Assembly: GCA_040357565.1 (NCBI GenBank)
Contig: JBDODJ010000006.1
Reading direction: 5' to 3' (one strand)
Origin: Cercozoa sp. M6MM
Taxonomy: Eukaryota; Protista; Endomyxa: Ascetosporea
DNA: 64,000 nucleotides
Shown: piece by piece, positions 1 through 64,000 of the stretch
How the letters are laid out: each line of letters starts with the position of its first letter
Position numbering within the stretch: position 1 is the first letter of the stretch
Translations under genes and position numbers: made by a program
Notes under the pieces: model-generated
What the model was told of the DNA's origin: nothing
The model's input: the letters and a program-made list of their open reading frames with translations, nothing else
Databases searched by the model: none

Positions 1-3000
1 CCCCCCCATAGACCTACCCATGTACCCTATGTGCAGTGGTGGGCGAGCTGCTGCGTCGTCGAAAGTTGCTCTGCGTGGACGACAAACCCAAGCAGTCCAA
101 ACACCAGGTCCGTTTGTACACACCTAACCCTTCCATATGATCCGTACAACGACCTCCCCCTCTTTATACGCAGAGACAGATGACGCGTCGGCCCGGGAGT
201 TCCGTCACAGTGACGTCCTCGCGTGTCGAGCAGCTTGATGTATCCATTTTCTAGCTGTGTGTCCATTTGCACCGTCAGTTTGTCCCGTCCATTTGCACTG
301 TCCGTTTGTGCCACCCACCTGCAGAAACAGCGGCAAAAACAGCAGCGTCGGCAGAAGCAGCAGTCGCAAAAGCAGCGTCGGCAGCAAGAGCAGCAGCGAC
401 GCACTGCCGCCAGCGATGTAGCCTCTCTCTCCCCCACCTTAAACATGTCATTCCCCTGTCCAATGGACGGTTTATTTGTTGTATGTTTGTCCATTCTGTA
501 CCACACGTGGACAGGCTTTTTTTGACGGCGACGATGAGGCGCTGTCGCAGCATCTGCAGCAGCAGCGCGAGCTGCACAAGACCGAGCAGCGCATCGAGCA
601 GATTGAGCGTACCTTTTCCTGTGTATCTATGGTCACTGTGACTGGTCACTTTGCTCACTCTGAGTGGTCACTTGATCGCTATGTTCACTGGGTGGTCACG
701 CTGTGTGTGCAGAGACGCAGGCGCTGCGCGAGTTCTCGGCCGACAAGGGCGCCACTGTGAGTTTTATACATCTGAGTGCGGTGGCTGACTGAGGTGTGAC
801 TGACTGACTGACTGACTGACGTGTGACTGACAGATCAGACGCATCTACGGTGGCTCGGGCGCCATGCCGCAGAGTGGCCACGTGCCCTCCAAGGAGGCGG
901 GCAAACAGAAGGCCAAGGACGGCACCTGCATGTTTGAGGAGGCATTCGAACTCGAACTGCCCGAGTGTACTGATCTCTTTGTGACCACACTGATCGCCTC
1001 TATAATCACTGAGTGGTTTCTGAGTGGGCATGTGATCACCGAGTGATTGTTGTGCAGTTGCCGAACGCAGCGAGGACGCCGAGTACCTCGAGGTGCACCT
1101 GCCGCCACCGCCTCAGAGTGTGTCGCGCGAGGCTGGTCGCTGCCTCAGCGTTTCGGACAACCTGCCGGCTTGGGCTCGTACCTCCTCTCTTTCCTTCCTC
1201 GGACAGCCTTGTTCATGTCGAGGTACTGAGGTCCGAGGAGTAGATAGACTTACCTGTGTGCAGACAAACCCTTCGTCGACTTTGGCTGCACGGAGTTGAA
1301 CGCCATGCAGAGCACTGTAGCCTCCAGATTTTCCCTACTCTTTACGCCTCTTTCCCTCTCTCCACCCCCCCGTTGCCCACAGGTGTACAGCACGGCCTGG
1401 AAGACCAACCGAAACCTGCTCGTGTGCGCACCGACTGGTGGTACCTTTCCGCTATGATTGAGGTGTGATCACACGTGTGAGTAAGCCCACGTGTGAGTGA
1501 GTGACCACCTATGTAGCCGGTAAGACCAACGTCGCCATGCTCAGTGGTACTTTGTACAGCTTACGACCTACCTAGTAGTACCTCTAGGGGGTATGGACAC
1601 ACGTGTGTGTTGCAGTGCTCCGTGCCGTGTCGCAGAACCTGCAGCCTGGCACCAATCGGTACAACTGGACCGTGTGCATGTGTACAACTAGACCAACAAA
1701 CGGACTGTATGAATGTACGGTACAAATTGGACAGTGTGGCCTCGGCGGACACGTTCAAAATGGTCTACGTCGCACCGATGAAGGCACTGGCGCAAGAGGT
1801 GGTCGCCAAGTTCTCCAAGCGACTCAGCTCGCTCGGTACGTTGTACTGCCTTGTGTCCGTCTGGACCAATGTCCTTGTACCAATCTTGTATCGACTCAGG
1901 CATCGTGGTGCGCGAGTGCACTGGCGACGTGCAGCTCTCGCAGGCCGAGATGACTGGGTAGCACCACCTGACTGACTGAGTGACTACATGGGAGTGACCA
2001 CTGTGAATGACTGAGTGAGGAACCACTGTGACTGAGTGACCACGACTGAGTGATCACTGTGATTGAGTGACTGGACACGTGGACAGTGCGCACATGCTGG
2101 TGACGACGCCGGAGAAGTGGGACGTCGTCACGCGCAAGGGTATTGCTGCTATCCCCTGAGTGATCGCCTGACTGACCACCTGACTGACCACCTGACTAAC
2201 CACCTGAGTGAACTTTGCGAATCTGTGCAGGTGGGGAAAACGTTGACGCTGTGCAGTTGCTCATCATCGATGAAGGTAGCTTCTTTACCCCCTTTACCCC
2301 TTTACCCCTTTACCCCTTTACCCGCCCCTCACACCCCCATTCAGTGCACCTGCTGGCCGAGAGTCGCGGTGCCGTTATCGAAACGATCGTGGCACGCACG
2401 CAGCGTCTCGTCGAGACACAGCAGGTAGGCCACTCTCTGCGACCACGTGGGTGGGTGACCACCCTCCAGTCCCACGCTGTATGTGTTACCACGTGTGCAG
2501 ACGGTGAAACGTATCGTGGCACTGTCGGCTACGCTGCCGAACCGTGAACATGTGGCGCAGTTCCTCGGTACACCACTGGGACACACGTGCCTGGGTGGTG
2601 GACACGTGCCCACTGACTATTGTGACGGTGTTGGTATGACGGTGTCACGTGTGACCTACTGACAGGTGTGACGCACGAGGGTCTGTTCCACTTCGGTCCC
2701 GAGTATCGTCCCGTGCCGCTCGATATGCACTGTGAGTTTACCCCCTTGCCCCCCCCCCCCATTCACCCCCATCTTACCCCTTACCCGTGCAGTCATTGGT
2801 GTCAAGACCTCGCTCAAGGAGGTACATTGTATTGAATGGTAAAGGAGGCCACTGTTCCGATAGTTAAGGGTGCGTCTGTGTGTGTGTGTGTGTGTGTGTA
2901 GCGTCAGCGCAGCAAGGACCTCAAGGACGACAAGGCGTGGCACATCGCAAGACGCTCCGTGTGCGACGAGGAGAACCAGGTATGTCCTGCGTGCGTCTTG

Positions 3001-4355
3001 TCCGCCTACCATCTTGTCCTAGTGGACCGTCTGGATGGACCATCTGTACTGTGTCCAAATGTACCACTATCTGTACAGGTCATGATCTTTGTTCACTCGC
3101 GCAAGGAGACGACGCGCATCGCGCAGGATTTTGTGCGGCGGTACCTCTTACCCCCTCTTACCCTCCCTCCTCTTAATCCCTCTTACCCCCTTTGCCACCG
3201 CTTATCCCTTTAACCCCTTTTACCTCTTTTATACCCCAATAGAATGAGAGAACACGGTCTCGAGAAGGCCTTTTCCATCGGCGAGGGCAAGCACGTACCA
3301 ACTACTCAGTGGTCACTGTTGATCGATCACTGATCGATCACCGATCGCTGCATGTGCGCAGTTGCCACGTTTCGCCTCGCTGCGCAAGAAGATCGGCCGC
3401 GTCAAATCGACGGTGCTGCCGGCGCTCATGGAGTCCGGCGTCGCCATCCACCACGCCGGTACGCGTCTTTACCCCCCTCTTACACCCCCCCCCCTATTAC
3501 CCCCACCTGCAGGTCTGCACCGACAGGACCGTGGCGCTGTCGAAGAGGCCTTCGCCAAGGGCTACGTGCAGGTTTGCCCTTACCTCTTTAGCCGTTTATT
3601 CCGTTACCCCCCCCCCCACCCACCCCCGACCCCCGCGTAGGTGGTGGTGTGCACGGCGACACTGGCCTGGGGCGTCAATTTGCCAGCTCATACGGTACGT
3701 GTTGCCCTGCCTGGGCACAGACAGACCGTCTGAGGGTACAAATGGACCATGTGTGTGACAGGTGATCATCCACTCGACCGACGTGTACCTGAGCGATGCG
3801 CATCCGGCCGGGTGGTACGACCTCTCGATCCTCGACGTGCAGCAGATCTTTGGCCGCGCCGGCCGACCGCAGTTCGACACCTCCGGTACACACGGACTGT
3901 ACAGATGGACTACACAGATGGACTGTCCATACACACTGCGCGTCCTTAACTAAACACTATACACAGGCGAGGCATACCTGCTGACGCAGGTGCAGAAGGT
4001 CGGACACTTTGTTCAGCAGATGACGGCGGTAGTTTTACCCCCCCCCCCCCTACCCCTTTACTCCCCTTTACCCTCCCCCCGCCCGTGTGCAACAGGCACT
4101 GCCGTTGGAGAGTAGTTTCCTCAAGCAAGGTCATACGCTGGCCAACCACCTCAATGCCGAGGTATACCCCCCTCCATTTACTCCTTCTTAATTCCTTACC
4201 CCCTGCGTGCAGTTGGTACTGGGCACGGTGACCTCCATCGACGACGCCGTGCAGTGGCTCTCGTACACCTACCTGTACGTCCGACTGGTCGCCAATGGAC
4301 GGCACTACCAGGTGCTGTTGTTCCCCCTTATCCCTTGTTCCCGTTCACCCCCCTC

Positions 4356-4392
<37 letters not shown>

Positions 4393-7300
4393 ACACACAC
4401 AGGTGCCGCCGCACGAGATAGTGCACGACCCGTTGCTGCTGTCGTTCCGACGAAAACTTGTCGTCGACGCCATGCACACGCTGGTGCGTTTATACCCCCC
4501 CCCTCTTATCCCTCTGACCTCCCTAACTCTATGCAGATGAAGGCGCGCATGGCGCGGCTCGACACGAACTCGGGCGCGGTGCACTACACACGACTGGGCC
4601 GCGTGGCGGCGCACTACTACGTCGATGCCACCACCATCTTTGCCTGGCAGGAGACGTGAGTTCTTGCTCCCTTAACTAGGTCTATGCGTGTGATACATAT
4701 GGACATGTGTGTGTGTGTGTACTGAGTCTGTCTGTAATGTGGCTGTACACAGGTGGGACAAGATTCAGCAGGATCAGTTCCGTCACATGCGAATGCAGCG
4801 TGTACCCTTTACACCCAATTTTATTTCTTTACCCCCCTCAATTTGCCCCTTTACCTCCTTTACCCCTTACCCCCTCCATGTGTGTGCAGGGCGACTTTGA
4901 CCCGATGCAGCAGAAGCAGCGCAAATTGGCCGGCGTACCTTTTGCTCATATGGATCTGTCCATTTGTACAATTGTCCAGATGGACGGTGTGTCTGTAGAT
5001 TCCCGAAATCGAGGTCGATGAGCACGCGTGGCGCGACGAACTAATTCGTGCCGACTTCGCCGACGTGCTGCTCATGGTGCGTTTCAGTCTTGTCCCCTTT
5101 ACCCCACTTTTGGCCCCCCCCCCCCCCCGCACAGGTGGCCCAGGCCAGTGAGTTCCGGCAGCTGACGACGCGCGAAGACGAACTCGGCGAACTGGCCGAA
5201 CTGCAGCAGTTCTGCGCCTTCCCTGTAGCCACCTTTTTTGTTAGCCTTTACCCCCCCCCCCCCCCACTCCCTCTATTTCGTATTGTCTGTGTGTACACTC
5301 AGCTGCCGAAGTCAGTGTCGCTGAAGGATTCGAACTCGCTTGGAAAGACTTTCGTGCTGATGCAGGTGCCTTCTGTCCCTTTTGCCCCCATACGTCCTTT
5401 TGCCCCATACATCCTTTACCCTATCCCTTGCCCCCCCCCCCACAGGCACACATCGCCCGTCGTCGGCCGCGCAATTTCACATTGGTGAGCGACATGTACT
5501 ACGTCGCACAGAACGGTACTTCGCCCAGTTTTATTCATACCCCCCCCCCCCTGTTGGTGTATGTGTGAGTGTGTGTGTGTGCGTGCACGCAGGCACGCGT
5601 CTGATGCGAGCGCTGCTGGAGATCATGCTGCGCGACCCGTCGCGCCGCTTTGTGTGCTGTGCCGATAAGGTCCGTTTTTGTGCAGTCTAATGCTGCTGCA
5701 CAACAATCTGAACTCATCTGGCAGGTACTCACGCTGTGCCAGGCGCTCGAGCAGCAGTGTTTCCCTCACGAGTAACGCTCCCTTTATCTTTGTTTTGTTT
5801 TGTTGTTTGTCAGTTTGCTGAAATAATACAAACCTATGTTCTGCCAGGCACCCACTGGCGCAACTCGTGCACAACCCGCAGCAGCAACAAAATCGCGGTA
5901 TTTCATACTTTAAGCTGAGTGCGCGTTTGCACGGTTCAGTTGTACCGCTGCTGGGCAGGCAAATCCCTGTCGCGAGAAGTGTTTTCCAAGATCGTTCGTG
6001 CCGACTTGTCTGTGCGCGACTTGGTACTCTTGCAGCTGTTTTTTCTTTTGTACAGTACTTTGACTGTGTATTGATATTTACAGTTGGGCGATCGCACCTA
6101 CGAGGATGCACGCATTGAGCAGGCAGCTCAATTTACGTAGCTTTCAGTTTTTTTATCTGTTGTAAGCCTCGGTGGAGTGGGATTGGATGCAGCAACAAGC
6201 GAGCTGCACGTGACTTGATGCGATACGTGGTACTGTTGCTCTCTCTTCGCTTGTCAGTTTTGACTCAAATGGTTCGCTGCTCGCACAGACGCGCGGAATC
6301 GGACCGAACGAGATTGGTCGGCGCATGCGAATGGGCGGTAAAAGTCAACTGCAAACTGAAGCTGCTCTAGAACAACCAAAACTGTGTGTGGACGTGTGTG
6401 CTTGCAGGCTGGGGTGATGAAGTGCTAAAGTTCGCCAAGTATCTGCCGTTTTGCCGCGTCCATGCTACGGTTTGTCTTTCTTTTTTAAACCGCTCCCTTT
6501 AGTTTAAAATCCGAGCACAGGCCATGCCGGTGACGCGTGAGATCATGCAGTGGCGTGTCTTGCTGCGGCCGGACTTTAACTGGTACGGACGGAAGCTGTC
6601 TCAAGAGTTATGGGCTGACTAATTGGTACTGTGTTCTTTCGCAGGCGAGATGGTGCCCATGCGACGCCGATGTGGCTCTTCCTGCGCGACGGTGATACGC
6701 AGCAGTTGCTCTACTTTGGTACACTTGGATCATCTCTGGTTTACAGAATAAGGTCTATGTACAAGTGAACCATACGCGTGGACAGAGTGCGTGGTGCTGC
6801 ACCGCGACCGCACGATGCAGATGCGGCGCGAGACTGTCAATGCACTGCACGACGATGATACCATCGCCTACGGTACTTTACCCCTCCTGCCCCCTACCCT
6901 ACCCTTTATCCCCTCTGTCCCTTTACCTCCCCCCCCCCCCCCCAGATGAGGAGTCACTAGAGGCTGGTGCCGAAGTGCGAAAGTTCTTCACGGCCATTCC
7001 CAAGGGTTCGTCTCTTCTCGTGTACCTTGTGTGTCCATGCGTATGTACATCTGTACGGTACAGATGGACTGCCTGCGTCGTACGAAGTGTCCATCGTGTC
7101 CGACCGCTACCTGGGTGGTACATCCCGGACAGAGAAATGTAGCCACCTCCTGTACATTCCTGTGTGTCTGCAGTCAAGGACAGCTGCTACGTCGACTGTT
7201 CGCACATTCGCCTGCCGCACGTGGATTCGGCGGTACCTTTTTGGACTATTTGTTATTGTTGTACGAATGGACGGGTCGTTTGTACCTCTCTTTGATTCAC

Positions 7301-10300
7301 CAAGGGCACGGACACGGCCTTGTTGCCGCTGCCGCCGCTGCCGCGCACGGCACTCAAGTCGAGTCGCCTGCTGGAGGCCAACATCATCAAGTGGGACTTC
7401 TTGAATCCCATCCAGGTACACCCCTTCCTTAACTGTACTACATTTGGTCCAGTTGTACCATCTGTGTTACTCTACCTGCCGTTCCAACTGTGCAGACGCA
7501 AGTGTTTCACCCGGTGTACCACGGCGAGGACAACATTCTGTTGTGTGCGCCCACTGGTTCCGGTACAGATGGACCGATATCTTGCACGAGGGATGGCTAC
7601 AGTAATTAAGGGTGTGCCGTCTGTACACAGGTAAAACGACGATTGCCGAACTCGCCATCATCCGTGCGGTGGCCAAGGGCGTAACTCCGACCTTGTCTTT
7701 TTTTTTGCAGATACAAGATTGAGGGAGCGTTGTTGTTTGCACACATAGATGAAAGCGGTATACGTGGCGCCGCTCAAGGCACTGGCACGTGAGCGCATCA
7801 CTGACTGGCGGTGCGTTTCTCCTGCTCACTCACTCGACCTGATTGATCTCTGACTGAGTGACTGACTGTCGATATCGGTTGTGAGTGCAGCGAAAAGTTC
7901 GGTCGACTCGGGTGGAACACGACGCTGCTAACGGTAGCGTTTCCTGTCCTCTCTGACAGTGATTCCTTGGACTGATCTGATTGATTACTTTGATTGATCA
8001 CTGTGACGGTGGTCACTCTGACTGATCACTGACACCGTCATCAATCAACGATCGTGCTTTCTTAGGGAGAGTCGACACCGTCGAGTGAGCGACTGCGACG
8101 CTCCGACGTTGTTGTGGCCACGCCCGAGAAGGTAACCCTACATCCTGCCCTTGCCCCCTTCTTTACCGCCCTTGTGTGCGCAGTGGGACGTTGTGTCGCG
8201 TGCCTGGAAGTGCCGCGACTTCGTGCGTCAGGTCGCTCTGATCGTCATTGATGAGGTAGGGGGCTAAGAGGGTGTAAGGAGGTGGGCGGGGGGGGGGTAA
8301 GTTTGTGTGTGTGTCAATAGGTGCATCTGCTCGGCACTGAACGCGGCGCGGTGCTGGAGGCCATCATCTCGCGCGTGCGCTACATGGAACGCTCCCTTAA
8401 TAGGTACAGGCCCTGTCCCTACTGTACTGGTACACTGGTACCTGTGTGAGCAGGAAGACGCGTCTGCTGGCGCTGTCGACGGCACTGGCCAACGCCGGCG
8501 ATTTGGCCGACTGGCTCGGTAGATTTTGACCTGTGCAAGTGGGTGTGTCCAAGTGGACCGGTCGACTGTGTGTTTGTTTAAGGCGTGGACCGACAGCGAC
8601 ACTTGTTCAACTTCCACCCGTCGCTGCGACCGGTGCCTGTGGAGGTGCACGTCAGTGGCTACCCGGGTCGGGCCTACTGTACGTCCTGTTTGTCCCTGCA
8701 TGTCCGCCGTCCATTTGTACCATACTGTATGGACATACAGGCCCGCGTATGGCACTCATGAACAAGCCGACCTACCTGGCCATCAAGTACTCTGACCCCT
8801 GCCCCTACTCCTACCCTACCCTACCCTACTCCTACCCTACCCTGCTCCTACCCTACCCCTGCCCCTACCCTACCCCTGCCCCTACCCTACCCCNNNNNNN
8901 NNNCCCCCCCCCTTACCCCCCCCCCCCCAGGGAGCACTCTCCGACAAAACCGACGCTTGTGTTCGTGTCCTCACGACGACAGGTATAGATCGCTACTTTA
9001 ACTAAATGCGCCCATTTGTACCACTACTGTACTTGGACAATTTTGTGTTTTATAGACTCGTCTGACAGCGATGGATCTCATTGCATACCGTCAACTCAAC
9101 ATTGACTCGGTATCCACCTTCTCGGATTACTTAGAGGTGAGCTCCGAATCTGTACTTAATTAAGGGTGCGCCCGAGTGGCTGCACCTTTCGCAAGCCGAC
9201 GTGGCCGGCGTCTTGCAGCGGTTTGTTGTTTCTCGCTGTGTTTTTTCGCGGTGTTTTTCGCATCCGAGCGTTTGTAGAATTCGTGACGCGGACTTACGAC
9301 ACTGCATTGGACATGGCGTCGGTACAGATGGACACAAATTAAGGGGGACTATAGTACCTGCAGGTACAAATGGACTGTCTTGGGACAGGCATGCACCACG
9401 CCGGTCTGTCGCGAAGTGATCGCAGTATTGTGGAGGAATTGTTCGGTGCCGGACTGATCAAGGTGCTGGTGTCGACGGCCACGCTGGCCTGGGGAGTCAA
9501 CCTACCAGCGCACCTCGTGGTGGTCAAGGGCACCGAGTACTTTGACCCTACGGTCGGTGGCTACGTTGACTACTCGGTCACGGACATCCTGCAGGTATCG
9601 TACCTAGACCACATACCCTATTATAGACTAAGATCTGACTTTGCGTTTCTCTCAGATGATGGGTCGTGCTGGTCGACCTGGCATGGACGACGAAGCTGTC
9701 GTACTGTTCGATCACTGCAAGCAAGTTCTTTGTACATTCTCATTGATCCCTACAGGCATGTGTCATGGTGCACGAGCCCAAGAAGGATTTTGTTCGACAG
9801 GTTTCTCTTTCTCTTTGTATTTGAGTATTTCGTATTTTGTTTTATTTTGCTTATTTTAGTTCCTGTATTCGCCTTTCCCTGTGGAGTCGTCGCTTCACAA
9901 GAACGAGCACCTGGCGTGCCATCTGCTCGCCGAGGTGACTACTTTTTTAATTTCTTAAAACAGGTTGCTTTTTCAAACAAGATTGTTCAAACAAGGTTGT
10001 TTTTGCTAACTAATCGTAGATCGCGAGTGAAACGATCACAACTCGGGCTGATGCACTGCAATACCTGAGTCACAGCTTCCTGTTGCGTCGTGTGGCAGCC
10101 AATCCGGCCTACTATGGCGTGCCAGGCGTGAGCGCGCATCTGGCCACGGTAGCTTTCACTTTCGCTTTCACTTTCGCTTTTCTCACTTTCAGCTGTGTCT
10201 ATAATTTCCTTGAATACGTGAGTTTGCTTTGCGAACGCAGAGTCACGACAACGAAAATGCCGTCGAAGTGACCGAAGAGGACGAACATGCGCACGTGCGT

Positions 10301-11069
10301 TTTTGGCTTTTGCTTTGACATAGAAGAAACACGTGTTAACTTGTTTTGTGCTTTTCTACAGGTGAGCGCGTATCTGCAGCAATTGATTCGAGATGCACTG
10401 GATGCACTCACACTCGCTCAGTGCATCCGAGTGACTGGTACATCATTTTCCTGTGTGTCTGCTTTAGATCTTGTGCATCTATGTTCCTTTGTGCAGACAA
10501 TGACATCGAAGCGACCGAGTACGGTCAGGTGGCCGCCAAGTACTACGTGAGTCACCGCTCGGTGTCGCTGCTGAAGCGTGCCCTGGCACCTCGGCAGGCA
10601 CAGTGCACGATGCCTCACCTCGCCTGCACTCTGGTACATTAACGTACATAATTGTAGTGCTGTTGTGACGAGAGTGCTGTACATACACAGGTGCGCACGC
10701 AAGAGTTCGCGCAGACGCCGGTGCGGCACAGCGAGGACGGACTCAACGCCGATCTTGTGCGCAGTGAGGTAGTCTCTCTGCTTTTCCTATGTGTGTTGAC
10801 GTACCTTCTTGTATGCATTCACGTGTCACGCAGAAGCAACGTTTCCGTATCGAGTTTCCGCCCTTCCTGCAGCCAGCTTCGCCTGCTCACAAGTACAGCG
10901 TCTGTGTGTCTGTGTGTCTGTATATATAGGCGTATCCATGTCGATGCATGGTTGTTGCTGTAGAACTTTGCTGCTGATCCAGTCGCACCTGGCGCTCAAC
11001 TGCGATAGTGAACAGTGAGTTTCTGACTTGCCTGGATATATATATATATATATGTATATGTATATATCT

Positions 11070-11120
<51 letters not shown>

Positions 11121-11130
11121 NNNNNNNNNN

Positions 11131-11198
<68 letters not shown>

Positions 11199-11676
11199 GA
11201 GAGTCACGATGCCGATGCGCGACTACTTCTCCGACCGTGCCAACGTGCTGGCGCAGGTTCCGCGTGTGCTGCAGGCATGCGTTGACGTTGCCGTCTGTCT
11301 GGGCAGGTATCCATGTGTGTCTCCTTCTCATATACTATCCAAGCATCAACGTGTATGTGTGTGTGTGTGTGTGTGCCTGTGTGCAGGAGCGATGCCGTGC
11401 ACGCGTGCATCGACTTGTACCAGCAGTGCATGCAGGTACCTCGCGGTTCTGTTAGATGGATCACCCCTCCCAAACATACATACCATGTGCGGACAGGCCT
11501 CGTGGGACATGCCGCATGCCATGGTGCGCCGACTGCCGCACCTGCTGCACGCGCACGACGACGACGGCCGGCAGCGCGACCCGTCGCAGAACTACCAGTC
11601 GCAGCAGCAGCGAGACAAAGCGCCTGTCATCTGCGGCCTCAAGGACACGCACACTGAGGTGTCGCTTTCCCTTGTT

Positions 11677-11712
<36 letters not shown>

Positions 11713-12463
11713 GTTTAATGACATGTACAACGCAGGGCACATCGGTGACTGCTTGCAAGGCACGTGAGGAGCGTTTCCGCCGCTTCGTCCAGGCGGCGGA
11801 GCAGTCGATCGGCAAGGATGTGATGGGCACGATGCTCAAGGGCAGCAAGTCGCGCCAACTGGAGCAACTCCTGCGCCAGCACCTGCTGCTTAACGATGCG
11901 CAGGTGCACGACGTCACTGCGGTGCTGCAGTGTCTGCCGCGTGTCTCTGTACGCGGCAAGGTCACCGTTAACACCGCCGACGACCTCGCGCTGAGTGTAA
12001 ACGTCTCCAGCAAGACTGCCAGGAAACCGGCCGAGGCCAAGAAGGCGGCCAGTGCGCCCATCAAGCAGGTTCTCTCGAACGGCGGTGTCTGGACGCCGGC
12101 CTGGCGCATGGGCGCGCCGCTCTCCTTCTTTCTTGTCGTCTCAGTTGGCAACACTCTCCTTCAGCTGCGTCGACTCAACCTGGGACGGTACAGCTCTGTC
12201 TGAGTTTCACTAATCTTATATATATAGATCTATATATCTATATACATGTATGTGAGGGCATAGATGTATTGTGTATGTTGAGCAGCAAACCTGCCACGGT
12301 CACGGTGCACGTGCCGCAGGAACTCCGCGGACAACGCGTGCAGGTCTCGGTGCGTCCCGACGCCTACATGCAGCTTGACCGACGAACGCACGTGTCGCTA
12401 CCGGTGGAACCAGCGGAGACCAAGCCGGACGCTGCTGCCTCTTCGACGACCCGAGGTGACTGA
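1..12463 (+). CDS. ASCC3: Activating signal cointegrator 1 complex subunit 3 / Slh1-type tandem Ski2-like helicase (5' end outside window; 81 GT-AG introns in window)
   Basis: Hand-spliced exons give two helicase cassettes: LNAMQS..NLLVCAPTGAGKT, VYVAPMKALAQE, LVTTPEKWD, IIDEVH, LSATLPN, HHAGL, TATLAWGVNLPAH and QIFGRAGRPQFD; then [39 protein letters not shown] and [13 protein letters not shown] (ASCC3/Slh1 rather than Brr2 signature), QMMGRAGRP, plus Sec63-like regions. Stop TGA at 12461-12463. Confidence 0.93.
8787..8930 (+). repeat. (CCCTA)n-like degenerate repeat filling an ASCC3 intron; contains a 10-N gap
   Basis: Directly visible ctaccctaccctaccctactcctacc... between donor GTACTC at 8787 and acceptor CCAG at 8930. 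Confidence 0.9.
11074..11196 (+). repeat. (GT)n microsatellite in an ASCC3 intron, with an assembly gap
   Basis: Direct inspection; source of the spurious VCVC/HTHT ORFs. Confidence 0.97.
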
Positions 12464-12808
12464 CATGACCGTGATCATGATGATTTGACGCGAGTGAACC
12501 GCCGTATCGACATGTACAGCTCCAGCGCAGTACCACGCTGTCCGCTGTAGCGTAGATCGATATGGTGGGTTCTGGGGCGTTGAAGCCCACTTTTAAATAC
12601 GCGTGCTAACTATCATCAGTGCATGAGCATATAAAATTAGTGCATAACTGAGTGCGTGGAAGTTCCGCTAATCCCGTAAACTCGAAAATTGTGATACAAT
12701 CCTCTTATTTTGTTGCGTTGGAGCGCCGGGATTTTCTTTAATAATGGCGAAATTAGGCACGTGCTGGAACTCCATAGAGAGCTGAACTCGAACGCGCCAA
12801 ACGCACCG

Positions 12809-13018
12809 ATGGACCCACTTGATCCACTGAAGAAGGAGCTTCGTGCCCGCGAAGAGCTGCTCAAGGCGCAGAAGAAGGCGAACGCGCGCGACCAACGCGC
12901 GCCTCACAGTCATCGTCGTCGCTTCGGACAGCCTGCTGCCACCGGTCCGAGCACCAAGCAGCACATGAGTCAACCCAAGCAACGCAACGGCAAGAGCATG
13001 CGTCGCGGAACGAAATGA
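12809..13018 (+). CDS. Small basic intronless hypothetical protein (69 aa)
   Basis: ATG at 12809, MDPLDPLKKELRAREELLKAQKKANARD...MRRGTK*; GC3-rich codons like neighbouring genes and AT-rich upstream sequence. No recognised family. Confidence 0.55.
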   Translation: MDPLDPLKKELRAREELLKAQKKANARDQRAPHSHRRRFGQPAATGPSTKQHMSQPKQRNGKSMRRGTK

Positions 13019-13402
13019 AGACTAGTAACCAGTCGACAACTGAACACTGTGACTACTACAACTACTAGTCGTGCTGTAGTAGTTGTAGTTGAGTCTTCTA
13101 GGAAACCAACAATGTAGTTTCGCTGCGCCAGTCGGGGAAGCGACTTCAGTGAATGTTCATGCCTGCCGTAGAACTGAACTTTAAGGTCCACGTGGCTCTT
13201 ACCAGCGCAGGGGTAGAACACTACGGCAAAACACTACAAAAGCTGAACTTGCACATGCTAAAAGCTGTCGCTTTAGCCTTACGCTACGACCAACCCCATT
13301 ATCTATATTAATACATCAACGCGTGCCAATATCGACATCACGCGTCGCGTGGCTCACGTCGGGAAACAACACCGGTGTTCGCAGGCTAGTACTACGTTAC
13401 GC

Positions 13403-16400
13403 TTACATGTACATCGACATGCTGCTGTTCTGGCCGCTGGTGCCGTCGGTCTTCTCGACCTCCTCCTCGGCAGCGAGCCTGTGCAGAACAAAAGGTATGC
13501 ATTCTTTCATCTCGAATCGAGCAAAGCAGAGTGTACGAGAGGTCCTTCATCTTAATGATGGCATCATCGCCCTGACGCAGCGCAGCACGCGAGGCAGCAC
13601 GCAGCACGGCCGAACGGATCTACATGGGAAGGGGATAAAGGGCATTGCAAGCAGGGAAGCAGGGTGTGATGATACCTGACCGCCCGTGAGTGCCTGCGCG
13701 CGGCCGAGTCGCTCGAAGTCGACGCTCTTGTCGAGCGGCGCCTGCGCCGGGATCATCTGGCGCCACAGCTTGGCGCGCAGACCGGCCTCGGGCGTGCCGA
13801 AGTGCACGACAAACTTGATGCGGCGGAAGAAGGCGCGATCGATGGCGTCGGCGTTGTTGCACGTGAGGATCACCACGCCCGGGTAGCGTTCCACGTGGTA
13901 CAGCAGCGTTGCAATGTCGATGTTGGCATATCGGTCCGTGCTCGTCGTCGTCGCCGTGCGCGACGAGAACAGTCCCTCGGCCTCGTCAAACACCAGCACC
14001 GGCGACTCGTGCAGACCTGACAAAAACAACAGAGTTAATTTCTCCTTTCGCGCGGACGTGCAAAAACACAACAAATACAAAACACAGCAAATTTACCAGT
14101 GCCACTGCCGCTTGACGTGGCCGTGCTGGCCTGCTCGAACAGCGACTCGATGTTCTTGGACGACTCGCCAACCCACTGCACACACCGACACACAAAAAGT
14201 AAACCTGTTAGAGCAAAAGAAGTCCAATATTGGGTGGGCGGTTAGCTACCTTGGACAGCAGCTCGGCGCAGTTGACAATCTTGAGCGGCCGGCCAATCTC
14301 GAAGGCAATGGCCTGCGCCGCCATTGACTTGCCCGTACCGGGCGGACCGGCGAAAAGTGCCGACGCGCCCTGGTTGTTGCGCAGCGACTCGCCAAAGCCC
14401 CACTGCGCGAACAGCACGCTGCGCGCCTTCTCAAAGTTCACGACGTCGCGAAGCACGTTCATGTGCTACCATCCCACAGCCAACCATATCTATGCACCCT
14501 CTGTATACCAGGTTAAGTGTATGTGGATACCTTGTCGGGCAGCACGAGCTTATCGAGGCCGCTCTGTCACACACATGTTAGTCAAGTACATGGGAGTGTG
14601 GAAAGCCAAGGGTGCTACATCCGGGACGGAGCGTCGCTCGAACGAGGCCATACTGATGCGGCCCTTGAGTTGCAGCGTGGCACCGCGGCACATGTCCTCC
14701 TGCGTCACTACAATGTTCTTGGCGTCGCGCGACACGGCGAACGACAGCGCCGACAGCAGCGCGTTTTTGATAAAACCGCCCGTCAGCTCGAACTTCTACA
14801 GGGGGCACACAGGGGGCAGGGGGTATAGGGGGAGGTATGGGGTATAAGTGGAGGTATAGGAAGGGATATGGGTCAACACACCTTGGCCAGGAACTCGAGG
14901 TCGACATCGTCGGCCAGCTGCAGCTTGGGCGGCATCAGCGTCTTCCAGATCTGCTTGCGCAGCAGATGGTCCGGTTGGCTACACGCACAAGCCAAGGTAC
15001 AGATGAACCCGGGGGAGGGGGTAAGACACGAGGCTACCGGAACTGCACGGACAGGGTGATACGGCGGTGCATGGCCTCATCCAGGTCGGCCGGTCGGTTG
15101 GTGGCCATGATAATGAGGCCGTCGTGCCGCTCGATCTCGGTGAGCAGGAGGTTCACGAGGCCGCCGTTGCGCTCGCGGTCACCAAACATGCTCTCGCACT
15201 CGTCAAAGAAGAGCACGGCGTCGTTGATCTTGGCCTCGCGGAAGATAAAGCGCAGGTTCTCGTCGCCCCTATATAATACATATATATATATATATAATTA
15301 TAGAGATGTAGTTGGAGGGGGTACATCTGGCCCAGCGACGGGAAGTTGATAAGCAGCACGCGCTTCTTGATGGCCGTGGCCACGGCGTTGGCGATCATGG
15401 TCTTGCCAGTGCCCGACTCGCCGTAGAACAACAGGCACACGCCGGCGCCGTACTGCACCACGTCGTCGAAGCCAAGCTCCTTGCGCGCACGGATGAACTT
15501 GTCAAAGTTGCGCACCGTGCCTACCAACCAACAGGAGGGTACCGAGGCGGCTAGGGGGAGGGGCAGCATGCCAGCCTACCGATAATCATGTCCTTCTGCG
15601 CCGCCGGCAGAATCACGTTCTCCACGTCCACATTCGGCGTGTACCTGCACCAACAGAAAACAGATACCGCACCCCTTAATCACACGGGCACACCCTAACC
15701 AAGCGCACCCTTATCAAAGATAGATTTGTTACAGATGCGAGCCGTCAATGATCTCGCCGAACTCGACCTCAAGACCGCAGCAGTACTCCAACACACGCCT
15801 GGGGGGGGGGGGGGTAAAACGGTGGAAAGAGGTAAGAAGGGGTCGTACCGATCCACGCGGATGGCGGCCTCGATGAGGTCACTCTCGAAGCCGAGCGCAT
15901 TCACCGACACGAAGCCCTCCTTCACCAGCGTGGAGCTCTTGTAGAAGAAGCGGCGCATCGCAATCTGCTGCGCCAGGTCCTTGCTCAGCAACTCGAGCAT
16001 GTGGCCCACGTTGCCACGGAAGCGCACCTACAAGGGGGTAAGAGGAAGGTAAAGGGGGGCGATGGGGGGTGGTAAAATTCTAGCATACAGTGTTCGGCAT
16101 CAGCGTGTTGCCCAGCAAAATCAGCAGCACGTCACGCTCCGTGTCGCAACTGTACAAAAGGTGGGGTAAGGGGAGGGGTGAAAGGGGGTAAGAGGGTAAG
16201 AAACGTACAGGCTGCGCTCGCGGCAGAGCTTCTCGAGACGAGGCACGAAGCCCTTCTTCTGTGCATACAGTACAGTACCTTGTTTCGATCAAATTCGCCT
16301 GTTCATGGGGTTTTTTTAAATTGAACTTACGCCATCCTTCTCAGAGAGAGCAAGGCGACGCTCAATCTTCTTCTTGCCGACACGGACCTGCCATCACACA

Positions 16401-17768
16401 AGGGGTAAACAACGGGTGGGGGGGGGGCAAGCTAATCGACTCACCTTGGTCTCCAACTCGCGAATGCGCTGAGCCGTTCGCGGGTCCATCGCCGACGGAT
16501 CGTGCGCGTACGAGTTCCTTCACATGGGGGGGGGGGTAAAGTCAGGGGGTAAAGTCAGGGTGGGTGGAATGGGGGTAAAACAGAACCCACTCCAGCTCGT
16601 GTCCGTCAATCTGATTGCGCACGACTTGGAACCACAACTCGAGGTACTCCAGGTCGTTTTTAAAGGGCCTACAGGGGGATATAGGGGTAGGGCGAGGTGG
16701 GTAAACCGAGTATACTTAAGCGCGTCCTCCTCCTCGTCCGAGTCGACCTCTTCCTCGTCGTCGTCGTCGAGGTCGCGTCCGGCAAAGGCGCGCGTCATGA
16801 TCGAGTCGGCCTTCATGCTGGCGAACAGGTCCTTGTCGCTGCCGCCGACCGAGCCGCCGGCGGCCTCCAGTGCCACCAGCATGTGCTCCTTCTCCACGTC
16901 CGACAGTTCGCTCAGCTGCGCCGACACGTCCATACCGGCGGCCTCTGCAGCGGCCACCAGGGCCACATCCAGCTCGCTCGGACCCTGTGCCTCCTCAGCG
17001 GCCTCTGCAGCCTCGGCATCCACTGTCTCGTCGGCTTCCTCGGGTCCGTTGTCCTCCTCGACCTCGGTTTCGACTGGCGTCTCCACCACATCAAACGAGT
17101 CCTCCGAGTTCTCCTACCAAAGGCATAGGCTTATATGGTTCTAGCTGTATAGGATACGGGTACCTTGGCCTCCGGGGCCTCCGAAGCAGCCTGTGCAGCC
17201 GCCTTGTCGTTCTTCTTGAGGCGACGCTCGTAGGCATCGTCTGCAGGCAAGGGGTAACGGGGGGGGGGTGGGGTAGGGTAGGGTAGGTGGTAAGGGGTAG
17301 GGGAAGGTAGGGTAGGGGTATAGGGTACCCTCCTCGAGGATGCCCGAGATAGGCGGCACATCAAGCTTCATGAGCGCGTCCTGGTTGAGTCGCAGCTTGT
17401 ACAGCATGAGCCAGATGGCCTCCTCGATGTTCGGGTTCGAGTACCTGCACGTTTAAGAGCAGACACATGTACCATAGACACACGTATCAGACAGACGGAC
17501 AGGACGTACATCAAATAGCCTCGCGAGTTGAGGTCGCTCAGGATGCCCGACTTAACGTGCTACGGGAGGGGTGAGGGTAAAGGGGTAAGGGGTAGGGGGT
17601 AAAAGCACAGGCATACCGGACGGTCGGGGTCGAGGAACTTGAGCACATGCGAGGTCGACTTGGAGAAGAGTGCGCACAGCGTGTGCAGCATGGCACCGCG
17701 TGTTTGCACCGAGGCGCCACAGCCTGCCCCACCACAACACATTAGTCAGTCTCTTCTTTACCTAGTGT

Positions 17769-17825
<57 letters not shown>

Positions 17826-18601
17826 GGAGAGAAAGAGGGAGAGAAAGAGGGAGGAAGAGAGAAAGAGGGAGGAAGAGAGAAAGAGGGAGGGAGAGAGAAA
17901 GAGGGAGAGAGAGAAAGAGGGAGGGAGAGAGAAAGAGGGAGAGAGAGAGAGAAAGGAACACACCACTAAGGAAGGGCGAGTTGAGGAACAGGATGGCCTC
18001 GAAGAAATCCTTCTCGTAGTCGCACAGGTCCATCGGCTCGCGGTGCAGCAGGCGCAGCAGACGCGGCGCTGGCGGCACCGGCTGCTCCTCCTCTGTCTCG
18101 GCCGAGAAGACGTCGTCGATGGCACGGTGCTTGGTCAGACGTGCCGTGATGAAAGTCGTCAGCGCCGCGTGTGCCGTCTCGCACGCATGCGTCAGCTTCT
18201 TCTGCGTCTCGTGACTCTGGATCTCACTCTCGGCTTGACTGTTCATCATGTTCGTCATGCGCGTTGACGCCAAGTTCAGCGGCGCGTACACGAAGCACAT
18301 TCGAGCCACGATGATCTCCACATACTCCGGGTTCGTGAACGGTTTGGCCTCCTCACCCTGCAGGCACACACATTACCCCCCCTCACTACACATCAAGCAG
18401 CACAAGGCAGCAACTCACCGACTTAAAGAAGTCAAGCGCCTCCCGAACGGGGCCCACTACGTTCGGACGGAAGAACGTCTGATCAACAACAACAAAGAAA
18501 GCATTCACGCGACACAACACGACAAGAAAAAAGAAAAAAAAACAAAACACCGTCAGGACATCGCACGCCTTTTGCAGAGCCTCTGTGTCAAACTGGGCCA
18601 T
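13403..18601 (-). CDS. Tandem AAA+ ATPase (two AAA modules, winged-helix-like N-terminal repeats, acidic linker)
   Basis: Spliced: LLFYGESGTGKT / VLFFDECE / MATNRPADLDEAMHRR, then QWGF..SALFAGPPGTGKS / LLSKWVGESSKN / VLVFDEAEGLFSSR..TDRYAN / TCNNADAIDRAFFRRIKF / LTGGQI. ATG at 18601, TAA at 13403-13405. Confidence 0.9.
17772..17952. repeat. Compound (AG)n / AGAGGG purine tract in an AAA ATPase intron
   Basis: Direct inspection; explains the ERER/SLSL ORFs. Confidence 0.95.
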
Positions 18602-18943
18602 TTTGAGGTGCTGTTTAAACCGTTAACCCGTAGTTCAGTGAATAAAAACAATGCTAGAGCACAAAATGAGTGGCGCGATTTTTGCTTTTCAGAATCGTGC
18701 CAGAAGTTTCTTTTTTCCTTCTTTGCTGCGGTCAGCCAGCAGGTCTATCAATCTGACCGAAACACCGGAATATCGCCAGTCAGCAGTCAGGGTGCTTGGG
18801 CAATGGGCGAACTCGGGTGCAACCTAGAAGCACGGTGAGCTTTCAGAGCCGTGGCATGGTCATGAAATGTCGCAACAAAACTTCAAAACACCGATACTTT
18901 TCGGACCAAAGGGATACCGAAAGCTAAGGACCGACGGCGTCGC

Positions 18944-20390
18944 ATGTCTCGTGTTATCTTGTTGCTCTCCGCTCTGTTCGTTTTAACGTAAGATATTTAC
19001 GTTCTCCCTGGCACCTGTCAGAGGCATCGGCTCTGTAAATGCTGCACCCAGGAATGCATCAAGCTTGTCGCTGCTGCCACCCAAAGCGGCACTTGCGATG
19101 CTTGACTATCTCGACATCGAGTCTCTCGCCGTGTTGCTTCATGCTTCTGCTCACATCGTTGTGATCTTGCGTTCCTTTACCACGGACAAGACAGCTGCAT
19201 CTCGGGTAAAAAACACACCCCCCCCCCCCCCCCCCAGTGTACACGGCTGTCTGCACAGAGAATGCTTCAGTACCTTGAAACGTCGCAGTTCGGTTCACGC
19301 TTAACCGAAGTCAAAGTCAGTGGCATAAAGAACGGCGCCGGCTCGTCATATTAGCACGCTGAAGTGTTTCCATGTAACGAATGATTCTGTAACAAAGGGT
19401 ATCGGGGTACTCGCACTGCAGTCCTTTACTTGAGCTTTGTGTTGTAATACAGCGATTTCAAACGTCCAAAAGTTACCATCCTCTGCGCTAAGACGGCTTT
19501 TGCGTTTAAAACAGGAGCGGTTGTTTTGTGAACGCGCTTCATCTGGAGGAACGCACCGTTACTGCATTCGGCGTCTGTCACAAGACCTGGAAGGGGTGCT
19601 TCAATCAATTTCAACTCAACTGTTGCTCTCCCGTTATCCTATACGGGCACGTTTCGCAGGTGGCAGAAACACACTCCTTCCATGCTGCGTCAGCTTGACA
19701 CAATCACACGGCAACGGACACCTGTGATGTCGAAACTGCTGGAGAACTTCTACGACAGTGCGCACGCTGCAGTACCGTCCATTTCCAACAGTTAAATTAC
19801 TAGTAGAAATAAATTTTAAGTTCTTCTTCGCAGACAAATCTGATGCAGCTTCGTTTGAACACGCCTTTTGGTGACCCATATGCCGCGTTAACACGTCGAA
19901 CTTCCTATATTGGTACCTTCTGACTGCCATAAGATATCACTGTGGGAGAGCATTCTTTGGTTCGTAGAGACCGACCAAGCACTCCTTGGAGCATTCAAGC
20001 GAACTCGCGCTCTAATTTCGCTCGTATTGAGCGCAGTGGTTATTGTAAAAGACCACTATCTACCTCTATCAATGCTCGAAGACTGGTACCTCTCATCAAT
20101 GGTGTCGATTCAAATATCGTGTGAGTTCGAAAATTTAAACTTACGCACCGCGCCAGGTGGTCCCTGCCTCCTGAGCTGCAGGTCGATCTCGACTCGGCCA
20201 TCGATCACTTTGCTTTCGTTGCCTACGACGACTCGATGCGAACCGAATTGTCTTTGGTAGCACTTTGCAACGATTGAGTTGAGTGAATGTGAGTTATGTG
20301 AGTTCGACAGAGCTGCTTCGACACATTGCTGCGTCGCGAGTGTTGTCAGAACGAAGGGGCAACTTTCGTTGCGTAACCACTTGTCATACC

Positions 20391-20429
<39 letters not shown>

Positions 20430-21259
20430 GACGCTCTGTTTTTCTTGTCTTTGTCGCAGCAAGCACAGAGCTGCGGTGGAGCTGCTCCTGCTAATCGAGT
20501 TCACTGTTCTTCACTTGTCGACGTGCCGAGCGTTTGTAAACAACCCGACACAAATCCAGTATTCCATGAATTCGGGGGCCATATTTACTGACGAATCTTA
20601 TCGAAACAGATGTCTCATCGACTTGCCGAACTGAAGAAACACGAAAGCACCGCAAAGCTCGCAACTCTGCAAGCGACCGCAATCGCCAAGCAAGGCCAGG
20701 AGCTGTTGGAGAAAGAATTTAGACACGAGCAAGAATACTCCAGTATCGTCACGGTCAACCCATGCATTGGTGAGGTTGCGTGCTGCGACAATATCCTTCG
20801 TCAAACTGCGGTAAACCGTACTTGAGTTGATACATGTGCCGTCTCAATGAAACTGTAAACTATAGGCCGCTGTTAAACGCGAACGAGCCCAACTACATCT
20901 CGCCTTGATGTCTGCGTATTTGTTGGGCAGTGCTGTTGGGCAGTTGCGAGATGTCTTCCTCGCGATTACCACCCAAACAGGCTAAAGAACTGGACGCAAC
21001 AGAATTTCACGTCTGTTGGCCGCTAGTGATAGCCCTTGCAATTGTTTTTAGTTTCTTTGGTTTTGCCGCTACAGAAGTGAAGTTGAGCGAGTCGCGTACT
21101 GAAGGAATCAGGCTGCGCTGGTCTGCTACTGCTTTAGACACCGACGGCACCGACAGTACCACAACTCGCGAAAATGCGAAATATTGCTTGTTACAGTCGC
21201 TCACGAAGGAGAGAGAAACGCCGCGCCTCCAGTGTGCGTTTCGTCTACAACACATTTAG
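18944..21259 (+). CDS. Hypothetical multi-exon protein with signal peptide, F-box-like motif and a late hydrophobic segment (3' structure uncertain)
   Basis: ATG at 18944 MSRVILLLSALFVLT, GTAAG intron, then in-frame (N)ASSLSLLPPKAALAMLDYLDIESLAVLLHAS. Later exons are plausible but were not fully resolved; WPLVIALAIVFSFFGFAA near 21020-21070. Confidence 0.45.
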
Positions 21260-21321
21260 GAACCAGGTAAGGCTGCTAAAGCGTCGAAAAGGTGCTGTAT
21301 TCAGGTTATAGGTGCAGGGTT

Positions 21322-24303
21322 ATGCATCCTCACCGCCAAGATCGAGGTCAACTGCGTTCTCGATCGCGGGAGACTTCTCCAAGGTAAATTTATGCATATT
21401 CCACCCGGACCCGGAAAAGCGTTCGAGTTGATGGAGTGAGCAATTGGACAGAGTTCGGGTGATAAAAGGAACTCGTTCGAAGCCGACGTGTGCAACCCGC
21501 AGGAATGATAGTCCAGACAGACGGCACATCTATTTCCAAGAGCCGATCGACAACGAAACGCAAAGGCAAGATCACCAATCGGCCGAAACAAGGGATTCCT
21601 CGTCGGAACCTGTGCTTTCGCGAGCAAGTTCACTCGGTTCTGTGGATAGCGTAACTCATTTGCTGCACCGAGCGAGACAGGTACTGTGGTTTCAGTTCGA
21701 AGAATATTATCCAGAATGGATAAATAGATTTAAACTTATAAGGGTAACGTGATGACACTTTCTTTGCCTGGCTTGGTAGAACGGGAATCTCGGGTGGAGT
21801 AATGGCATCGCATCCAACCAAGCACTCGCGAAACTCCGGGTCTCTGGACCTCCGGCTCCTGCCGACGTCGGAGCGCCTTTCGGCGACGGTTTGAACCCAC
21901 CAGATAATGCACCTACTTTCAAAGTGCGAAGAAACCTGCTGCTTTCGCCAGCGGTACTGCCACAACGCAAACCGCACTGTCTGCGCGCTATCTTCTGCGT
22001 CGTCTTCTTTGTTCTGCCTTGCTTCGTGTTCGCGCCTGCCTTTTTGTTCGCTCTATATACGATAAACAACAAGGTTCGTGACCTCTTTGGGACCGTTTCT
22101 TCTGCTTCAACGCGAGGTAAATCTCAGCTCGATGCATTTGATCTGATGAAAACGACGGTTTGAACGAACAGCACTGCAAACGACTGTCGCTCAACTCTTA
22201 ACATCAGTCGAGACGACATCTCGACGATGCTCGAGGAAACTCGACGAGAGTCGAGCAGGTGCCTTTGCCTTCGTTGATGATTTTGGAATGCTCAAGGACT
22301 CTCCCAACGAGACGCACCATGTCCTCCGCAACCGCCAAGACGCTTTGGTACAACAAGACTCTGCACAGCAATGCTGACACCGATTGGGTAATACTGACTT
22401 TGCGGACAGGGTCGAGTCAGAAGCAACGAAATCATTTTGGGCTTCGACGATGGCCCGGCTCCCTTAACACAATCATTTGCGTCGTTGCTGAACGCGCACG
22501 ACTCACCGAGCACCTTCTTTCTGACAGGAGTGCACGTACAGCAGCACCCGAAGGATCTGCTCTTGCTGCTAGCCTCTGGGCATGAGTGTAAATATCAACT
22601 ATCACCTTCTACCTTCCGTGTGTGGTACCTTCCTTTCGTACAGTGGGTGTCCACACAATGACACACCCTAACATGACGAGTCTCACTCCCAGCCAACAGC
22701 ATGCTGAAATAGATCTAACGATCCAGGCCATCAAACAAGCTGTTGGGGATGACTTTAAAATGCGATACTGGAGGTGCTGAGTTCTGTGTGTGTGTGTGTG
22801 TGTGTGCGTGTGTGTGTGCGTGTGTGTGTCATACTGCGACTCTCAGACCACCTTTCGGAGAGTCGACGGATGTACTGCGACAGACTATTCTCGACACCTT
22901 TGGTCTTGCCGAGGCGCAGGTAATTTATACACTAGACGACATTTTACCAGATCTTTTAATTACTGCGAACGCAGTGGTCACGAGATGTGTTTGACTGGGT
23001 CGACACTACCTCGCTGGAAGACATTGAGAATGTTATAATCAACGTAAAATTAGGCTTCCCTTTCATAACTGCTTCCTGTGCAACAGCAAGAGCAACCTAC
23101 CGGTGTGCTGTGTAGGCCACAGGAAATGTCATGCTGTTGCACGACGGCATCACTCGCTCGGGTCTCACCTACACGGCGCTAACAAAAACGATTCCGCAAC
23201 TCGTCGACCGCAACGTGAGTTTTCACTCCATCGCATACGCCGATTTGCGTCTCAAGCACGGCGATCAGGTGGCCGCCATGGTGAAGGAAACACTCTACGA
23301 CAACCGGTTCACTCCCATGAAACCCATAGACTTTCGACAAATGACCGACAGTCTGATGAAGACCCGCGGTGTTGTTGCCGTCGGCTTGGCTCCTCGCCTG
23401 CCGGTGCTGGACAATCGGGCACTGTTGGTACGTACAACATACAGTATGGAGAGCTTTCTCCTGTCCCACGTTAAATCCTGTGCCCTGCTTAGAAAAAGAC
23501 GTCGACAATAGTGCACGATACATCGGACTCACTTCGGTGGAGCAACAGTAACGGCGATTGGATGCTTCCAGTGACTGTGTCGTCGGTTTCAGAGTCAGGG
23601 TCTTTGGTTTTCTCTCTGCACGGCATCGACGTCATGTCCCACTTCCGCCGAGACGCGCGTGCTGGCGGCTCGGTTGATGCTGCCGAAGACCTTAGTGGTA
23701 GCGCGCGCATCGTGACTGACTTGCCGCTTGAGGGTGCAGTTTCAGTTGTCGTGCCGGTTTCGGTGGCTCATGACGGCATCAGTCGGCGCAGCAGTGTTCC
23801 ATTTGCGTCCCTCACGGTTGTTCTAAATTTAGACAACGACCTAATCCGCGAGCAAACACACGGCATCGCCGAAACCGCTTTCTTGCAGGAAAATGCTGCC
23901 ATTGCCAAGCGCATATCCATCAGCACGGTCGAAAGACCTTGCAACTTGACAAGAGAACAAGAAAGTAAATGGTGGAGAAGGTCCTACAAGCTTTGTTCAA
24001 TGACACAGGCCTCAGTACGGAGTGGAATGGTGTTGTACTACCGAATCGGTACTGTTTTGCTCGATGAGACAATGACTTTTGTCTATTTGCTTTGATGTTT
24101 TTCCAACTACACACGCAGAGCTCGACGTCGATGTGCCGTTGTGGCGACTGACGCAGCCCGCTTTGGTGGCTACAGGTGGTGCGCTCCTAACCGTATTGCT
24201 CGCCTACTGGATACTCTCCTGCTGCACGACGAAGCATGCCGCTCTCACGCATCAGGCCAACGCGGAGTCGCCGACTAACTCTGACCACCTGGAGTTATTA
24301 TAG
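21322..24303 (+). CDS. Polysaccharide/chitin deacetylase (CE4, NodB domain) with N- and C-terminal transmembrane segments
   Basis: All five CE4 motifs after splicing: GFDDGP, HELGVHTMTHP, RPPFG, DVFDW, VMLLHD. TM1 AIFCVVFFVLPCFVFAPAFLFALY; TM2 ALVATGGALLTVLLAYWILSCC. Stop TAG ends at 24303. Confidence 0.85.
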
Positions 24304-24669
24304 CGACTTGTGGACATGGCTCCTGCCATATTGTATTTGTGATAGACACCCACCGAGACTCAAACTCTGAATCCCATGCTTAGGAGGCTTGTGCCTTACA
24401 CGATCATCCTCCGACCTTCGGCTGGGCTGCTTTGATGGTTTTTGAGCAAAAGCACCTAAAAACGACGGTTGAACTACTGCACGAGTACTGCACTTTATCG
24501 GTGTAAATTTATACTAAGGTACAGCGCTGTGGTCTCTCTAAATTTATAGAAGAGCAGAATATCGTTTCACTTTTTCCGTATTAAAACGCGAGTCCGCGTG
24601 GGTGTGCAAGAAAACGGTGTTTTTTTCGTCTTCCAGTCAAAGGCTGCGCCAGAGCCAGCGACGTGTGCC

Positions 24670-27600
24670 ATGCCAAAGCCCCCAAGAAGCAACACTGTGC
24701 CTCAAGCGGGCGTGCTGTAAACCTGCCTCTCACTTCTACCTCCGTGGTTGTGATTTTCGTTGCGTTTGTTTGATAGCTTAAGCGTAGCGTTGGCGCAAGC
24801 TCGTAAAGTACCATCGCTCGACGCGTTTGGCAACAGCGATCCTTTCTGTGTGCTGTCCGCTGGCTACCGTGGCGGTCATATCCTCAAGCTGCGTGAGGTA
24901 ACTTCTTCGTTGGTGAAGCTTATGTTTAGTTTAAACCAGTTTAAACCAAAAACGACAAAAATAGACACCAGTTCGCTTCAACACAGACAAGCCAGTGTGG
25001 AATTCCCGCTTTGAGTACAGCATGCTTTGATACATCTTTGTTCTTTTGTCTTGTCATTTAGAATATACACCTCGCTCCTTGCAGCATCGTATTCGATCAA
25101 AACAAGCTGCCCGACATCGTGATTGTCGAGCTTTGGGACCGTGACTTGGGAAGTGTATGTTGCCTCACTTTTGTAAATTTACAATTACCCCTGTTACCCC
25201 ATGCTGCTCCCTTAAAGGCTGACGATTTCATCGCTTCTGTGCACTTTGATTTCGCCGACATTGTGGATTCAAAGACATCTGGGTGGAACTGGGTGCAGTG
25301 TCGCAACAAACGCGGCTACCCCGCAGGGTATCTTAGTTGTGTTCAAGTGAGAACAACTCCACAGAATGTTGCATAATGTTTGTTGTATTTGCAGCGAAGT
25401 GCAGTTACAACTGAAAGCAAGCGTCCTTGACAACTCGAGCGAGTTGACGCAACTCGACTTCGCTCACTGTCTGGAACTCACCGTACTGGAAGCAAAGGAG
25501 CTGCGCAGACCGGACGGACAAACCCAGTGCATTGTTTTTTGTAAAACGATACGTTCACAGTTCACGTTTTACGAATCTAGGAATGAGCCGTTTGTGCTGG
25601 CAACTTTCGGAGGCAAACATTTCCGAACGAAAGCTGCTTCGAACAGCGAAAGACCGGAATGGGCGCAAACGGCCTACTTTTTGTATCCTTTGTTCCTTTG
25701 CTTAACACTTTCTTTCGGTACTGCTTGTTCAGTGTTGACCAGCACGCCAAGAAATACGACTTGCTTCTTCATGTGTTGAACTCAGACACCTATGGTAGCG
25801 TTAAAAACAGTAATAAGATCGTGTCCAGTATGAATTGTATCCATGTAGACACATCCGTTGGACGTGTCTATGTAGATACGAGCGAACTATTTGAGCATGG
25901 CTCTGCCGACATGTGGCTCCCTGTGTCGAATTTTCATGTCACCACTGACAAGGACATTGTGCAGTACCTGCGTGATCGCGCCAAACAGAAGGCGGAACAT
26001 GTGGCGCATCAGGCCCAGGAGGAAGATGACGCGGTTCACTCGGTACCGTGGTGTGCATGTTTCCTTTTAATAGTATCCTGTGTTCCTTGGGGTCGGCAGA
26101 ACAAAGTCTCCGACCTTCCTGCAGCCGAACAGTTGAAATCTGAGACGCAGGATACGCACTTGGGTGTTGAAGAAGAGAGTGGTAATATAGAACACCTAGG
26201 CTCTGTCCATGGTTTACTCTTTGTATATTCTATAGTGACCTCACACTCGTCAACCTCGGTGCCGGCAGTTGGCGAAATCTGCGGCTACCTCCACATTCGC
26301 GCCGCGCTGTACACTTTGAAGCATCTCCTTGAAGCGTGTTCTACTTAACTGCCCTTTAATGAATTAGACACTCGCGTGAGACTCTCGAGAAAGAATTTGT
26401 GCAATGGATGATTGCAAATTTCTCGACATCCGAGACTCTCGATGCTCTCACCGTTGATGAGGTAATTTTCTTTTTAGCTTCGAAAGTCTAGCACTGCATG
26501 AATCACGACGCGTTGAATGCGACAGTTCGCGGAAGCGCTGACAGTGACCGCTGGCGAGGCACTCGATTTGTCGGCGGTGGAAGAGTTCGTAGGATCCGCT
26601 GATCTTGACGGTGATGGCCGTGTACAAGAACAAGAGCTGATGCAATTTGTGGCGAGTCTGCAATTCCAAGCCTCGCCTTTCATGCCGCTGCTGCTGCAGG
26701 CGTGGCTGCAAACTGTGAGTCAATACACCAGTTATGTTCATCAACTGAAGTTGGCTTAAGTTACTCGTTTTTTCTTGACTTTAGGGAAGAACCGATGCAA
26801 CACAACTGATGAACGGCGTGACTGCTGCACATTCCTACTTTGGGGTATCTCTGGTGGCGCATTCATTTCGCGGGCTGTTGTACGTGCTTGTTTAGGTGAA
26901 ACTGTACGAAAGTCGAAGTATGAGCGATGCAGAGCTCGTGGAGCACCCACCGGCGACCCTTACGGTCAAAGAACGCACCACAGGTCTCCTTGTCAAGGAG
27001 CATATTCCCGCGTATGTCAACGTCGCACTGAAGGCCATGTTTGGTACCATCGGTATTTTGCTCAGTTTGACAGTAAATATTACTTTGTTCCGCATTTTTA
27101 AAGGATCTGCTGTTGCGAGAAAACTGACACGAGGAAGTGAGCGACTGATGACGACGTTGTCCAGGTTTCTCCTGTGTCAGAGAGCTACTGTAAGCTTTAT
27201 TGGTTTTTTAACATCTGCAGGAGACAGGGCCGACTGTACGACGCCGCTCGCAGCAAGAACGAAATTCCGAAATTTATCGCTCTTCACAACATCGATGTAT
27301 CCTTTCAGTTTTTGTGCCTGCCCACCATCCATTGACTCGATGTGTCCTGTCAGGTGAATGAATTGGAAAAGCCGCTGGAGGAATACCACACATTCAACGA
27401 TTTCTTCGCGCGTGGCTTGAAGGTATTGCGTCGTTGCTTTTGTACCACACTAAGTACCGTCCCACATGCGCATAGGAAGGAGCACGACCGGTGGAAGGTG
27501 ACGAAATGACGCTCGTTTCTGCGGCGGACTGCCGCCTCAGTGTGTTTGAGAACCTGCAAAAGAGTACTGAGTGGTGGATTAAGGGAAAACAATTTACCGT

Positions 27601-28470
27601 AAGTTCGATCGATACAGTGTGCACGTATCAAATGTACTCGGCCGAATTGCAGGTGGAAGGACTGCTGGACAGACGTGCAGACCTTGCCGATACGTTTCGT
27701 GAAGGCAGTTGCGCGATTTTCCGACTTGCCCCACAAGACTATCATCGGTTTCATGTGCCGTGTGATGCAACGCTGAAGTCAATTCACAAGGTTGAAGGAC
27801 CGCTGTACACCGTCAATCCCATTGCCATCGTACGTTACTTACTGTCTGTACAGCAGTGGCGTGTTTGCATGTTTGAGTGTGTGTGTGTGTCACGTGAGGT
27901 CTTGTTTTCACTTCGTAAACATACAATAGAATCGCAACGTCGATGTGTTCACTCGCAACAAACGGTGGGTTGTCGAATTCGAGACTGATTACTTTGGCAA
28001 AATGGTAATGCTTTACGTTTCCAGTCACTAATTTGGAGTTTTATGTACACTTAACAATGCAGGTCTTCGTCTGCGTGGGCGCGACGATGGTTGGATCGAT
28101 CGTACTGACGAGCGAGACACCGGGAACGCGGTTTGAGCGTGGCGAAGTTTTCGGCGAGTTCCGCTTCGGCGGCAGTACCTGCATCTGCCTGTATCTTTCG
28201 CATCCACGCGTTCTGGAATCGCTCGTGTTATTTTCACACTTTATTATACTTTGTCAGTTTCGAGAAAGATGTCGTGCAGTTCGACCAAGACTTGCTGGAG
28301 AATTCTCGATACGACCCTGCCAGCAACAAGGTATACTTTTACAGTGTCATCTATTCTGCTTGTGTCCAGTGGATTCTATCCACGCTGCGTAGACACCGGT
28401 GGAAACACTACTGCGCTGCAACACGCGAATCGGTCTCGCTACGCAAGTGCCCGCTCGAGACTCGGAGTAG
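24670..28470 (+). CDS. PSD2: Phosphatidylserine decarboxylase, type II (C2 domains + EF-hand + PSD domain)
   Basis: C2 motifs (DAFGNSDPF, VELWDRD), EF-hand DLDGDGRVQEQE, TFNDFFAR, SAADCR, IFRLAPQDYHRFH, YTVNPIA, VGATMVGSI and the FRFGGST autocleavage motif. ATG at 24670, TAG ends at 28470. Confidence 0.93.
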
Positions 28471-29073
28471 CGATCGGGAAGAATTAAATGCTAGTCATTG
28501 TTGCGCAACAACTTCCGCTTCGCTTGAGTCTGTGGTACAGGAAATACATCGTTGGTTTCTTAGTACACTGAACTAACCAGCTGATGTGGTTCGGTTTAGT
28601 TAGGTCGGGGTTGCCAGTTGTTCGAGGGAATTCAACTGGCAAAACTGAACTAAACTACGTTTCACAAAGTTGTTTCACAGTACTGCAGTGACACTACAGT
28701 GTATATTCGATTGTATCCTTGCGTTGTACTCCGTGACAGACAGGACTGCAGCTGCAGTATATTGTATGCTTACGTACTATAGATTCAGCAAAAAACATAG
28801 TAGTGCACCGTTAGTCGGCGTAATTATTCGCGCGTCTGTAGTCGCGAAAGGGAAGACCGGCCCTGGGGTGCAAGCAACGCTTTCAAGATGAGCATACGAA
28901 AGACGCCCGTTCAGTTGAACTTGGGCGATTCCTTCGAAAGCAGTTGGGACAGTAAGTGACGATTGTGTCGTCGGAGGTACTCGCGAACAATGCTGCCAAT
29001 GCCACACAACATATTATACAACAAGTGCGAAGCACACAACATCGACAACAACAAAAGCAAGAAGCGATTGAAT

Positions 29074-29990
29074 TTACATCTCAGCGAGCGGTTTCAAGTC
29101 GACTTGCGCCCAAGATTCCGGCACAATGACGATGCGCAGCTGTCTGGCAGGGTTGGGCAGGTCCGTGAACGCCGGGTTCTGTGCAAAGTCACCAGTTTAA
29201 TATCCATGAGGAAGCGAAGCAACTATACCGACTGCTCGGGTTGCTGCACCTGCAGCTGCAGCTGCTGCTGCTCTTCTGCTTCTTCTTCGAGGCTGACAGC
29301 CTCGACGTGCTTCATGCAGCTGGTGACGATGCGCACGATGCCGCGCATCAATTTCTTGGCGCCAGTGGCGCAACGCTTCAAAATTCTCTGCTCGGAAACC
29401 AAAACAATAAACAGGTCACGACAAAAACGCACTCTCGCAAAACAGCCCACAGACGCCTCACAACGCTTCAGTGAGGACCACGAGGCACTAGCGGCCACAG
29501 GCCGCACGCTGGACACCTCAGCGGAGATGAACCAAAAAACACACCATATCCAAAGCGGCAAATTTCGGCACTGAAGTGCTTGTTCTTTCAAGTAGTGTTC
29601 ACACTCTCTGTGGGTCATTCTAGAGATCCAAAAGGCAGGGTGTGTGAGACAGAGAGCTTTTTTTGTATATTGGCGAATAAACCAGACCCCAGGACATGGC
29701 TCCAATCGACGCAGGGGCGAACGAAAGCCTCGATCTATCCACGTGTGGTTGCATACCGTTTTCGGTCCATGGCAGCACTTGTCCTGAGGCGGCTAGAAAC
29801 GGCACTCCCGGCTTTGAAATAGCTACTTTAGCTATCTCGAGCTGCGTGGTGGAAACACAAGTGCTCGCAGAGTTCGTCAAGCACCACGGACACGCCAAAC
29901 ACCGAGCGAGCACAATTTCACTTTTTCGCGCGTGTCACAAATCTGACACTCGCTGGCAGTGCCCGCTCTCATTGAGCCAGCATAACGAGT
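29074..29990 (-). CDS. Hypothetical multi-exon protein (may be the 3' part of the 30028-31963 gene)
   Basis: Last exons splice to ...EEEAEEQQQLQLQVQQPEQS/NPAFTDLPNPARQLRIVIVPESWAQVDLKPLAEM* (TAA at 29074-29076). Upstream exons not resolved. Confidence 0.4.
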
Positions 29991-30027
29991 ACACTGTACT
30001 TACAGTATATCGAACATGTCTGTATCT

Positions 30028-31963
30028 CTAATAAACGACGCTAGAAGCCGATTTCGCCTGCCTGCCGAGTACTGTACTGTGGCCAGCTTTTTGGTCTGTA
30101 GCCAGCCTTCTGCGCCGCTGACCACTCTGCACTGCTGACGACCACGCTGCACCTTTCCTGTGTCTGTGCCGCCTGTGGCGCCAATGGCCAGTCTTCGTTT
30201 GTCGCATCAGTCGCATGTGCCTGCAGTAAGGCCGAAAACGAGCGCGCACCTCACGAAAGGAGGTCGCTCATTTCGTCGAGAATACTTGCGCGAGCAAGCC
30301 GGATGTTGTGCAGACTCAGCAACGGCGCCGTGTGCAATCGCGCGATGTGCTCCTGTTCGAGCTGCTGCTGCGCTGCCCTGTCGTGGTCCCGCAGCTTCTC
30401 GGCGATTGCGCTGTGAATCACGTCGGGCGCCAGTCTCTGTCGCACCGAGTCAAAGACAGAATCGACGTCCAACGGTCTGAGCTTCCCGCCGTCGTCGGCT
30501 TCTTGCCCGGTTTTTGGCAGCTGCTTGGACGAGTCGGGTACTTCGGTCTGCCACGCTTCGTCCGCATGCGTGAGCACGGCGTCACTGGTGTCTTTCAGCG
30601 ACACTGCGCATGCTCGCTCTCGGAGCAGGGCAGCGACCGATCCGCGCTGCTCGCTGCCCCAGCTGGCATCGAAGGCAGCAGCTTGCGGCAGTGGCACGGC
30701 GGTCGCGACCCGTTTCCTGCGCAGCATGCCCATGCGCGGAGGCTCGAAGCCACTGTACTCTTTGTTGGGCGGGTTCGACACGAGGACACGGAGAGGGCCA
30801 ATCTCGGGTGTCTCCTTCGTCCATTGCTGCCTGCAGACAAAGAAAGTCGGCAACAATAGCGTGGTACCGACTGCACGCGTACCACTGTCTCAACCACTCG
30901 GCACTCCACAGCTTTGCTCTCGTGAAAGGCACTTCCAGTTCTTGGACTTCTTGTTTCCCGAATTCTTCCAACACCAGTTGCGTTGCGTGAGCGGAGTGAG
31001 TTGAGTGAGATTCAAATGCAATTTTACTGGCATCGCGTACCTGCCACGACGTTGCTTGCAAAGATGTGCTTTGGCTCGACGTCGGGAAACGTTGCGACCG
31101 CCGTGCTCGTGTGAGTCTGAACCAGCGAAGGCGGTGCGTATCGCGATTCACGGTCGGCGTCCGTTTCGAACGCGCACTGTTGTGGCAGAGGTTTGTTCGC
31201 TTGCGAAGGAGCTTGTGAAGTGACTTTCGGCTTTGAAGTGAGTGGCGGTGCATGCGCACCGGAAGCTGCCTGCGCAGCAGCTGCCGCTCCCAGCTTTGCT
31301 CGCATCTTGGCTTCGATGAGAGCCTTCTGGCGTTGTGCGCGAGCCAGTCGCTCGCGTCGTTTCTGCTCTTCTTCGCTGATATCGATGCTGGGATCGGTGC
31401 TCGGTTTGGCAGCTTCTACGGGTCGCTGTTGCGGGCACGGCTTGAACACAGGCAGACGCTGTTGCGGGCATGGCCTGGACACAGGCAGACGCTGTTGCAG
31501 CAGGCCAGACTGGTGCGGTCTTTGTAGTTGTGGAGGTTGTTGCTGTTGTTGTTCTCTCGAGGGCTGTTGCTGCCAAGTTCGCGGCGGCGGTTTTTGCGGA
31601 AGGTGGCGGTTGCTTCGTGGGTTCACAGTGAATTTCGGCAGTCGGATCGAGTCGTAGTGCTGTATCTTTTGAATCAGTCCAGACTGTCCGGTTTGCCTCG
31701 CCGGCAAGCGCGTTCGTTTCGGCGCGTTCGAGGCTGGCGCAGGCGGTTCGTCGAACAGTTGCGGCCCGCTTGCTGCCTGTGGTGCTGCCGGCTTGTCGCG
31801 TTGGCCGCGCGAGTTGAAGCGGAACTTCTCTTGCTTTCGGCACGATGACACTCCGATTGTGACACTACCCGATGGCTTTGCCGACATGTAGTTGCCTGTG
31901 AGCGGATGCCGAAACGCACTGTCAATTGCAGCGAACACCCACACTCAAGCTTTTTCACATTCG
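30028..31963 (-). CDS. Hypothetical protein with a fascin-like beta-trefoil repeat, Q/P-rich and coiled-coil regions (5' end in gap)
   Basis: Long exons at 31024-31920 and 30251-30830. AFRHPLTGNYMSAKPSGSVTIGVSSCRKQEKF fits a fascin-type repeat pattern. 3' end ambiguous. Confidence 0.5.
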
Positions 31964-32063
31964 NNNNNNNNNNNNNNNNNNNNNNNNNNNNNNNNNNNNN
32001 NNNNNNNNNNNNNNNNNNNNNNNNNNNNNNNNNNNNNNNNNNNNNNNNNNNNNNNNNNNNNNN
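31964..32063. other. Assembly gap (100 N)
   Basis: N run; hides the 5' ends of two divergently oriented genes. Confidence 0.99.
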
Positions 32064-32566
32064 GATATGCGAGAGGTACTCGAGCAGTCGCTGAGCACTG
32101 CTAAGTACGACTCTGAAGAATCGAAAAAACTGGCCGCGACGATAGGCTCCGAGATCAAAGAGCGCATCAAGAAGCAGGTACCGGGCACTGTACCTATGGG
32201 GTAATAACTTGAAGCAAACCACCAGTAATTAGAGAGTCTTGATGCTACATCTTTTGCCCGGCCAGAACACCGACCGCTACAAAGTAGTGACGCAGGTTGT
32301 GATGTATAACGTCCACTCATGTCTCTTTTTCCGACTGAACACGAGGACAGCCTGACTTGTAGCGGAGAAACTCGTGATCAGGGAGTGAGGCTGTATGCAC
32401 GAGCACTGTGGGATAAGTACACCGACGATTGGGCGTCTTGTTCCTACCAAAACGTACAGACACGCAGTCGCTGTTGATATCTAATCTCATGAGTGTGATA
32501 CCGATTCTGCTGGAGCAGGATTCGCTGTTTTGTGTGGCGACGGTCTTTTGCTTGTTGCTGCCGTAG
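32064..32566 (+). CDS. Tctex-1 family dynein light chain (5' end in gap)
   Basis: Spliced: MREVLEQSLSTAKYDSEESKKLAATIGSEIKERIK..RYKVVTQVVIGETRDQGVRLYARALWDKYTDDWASCSYQNDSLFCVATVF; TAG at 32564-32566. Confidence 0.9.
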
Positions 32567-33255
32567 TCAAACCCTTTAAATCAAACGCCTGCATCAACTG
32601 CTCTCTCAGTCCTACGGCTGACCCGAAGTGCGCGGCACTTCCGTCTTGTTTCGCTATCGTAAGCACGCGACTTATTGTTTCCGTTCGTTTGCACTCGGCA
32701 ACTGGTTGCACTGGAATTCGACGCGACGAGGCGCAGTTTCCGTCCGTACTGCACAGCGCACTACGCTGTTTGCCGTACGGACGATTTCGATCGACCTCAT
32801 TACTAAACTTAAAATTTATATTTAGTTCAGTTCCCCGTTCGCTGCCCGACGGGGCCACACCATCTACTGTACTGTACTGCGTTACGCTGGCTGGCCGGGC
32901 CCGGCACCTGACTGCGCTGGCACTCGGTCGACTAGTGCCTTAATGGCAGTGACGTCCTGTTCCCGTTGTTCAGTTATTATTCGCTAAGATTGGATCGCGT
33001 CATCTGTTGTCTGCTGTTGACTTCAGTATCGATAATCTATCGAGCGTCTGGAATAAATTTTGTTTTTCGTATCATGCCTCTGTTGAATAAATTTGTTCTG
33101 TAAACCACAGTTTTCGCCTATAAGCTCGTGTGTGGGGTTGTGCTCTTAACTCTTTAATTTAACGTAGAAGCTAGGTGGCCGTGCAGACCGGCTGAATTCG
33201 ACCTGACCACCGCACCTGTTGACTGACGAGTTTTCGATCAAGAAAACCCAGCATC

Positions 33256-34909
33256 ATGTTGTCGTCCCGCGCACCGTTGCTCCGCGAGCTTGTGACTACC
33301 GAACAGACTTATGTCGCAGGTTTGCAGTACTTGGTACCTCCATACATTCTTTTCCTTGTCCCATTCTGGGTATCCTGTGCTAGGTGTCGGCATGGATGCT
33401 ACCCCTCGGAGCAGAGGCTTCGCGCATCTGTCTTAATGCAGACATGCTTCTGTCACTCAATACGCAACTTTTAGATGTAACTTTACACGCTCTACCTTCC
33501 AGTTCTTGTTGTTTACCCCCCCCCCCGGGCAGGACCTGACGTCACGCTTGGTACAGCGTCGCAGTGACAAAGAAAAGACCGCTGGTGCTGCTGAGACTGC
33601 TCAGTGGACCGTGCACAATCCCGAAAACGTCAAAGGTGCTTTACAGTGCCTCTTATAATTCTCTTTGTGTGTCCCTTCTATCAACCCTAATGTAGTTGCC
33701 GACATCTTCTTCAAGTTCGGCCCGTGCCTCAAAATGTACACGCAGTTCTGCGGTGGCCATGCCGGTGCCCTCCCCTACCTGGTCTGTCAATTGTCCTGTT
33801 ACTGTTACTTTTTCCCATACAGGAGCCCTGCGCTGGATCGAACAAAGCAAGACGTTGAAGCGACTCGAGCAGCAAGAGCTTGTGCCGCCGCGAGCTGACG
33901 TACTCGCTCCATACCCTAGTTACTCAGTTGCTTCTTACCTTCTGCTTGTTGCGACAGCTGTTGTCGCTGCTGATCACGCCGGTGCAGCGAGTGCCACGTT
34001 ACGCTCTACTGTTGGAGCAACTGATCAAGCGCACTCCCGAGGATCACGCCGACCGTGCGGCCCTCGAGACTGCACTCGAGTTGCTGCGCAACGCGGCAGC
34101 GCTCGTGAACCATCGCATGGCTGTACCTCTCGTTTCTATGTCCTTTGCCAATATCCTTTTAGCTTTCTCCATGTTGCAGACGGAAGAGAAAAAGTCGCGC
34201 GACATGCGAGTTGCCTCACACTTGACTGGTATGTTCCTTTGGCCCTTTCTGTCTTTACTACATAATTCATACGGCGCGCGGCAGGTGTGGATCCCTCCAG
34301 TGCCGGTCCGTTGTTACGACACGGCGAACTCCGCCGTATTGGTCGCAACTCGTACACTTTGTTGCTGTTCTCCTGTCGTTGTTTCTTTGATTTGTCTCGG
34401 TTAGACGTGCTGCGCGCCAGCTGGTCCAGCAGCCGCGTCGACGTGCCATCGATAGCAACAGGTATATTTGCCCTTTACCTCCCTCGTTCCTTTTGTCTAC
34501 TGCATGCCCTTACAGGAGTGCCGAACAGTTGCCGCTAGTGCTGAGACGTGACCGACTGCACAAAGCACGTCGAGTGACTCACCATGCCTTCCTGTTCGCC
34601 AACTGCTTCGTGCTGGCTGCGCGACATTCTGCCTGTACTACCCTGTTACCCTGTTGCTCATTGGTTAATTTCTCCTTTCTTCTTTATCTTCAATCCATTT
34701 GCAGTGCCACCAGCAGCACTAGAGGAGAACATTGAACCCGGCACCCGACCGCGTGTAGCTTTCTTTTGCTCTGTTGTTAATCCCAAGTCTACCTGTGTAC
34801 CCCGCAGGCCAACTCGGCGGTGACAGCAGCCACCCGCGGCGGCTTTGTCGTGCGCAAGATTCTGCCTGTGTCGGCACTGCGTGTGCGTGATGTGGTATCC
34901 CTTATCATA

Positions 34910-34961
<52 letters not shown>

Positions 34962-37900
34962 CATACTGGACGAGTGTTCAGGACAGTGGCGACACGAGCG
35001 ATGCGGCCGAGAGCGCCGGTGCCTTCTTTTGGGTGCAGCAGCGCAATGCCGAGCAGAAGGTGTGTTGTCTGGTTACCCTGTACTATCTCTGTCATAGTTG
35101 CATGCCTAGTGTCTGCTACTGCGCACGTCGTCGGAGATGGACAAGGCGGCTTGGATGACGGACCTTGCACGCTGTGCCAATGGCAGCGTGCACACTGACC
35201 TCATGCAGGTGTGCTCTGTCCTTACTGCCCTCATGTCACCCTTTCCTGGTCTCCTTGACTTGCTGTATGCAGGCCGACACCGTGCAGCACTTGTTGCATA
35301 AGGAACAGGAGCTGCTGGCCGAGTTCGCCAGTGCGCTGGGTCACGCCGACGACAGCGCCAGTGAGACCATTGACGGTGACAGTGACGGTGCTGATTCCGC
35401 TGTTGATCAAGGCGAGGTCAAGACGGTGTCGCTTACGGTGCCTCTGAAACCGTGTCGAGGTGGCTCCGCGTCGGCCAGCGAAACCGTCGCAGCCAACGTC
35501 AACAGCAACAGCAGCACCGAGGCGGGTGCACCTTCACTGCTCACCAGCGTGTTCACTCAGATGACCACTGATGGTGCCACTGCCAACAGTGCCGGTGACC
35601 ATGTGTCTACTCAGACACGTGACACGTGCGATGGTGTGACTCCTGTCACACTGCGCAGCGGCACCGCGCACTTCAACGCCTTCTTTGGCACCGGCGCCGC
35701 CGGCAGTCAGGACGACGGTAGGGACCCTCTGACCTCCCTCTACGTTACTCTGTGTTTACCTCGTACCTCTACCTCTTAGGCGACTTTGATGAGTCTGGTC
35801 TTGCGCCGCTTCATCTTGCTGCTGCTTCTGGTGACACGGAGCAGGTGTGTTGCCTGCCTCCGACTTCCTCTACTTCCAGTTATTCCTCTTTTAGATTCGT
35901 CGTTTGGCCGAAGAGGGCGCCGATTTGAACGAGCAGACGCTTACCGCTGTACAGCATTTGTCCTATTCTTTGCCTTTTATGCCTCTGTTACGACTTTCGT
36001 GCAGGAGAAGCTGACGGCACTGGAGATCGCTGTTTGGCGCAGCGATATCAACACTGTGGGTACCGTACCTTATACTCCGCTTTTGTTCTAAATGTTATGT
36101 GATTGTGCAGAGACGCTGCTGTCGCTGGGAGCATCGCCGTTCTTGCGCAATGACAATGCAGAATGGGACGACTTGCAGGTACTTCCCTTGGCCCTTCTGC
36201 ACTTTTAATGTGTGCTTTATGTTCTCGTTTCATAGAGGAAGGGTGACATCGTCGGTACCGTCGCTGGTGCCGCGGCCTTGTTGGCGGTCAGTTTTCTATG
36301 TATCTTTCTGTGTAGTACCCTACGTTAATTTCACTGTAGGCACGCAACATCGCAGCAGGCTCGGCCAGTGGTCTCACCGCCTCTGACATGTCACTCTTCC
36401 ACGTAGCTTTCTCCTCTTGCGCTACTTTTTTGTTTATCTTACCCCCGGGGGGTTTTAGGTTTTGTGCGCGCCGTCTGTGTTGCCGGCGGATGAGTGGCCT
36501 GACCGCGGCGCACTCGCACAATCGCATGACATTGTACAACGTGCTTGTTTGGAAATAACGATACGGGTGAGTTCACTAAAGTTTTAATTGTAGCAATGCA
36601 AGCCGATCCAACGAGTGCCCACGTCGCATGCGAGACTTCTGCGCGCATTGCTGGATGCGTTGCGTCAGGACAAGAGTCGCTCCGGCAGCAGCGCCAGTCG
36701 TAGCAAATCCTCGGACTCAGCTGTCGATCGCGCGCTCCGACTGCGCGATGCAGAGGGTCGTGCGCCTGTCCACCGTAGCTTTCACTGTCTCTGCACTTAT
36801 TGTCCGTGCATGCACTGTCTTTGTGTCCCTGTGCAGTCGCCGTGCTGAGTGGCAACATTGAAGCACTGCGTGTCTTGGTACTTTTTTCGTAAGATGTGTC
36901 ATATATGGAATGATAAGCGTGCTGTATCTTTTCAGGTGGATGCCGTGAAGGACCCGGCGGCGACAGCAAGTGTTTGCGAGGCTGTGCTTGCTCAGCGACT
37001 TGTGGTATCTTCTGCCTCTCACGCTTCTTCACACTGTACGTTTCTTTTGTGTAGGGCAAACATCGTGCTACGCCTCTGCACCTCTGCGTGTCGCTCTCTG
37101 CGGACAATGGTTTTAGCGGTACATATCCTATTAGCATTCGCTCCACTTACTTCTCTGACTCCTTTCTATGGTAGTGTCGCACCTGAGCAAGCGCGAGATC
37201 GGTGCTGCAGCTCGAGCTTGTGTTGAACTCCTCGTCCGTGTATGTCTTAACCTGTAAATACCCTGATCGCACTTAATTTCTACCCTTATGTCCGCAGGCG
37301 GGCGCTAACGTCAACGCCCGTGACGCCAAGGGTCGCACGCCACTGCACCTGGCTCGCAACGAGGACATGCGCGTCTTCCTGATTCAGCACGGTGCGCGTG
37401 TGTCGCTTGAGTGCAAGTCAAATGTCGCTGGTACCCCCTCCCCCTGTCTGGCGTATTAGTCTAGCTTTATTACGAACACATTGAAGCGGGGGCTAGCACG
37501 CCCAAGAGCGTTTCCACTGCCGCCCAAAAGTTCTGGCAGTCGCTGTCGCAGCAGACTCGTGTCGATGATACATGCGACGAGAGTCGCCTGCCCACGATGG
37601 CCGAGAAGTGGTTCCCGGATGGTATATTACCCATTGTATCTTGTCTGCCTTGCTCTACCAACAAAAGTGCATTCAATAGGTGTGCGAGCGACTTGCACGC
37701 TGTGCGATGTGACCTTCTCTTGGCGTGTGCGACAGCATCACTGTACGACCTTTTGAGGCTAGACTGCGAGTCAAAGAATATGTCGTCGGTTTTTAGGCCG
37801 CGCATGTGGTGCACTCGTTTGCGGAAACTGCTCATCGAAGAAACTCGTATTTCGCGAGTCATCAAACGCCGGCATTCGCCGTACTTTGTGCCTGTCGTTT

Positions 37901-38029
37901 CTGGACTACGTGTTTACCTTTTGCGCTGTAGGTTCGTCACGCGAGACTGGACGTGCTTGTGACGCGTGCTTTCTTCGCTCGTACTTTGCGCTCGCCGATG
38001 CCACCGACGATACCACAGTCTTGCTGTAA
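33256..38029 (+). CDS. RhoGEF with DH-PH, ankyrin repeats and C-terminal FYVE finger
   Basis: DH: RELVTTEQTYV, LKMYTQFC, LLITPVQRVPRYALLLEQL. PH: LLRHGEL, HAFLFANCFV. ANK: GRAPVHLAVLSGN, GANVNARDAKGRTPLHLA. FYVE: WFPD..CTLC..F..RVRQHHCRACGALVCGNCS..CDAC. TAA at 38027-38029. Confidence 0.88.
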
Positions 38030-38226
38030 CCTCAGCTAATGAGTCTGTGTCAGTCATAGTCCTCGTCGCCTCTGATCATGACGTGACGGGGTTTCCGTTC
38101 ATTTTGAGTTGGGCGGAGCGCAAACTGATTTAGTACACTCAGTACGTTAATCAGTTTGTGCTCCCTCCTGCTAGTGGCTTACTAATGAACGATAACGAAC
38201 GAAACCTTCAGTTGCGTTGCTTCACA

Positions 38227-40164
38227 TCATCCTTCCGTCACGTCCAACCTAGAATTCGCCGTTTTTGGTCGTCTGTAGTCGGCTGAGGGATACGCAGTTA
38301 TTGTTCCTCGGTCGAGTGGACTCTGATCGGACACTGGCAATTGTGTGCTGAGCAACTGAGATCGGAACTCTGCAGTTTGAAGCTGCTGTGAGAGTCGCTC
38401 GCGCTCCTCTTCGCTTCGTCGCAGTTTCTTCAACAGCTTGGCGACTTCTCGCTTGTCTGTTTGCTTTTCGAGTGCCTGGGTGGCATACAATAAGTCAGTC
38501 AGTTATACGTCGCATTAAAACATGCCATCACATGGGTAGTAGGACCAGCTTTACCAACTGTTCTTCATTCAACTGCTTCTTGAGGGTAGCGACAGTGTGC
38601 TCAAGTTTGTCGTTGGACAAGCGGAACTTCTGCAATTCCTCTTCATACACTTTCCGCGACCGTTTCGTTGCCTCGTTGAACTCGTCGCTCTTGTGCTGCA
38701 GTTGCGTTTCCAGTTGCTGGCTTTTCTGGGCGAGCTCACGCATGCGAATTTGCATTTCCGCCATCCGCTCGTGTGCCTGTCGCACTTCAGCAAAGGAACA
38801 TTCCAGATCCTCGTTGGTAACCAGATTCGCATTAGTAGCAAGCGGATTTGTTGCAGCTGGCGCGATTGATTTCACGCCCTTGACTCGCTGCTCGAGTGTC
38901 GTGACTGCAAGATCATTCTGTAGTTGCTGCTGTTGGAAGCGTTCTTCCGCCGATCGACGGAACTCGTCGTACTGCTTTGTGATTTCCGCAAGCTGCGACT
39001 TTGCTTCCTCAAGTTGCTTGGTAAGTTCCGCGTTTTCGCGTGTAAGATCGCGCTTACTTGCTTCGAGTGCGGAGACACGAGCTGTCGCCGTCAGTTCAGC
39101 ATCTCGTTTCGCTGCGTTGAGTCGCTGCGTGTGCTGCATTCGCTCGACATGAAGCGTCGAAACACGCGACTCCAGCTCGGCCACATTGCTGCAGTTCTGT
39201 CGCAGTGCGAGCGCAATGTCGTCCTTCTCCTGTGACAAATTAGGTTTGATCAGTGTACAAGGTATCTGGTCTATTGTAAAAGTTAAAAGGTACATTATTG
39301 GCGGCTTCAAGTTGAGCTTCCGTGTCTGCCAACTGACTTCGTGTCGACGTAAGAGCTCGTTGCAGTTTGGCGATTTCAGAAATGTGACGCAGTCTCATTT
39401 CGTTCAATTTGTGCGTCAGATTCTCGCGCTCACGAACCCACTCCATGCGCTCTTGTTGCAACACAGAAAGTTGTGCGTTCGCAGTGGAGATTTGTTCCTT
39501 GAGTTTGGCTTCGTGTTCGTGACCGGTACTGTCGCTGTTGCTGTTTTCAGCAGTCTTCAATGACAATAGGTTTTGCAGTCGCTTCACTTCCTGCTCGCTT
39601 GCCTCTGCACGACTACGGAACAAACTGCACTGTGCTTTCTGGGCTTCTGCTTCGCCGCGAGCTTCAGAGAGAGCCAACGCTGCCCGATGGCGCTGATCGG
39701 CCGCTTCTCTGCGCGCTTCTTGCGCTCGCTGCTCCAGGGTTGCGATGCGACCGCTGTACTTGGCTTCTGTCGCTGCTGCAAACTCCGAGTTCTGTGCAAT
39801 CTCTGTGAGTTGTGCTTGCGGACGAGATTCTAACTCGGCCAGTTTCGCCTGCGTGTGCGCCATGCGTGCTTGCCATTGCGCTTTGAGTGATGCGAGTTGC
39901 TCTTGCGTTTCGTTTCTTTCCTCACTCAAAGTTGCGACACGACGTTGTAGGACATGCACCTGAGCTTTTAATGTCGAGTTTTGCTGTTTTAGCGACTGGG
40001 CTGCTTGCACAACTTGCTCATTTTGCTGTCCTACTGCCTCTACCGAAGCGACCGCAGCCCTGAGCTGAACTCATGCAAAAACTTCACGCGAAAGGTACGG
40101 ACCAGATACAACTAAAACCTACCGCTCGCTCAGTCTCGCCCTGTTCCTTGGTCTCGGCTAGCAT
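38227..40164 (-). CDS. Long coiled-coil hypothetical protein
   Basis: Three long E/Q/K/R/L heptad-rich exons (39240-40010, 38528-39230, 38227-38476) joined by GT-AG introns; ATG at 40164. Confidence 0.75.
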
Positions 40165-40458
40165 GCCGCTCGTTTAGAATCGCAACGCTGTAGGTTCGAT
40201 TCGCGTATTCCATACTAACCGTATTGGTTTACGTCCGCGCGGAGGCCATCGGGTGGGCAATGGCGGAATATTCGAAACTGGAACTTGTTTGATTGACTCA
40301 GTTCGTACGGTAGCAAATCGAATTTATATATACACTCGATGGATACTGTATGTAGTTCCCCTGCACAATCTGGGGTGGCACAACTCACAAGAGCATGTTC
40401 GCGTCTACCGCCCACTTAATAGGACAGGTAAAGCGACCGCGAACATGATGCAACTCGC

Positions 40459-41056
40459 CTAAATGTCGCCACTGAGCTCCTTCATCATCTGCTCGTAGTC
40501 GGCCGCCATCTGTGCCTCGGCCTGCAAGAAAAAAGCCAAAGACCAGTGAGTGCACCATCAGAAAGCAACATAGAAAGCAACGTTACCGTAGGACCCGAAC
40601 CGAGCTGCTGCTGTCGCGGACAGTCGACAGTGAGGTGACCCACATCACCACAAATCGTGCACTTGACATCAGCCGGCTTCCAGGTCTGCTCTCTCTTGGG
40701 ACACTTGGTCTGCACAACGTATGTGTTAGGTACAGGCACACACACAAACATAGAAGTAGCGAAAAGGGTGGGCCTACCGGCTGGTGACCAAAGGCGCCGC
40801 AGATATCGCAGGCGACGTTGCCGGTCCAGGTGCCGTTGTACAACATGACCTGTCGCATCTGACGCACCTGCTCCTCGGGCGTCATCGGGATACACGTCTT
40901 CTTAGCGGCTGCGATGCCTGCCGCCAGGTCGGCCTCCGTGCTCGCTTGGATCTGATTATTATATCTAATATTTACAAATATACACAACAGAATATTTATA
41001 GAAGAAGTACCCAGTAGTGCAACGGCTTGTCACGATGAGCCGCATCGGCCGGTCGC

Positions 41057-41110
<54 letters not shown>

Positions 41111-41210
41111 NNNNNNNNNNNNNNNNNNNNNNNNNNNNNNNNNNNNNNNNNNNNNNNNNNNNNNNNNNNNNNNNNNNNNNNNNNNNNNNNNNNNNNNNNN
41201 NNNNNNNNNN

Positions 41211-41255
<45 letters not shown>

Positions 41256-42017
41256 CGTCACATTACACACAAGCAGAAGCAATTCAAAGAAACGTACTGC
41301 GTGAGCCTTCGACATGTGCACCTCTGTCCACAAACAGGGTAGAGTAAAGAGGAGGATAGATGGCGGGGGTAAATGAAAGAGCACCGGCCTCGCAGAACCA
41401 TCTTGCAGTTGGTCTCCTTCTGCATACGCACGATGTTGATACCACGGGCACCGATGATGGCACCGGCGAAGTTGTAGTCGGGGTACTTGTCTTGCGGCAC
41501 CCACACCACCGCCTCCAGCTTGGGTGGCACATAGCTACACACACACACACATGCAAATCCCCTACAGTCAAGAAGGAAGTACAGTGTACCCAGAAGGAGG
41601 CTTGAAATTCGGGTTCAACTCGCGCGCCTTTCGCACCAGTTCGTGCATGCGCTTTTCCATCTTGGCACGGTACCTGGGGGGGGGGGGGGTAAGCTCGTAA
41701 CACATAGGCACACACCATAAGGGAGGTACCGTTGGTGGCGCATGTTCGTACGAACGCCGTTCTCGTCGTACTCTACATCAGTAACAAATTGAAACTACAC
41801 AGACACTCTCATGTGCATGTGCGAGGTCGGATCTCTACCTGGCGCAGGGGAAGGCGGCTCGTCCGGTGTGCGCGGAGGCGGCATCCTGCTCAGTTGTACC
41901 TTAGTTGTACTGAGGTAAACACATTAAGCAGCCCAACGTACCAAACAGAACTGCTTAAATCGCGCCACAGGTCCGACATTTCGGCGATTGTGTCCTATGG
42001 ATTAATATACACCTCAA

Positions 42018-42055
<38 letters not shown>

Positions 42056-42456
42056 GGCGGGATATGACAGACTCACCTGGTACACGACACGTCGCGCATC
42101 CTCTGCATTCACACGACGAGCACCGAATCGCTTGCGACGCTTCTTCTTCTTCGGCTCGCCGCTTTCTTCGGCCTCTTCAGTCTTCTTGGCCTCCTCTTCT
42201 GCCCCCACCATCCGTGTCAACAATACAAGTAATCTACCCTCGTGAAAGGACGAGAAACAAACGCACCCTTGGCCTCCTCCGGTGACCAGCGCGACTTGTG
42301 GCGGTTCTTGCGACGAGCCAGGCGCGCCGGGAGCGGTCGATCACGTCCGAAGCGCGAAACCACACGGCGCGACACGTACTCGTGTTTCTCGAGTTCGAGG
42401 AGTTCCTTCTCCTGCCACTCCTCCGTCTGTTCCTGTTCCAGGGGTGCTTCCGTCAT
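40459..42456 (-). CDS. SF1: Splicing factor 1 / branchpoint-binding protein (ULM, SPSP helix, KH-QUA2, two CCHC knuckles)
   Basis: RKNRHKSRWS (ULM); PPSPAPEYDENGVRTN..LNPNFKPPSGYVPP; KH VWVPQDKYPDYNFAGAIIGARG..QKETNCKMVLRGRG; QUA2 QMRQVMLYNGT; CDICGAFGH..KC and CTICGDVGHLTVDC; terminal DYEQMMKELSG. ATG at 42456, TAG at 40459-40461. Confidence 0.93.
41061..41251. repeat. (CA)n microsatellite in an SF1 intron, with a 100-N gap
   Basis: Direct inspection. Confidence 0.97.
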
Positions 42457-42670
42457 TGCCAACAACAACAAGTGTCACTGTACACACCGAGACACACTGT
42501 GTGATCGTTTCAGGGCGGCGTTTTGACGAAAAACAAAATATTAAAAGAACGGTAAGAAGGTCACGGCGCTCCGCTGTGACGCTGTGAGACGCCGTTGTGT
42601 TCGTGTGTGGACATAGTGTGGGACATCCGGAGGTGATAGTGACGCGACTGGCTCGATAGCACATTCCAAG
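42457..42670. promoter_or_regulatory. Putative bidirectional promoter shared by SF1 and U1C (214 bp between ATGs)
   Basis: Divergent start codons at 42456 (-) and 42671 (+); too short for much beyond two 5' UTRs and a core promoter. Function is inferred. Confidence 0.65.
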
Positions 42671-43759
42671 ATGCCCAAGTACGCTGCCAAAAGCTGCATT
42701 TTGTTCTTGTTGTGTGTGAGATGTTCTTTGTATTGTGTGTGTGTGTGTTTTTTTTGCTAGGTTTTACTGCGACATTTGCGATAAGTTCATGGTGCACGGT
42801 TCCTACGGTGGCCGTAAGGAGCACATTCGAGGCAGACGGCACCAGGAGAACGTGCGTCAGTACTACGGCATGTTCGTGGACCCGCTTCTGAACGGCCTGA
42901 TTCCGATCCTGCCTGGCGCCGTGCGTGCTGGTGCTTTTTCTTTGTGTTCAGATGGAACTATTGCTGAGTGTTGTGTATGTTGGTTTTACAGGCTACCGTG
43001 TCGTGCCGCTGCCGAAGCTGCTGAACATGCCGCTGATTGCGGGTGGCTACCAGTACAACCCGAACATGCCGTCGGCGCCGCTGTCGGTACCCTTTGTGCT
43101 GGTGATTTCGATGCTTTGGCACATTGAAAATTGAGTGCTGCTGGTAGGAGGAGCTGCCCAAACACTTTGTGGACAAGGCCGAGGACGAGTTCGTGGCACC
43201 GTACCTGCAGCGACAGCAGGAGCAGCAGCAGAAGAGTCGCGAGCTGCGACGACAGGTGCCTCCTTGTGTTCTAGTTTCCCGTGTGTGTATATGCGTGTTT
43301 GAGGGTTCCGCAGGAGATGCACATGAGCAACCGACAGCAGCACGGACAGCAGCCTCCGCAGCACGGACAGCTTCCGCATGGACAGCACCCGCACCCGCAG
43401 CATCAGCCGCAGCACCACCAGCAGTACCAGCAAGCGCCGCCGCAGCACTACCAGCAGCCACCGCCGCAGCACCACCAGCATCACCAGCAGCAGCACCAGT
43501 ACCAACCGCCGCAGCGCCAGCAGCAGTACCAGCAGCAACAGCAGCACCAGCAGCAGTACCAACCGCCGCAGCACCAGCAGCAGTACCAACCGCCGCAGCA
43601 CCAGCAGCAGCGCGAGCAGCAAGATGCCCAGGTACACTACCTGTTACGTCTTGTGTCACCACAACTTGTGTCACCACAACTTGCACTCTGTATCTCTTGC
43701 AGGTGCGCAACATCGCTCGCCCGCCGCCGCCGATGCCGGCTCCTTCTGCCCAGCATTAG
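42671..43759 (+). CDS. SNRPC: U1 snRNP protein C (matrin-type zinc finger) with Q/H/P/Y-rich low-complexity tail
   Basis: MPK|FYCDICDKFMVHGSYGGRKEHIRGRRHQENVRQYY aligns without gaps to the U1C N-terminus (C6, C9, H24, H30; ENV..YY). TAG ends at 43759. Confidence 0.88.
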
Positions 43760-44027
43760 TGCGATCGACAACCCTATATCCTAGTACGTGCCGGTGATCG
43801 GACATGAGCGATGACGTCACGCATGTTGTCGCGTCGTGTCGTGTAATCAATCACGTCAACTATATTCCTTCGGTTCTTGTTTAAATTACGTTAGATCTTC
43901 AGTTTACGTTAGGTACTGTTCGGTTGGTTACTTAGCTAAAATTACGGGCAACCGAACGGAAGCGAAGCGACTTGACTTGCCGGGACGGGAAGCGAAGCGA
44001 AGCCGACCTCCGGCTCCGTTGGAAGTG

Positions 44028-45826
44028 CTAGCAAGGAGGCGACCCAGACTCTGCTTGAGCGCTCAAAGTAGCGGTAAGGTGCTCCTGTTTTCGGAACCGA
44101 GCAACAAACAAGCCACTAGAACGCACACGTAGATGAGACAAAACACACGTGATTTTTTGGAGTGCAAGCACGCCACAAGAAACAGGGAGGAAGTACGAGG
44201 TATTTGACGTAACGGGGTCAAATCTTGCAACATGTTGTAAACCTCGAGCAGTCTCACTTGATTCGGGATCGGCAAGCGCACCATGCCACGGCATCTGTCG
44301 CCGCAGGTCGTCGGACAAGGGGAGTTCTTCAGGCACAGCGTCGCTTTCGAGTTCAAGGAACCTCTCCACGACACCCTGCAGACAAGAGAAAGTACACAGG
44401 AGACACAATGGGGTGTGCGGAGACAAAGAACCTCATTTTGCACGCGAGTGAAGGAGCACGTGGAGTAAACAATGACACCACCCGGCTTCAGCAGAGAGAA
44501 GCCATTTCGCAGCAGCTGCAACTGCAAGTCTTGCACTGCGGCCGCTCCTCGTTCGGCCTGTGCATATTCTCATTTAGTACAGTGTTCGTTTAGGGTATGC
44601 AGTACCTCCAAGACACGGCGGCGGAAAGTATCCCAGCCCCACTGCGCAAACTTGGCTATGTGGCGCACACTGCCATCGTGGGTGCACTCGGCGTCCACCA
44701 AGACGCGGTCGTACAGAGTGTCACCCGTGTCAGAGGTGCTGCGGTTGTTGTTGTTGTTCTCACTGCAGTTACGCTCAATGTTCTCTGTATCCTCAGTGTC
44801 CTTGTGGATGACACGTTTCGCCAATTGCTCGGTCAGCTTGCGTCGCTTCTTGGCGTACCTGCGCTGCATGCGAGGTCGCAACGATGAGATGTCATCTCTC
44901 CTGTTCAGTTAACTGGTGCAGACATACAATTCCCACAGAGGCAGATGTGTTTACAACTGTTGTGGCGTAGGAGGCGGTAACTGAAAGGTCCTGCCGTCGT
45001 GCAAACGGAGACGAATGATACTTTGGAGTTCATGCCGTCGTACAAGTGAACTGGGGTTCCTCACACGTTGCATGACAGGTGTCACCAGTTGTGTATTAAA
45101 AAAGTACCGTGCCGAGTTGAGTCGCTCTTCGGAGACATCTACACCAGTAACGGAACCTTGTGCCCCAGTGCCGACACTTAGCGTGTCAGCCATCATGCAC
45201 CTGCAGAAACCATGTGCGTAAAGATTAAAAGGGAGAAAGCATCATATCGTACAATTTCATGCCAGGCGCACAGCATAGGTCCAACACGTGATGGCCGCGT
45301 CGCACGTCCAATGTCAACACAGCAATGGCCGAGGCCGCGTCCATGCCATAGAGTCTTCCGGACCGGAAGGAAGGCAAGCGTGCGACTCCAACACGACCGT
45401 CCAACTGGAAAAAGTCGCTCAGTGGTGCCTTTTGCACAAGCGGAAGCAAGTGCTCATCTTCAGTCTACGAGGGCATATGCTATCATTCCAGAAACAACAA
45501 ACAAAATGACGGCTATAGATTACGTTAGGAGGTCGGAACTGTGACTTCAGACCGTCGTCTCGAAACCCATGATCCCAAAGTTCTTGTTCCAACTCCTGTC
45601 GCGTCACTGGCTGCGACATTACCCATCTATATAGGAAACGTGTCAAAACCCAAGAGAAACAGCATACGTTCCGAGGATTGATGCGCACGAAACGCGGCAA
45701 TTCGTCCACATTCTCATAGATACGCGCATCGATGCCATGCCGTGCGCAGAACTCGAGAAGCTCCGGAGGCATCTCATCGGTTCTGACACTGTGAATATTC
45801 GGTTTCGGGACTGGGGACGCGCTCAT
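44028..45826 (-). CDS. NOL1/NOP2/Sun-family RNA m5C methyltransferase
   Basis: YGMDAASA, VLDLCCAPGMK, YDRVLVDAECTHDGS, LKPGGVIVYSTCS..QNE, TSGLFVARFRK. ATG at 45826. Confidence 0.92.
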
Positions 45827-46062
45827 TAAAGTTCTTCGCACTGCCCGACTAGCGCACAGTGTAGTGGCACGCACTCGCATACAACAAGATCACGTTTAGG
45901 CGAGAGCAACTGAGCTATATTTAGTGGCTACATATCAATGAGAGCGTCAAAAAGTACAGGTAGTCGACAGTCGACTACCGTACACATCGTCCTTACTGGA
46001 AGTGCATAATCCTCTAAAACGATTGACCGTTGCAGTCCTCAAGCGTTTCAAGCCGAGTCGGT

Positions 46063-47387
46063 TTAGTTAAGGTGCGTGTTGAAGAAATCGAGGGTGCGCG
46101 CCTTGGCGATAGCGCACTGCTCGGCGTTGTAGTTCGGGCCCTCCTGCATATCATATCAAATCAGGGTCAAGCAGCATTGATCAAGCAGCATTAATCAAGC
46201 AGCATTCGCAGGAGGGAGTGAGGCCGATTGTGTAGGTACCTGGCGGCAGAACGCGTGCTCACAACCCGGGTAGGTGTGCAACGTGAACCTGCAACACAGG
46301 AGGTTACCAATGCAGGTGAAGCAAACTACCGACGAAAGAAACAGCACTGCACGTTGGCCTCCTGCATGGCTTGCGTCAGCTTGCCAACGTCGGCCGGCGA
46401 CGAAAAGCCCTCGAGCGAATCGGCATCACCAAAGTTCAGCAACAGCGGGCACTTGACACCTGGGAAGCAGGGGAGATAACCTAAGGGACAAAACTTTCTG
46501 AGGCACTAAGAGGTACCCTGCTTGGCAGGGTCGGCCAGCGCAGCGCCCGGGATGCCGTAGAACACGGAGCTGCAAGGGGAGGCAGGTGTGAATGGTTAGT
46601 ATCAATTAAGTAGGAATTCTAAGGCTGGCACACGGAGACATACCAGGCATCGGCCTCGTCGATCAACACAGATGAGGCGAGCGTGAGAGCGCCGCCCATG
46701 CAAAAGCCACTACACAAGACGCATACACCAGCAGGTGAGGTAGGGGGTAGAGGCGATAACGCACACGATGCCGACCTTGGTGCAGCCGTTGTTTTTGAGG
46801 TAGCGCACAGCACCTGCACACACGCAAAGACGAGGGTGTACTGAAAGACAGATGGGAAAGGAAAGAACTATACCACGAATGTCCTCAATTGCACCCGGCC
46901 AGTCCAGGCCGTCCATAAGATGGCCCTACATGCCAGGCAATGTATTGTCAACACATGCATAACTGTGCAGGAATTACAGCCTCCTCATGGTCGATCGCCT
47001 CCTTGCCTCTGCCACACAGAGAGGAAAGATCAAAACGGGAGCACCCTTGAAGAAAAAGAAAAAACCGGTACCGGTACAGATCAGGAACGAGCGTCTTGAA
47101 CTCGTCAGTAGGGAACCAGCGCGTCGCCAAATCCTTGATCTGCAGAAATGCGCTCACTTCAATATCAGACACGCATTCTGATAAAACTTTGGGAACTTGC
47201 CTACCTCCTGGTTGGCACCCCACCACTCCTGGATCACAACGACGCCCTTGGTCGACTCACCTGCACAAGTAACCGACGTTTCGAAAACAAGCATTCCAAA
47301 AAGAAAAAAGATTGCAAAACACGCACCTTCGAGGTAACCGACGCCCTTGCCGGCTGCGTTGGCAGACTCGTACTCAATTCGGACCAT
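46063..47387 (-). CDS. Dienelactone hydrolase / carboxymethylenebutenolidase family
   Basis: GVVVIQEWWG, LVPDLYRG, LDWPGAIEDI, VGFCMGG nucleophile motif, FYGIP, FGDAD, YPGCEHAF. ATG at 47387, TAA at 46063-46065. Confidence 0.93.
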
Positions 47388-47553
47388 CCTCGCTCTGTAA
47401 ATTGCTTTACTGTGCCGCAGCGAAAGTCCGCTCAACTATTTCTTTTTCGCTGCTGGTTGATCAACATCGATCTCTGGAAACAAGAAGTGATTGAACGTGT
47501 GCACCACTTTAATAGATTGGCGTTATTGTATTGATGGCAACCTAACCCTTCGA

Positions 47554-50500
47554 ATGACTTCTTGGGACGACAGGAAAGAACGTTTCAGCAGGTAGATTCA
47601 TTTTGATAACCTCGTAAAATGTCGTGGTGCTTGGCGAATCGCGGCTATCTAGGTGGTGGAATGAACAAAAACGACAGTGGTTACTGGCGTGGCAGTACGT
47701 GTATGCGGATTCAAGTGCGTCAAGCATTTCAAGTACTATATGAAATGCGTATTTTAATCCTTGCAAGGCAGAACGACGGCCGAGGTCAACACTGATTGGA
47801 GCATCCACGGTGTTTTTTGTCGTTGGTAAATTTGAGCACCTTTTTTTTTTTTACTTTGTTGCAACGTACATGTACGCGCAGCCTTTACGGCGCTGCTGCA
47901 AGCTGCCGTTTCACGCGCGCCGCTGATTTATTTCCGTCTCGCCGAGAAGACAGTTGGCGAACTCGATGTGAGCTCTCTCTTTCTGCCCATACCCGCATCC
48001 ACGTCTCTTCATTTGCACTGTTTTGTTTAGATTCTAGTTACACCTGGCAGTTCGGAGTTTCGAAACGTGGATGCACAGGACACAGTATCTTTTCCATACT
48101 GCGTGTTCAGTTTCCCACAAAGATTCCGCGCGTTCCCGCTTGAAAACAGGTGCGAACTTTGCTGTCGTCGGTGCTTTTGTCGAACACTACAGCTGTGATT
48201 GCTCCTTTAATCAACGATACACAAGTCGACACAGACTTGGCACGCGACATTCTTGACGTCTCGGGCTCCGAGAGTCGAATCCACGGCTCTTTCCCGCGGT
48301 TTGTGTTCCCTGCTTCGATAAATGAGAGCAAGGTAACTTTGCTCTCGTTGGATCAACAAAAGGAACGCACTCTCGGCGTTGGCAGGTACTACTGTACTGT
48401 AGAGTGGTTTTGGTTCTGATGTTTGGTTTTTGAATACAACTGCTTGGAAACAGAGAGTTTAAAACGCCGGCTTTGCCGCTTGAAATCGATGGCATCTGGC
48501 TACAGCAGTCCGTTGCACAGCGTTCCGATTTTGAGTTAGGTACTGCGGCTGTTAGTTGAAAGATTATCGTTTAGCTTTTGTTTGGTTGAGCAGGTGGCAC
48601 GGCCAATGTGTCGCTTAACGTGCTGTCACTCGTGGACACCAAGACGCTGTTCAACCAGAAGGAGATTGGCGACATCCTGACGCAGCAACTTGTTGGAGGT
48701 AGGCTTGTTTGTTTTCTCTTACTATTTTAAGGGATTGTATGTGTGAGAATAGACTTGGATGGTGTAACCAATGTGAGTGTACCGGTCGATGTCGACACCA
48801 ACGTCACACTTAACGGCAATACGACGCTGCCGGCTCAGTTGCGTGACGTTCAAGTGGATTCCACGCCACTCAATGTCACCAACATCACTGTACCATTTGC
48901 CTTGCCCTTGTGTTCTTCTGCATCAATTTATCACACTCGTTTCTTCTTTGTAGGGCACGGTAACTCTGGGCGAGTTGTTCGACCAGGTGCTGCGAAACAA
49001 CAACGTGACCAACGACACGAGCGTCGTTGTGCCGCTCAACATGTCGACAACGGTGAATGTGACACTCGAGAACCGTCAGATCTCGCAGCTGCTTCGAAAC
49101 ACAGTGGCTCCTGTTCTCGAGGTCTTCCTGACGAATTCCGCCGATCAGTTGCAGAACATTCCACTGCAACCGCAGAAAGTGCGCGGTATCTTTCCTGGGG
49201 CCGATGGCAAATGGCCTTCTGCACTAGGCCAAACCGTTGTGGCACACCCGGAAGCTGTAGGTCTTTCTTTCAATTCTTCCCTTTCGAGTGTTTACTGCGT
49301 GAGTGTTTACTGGTGGTTACTGCAGGTGTGGGCTGGCATAAATGCAACTGTGGCACCGCTGGTGTCGCGTCTGCTGAATGCAGCGGATTTGTTCAACACA
49401 ACGTCGCTGCTGAACGCGTCGAATTTCAGTGTGTCTTTCGTCACCAACAGCGGCAACATCACAAACATTGGGTACTCCTTTTGACCATTGTACACTTCGT
49501 TTGGTATCCCAACTCGTTGTACCTGTCAGTGACATCACAAACGTGAGCGACATTGCCAGTGTCACTGTGAACAATGCGAGTTTTGACCAGGCATTGTTGA
49601 ACTCCTTGAACGAAACTCTGCTCGGTCAGAATGTCAGCGTGCGAAACGACGTCGTTCAAGCACTCGATGTGCCCTTTGCTTTCACATTTATTTCACCTTT
49701 TTGTTTTGTTTTTTGTTTTAACCTCTCCGACCCTTTTGCAGAATGTGAAACTGGAGGAGTTTACGCCGATCCAAGTGGTCACGTGGCGACAGCGAGCGAC
49801 CCAGTACCTCAAGTCGACGTCCAATGGTACAAGACTTTACCCACAGTCGCCATGTGCTTGTGATGTCACTTGGCACGCGCGTTGTTAGTCCTCGACCAAT
49901 TGGCCGAAGTGACTGCACTGTTTGTCGACAGCGTCGATGATTTGGCGCGAGCCGCGGTGACAGTATCGCTGCCTCTGGCGACTCAACTCGTCGCCACTGA
50001 CTTTGTAACTTTACTCTCTTAACCCCTCCCCACTCGTACCCTTTTACAACCATACCCTAGGTGCGACTGTTCCTGGACAATGTCTTCTTGTCGAGTGTGT
50101 TGCTGATGCTGCTGCTCTGCACGTTACTGGTGATGGCACTCATGCTGACCGACGCTGCTGCAGAGCAGTTCCAGGCAGCGCTCCTGCGTGCATTGGGTCT
50201 GCCTCGCAAAGCTCTTGCTAAGGTATCATTGTTCCCTTTGCACCCTTATACCCATATCCCAGCGTGTACTTCCATAGGTACTGCTGACGAAAGTGGCAAT
50301 CTTTGCGGTACCGGCGCTGTTGTTCGGACTGCTGGTGGCGACACTCGCCTTCCTAGCCGTGTCAAAGGTGTTCGACGAATTCGCCGCCCTGGACAAGGTC
50401 GTCGCTGGACAGCCTACGCCTGCTAGTACTCCTCCGGGCAGTGTACCGTGCCCTCCTCTGTATGTTTGTTGTATCAATTGTATCCACATGTGGTAGGCCA

Positions 50501-53500
50501 TCTTGGTGGCTTCGCTTATGGGCGTGTTCATTCCTCTTATCGCCATTGGTATACTCTGTTGCAATTTGTCTATGGATATTAATGTCACATGTGTGTTAGT
50601 GGTACCGCTGCGACGAGCGCTCGGCGATTCGGCACGACTGCGTGATGCTTTGGATATCCAGGTTCCCTGAACTCTTGGCACTTTTTTTTTGTTTTGATTC
50701 CTTATGTTTTTCTGGTCGGCGTTGGCAGAAGCGCGCAGTTGACGACGTCAAGATCGAGCAAATTGACGAAACCAAGATCTCTTTCGTGTAACATTCAGAT
50801 TTCAGAGGATAATCAAAAGTTGCAGGGGGTAACGGAGCCAAGGCAAAGTGCTATGAGGGAAGCTTTGTATGCAGTCGCGCGCTGGTGCGTCCGGCGACGT
50901 TACTGAGTGCCGTTGCTCTTTTGCTAGGCGCTGCTGTTTTCTGGTGCTCTTTTTTTTCTCTTTGACTTTTACAGTGAAAGTAACTTTTGACTGAGCAGGC
51001 TGATTCCGATGTCGTTCGCACTGGAGGATTTTGCGCTCTTCCTGGGCATTCTCAACTTTGTGTTGCTCGCGATGATTGCGGGTACATTTGTTTTAAACTG
51101 GTCTAGACCAAGTCGGGCTTGTTCAATATGTTGTTTTTTGTAAACCAGGTTTAGTGCTGCTGGCACAGTTGCTGCAACCGTTCGTGGAGATCTTTCTCGT
51201 CTCGTGTCTCGGGTGGTGTCGACTGGTGTAAGTTTTCGACCAGATCAGTAAGTGAAATGGGGAAGAGTTCTTTGTTTTGCTTAGACCACCGGGCGATGTG
51301 CTGCTGATCCACAAGCAGCAAGTATTTCATCCTTAATGTACTTATAATTGTGTGTGATGTTTATTGGAAATCAGGCAAGTCACCGTCCGCGAAACAAACA
51401 AACGGCACTGATGTTCACGACAGCGGTTGCCTTCGTCGTTTTTGCTTCGACGATGCTTGTACTGCTTTCCGTTTTGTTTGTCAACTTTTTGACTGCAACT
51501 GTGTGTTTAGGCACTCCAAAAGAACAATATTTTGGACGGCGTTGCTTCGTTTGGTACATTCATACATATTAACTGTTTGTTGTGCTTACCGACGATTGTT
51601 TGGCAGCCGGGTCGGACTTGTCAGTTCTCGCAATCGACCCGCGTGTATTCTTGCTCAATTAAAGGGAAGTATTGCAGTGGCAATTTGTTTTTGATGTTTG
51701 ATACAGAATCAACCGCTACCCGAGGCCGATATTCGCCGTGTTTTGGCCGGTTATGACAATCTACAGTACACGTTTATTTCGGTAGCTTCTTCTTTCTACC
51801 TTCATTTACAATTAATGTTTCAATGTTTGCAGGACACTGCGGCGAATTCTCTGTTGTCGCTGTTCCACGAAAACAACAACAGCACGGTACTGTTTCTGTG
51901 CTGCTGTGTTATTTCGCTACACTGATATGCTGTTTGGGCAGGACTTGGTGGTGACAGAGAGTGAGACACGCATCGGCACGGCATCTTTCTTCCGCAGCGT
52001 TCGTCAGAACGTATATGCCTTGGGTCGGTTGCCTGTGTGTGCTTGTGTGTGTGTTGTTGTTGTTGTTGTCGTCGTCTGGGTTGACTGTATTTTGACTGAT
52101 GGATTAACACAGAGGAGAACTACTTGGACGTTGCCTACGATCGATATGTGCGCGTGGCGTCCTATGCCACTGGTAGGGTTTGTTGAGTTGGGGTTTGTTT
52201 CCTGATGACACACATCCGCGTTCAGATGAATCAGGCCAACGTGACTTGGTGCGCGAACTCTACCGTCGACAGGAGGAAACAGGTGCGTTCCTCTTTTTGT
52301 ACTTGACTCTGTATAACTGAGGTGCTGTGGTAGGCATCACAATGCCATCTTACATGGTGGCCACAGGTGTCAGTTCCGACAGTGAGACACTCGAGTACCC
52401 GTCCGAATGGGCGCAACGACGACAACAACGTGCACAAAATGTGTACTCGCAGCCTGTACTTTGTCTCTACCCGTTGTGTGTTTACTAAGTTATTTCACTT
52501 TTGGCATAGGTGGCGGCACTCGTGTCGCAAGCACTGGACCCAGCGACTGATCTGTCCACGCAGACGCCGTTTCGTTTGCGACTGCGAAACACCGGGTATG
52601 ACAGTTCGAACTCGGCAGCAAGCAAAAATGACGAGGAACGAGACACCTTCTTGGTTGCACAAGCGCACGCGCTCGTGCGCAAGTTGTACCCTCTGCTTTA
52701 CTTTCTTCTGCAGGCCATGTCTTATTTGGCTCTGTTTTTGTTATAGTCCCGGTTTCTTCTTGTCGCGTTTCGCACCCTTCGCATGGGGAGTATCATTGCG
52801 TTGTGACCTTGTGTTCTGTCTGTGCAACAATGTATGTGCTTAGGCACCGATGCTGGTGACTCAACCGACGTTAGATCACATGGTGCGACAGGTCTACGCC
52901 GACTTCACTGGGTGCGCACATTTTACGTACAACTATACAGCTTGTGTATGCTTTGTGTGTACAGAGAAGAGTTGGCGCAAACCAAGATTTCACAACGACA
53001 ACTGCTCGTTCTGTTCCGTACAATGATATCTCCTGTGGCATATAGACTGTGCCGTGAAGAAAAGGATGCGAATCTGTGTTTAAACAGGCGACGGGACGAC
53101 AAAGAAGCAGCGCGAAGCTGTTGCTGCAGCGGTGCAAGCGTTGCTGGAGAGTTCGGACTCGCAGCAACAGAGTACTGGCGAAGAGGACCCAGATTCTGAG
53201 GTATCTAAACTAAGGCATTGTCTTTGTAAAGTACATGAACAGTTTGTTTGTAGACATCAACAACAGGCAGTAACTCTGCCGATTTCTTCGTCACCGTTGA
53301 CGTGATCTCCACATCTGAAGTATGTCTGTCTGTGCTTTGTGCACTCTTCTTTAACTCTCCTTGTAGTCACTGTCGACGGCAGCGGACATGCTGGATCTCT
53401 TTTTCTTGAGTACACTTGGCTTGAAACATTATGTGTGTTGTTCTGTGCTTACGCTAACTGGTACAGTTCTGGGACTGCTCGCGATGGTGCTGTGCTTTTT

Positions 53501-54137
53501 CTTGCTGCTTCTTAGCACGGTTTGTTAGCCTATTATGCCTTGCATTTGCCCGTGTTGTACTTGTGTTTGTGTGTACAGATCGCCAATGTGCACGAGCATC
53601 GATACGAACTCGGCGTGCTGTACTTTTTGCATCTTCGCGTCCTTTTCTTTGCCTAGATCATCCCGCTTCCTTTCATAGGCGAGCTTCGGGCATGACGAAA
53701 CGTCGTCTGACCTCACTCTTTGTCATTGAATGTAAACTTATATTAATATTAACCCTTTGGAGAGTGTTCTTATTACTGTTGGTCATTAGCGCTTGCACTG
53801 ACGATTTCTTCGGCCACTCTTGGCACTCTCGTTGGCGCTGGTACTCTTCTTGCTCTGTATGTCTGTCATGCGTGTGTACGCACCGAGTGTGCAGGTGTGG
53901 CCATGTCGCTGGCGGCACAGTTCGCGCTGTTTTCCGAGCAGCCTCTCGCCATTGTGTTCCCATGTACCATTGGAGCAATGGTCTCAATGTCGATATGGCA
54001 GCATACGGTTGCGTACTGTAGGGCCCCTCTGGTCTGCGCTGCAAGCCATGGCACTTGCCGTTTCTGTTTTCGCCGCCTGGTGGCCGACGCGTGCTTTCTT
54101 GTCGCGGCCCACTAGTCAGCTGCTGAAGAGCGTGTGA
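47554..54137 (+). CDS. FtsX/MacB-like ABC3 permease-domain membrane protein (eukaryotic type)
   Basis: ADSKRRPRSTLIGASTVFL, PLIYFRLAEKTVGELD, FQAALLRALGL, PLRRALGDSARLRDALD, HRPRNKQTALMFT, ANVHEHRYELGVLRASG; many TM segments. TGA ends at 54137. Confidence 0.85.
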
Positions 54138-54446
54138 TGAACCTTAAATTCTTCTTTTCCATCACACTCAATCGGCCTGAGTAGTCATTCTTTTCCAGTC
54201 GATCTGATTGAAAGGTAGTTTGATCGATCAACAGTCGTGTGTCAGGCACAGGATCTTTTGTGCTGACAAAACGTTTTGTTCTACAGTAGACGGTATTTAG
54301 ACTTAAAATAGAGCCTTAAAACGACAAAACATTGTGTAAAACGCTGGGCCAGTTTGCAATTGAGTTTCAGCATGCAAAGCTCCTTTGATTTTCGTTTTTT
54401 GCCCAGGTTGTCCAAGATTTTCCGATAAAGAACTGAAGAGAAACTG

Positions 54447-55881
54447 ATGTCGCAACTGCTGCCAGGACCTCAGTACGAGCAAGCAAAGCTGTTGAAAGTC
54501 GTATTTTTGGGCCCTGAGTGTTCCACCAAAACTGAGTACAGCTTTTCATGTGCTTGCGGCAAGGGCCGGGGGGGAGGGTGACGCTTGGTTTGTGCCTTGC
54601 AGGTTCGGACAGTGGGTGGCAAATCAATTGGAGCTGCAAGAGCTTCCAGAATCTGTACCACACTGCGCAGATTTTATGCAAGAAAGTCTGTGATAAACTA
54701 AGGCTGCAGAAGTGGGGCCTGCAATTTGTCGGCCAATCGGCGGACGCCGGCGAGAAGAATTTCTTCGTAATGTGCAGCGCCAGTGGCTTCACGTTTGGTC
54801 ATTCCGCAGTACCTTGGATTTTCATTACAATATTCATCCTATACACTGAGTCACATTTGTGCTAAAAGGTCGAGTTCAAGGGGCAAACGCGCCGCTTACC
54901 GCCTGCAGTTCGGCAGGAATTCCGTTGTGTAAAACCACTCAAAAATGAGAATTAAATGTGTCAGATGCATGTGTGTTTGTGTGGTCGATAGGCATCGCAT
55001 TTGCAAGGCACGGTGTTGAGTGACATTGCACGTGCAGCGAACAGTATCTGCACTGAACTGGACGATAGTGTTTTAGAGTTCTTTTTGTCTCACTGGCGCC
55101 ACTTTGTAAGTTGTTTCTGCCTGCCTTTTAAGAGCTATAGGAGTGAATTGAACAACGATAGGCCCTTGAGTTGGTGGCTCGTGCTCAAATAATGCTGCTG
55201 AAGGATAGCAATGCCTTTCGCTTCGTGCACGCCATGGAGTTCGTCGGTGGTGGTGTGTAAGTGGCTTTTCAATTCAAATAAATTTACCTCAATAAATCTC
55301 CAACGATGTTGTTGTTCGTGACTCCAGTTTCGGTGCCCCGCAAACAATGGCGTATTCGACATTCCAACGCAGACGTGTCAATACACTTGTATATATTTTT
55401 TCGCTTTGGTTTGTTTTTTCTCTTTTAGTCTTTACGAGGGGTTGGAACTACAGGTGAACTGGGCTGAAAGCACCAGCGGCAAACCGTCCTCGCCGACTGC
55501 AATGCGTGTTTGGTTTTCGCGCGCTTCTCCTTCTTCATACACCGGTGGTGGTACAGTGCCGATTTTGTCAATGCTACAGTATCGACACAGTAAACAAAAC
55601 TGTATCAATACAGTCAGGGCTTGGACTGTATCTGATATCTATGTGCTTGTTTAGATGTTAGTCAAAGAGCGCTACAGCACTACGACGCACTCGATGTGTC
55701 GTTTGCCGAAGGAGAGGTCCAAGGCCTGGCTGACTTGCGCGACACTGTAAGATTGTTTTGTGTTTTCGGTTGTAGCCGACGGAGTTCTGCCACTGTGTAT
55801 GTTGGCATCTCACAGGTGAAGCAGCTTGACGACGGAAGGTTCCAAGCAGGTCAGATTCTCGCCTTTGAGTGGCTTGCATAG
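54447..55881 (+). CDS. Hypothetical multi-exon protein
   Basis: ATG at 54447 MSQLLPGPQYEQAKLLKVVFLGP; several exons join in frame at GT-AG introns; ends ...GQILAFEWLA*. Middle exons uncertain. Confidence 0.5.
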
Positions 55882-56114
55882 CTGCATGCACAGGGCCAGC
55901 CTACTGCCAAGTGCAAGCGAACTGAAACAATTAAAACAGAACGCCGCGCACTGTACAAGTGCGGAGCTACGCGGAACGCAAATATGTAGTACCGTAGCAT
56001 AGATACAGTACGGTACGTAAGCACATACCTTCAGACTGCGCTGAATTACATAGTTCGTCGGTTTCTTAGTATACTGAACTGACTACCGTACGGTACGTAA
56101 GTAACTAAAGCGAG

Positions 56115-58791
56115 CTAGTACTCCAACGACACATCGTCGGAGTCGGAGTCGGAGTCGGACGAGTCGGAGTCGTCGCGCATCCTGTCACGCGCATCGGCCA
56201 ACGCTTTGCCGATTGCTGTTGCTGATGTACTGTGGTCACCTGATCGATCGTCTGATTGATCATCTGATCGCTCAGTGGGTTGGTCACTCTTGGCGGTGCC
56301 ACTGGCGGCGTCGACCCAGTGCTGCATGCGCTTCTTCATGACGGCGCGGATGCGCGCAATGTCGCTCTTGTGCAGCCAGCCCGTTGCCTGAGGGATGGGG
56401 GGGGGGGGTAAAAGGGAGGGTAACATGGGGGTAAAGGGGGCAAGGAAGGCCGCACCTTGCTGCATGTGTTGGTCGGTTTCGTCTCTTGCAGAACCTTGCG
56501 CACTTCCTCACTCGCATCAGCCAGGTCACACAGCTGCAGCAAGGGGCAAAGGGCGAAAGGAGGTAAGAAGATTAACAGAATAACAGGGAGTGAAGGATAA
56601 CAGGGGTAAAAGGAGGTAACAGGGGGGGGGTAAGAAAGGGGGCAAAACCTGGTAGTTCGCGCCCAAGCGACGCGGCGGTACAGCGAAGCGAAAATCTTCG
56701 ATTTGCTCAAAGTTCTTGTCGTCTGCTCAAACGCTTGTTTCCCCGTTTTACCCCCCCCCCCTTTTTTGCCCACTTTAACCCCTTACCGACATGAGAAGCC
56801 TCTTCGTCGGCAGTTTTGACACTGACGCCGCTCTGCCGCTGCTCGGGTCGACCACTCTTGCCCGGAATACCTGTGCCGCCAATAAACCTTTTTCGTATTT
56901 GTCCAGTGTTCACCCAAAGGGGAGAGAGAGGGGAGTTACTACCTGCGAAACGCATCGACTGATCGGCGATTCGCAGTGCCACGCCGTGTCTCCTCTAGAG
57001 GGAGTAAACAGAGGGGCTTATACGGGGGTAAACAGGGGTAGGGTGAGGGAGTAAACAGGGGGGGGGGGGGTAAAAAGTACTTGTAGTCTAAAGTCGATGA
57101 GCTGGGTCTCGCGAGATTCGGGCTGCTTCCGCGGGTCGTAGCCGAGTCGAATCCAGACCTGCCGCCACGGACCCGCCTGGAACCGGTAGGCTGCCTGCAC
57201 ACATACCCCTTTGTACCCCCCCCCCTACTCCCAGAAGAGTGTACCCTAGGCAGCAAGGCCAGCACAGCAGAGGCACGTGCACGTGCGATCTTGAGTGGCC
57301 ACTTGAGTGACTTTGGCTGGAGAAAGAGAGAGCACGTGCAAATGGGACCAGTGGACACGTGCACACCACCACAGGGCAGACCAGTGTACATCCGAAACCG
57401 CGGTGAATTCGGGCGACATATGCGCCAACAGGGCGTTCTTGCTCCAGACGGCCTGGGGTTAAATGGGGATAAACAGGGGTAAACGGGGGAGGGGGGGGGG
57501 GGGGAAAAAGCGTGAGAAACGGGGGTGGAGCCGGGGGACCGGCCGGGGGGGGGGGTAAACGGGGGGGGGGGGTAAACGGAGGGGTAAAGAAATACCCTCT
57601 GTTGGAACAGCTTCTTCAGTTTCTGCTCCAATTCGGAACATTCGTCGTCCTGCCAAACACCAAAAGTATGGCGACAAAAATCCAGAAGAATACACACGGA
57701 GGAAGGCTCACTTCGGGCAGAGCTTCCAACGGCTCTGGCGGCTTGGTAGGTACTCTATAATTAATCTATAATTAAGGGGGTAGAAGGGGTAAGAGAGTAA
57801 CAAAGGGTAAGAAACGTCATACGACTCGGCGTCGAAACTGACATACGCGCGGACACGTCGCAGCTGTTTTTGTTGCTTCGGCTGTTTTTCTGTCAGCATG
57901 GGCGGGGGATAAAAGGGTAAAAGGGGGTAAAAAGGGTAAAATGATAGGTGTAAAGAAGTAGAGGAAGTAAAAAGGGATAACGGGGGGAGGGGGAGGGGCA
58001 ACAACGTTAAAAGGGGGGTATACCAGCGGTAGTTGTAGGTGCGTGCCGCCTCTTCTCGTCAGCCAGCGAGGGTCGGAAACGGTAATCGCGAACGTAGTCG
58101 CACCGCGACAACACCAGCGGCAACACTGGCACTTTTACCTGTGGGTTAAAAGGGTAAAAACGGTAAGGGAGTAAAAGGAGTAAGGGGGTAAAGTACCTGT
58201 CGTATCTCCTCAAGCGACAAAAAGCGCCGATCGTCTTTTTTGAGCGGCTTGAGCATGTCAGCTCGCATCTGGAAATCCGCCAGTCCGCCAAACGACGTCA
58301 CTTTTCGCACGTGGCCCACCACCTGCACAACTCAACTCAACTCAACTCAAAGCAACTCAACTCAAAGCAACTCAACTCAAAGCAACTCAAAGCAACTCGA
58401 CTCAAAGCAACTCAACTCAAAGCACCTCACTCGAAGCGACATGCGCGTCGGAGCCGTCTCGCCTTCTGCGAATGCGCATTTTGACCACTGCCATGTTCGT
58501 CGAACTCTGCGTCACGCCAAACAGCGGATGCGAGAAACGCGCCTGTGGCCTCAGATTGATCTCCAGCGGCAGATTGCCTGAATGGCAGCAAAAAGCAACT
58601 CTAACTAAGTCATAAAGTCTTTGAAGCAAGTCACACGCTAACGCACCATTTGAGTGTGAGCGTGCAATTCGTTGACGACCGCCCATCAGTGCAATGGCGC
58701 GCTCGGAATTCTCGACAATGCCCGGGAACACCACGACACAAACATTTTTTGACTGGTCACCCAGTCCTTGCAGAACTACTTCTTTGTCCAT
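56115..58791 (-). CDS. GTF3C5: TFIIIC subunit 5 (tau95/Tfc1/Sfc1)
   Basis: VVFPGIVENSERAIALMGG, LRPQARFSHP, FGGLADFQ, LKKLFQQRPVWSKNAL, AYRFQAGPWRQVWIRLGYDPRK..QLIDFR, ATGWL, acidic tail DDSDSSDSDSDSDD. Confidence 0.92.
58323..58425 (-). repeat. Intron made of (TTGAG)/(TTGCTTTGAG) tandem units
   Basis: Plus strand aactcaactcaaagc repeated between acceptor at 58323 and donor at 58425. Confidence 0.93.
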
Positions 58792-59046
58792 CAGTCATTG
58801 CATAGAGCCCAATTAAGTGGCTTGGAACTCTGCTGGAGTGCCAAAGGAGAACATAGAAGATGGCTATATCCTTTATATCGATGGCTGCGGTGTTTAGATC
58901 AATTAATTATGTGAAAGCCAGTGTCTTGCACAATTACAATTGACGGCTTCTAATGAAAGCTGCGTTTCTTCCAAAGCGCGCTTTTTTCTTTTGCGATCTG
59001 TGTCAGCGGCTTGGTGGTGCTTCCTTCGCGTGGTCAGACCAAGAAC

Positions 59047-59490
59047 ATGACTAATAAAGTCCCTGTGCCGTCATTGGACACGCGATTTACGAGGTTGTAC
59101 CTGGGTGAACATTCATCTGCGCGGGAACAACCGCCAATTTCGGCTCGGGCCGCGACAGATGAACTTGCGCATGTGTCAAAGTTACAAACTCGACAGTTGC
59201 AACTGCTTCAGAACCGCGTAGAAGCCTTGAGACTAGCGACTACGAAAGTCGAAGCAAAAGCGGTCGAAGCACAGGAACGGGCAAGGCTGATTCTCAGTGC
59301 TCGCGAACGCCACTCCCAACGCAGCGAGCAGCGAATTGCGCTGCGTGAACAGAAAAGAAGAGATCTCGCCAAAGCGCACGATCGCGTGAAACAACGGAAG
59401 CACGAAATCGAAGCTGCCCGTAACCAGGCCATTGCCCGTCTACCGCAGTACCCGCTTGTTGTGGATCTTGCGCCTTCAGCACTTGGGTAA
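59047..59490 (+). CDS. Hypothetical coiled-coil protein (3' end uncertain)
   Basis: ATG at 59047, R/E/Q/K-rich heptad pattern; divergent from GTF3C5. Confidence 0.55.
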   Translation: MTNKVPVPSLDTRFTRLYLGEHSSAREQPPISARAATDELAHVSKLQTRQLQLLQNRVEALRLATTKVEAKAVEAQERARLILSARERHSQRSEQRIALREQKRRDLAKAHDRVKQRKHEIEAARNQAIARLPQYPLVVDLAPSALG

Positions 59491-59783
59491 TTCTGCTTCC
59501 TTAAAACTTGTGATCTTGGCAATGAATTCACGGTGCTGTAGTGGCAAATTGCTGGTGCAAGCTACTGCAGAAGGTATTAGAGAACAAGTTGAAACGGAAA
59601 TTCAAGGCACAAACCGACATTGGGACTCGTTGGGCATCTTCAGCGGTCAGAACGTTGAGCCTGCTGTTGGGTATGAACAAACTACATGACTGTAGTTTTA
59701 TGTTAATACTGTGTCGCAGACGTCAAAACGTTAGTCCATTTGTCAAACTGAAGCATGAGAGCACTGTGGTGCACTTGACTATC

Positions 59784-61373
59784 ATGCGATCGGAGGCTTC
59801 AGTTCTTTTGGGTGCGGGAGTCATTCAAACTACCGGCGGACGGTTCCTTCTTCCTGATAGAGTACAGACAAAACTCAGTACTAAAGCTAAATGGTGGTAC
59901 AGCACATGTGTTGTTTATAAGACAGGAAAGCCGATTTGTGTTTGTTCCGGGTGCAAGTGTCGTCAGTTGCGACGGCAGAGAGGTTGCTTCGCTTTGCTGT
60001 GTGTGCAAGGAATGTTCCCCATCTACAAAAAGCGGCTTTTGGGCAGTTTCCACAAGCGCGAATATCGCCAACGTTGCTGCCAGAGTACTGTTCCAGCTTG
60101 CGAGTGCAAACTGATGCGCCATCGTCGCTGTCACTCAACACTGGAGGTGAATTCAAACTCTTTCAGTTTCAGTTTCGACACAAAACGCGTTCTTTGTTCG
60201 CTTCTTGGTCGTGCAGAAGAATTTCAGATACCACTCGGTCTCACTGGACGGGTGATAGTGCAGGACAAGCAAACGCTTAAGACTGTTGTTGTTGGCCATC
60301 TGGGTTTCGTCACTTGGACTGTCAACTGCGATGACGCTGTCGAAGCTGCTGTCTTGCATGGTAAATCTGACATATATTTAATTGCGCAAGAGTTCGTTTG
60401 TCACCAGAACAGTAAATTTACCATTTAGAAACCACTGACAAGCACATTTTTAGCGGCCCCAATCGGTTTCATCGCCTCACAGTGCCGATTTCCTCACTCG
60501 AACGGGACACCAGTTTGGACGCGCGGTATGCCTTGCTCCGAATGATGGGAAGTGCAATGTGTGACGTGAGTGTCGACTCTGGCGTGCGCTTGCTGTTACC
60601 TGGCACGAGTTTGTGGGGCCTTGGACGGTCAGTTCATGGCAGCATCTTGATTTGTTTGGTGTACAGTACGTTTCTTTGGACCAAATACAGAGAGCAGTTC
60701 GTGTTGCATTCGGGCACATCGGCAGTTCGACTGCGCCTGTCGAGCTCGGCGATGCTGACAGAACAGGCCATGAAACTCGCACCTGGAGTTGTTGCTGTCA
60801 CACCGCGCCAGTGCGATCTGGGCCACTGTAGATCGTTTCATATTTATAATTTATGGGTTGTGTGGTGAGTACCATATGAGCTGAGGAGATGAAGCTGTAC
60901 TGTAGGTCTGTCAACGCTATCGATGGATAGTAAAGATGCCTTGTTTAACGCGGAGGTGTTTTCACAGGTAAAGCTCACTTTAACTAATATCGGTTTGAAT
61001 CTCCTGCTCCTGTCACTTGATAATGGGCTAGCCCGCTGCGCACGCTTTGCCGATGCCGCTGCACACGAACGAAGTGTCGCGCAAAGTCGAACCGCTCTGG
61101 AGCGAGAAAGAGAAAGCTGCACCGCTTCCTTCAACGGCAATCGCTGCGACAAAATCCCGCGTGCCGCTGCTCATCTTCATCGGCGTGTTGCTGCTCGTTG
61201 TCGTTGTGGTAATGTACCGTACATGTCGATTTTGATACAACTGAGGCATACTGCAGCGATATGATGCAATAATTGTCTTGCAGTACGTGCGTGCCTCCCT
61301 GCTTAAAAGAAGGAAGAAGAAACTCCGCCACTCGTACTCGATTCTGCCGACGCACAGCCATTTCATGTTCTAG
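59784..61373 (+). CDS. Hypothetical type I membrane protein (5' structure uncertain)
   Basis: Last exons splice to ..VPLLIFIGVLLLVVVV/YVRASLLKRRKKKLRHSYSILPTHSHFMF* (TM plus basic stop-transfer). Upstream exons not resolved. Confidence 0.4.
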
Positions 61374-61543
61374 CAAGCATGACTCGGTCGGTTACAGCAG
61401 TTTCTCTAGCTTATTTGTAACTGTGCGCTCGACAAATTTGTTCGTAATTTTATTTACCGCGAGGCACGTCACGGGTTTCACGCAGGTCTTCCAGCCGCCA
61501 AAGGCCCTTTTGCTTCCGACTAGTGCAGTTTCAGTAGTCACAG

Positions 61544-62910
61544 ATGCTACTGTACCAAAGACAACGCCCACCAGCAACGCAGATGCGTTTTGCTTCGAAA
61601 GCCCAGCAGCGACAGACGTTTGAAATGCAGCAGCAGCAACGCTTCGGCAGCGCCAGTATCGACCAAAGCTCGAGTCTGGACGCCGAACTCGACTTTGGTG
61701 CAGGTGTGAGTGAGCAAGGCGATCACGACAACATGTCATTTCGCGGCGAAAGTCGTGCTCGAAGCGGCATGTCGATTCGTTCGGAAGAGACCGGCGCAAC
61801 GATGCATCAACAAGTCAGGAACGCGCCGAACGTTGCGAATCCGCTTGAAATGCTCGATGAGTTTGAAGTGTGTTTTAATTTCGGTTGTCCGTACTCTAGT
61901 TGATGCATGATAAGTTTGTTTGGCTGGTTTTGACTTCAGAGCACGCTTCGTGACGCGCAAAGATTTCGGATGCGTGCTTTCGCGGAGGTGGAGATGCTCA
62001 AGCGCGAACTCGACACGGTGATCGCCAACGAATCCGAGCTGCTCGAGGAAGCCGAAATCGCGTCCAACGAGCGCGAGACGGCGTTCCAGCAGTTGCAGCT
62101 CGCGCTCACGCAGACAGAAGAAGCTAGACGCGAGGTCAACTCGCTCGAAGCTCAAAGCACTGCCGTCCGTCACTGTGTCATGTCGTCGGCGCAAGCTTTC
62201 GACAATGTCAACACGAAGGGTATTAGTTGAACCGTGGGAACTCGAATTCTTACTTAGTATTAAACACGAACACGGTGCTACAGTGAACAACGAACTTGCC
62301 AAGATGGAGCGCAAAGTGAACGAGCTGCACGCCGAAACTAGCAGGATGACTTCGCTGCTGGGCAACACCGAGGCTGCCAAATCACTCGGACAGGTGTGCT
62401 CGCAGATCGCCACCTATGCAGCCATGACTGGCAATGCCAAGAAGAGTACTTCATTCTTCCAAGTCACCCTCTATACCTCCATTGAGAGTCCGAGCTTGGG
62501 CAGTGGCCAGTAGATTTCCCGAGGTGGAAGATGCGCAGCAGCTGCGCACCATGGCGCGTGCGCACGAGATGTGCGAACTCATGGTGAGGGGCCGTCACGA
62601 CTACTGCGACTCGCAGCGCATTCGTAAGCTTTGTCGCTTTCGTGTTCTCATCGAAAAATACTTCTTTAATCTGTTCTCGACACAAACAGAACTGCCAGTC
62701 ACTGACAAAGACAGTCCAATGACGCAGTGCGACGCCGAGCGCTGGTTCTACGCACCTCGTGGTCTGCCTTTCGTCGGCATGTGGCAGCGTATCGCCGACG
62801 CAGTGCATCGCGAGGTCGCCACTGACATGGGCAGTGCCACGGGTTCGCCTGTCAGCGACGGCGGCTCCATGAACGACGACGACTCGGGCGTAGAAAGCGA
62901 GGACCTGTGA
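61544..62910 (+). CDS. Hypothetical coiled-coil protein
   Basis: Five exons join in frame at GT-AG introns; central heptad-rich region; ends ..DDDSGVESEDL* with TGA at 62910. Confidence 0.7.
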
Positions 62911-63180
62911 CCTCAACCCAAGTCGAACCGGTACTCAAGCTCCGTCAGCTCGAACTCCTCCAGCGCGCAGCGCGCGGGCCACGTGTTCACGTTCTTTCGT
63001 TCGCACCTTGATTGGATTTTTTCGATTAGCATTCCCGTACGATGACACGTGAATCAATATCTGTACTAATTATGATATAACCTAACACTTCAATAATCAA
63101 ATAATCCGATCGGTCGGTGCGGGTTGGCGCAAATTGCTTACTATGGTACAAACGTGGGCGAGACTGCCACTCACGTCACA

Positions 63181-64000
63181 TCAGTTGAGGTCAAGGCGAG
63201 AGGCAGCAAAGTCGATGTCCTCTGCACACCCAGAGATGTACCAATCTTTTCACATCAAATACCAACAGGTCAAGGTGAAAAGTACTGTCGCCACGACCCG
63301 AAAGGTTGACGAGCACCGACTTGTCCTGCGGAAGTGCTGCAGCGAGTCGCATCGCGTATGCAATCGCATGCTACATTCCGATAGATTCAGAGTGCACAGC
63401 ACCAAAGTACGATGTAATATTATAAAAAAGCTGCTGTACCGATGACTCGAGCGCCGGGATGATACCTTCGACACGCGACAGTTCGAGGAAAGCGCTGAGG
63501 CAGTCTTGGTCACCCACGTGCACGTACTCGACACGACCCTTGTCCTGCGTGCAGACAAGGTCAATCAAAGTTGCGGATACAAGGTTAGAGGCATAGTACA
63601 TGCAGGTAGCTGTGTTGTGGACCAACGCCCGGGTAGTCCCTGGACAGAAACAAGTACCAATACAATCCACAATGGTGGACCGTGTAAGAGAGTGTAAAGT
63701 ACAGGCCACTCGCGACAGTGTGAACAGGCAGCGGCTCGCCCTGCTCATCTTGCAGCACGTGGCAGTCAAAGCCGTGGATAGTGCCAGGACTGCCCACCGT
63801 CATGGTGGCAGCATGGCGACCCGAGTCCAGACCTTCGCCAGACGGCTCAACTCCGATCAGACGGACGTTGCGGTCGTTTAAAAAGGCCGAGAAGATGCCG
63901 ATAGCGTTTGAGCCACCGCCAACACAGGCAACCACTGCAAGAAGGGATCATCCTTAACATTTGATAACAGACAATAAGCAATACCGAAGTTCGGACGCGC
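63181..64000 (-). CDS. trpB: Tryptophan synthase beta chain, C-terminal half (5' end outside window)
   Basis: [68 protein letters not shown]; five GT-AG introns; TGA at 63181-63183. Confidence 0.96.

What the first reader, a model, noticed from the sequence alone, without database searches (positions are those of the whole stretch)
261..9375. A 12-mer, GTACA(A/G)ATGGAC, recurs in both orientations across unrelated ASCC3 introns
Seen: exact copies at 3736, 3899, 7058, 7563, 9322 and 9364 (forward) and at 4958 and 8709 (reverse complement). Near copies occur at 261, 287, 3040, 3914, 4977, 7261 and 9011. Twice it forms the donor itself (7563, 9322) and once it spans an acceptor (7058). Chance expectation in 9 kb is far below one. 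I saw only near matches elsewhere (14997, about 57336). The introns share no longer homology. Inference: a common template (decayed micro-element or introner terminus, templated repair insert) or an orientation-independent DNA-binding site. It carries both a GTAC donor and an ACAG acceptor, so it could seed new introns.
Basis: partly seen in the sequence, partly recalled or inferred. Interest (0 to 1): 0.72.

Follow-up and report, generated by a model that had tools for sequence, protein, structure and literature searches.

The report
Repeat dialects overwrite an amoeba's introns
In a marine amoeba with densely packed introns, a 12-base near-palindrome recurs in both orientations in about twenty otherwise unrelated introns of one gene, likely because DNA repair copied a 13-base repeat unit into introns that already existed rather than because it creates new introns.

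Summary
In detail: 8 exact copies, 29 copies with at most 2 mismatches in 108-9375, against 7 in the other 54.6 kb. It survives shuffles that keep 6-mers. Contigs of run X1 reproduce it. The window matches Cercozoa sp. M6MM (Lemnamoeba sinaloensis). The 12-mer is an imperfect dyad, GTMCA-NN-TGKAC (14 copies, spacer strictly 2). It is the core of a 13-base unit that forms short tandem arrays in both orientations, here and at a second single-copy locus. It is one of several intron 'dialects' (TGAC/GTGRYCAC, telomere-like TTACCC, TTAAGG) that fill patches of ASCC3; some recur in two other genes. Introner predictions fail: no terminal inverted repeats, no target duplications, no shared flanks, no extra intron density. 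Best reading (about 0.45): repair synthesis copies the unit into existing introns, slippage amplifies it, template switching reshapes it. The main rival (0.25) is a selected DNA-binding site. The mechanism is inferred, and the step that moves the unit between distant introns is unexplained.

The parts
37..12460 (+). ASCC3/SLH1 helicase gene, 5' end outside the window; 81 predicted GT-AG introns, 2113-codon open frame
   Evidence: predicted model, no RNA support seen
108..5592 (.). first dialect patch (introns 1-37)
   Evidence: dialect vs ordinary introns switch 25 times vs 40.5 expected, p=0.0004
6719..9388 (.). second dialect patch (introns 47-66)
3736..3747 (+). exact 12-mer, intron 25
3886..3926 (+). 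13-base tandem array, 3.2 units, starts at the donor of intron 26 and holds the exact copy at 3899; matched over 41 bases by a second locus
261..308 (-). 13-base tandem array, 3.7 units, reverse orientation, intron 2
4958..4969 (-). exact 12-mer, intron 33
4974..4985 (.). symmetric-arm variant; pairs with the 4958 copy in a hairpin (intron fold z -2.8)
7045..7056 (.). symmetric-arm variant, 13 bases before the 7058 copy
7058..7069 (+). exact 12-mer spanning the acceptor of intron 49
7563..7574 (+). exact 12-mer forming the donor of intron 53, an intron position shared with distant locus L067
8709..8720 (-). exact 12-mer, intron 61
9322..9333 (+). exact 12-mer forming the donor of intron 66
9364..9375 (+). 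second exact 12-mer in intron 66, preceded by an AG (nested GT-AG-GT-AG look)
1659..1670 (+). AC-spacer variant forming the donor of intron 11
7447..7458 (-). the same AC-spacer variant, 5.8 kb away, intron 52
3053..3064 (.). variant with the spacer flipped relative to the arms, intron 20
8547..8558 (.). symmetric-arm variant, intron 60
1958..2086 (+). example of dialect A (TGAC/TGAG runs, GTG-NN-CAC dyad), intron 13
2276..2344 (+). example of dialect B (TTACCC-type, complement of a TAA[G]n-like word), intron 15
57317..57389 (-). intron of the TFIIIC tau95 gene with a one-base-insertion copy of the motif
14997..15008 (+). one-mismatch copy in an intron of the AAA ATPase gene

Best explanation
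The 12-mer is the core of a 13-base near-palindromic repeat unit that was likely copied by repair synthesis into introns that probably already existed, then likely amplified by slippage and likely reshaped by template switching, inside patches where several such words replace ordinary intron sequence. Shown: the unit, its dyad form, its arrays in both orientations, its patchiness, its absence from exon interiors, a second genomic locus. Inferred: break-prone patches, templated insertion, a GTAC landing pad. Unexplained: how the unit travels between introns kilobases apart.
For: Period 13 recurs in 5 separate introns vs 1 at 12, 0 at 14 and 2 at 15. TRF finds 13-base arrays in opposite orientations. 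A second single-copy contig matches the 3886 array at 36 of 41 bases and runs on in the same style; that pattern has no other match in the window. The spacer is directional, AA or GA in 8 of 11 unlike-arm copies (p = 7e-6 against a free spacer), which points to descent from one template. 6 of 31 mismatches are the two transversions that make the arms symmetric (p = 0.007, post hoc), and one copy has a flipped spacer. Dialect introns are longer than ordinary ones (medians 67-91 vs 59). Exons hold fewer near-dyads than synonymous shuffles (1 vs 4.6 +/- 1.8). One carrier intron sits at a position shared with a distant eukaryote. Quasi-palindrome mutations and microhomology-bounded duplications arise during break repair in yeast (PMC12891019, passages).
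Against: Similarity between motif introns does not fall with distance (rho 0.04, Mantel p 0.69), and neighbours share a dialect no more than by chance (14 vs 10.6, p = 0.13), so stepwise local copying is not seen. The best inter-intron match (introns 61/63) is within the null (20-32% of simulations). In yeast, microhomology jumps reach only about 80 bases ahead or 40 behind, and distant switches need about 200 bases of aligned homeology (PMC12891019). The right edge of the motif is sharp (16 of 23 falling to 6 of 23), which suits selection as well. No high-depth satellite of the unit was laid as a source. The 'old intron' point rests on one intron; 5 shared positions were seen against 1.47 expected, only 1 of them in a motif intron.
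Confidence: 0.45

Rival explanations
1. A selected binding site: a dimeric or multi-finger DNA-binding protein reads GTMCA-NN-TGKAC, and selection keeps a cluster of sites in introns because the genome has almost no intergenic space. Slippage supplies new copies.
For: Strict 2-base spacer (counts 0,1,14,2,0 for spacers 0-4). Symmetric conservation: positions 4 and 12 invariant in 29 of 29, variation at 3/10 and 6/7. Sharp right edge. Star-like similarity with no distance decay and 48:46 orientation. CANNTG core at 11.6 per kb vs 5-6.5 elsewhere. The genome is 6% intergenic (PMC13746701 abstract).
Against: 0 dyads in the window's intergenic stretches or in 54.6 kb beyond 9400. A directional spacer, a shared 13-base period and a shared variant with a remote array are not needed by a binding site. 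Other unrelated words fill the same patches. No binding protein was identified.
Confidence: 0.25
2. RNA-templated repair: telomerase or another reverse transcriptase heals breaks in these patches, adding telomere-like TAA[G]n words (dialects B, D) and short copies of a non-template part of its RNA (the 12-mer).
For: The published genome has TAA[G]n at some contig ends and internally (PMC13746701). TTAAGG/CCTTAA occurs in 6 of 21 motif introns vs 1 of 36 other patch introns (p = 0.008, post hoc). A trans template explains star-like similarity. Precedent: TERC-ITS in vertebrates (PMC8537989, abstract only).
Against: No fixed spacing or orientation between the motif and the TTAAGG word (read). 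Fixed ends are not expected from random RNA capture. Dialect B is C-rich on the sense strand in 23 of 25 introns while the motif is unbiased. No source RNA was found; 0 Rfam hits in the window.
Confidence: 0.12
3. Relic of an old introner or miniature transposon whose terminal or subterminal 12-base repeat outlived the rest of the element.
For: 5 of 29 copies start at intron base 1 (p = 1e-4 vs uniform). Intron 53 pairs its ends (z -2.2). Each intron mostly has one dialect. Ten unclassified TIR families are reported for the genome (PMC13746701).
Against: No terminal inverted repeat excess, no target duplication excess, no reverse copies at acceptors. No shared flanks. No raised intron density. 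The one end-paired intron lies at a position shared with L067. The authors found no introner signal (PMC13746701 discussion).
Confidence: 0.1
4. Convergence: a strongly context-dependent mutation process, seeded by the shared GTAC donor word, reaches the same word independently in many introns, with no copying between them.
For: GTAC is the commonest donor (104 of 295). Ordinary introns also show excess short palindromes (86 vs 48). Dialects A and B are simple enough to converge.
Against: The 12-mer exceeds 6-mer-preserving shuffles of its own introns and is absent from the 214 modelled introns of 14 other genes that have the same donors.
Confidence: 0.05

Closest known systems
Introners (Huff et al. 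2016; Gozashti et al. 2022; known to me from recall and from their description in PMC12730881 and PMC13746701)
   Same: A shared sequence in many introns of an intron-dense protist that includes a donor word.
   Different: No terminal inverted repeats, no target duplication, no full-length homology, copies at any position and in either orientation.
Hypoxylaceae sister (stw)introns (PMC8469720; abstract and passages)
   Same: Introns sharing a short palindrome, with break repair proposed as the remodelling step.
   Different: Those are alignable over their length, with 45-55-base terminal repeats and new positions; here only 12-13 bases are shared.
TERC-ITS: interstitial telomeric repeats with telomerase-RNA fragments (PMC8537989; abstract)
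   Same: Telomere-like words and a second fixed sequence occur together at internal sites.
   Different: No fixed junction between the two, no known telomerase RNA to compare, far higher local density.
Repair-associated quasi-palindrome and duplication mutagenesis in budding yeast (PMC12891019; passages)
   Same: Arm symmetrisation, spacer flips and short tandem duplications within about 80 bases.
   Different: It does not move a 12-mer between distant templates that lack long homeology.
Degenerate minisatellites; clustered 12-base chromosome motifs such as the C. elegans MEX and pairing-centre motifs (recalled, no call)
   Same: A short unit in small arrays and solo copies, both orientations, clustered in a region.
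   Different: Here it is confined to 60-100-base introns and interleaved with other words intron by intron; no binding factor is known.

Membership tests
Introner | terminal inverted repeats at intron ends | tested here: not met
   mean match 4.84 vs null 4.78 of 10; 1 of 25 introns reaches 8
Introner | target-site duplication at the junctions | tested here: not met
   mean junction repeat 2.0 in 22 motif introns vs 2.13 in 39 ordinary ones
Introner | homology over most of the intron among copies | tested here: not met
   flank information near zero; best pair within null; little or no extra depth over 7141-7980 at 85%
Introner | new intron positions | tested here: inconclusive
   1 of 22 motif introns at a position shared with a distant locus; the 78 loci are intron-poor
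Degenerate minisatellite | head-to-tail units longer than 10 bases | tested here: met
   two TRF arrays of period 13 (3.7 and 3.2 units); period 13 in 5 introns; most copies are solo
Degenerate minisatellite | a high-copy source array | tested here: not met
   6 records laid on 3690-4025 at 80%; only one foreign contig, at single-copy depth; contigs can drop repeats
TERC-ITS | match to the telomerase RNA | not testable with these tools
   no genome held; no telomerase RNA known to me for this species
TERC-ITS | fragment joined to telomeric repeats in fixed order | tested here: inconclusive
   co-occurrence 6 of 21 vs 1 of 36, but spacing and orientation vary
Dimeric transcription-factor site | dyad with fixed spacer | tested here: met
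   14 at spacer 2, at most 2 at spacers 0-13
Dimeric transcription-factor site | protein binding and conservation between lineages | not testable with these tools
   no close relative found

The most novel reading that the evidence does not exclude
The dialect patches are chromosome-level elements written inside introns. In a genome that is 84% genes, origins, recombination hotspots or protein-loading sites have to live in introns, and the GTMCA-NN-TGKAC cluster is either the recognition code of such an element or the signature of an RNA-templated repair activity acting there.
Probability: 0.2. Interest if true: 0.82.

Novelty: new variant of a known kind. Interest (0 to 1): 0.5.

Why it matters
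The published genome of this species has 13 introns per gene and no introner signal, and its authors ask for another mechanism (PMC13746701). This finding does not supply an intron-gain mechanism. It does show that intron interiors here are not random spacers: patches of genes are rewritten in a few shared words, one of them a non-simple 12-mer. That gives a countable marker for asking how non-homologous introns exchange sequence, or whether introns host chromosome-level signals in very compact genomes. The test needs only public data.

Tried and rejected
Whole genome: none held, so no genome-wide k-mer count. No RNA holder was listed; this says nothing about expression. Runs X2 and X3 hold next to none of the stretch. 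A tandem-unit pattern found 0 stretches in metagenome contigs. The related-locus scan found no close relative (best 70% identity, 78 loci); those loci hold 1 dyad and no 12-mer in 964,665 bases. Earlier findings of the scan: three look-ups, nothing. Rfam: 0 matches. Rejected: local Markov composition; mis-assembly; a longer parent element; introns 61/63 as a direct copy; distance decay; copying from flanking exons (longest shared word 6.55 vs 6.27 bases); spill into synonymous sites; a general RNA structure (motif introns mean z -0.68; 2 of 7 picked introns below -2). The spliced self-alignment (80 of 80 introns agree) is partly circular, as the profile held the model itself. Resemblances to the U12 branch site, the m6A consensus, E-boxes, Reb1 sites and Harbinger ends are recalled and untested. 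Literature: searches found no description of this motif or of intron dialects; the library lacks most subscription papers. Four supplementary files of PMC13746701 hold neither half of the motif. The repeat library itself was not seen and may bear on the transposon-relic reading.
Full report
Observation. With one mismatch there are 19, of which 18 lie in 108-9375; with two there are 36, of which 29 lie below 9400. The count exceeds k-let-preserving shuffles up to k = 7 of the region, of the introns, and of the 23 introns already rich in TGGAC/GTCCA, and it passes a look-elsewhere control. Contigs of run X1 reproduce 7 of the 8 exact copies without a difference at single-copy depth. X1 may be the window's source, so this tests the assembly only.

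Organism and gene. An exon of the neighbouring AAA ATPase is 100% identical to MHM6MM_000601 of Cercozoa sp. M6MM (Rhizaria), described as Lemnamoeba sinaloensis in PMC13746701 (I saw the abstract, passages, part of the results, the discussion, section 33 and a search of four supplements). That paper reports 53% GC, 13 introns per gene averaging 82 bases, TAA[G]n at some contig ends and inside contigs, and no introner signal. My gene finder reproduces the public AAA protein over 1111 residues with no gap. It gives 81 introns and a 2113-codon open frame for the host gene, whose best relatives are ASCC3/SLH1. The ASCC3 model is a prediction without RNA support.

What the motif is. It is an imperfect dyad, GT[AC]CA-NN-TG[GT]AC. 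There are 14 copies in 1659-9375 and 0 in the remaining 54.6 kb, and the spacer is strict (0, 1, 14, 2, 0 for spacers 0-4). Eleven copies have unlike arms and three have symmetric arms. One of the eleven has its spacer flipped. Anchoring on the central 6 bases alone recovers the outer bases in 13-17 of 23 sites and then drops to 6 of 23 at base 13, so the unit is 12 fixed bases plus one free base. TRF finds period-13 arrays at 261-308 (reverse) and 3886-3926 (forward). Near-copies lie 13 apart in 5 introns, against 1 at 12, 0 at 14 and 2 at 15; an overlapped period of 8 also occurs. Laying X1 at 80% on 3690-4025 brought one foreign contig of 235 bases at single-copy depth that matches the array at 36 of 41 bases and continues in the same style. 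It is not in the window. So the unit is not private to ASCC3, and no high-copy satellite was seen.

Context. By a crude word classifier the 81 introns split into 22 of the motif type (C), 9 of a TGAC/TGAG type (A, with its own dyad GTG-NN-CAC, 14 at spacer 2), 11 of a TTACCC type (B) and 39 others. Dialect introns cluster in 108-5592 and 6719-9388 (p = 0.0004) but alternate freely inside these patches (p = 0.13). B also fills introns of the AAA gene and the TFIIIC tau95 gene, and each of these has one near-copy of the motif. Only 3 of 214 introns in 14 other genes were classed C, none with an exact dyad. A and B follow the direction of transcription (21:1 for GACTGA, 68:6 for TTACCC); the motif does not (6:4). 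Exons are, if anything, depleted. Gene labels other than ASCC3, AAA and tau95 are recalled from the translations.

Against the introner and seeding ideas. There is no excess of terminal complementarity or junction repeats, and no reverse copy at an acceptor. Exons in the patches are not shorter. Among 91 intron positions mapped in 78 distant ASCC3/Brr2 loci, 5 match this gene (1.47 expected). One is intron 53, whose donor is an exact copy; locus L067 shares 2 of its 5 positions. That is a single case. On the other side, 5 of 29 copies start at base 1 of an intron (0.48 expected if uniform), and intron 53 pairs its ends. Because GTAC is the commonest donor (104 of 295), splicing both supplies and protects a third of the motif there, so donor enrichment is expected under every model.

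Mechanism. The directional spacer, the shared period and the remote array point to descent from one template. The symmetrising transversions (6 of 31 mismatches, p = 0.007, post hoc) and the flipped spacer fit template switching. Yeast break repair makes such changes within about 80 bases (PMC12891019, passages). The same paper shows that distant switches need long homeology, and I see no distance decay, so the long-range step is open. A selected dyad site explains the star-like pattern and sharp edge but not the shared period. RNA-templated repair explains the company of telomere-like words (6 of 21 vs 1 of 36; precedent PMC8537989, abstract only) but has no source RNA. I give these 0.45, 0.25 and 0.12, and a transposon relic 0.10.

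Comparison and novelty. It works like a dispersed degenerate minisatellite shaped by repair; it is not an introner on the features tested. PMC12730881 (passages) and PMC8469720 (abstract and passages) describe repeat-rich or palindrome-bearing introns, but not this pattern. PMC11069148 (passages) gives only intron counts. Ten searches of the held library (other hits seen as listings only) found no description of it. I rate it a new variant of a known kind, interest 0.5, rising to about 0.8 if the patches prove to be chromosome elements or sites of RNA-templated repair.

Noticed in passing
window 28549-28574 and 56055-56080; weaker at 13108 (-) and 43925: A 26-base repeat (24 of 26 identical, E 0.05) lies just downstream of gene ends, among palindrome-rich intergenic DNA; possibly a small dispersed element or 3'-end signal.
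   Followed up: partly
window 1958-2086, 609-712, 3295-3361, 7934-8065: Dialect A has its own dyad GTG-NN-CAC with a 2-base spacer (14 vs 0-1 at spacers 0, 1, 3; 4-7 at some even spacers) and the longest introns (median 91).
   Followed up: partly
window 8256-8320, 56723-56786: Two telomere-like (dialect B) introns are G-rich on the sense strand, against 23 that are C-rich.
   Followed up: partly
window 2864, 4669, 7606, 8394, 9160, 9339, 15645-15732: A fourth word, TTAAGGG followed by a GYG-like tail, occurs in both orientations; it lies in the exon end at 8394 and crosses the acceptor at 9160.
   Followed up: partly
window 9322-9388: Intron 66 reads as GT..AG (42 bases) followed by GT..AG (25 bases), each starting with the motif; both parts are shorter than the shortest modelled ASCC3 or AAA intron (47).
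   Followed up: no
window 37-9400: ASCC3 exons are very even in size (median 62 bases, CV 0.34), far from an exponential spread, which suggests a spacing rule for introns.
   Followed up: no
window 3637 and 3644: Run X1 contigs read T and C where the window has G, inside a poly-C intron end; possible errors in the window's assembly.
   Followed up: no
window 13410-18600 (-): The double-AAA ATPase with a winged-helix domain has few relatives (13 at E <= 1e-15), scattered over a sponge, green algae and metagenomes.
   Followed up: no
window 58323-58425, 46144-46239, 43632-43702: Single introns in other genes carry private tandem units, showing that slippage within introns is general in this genome.
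   Followed up: no
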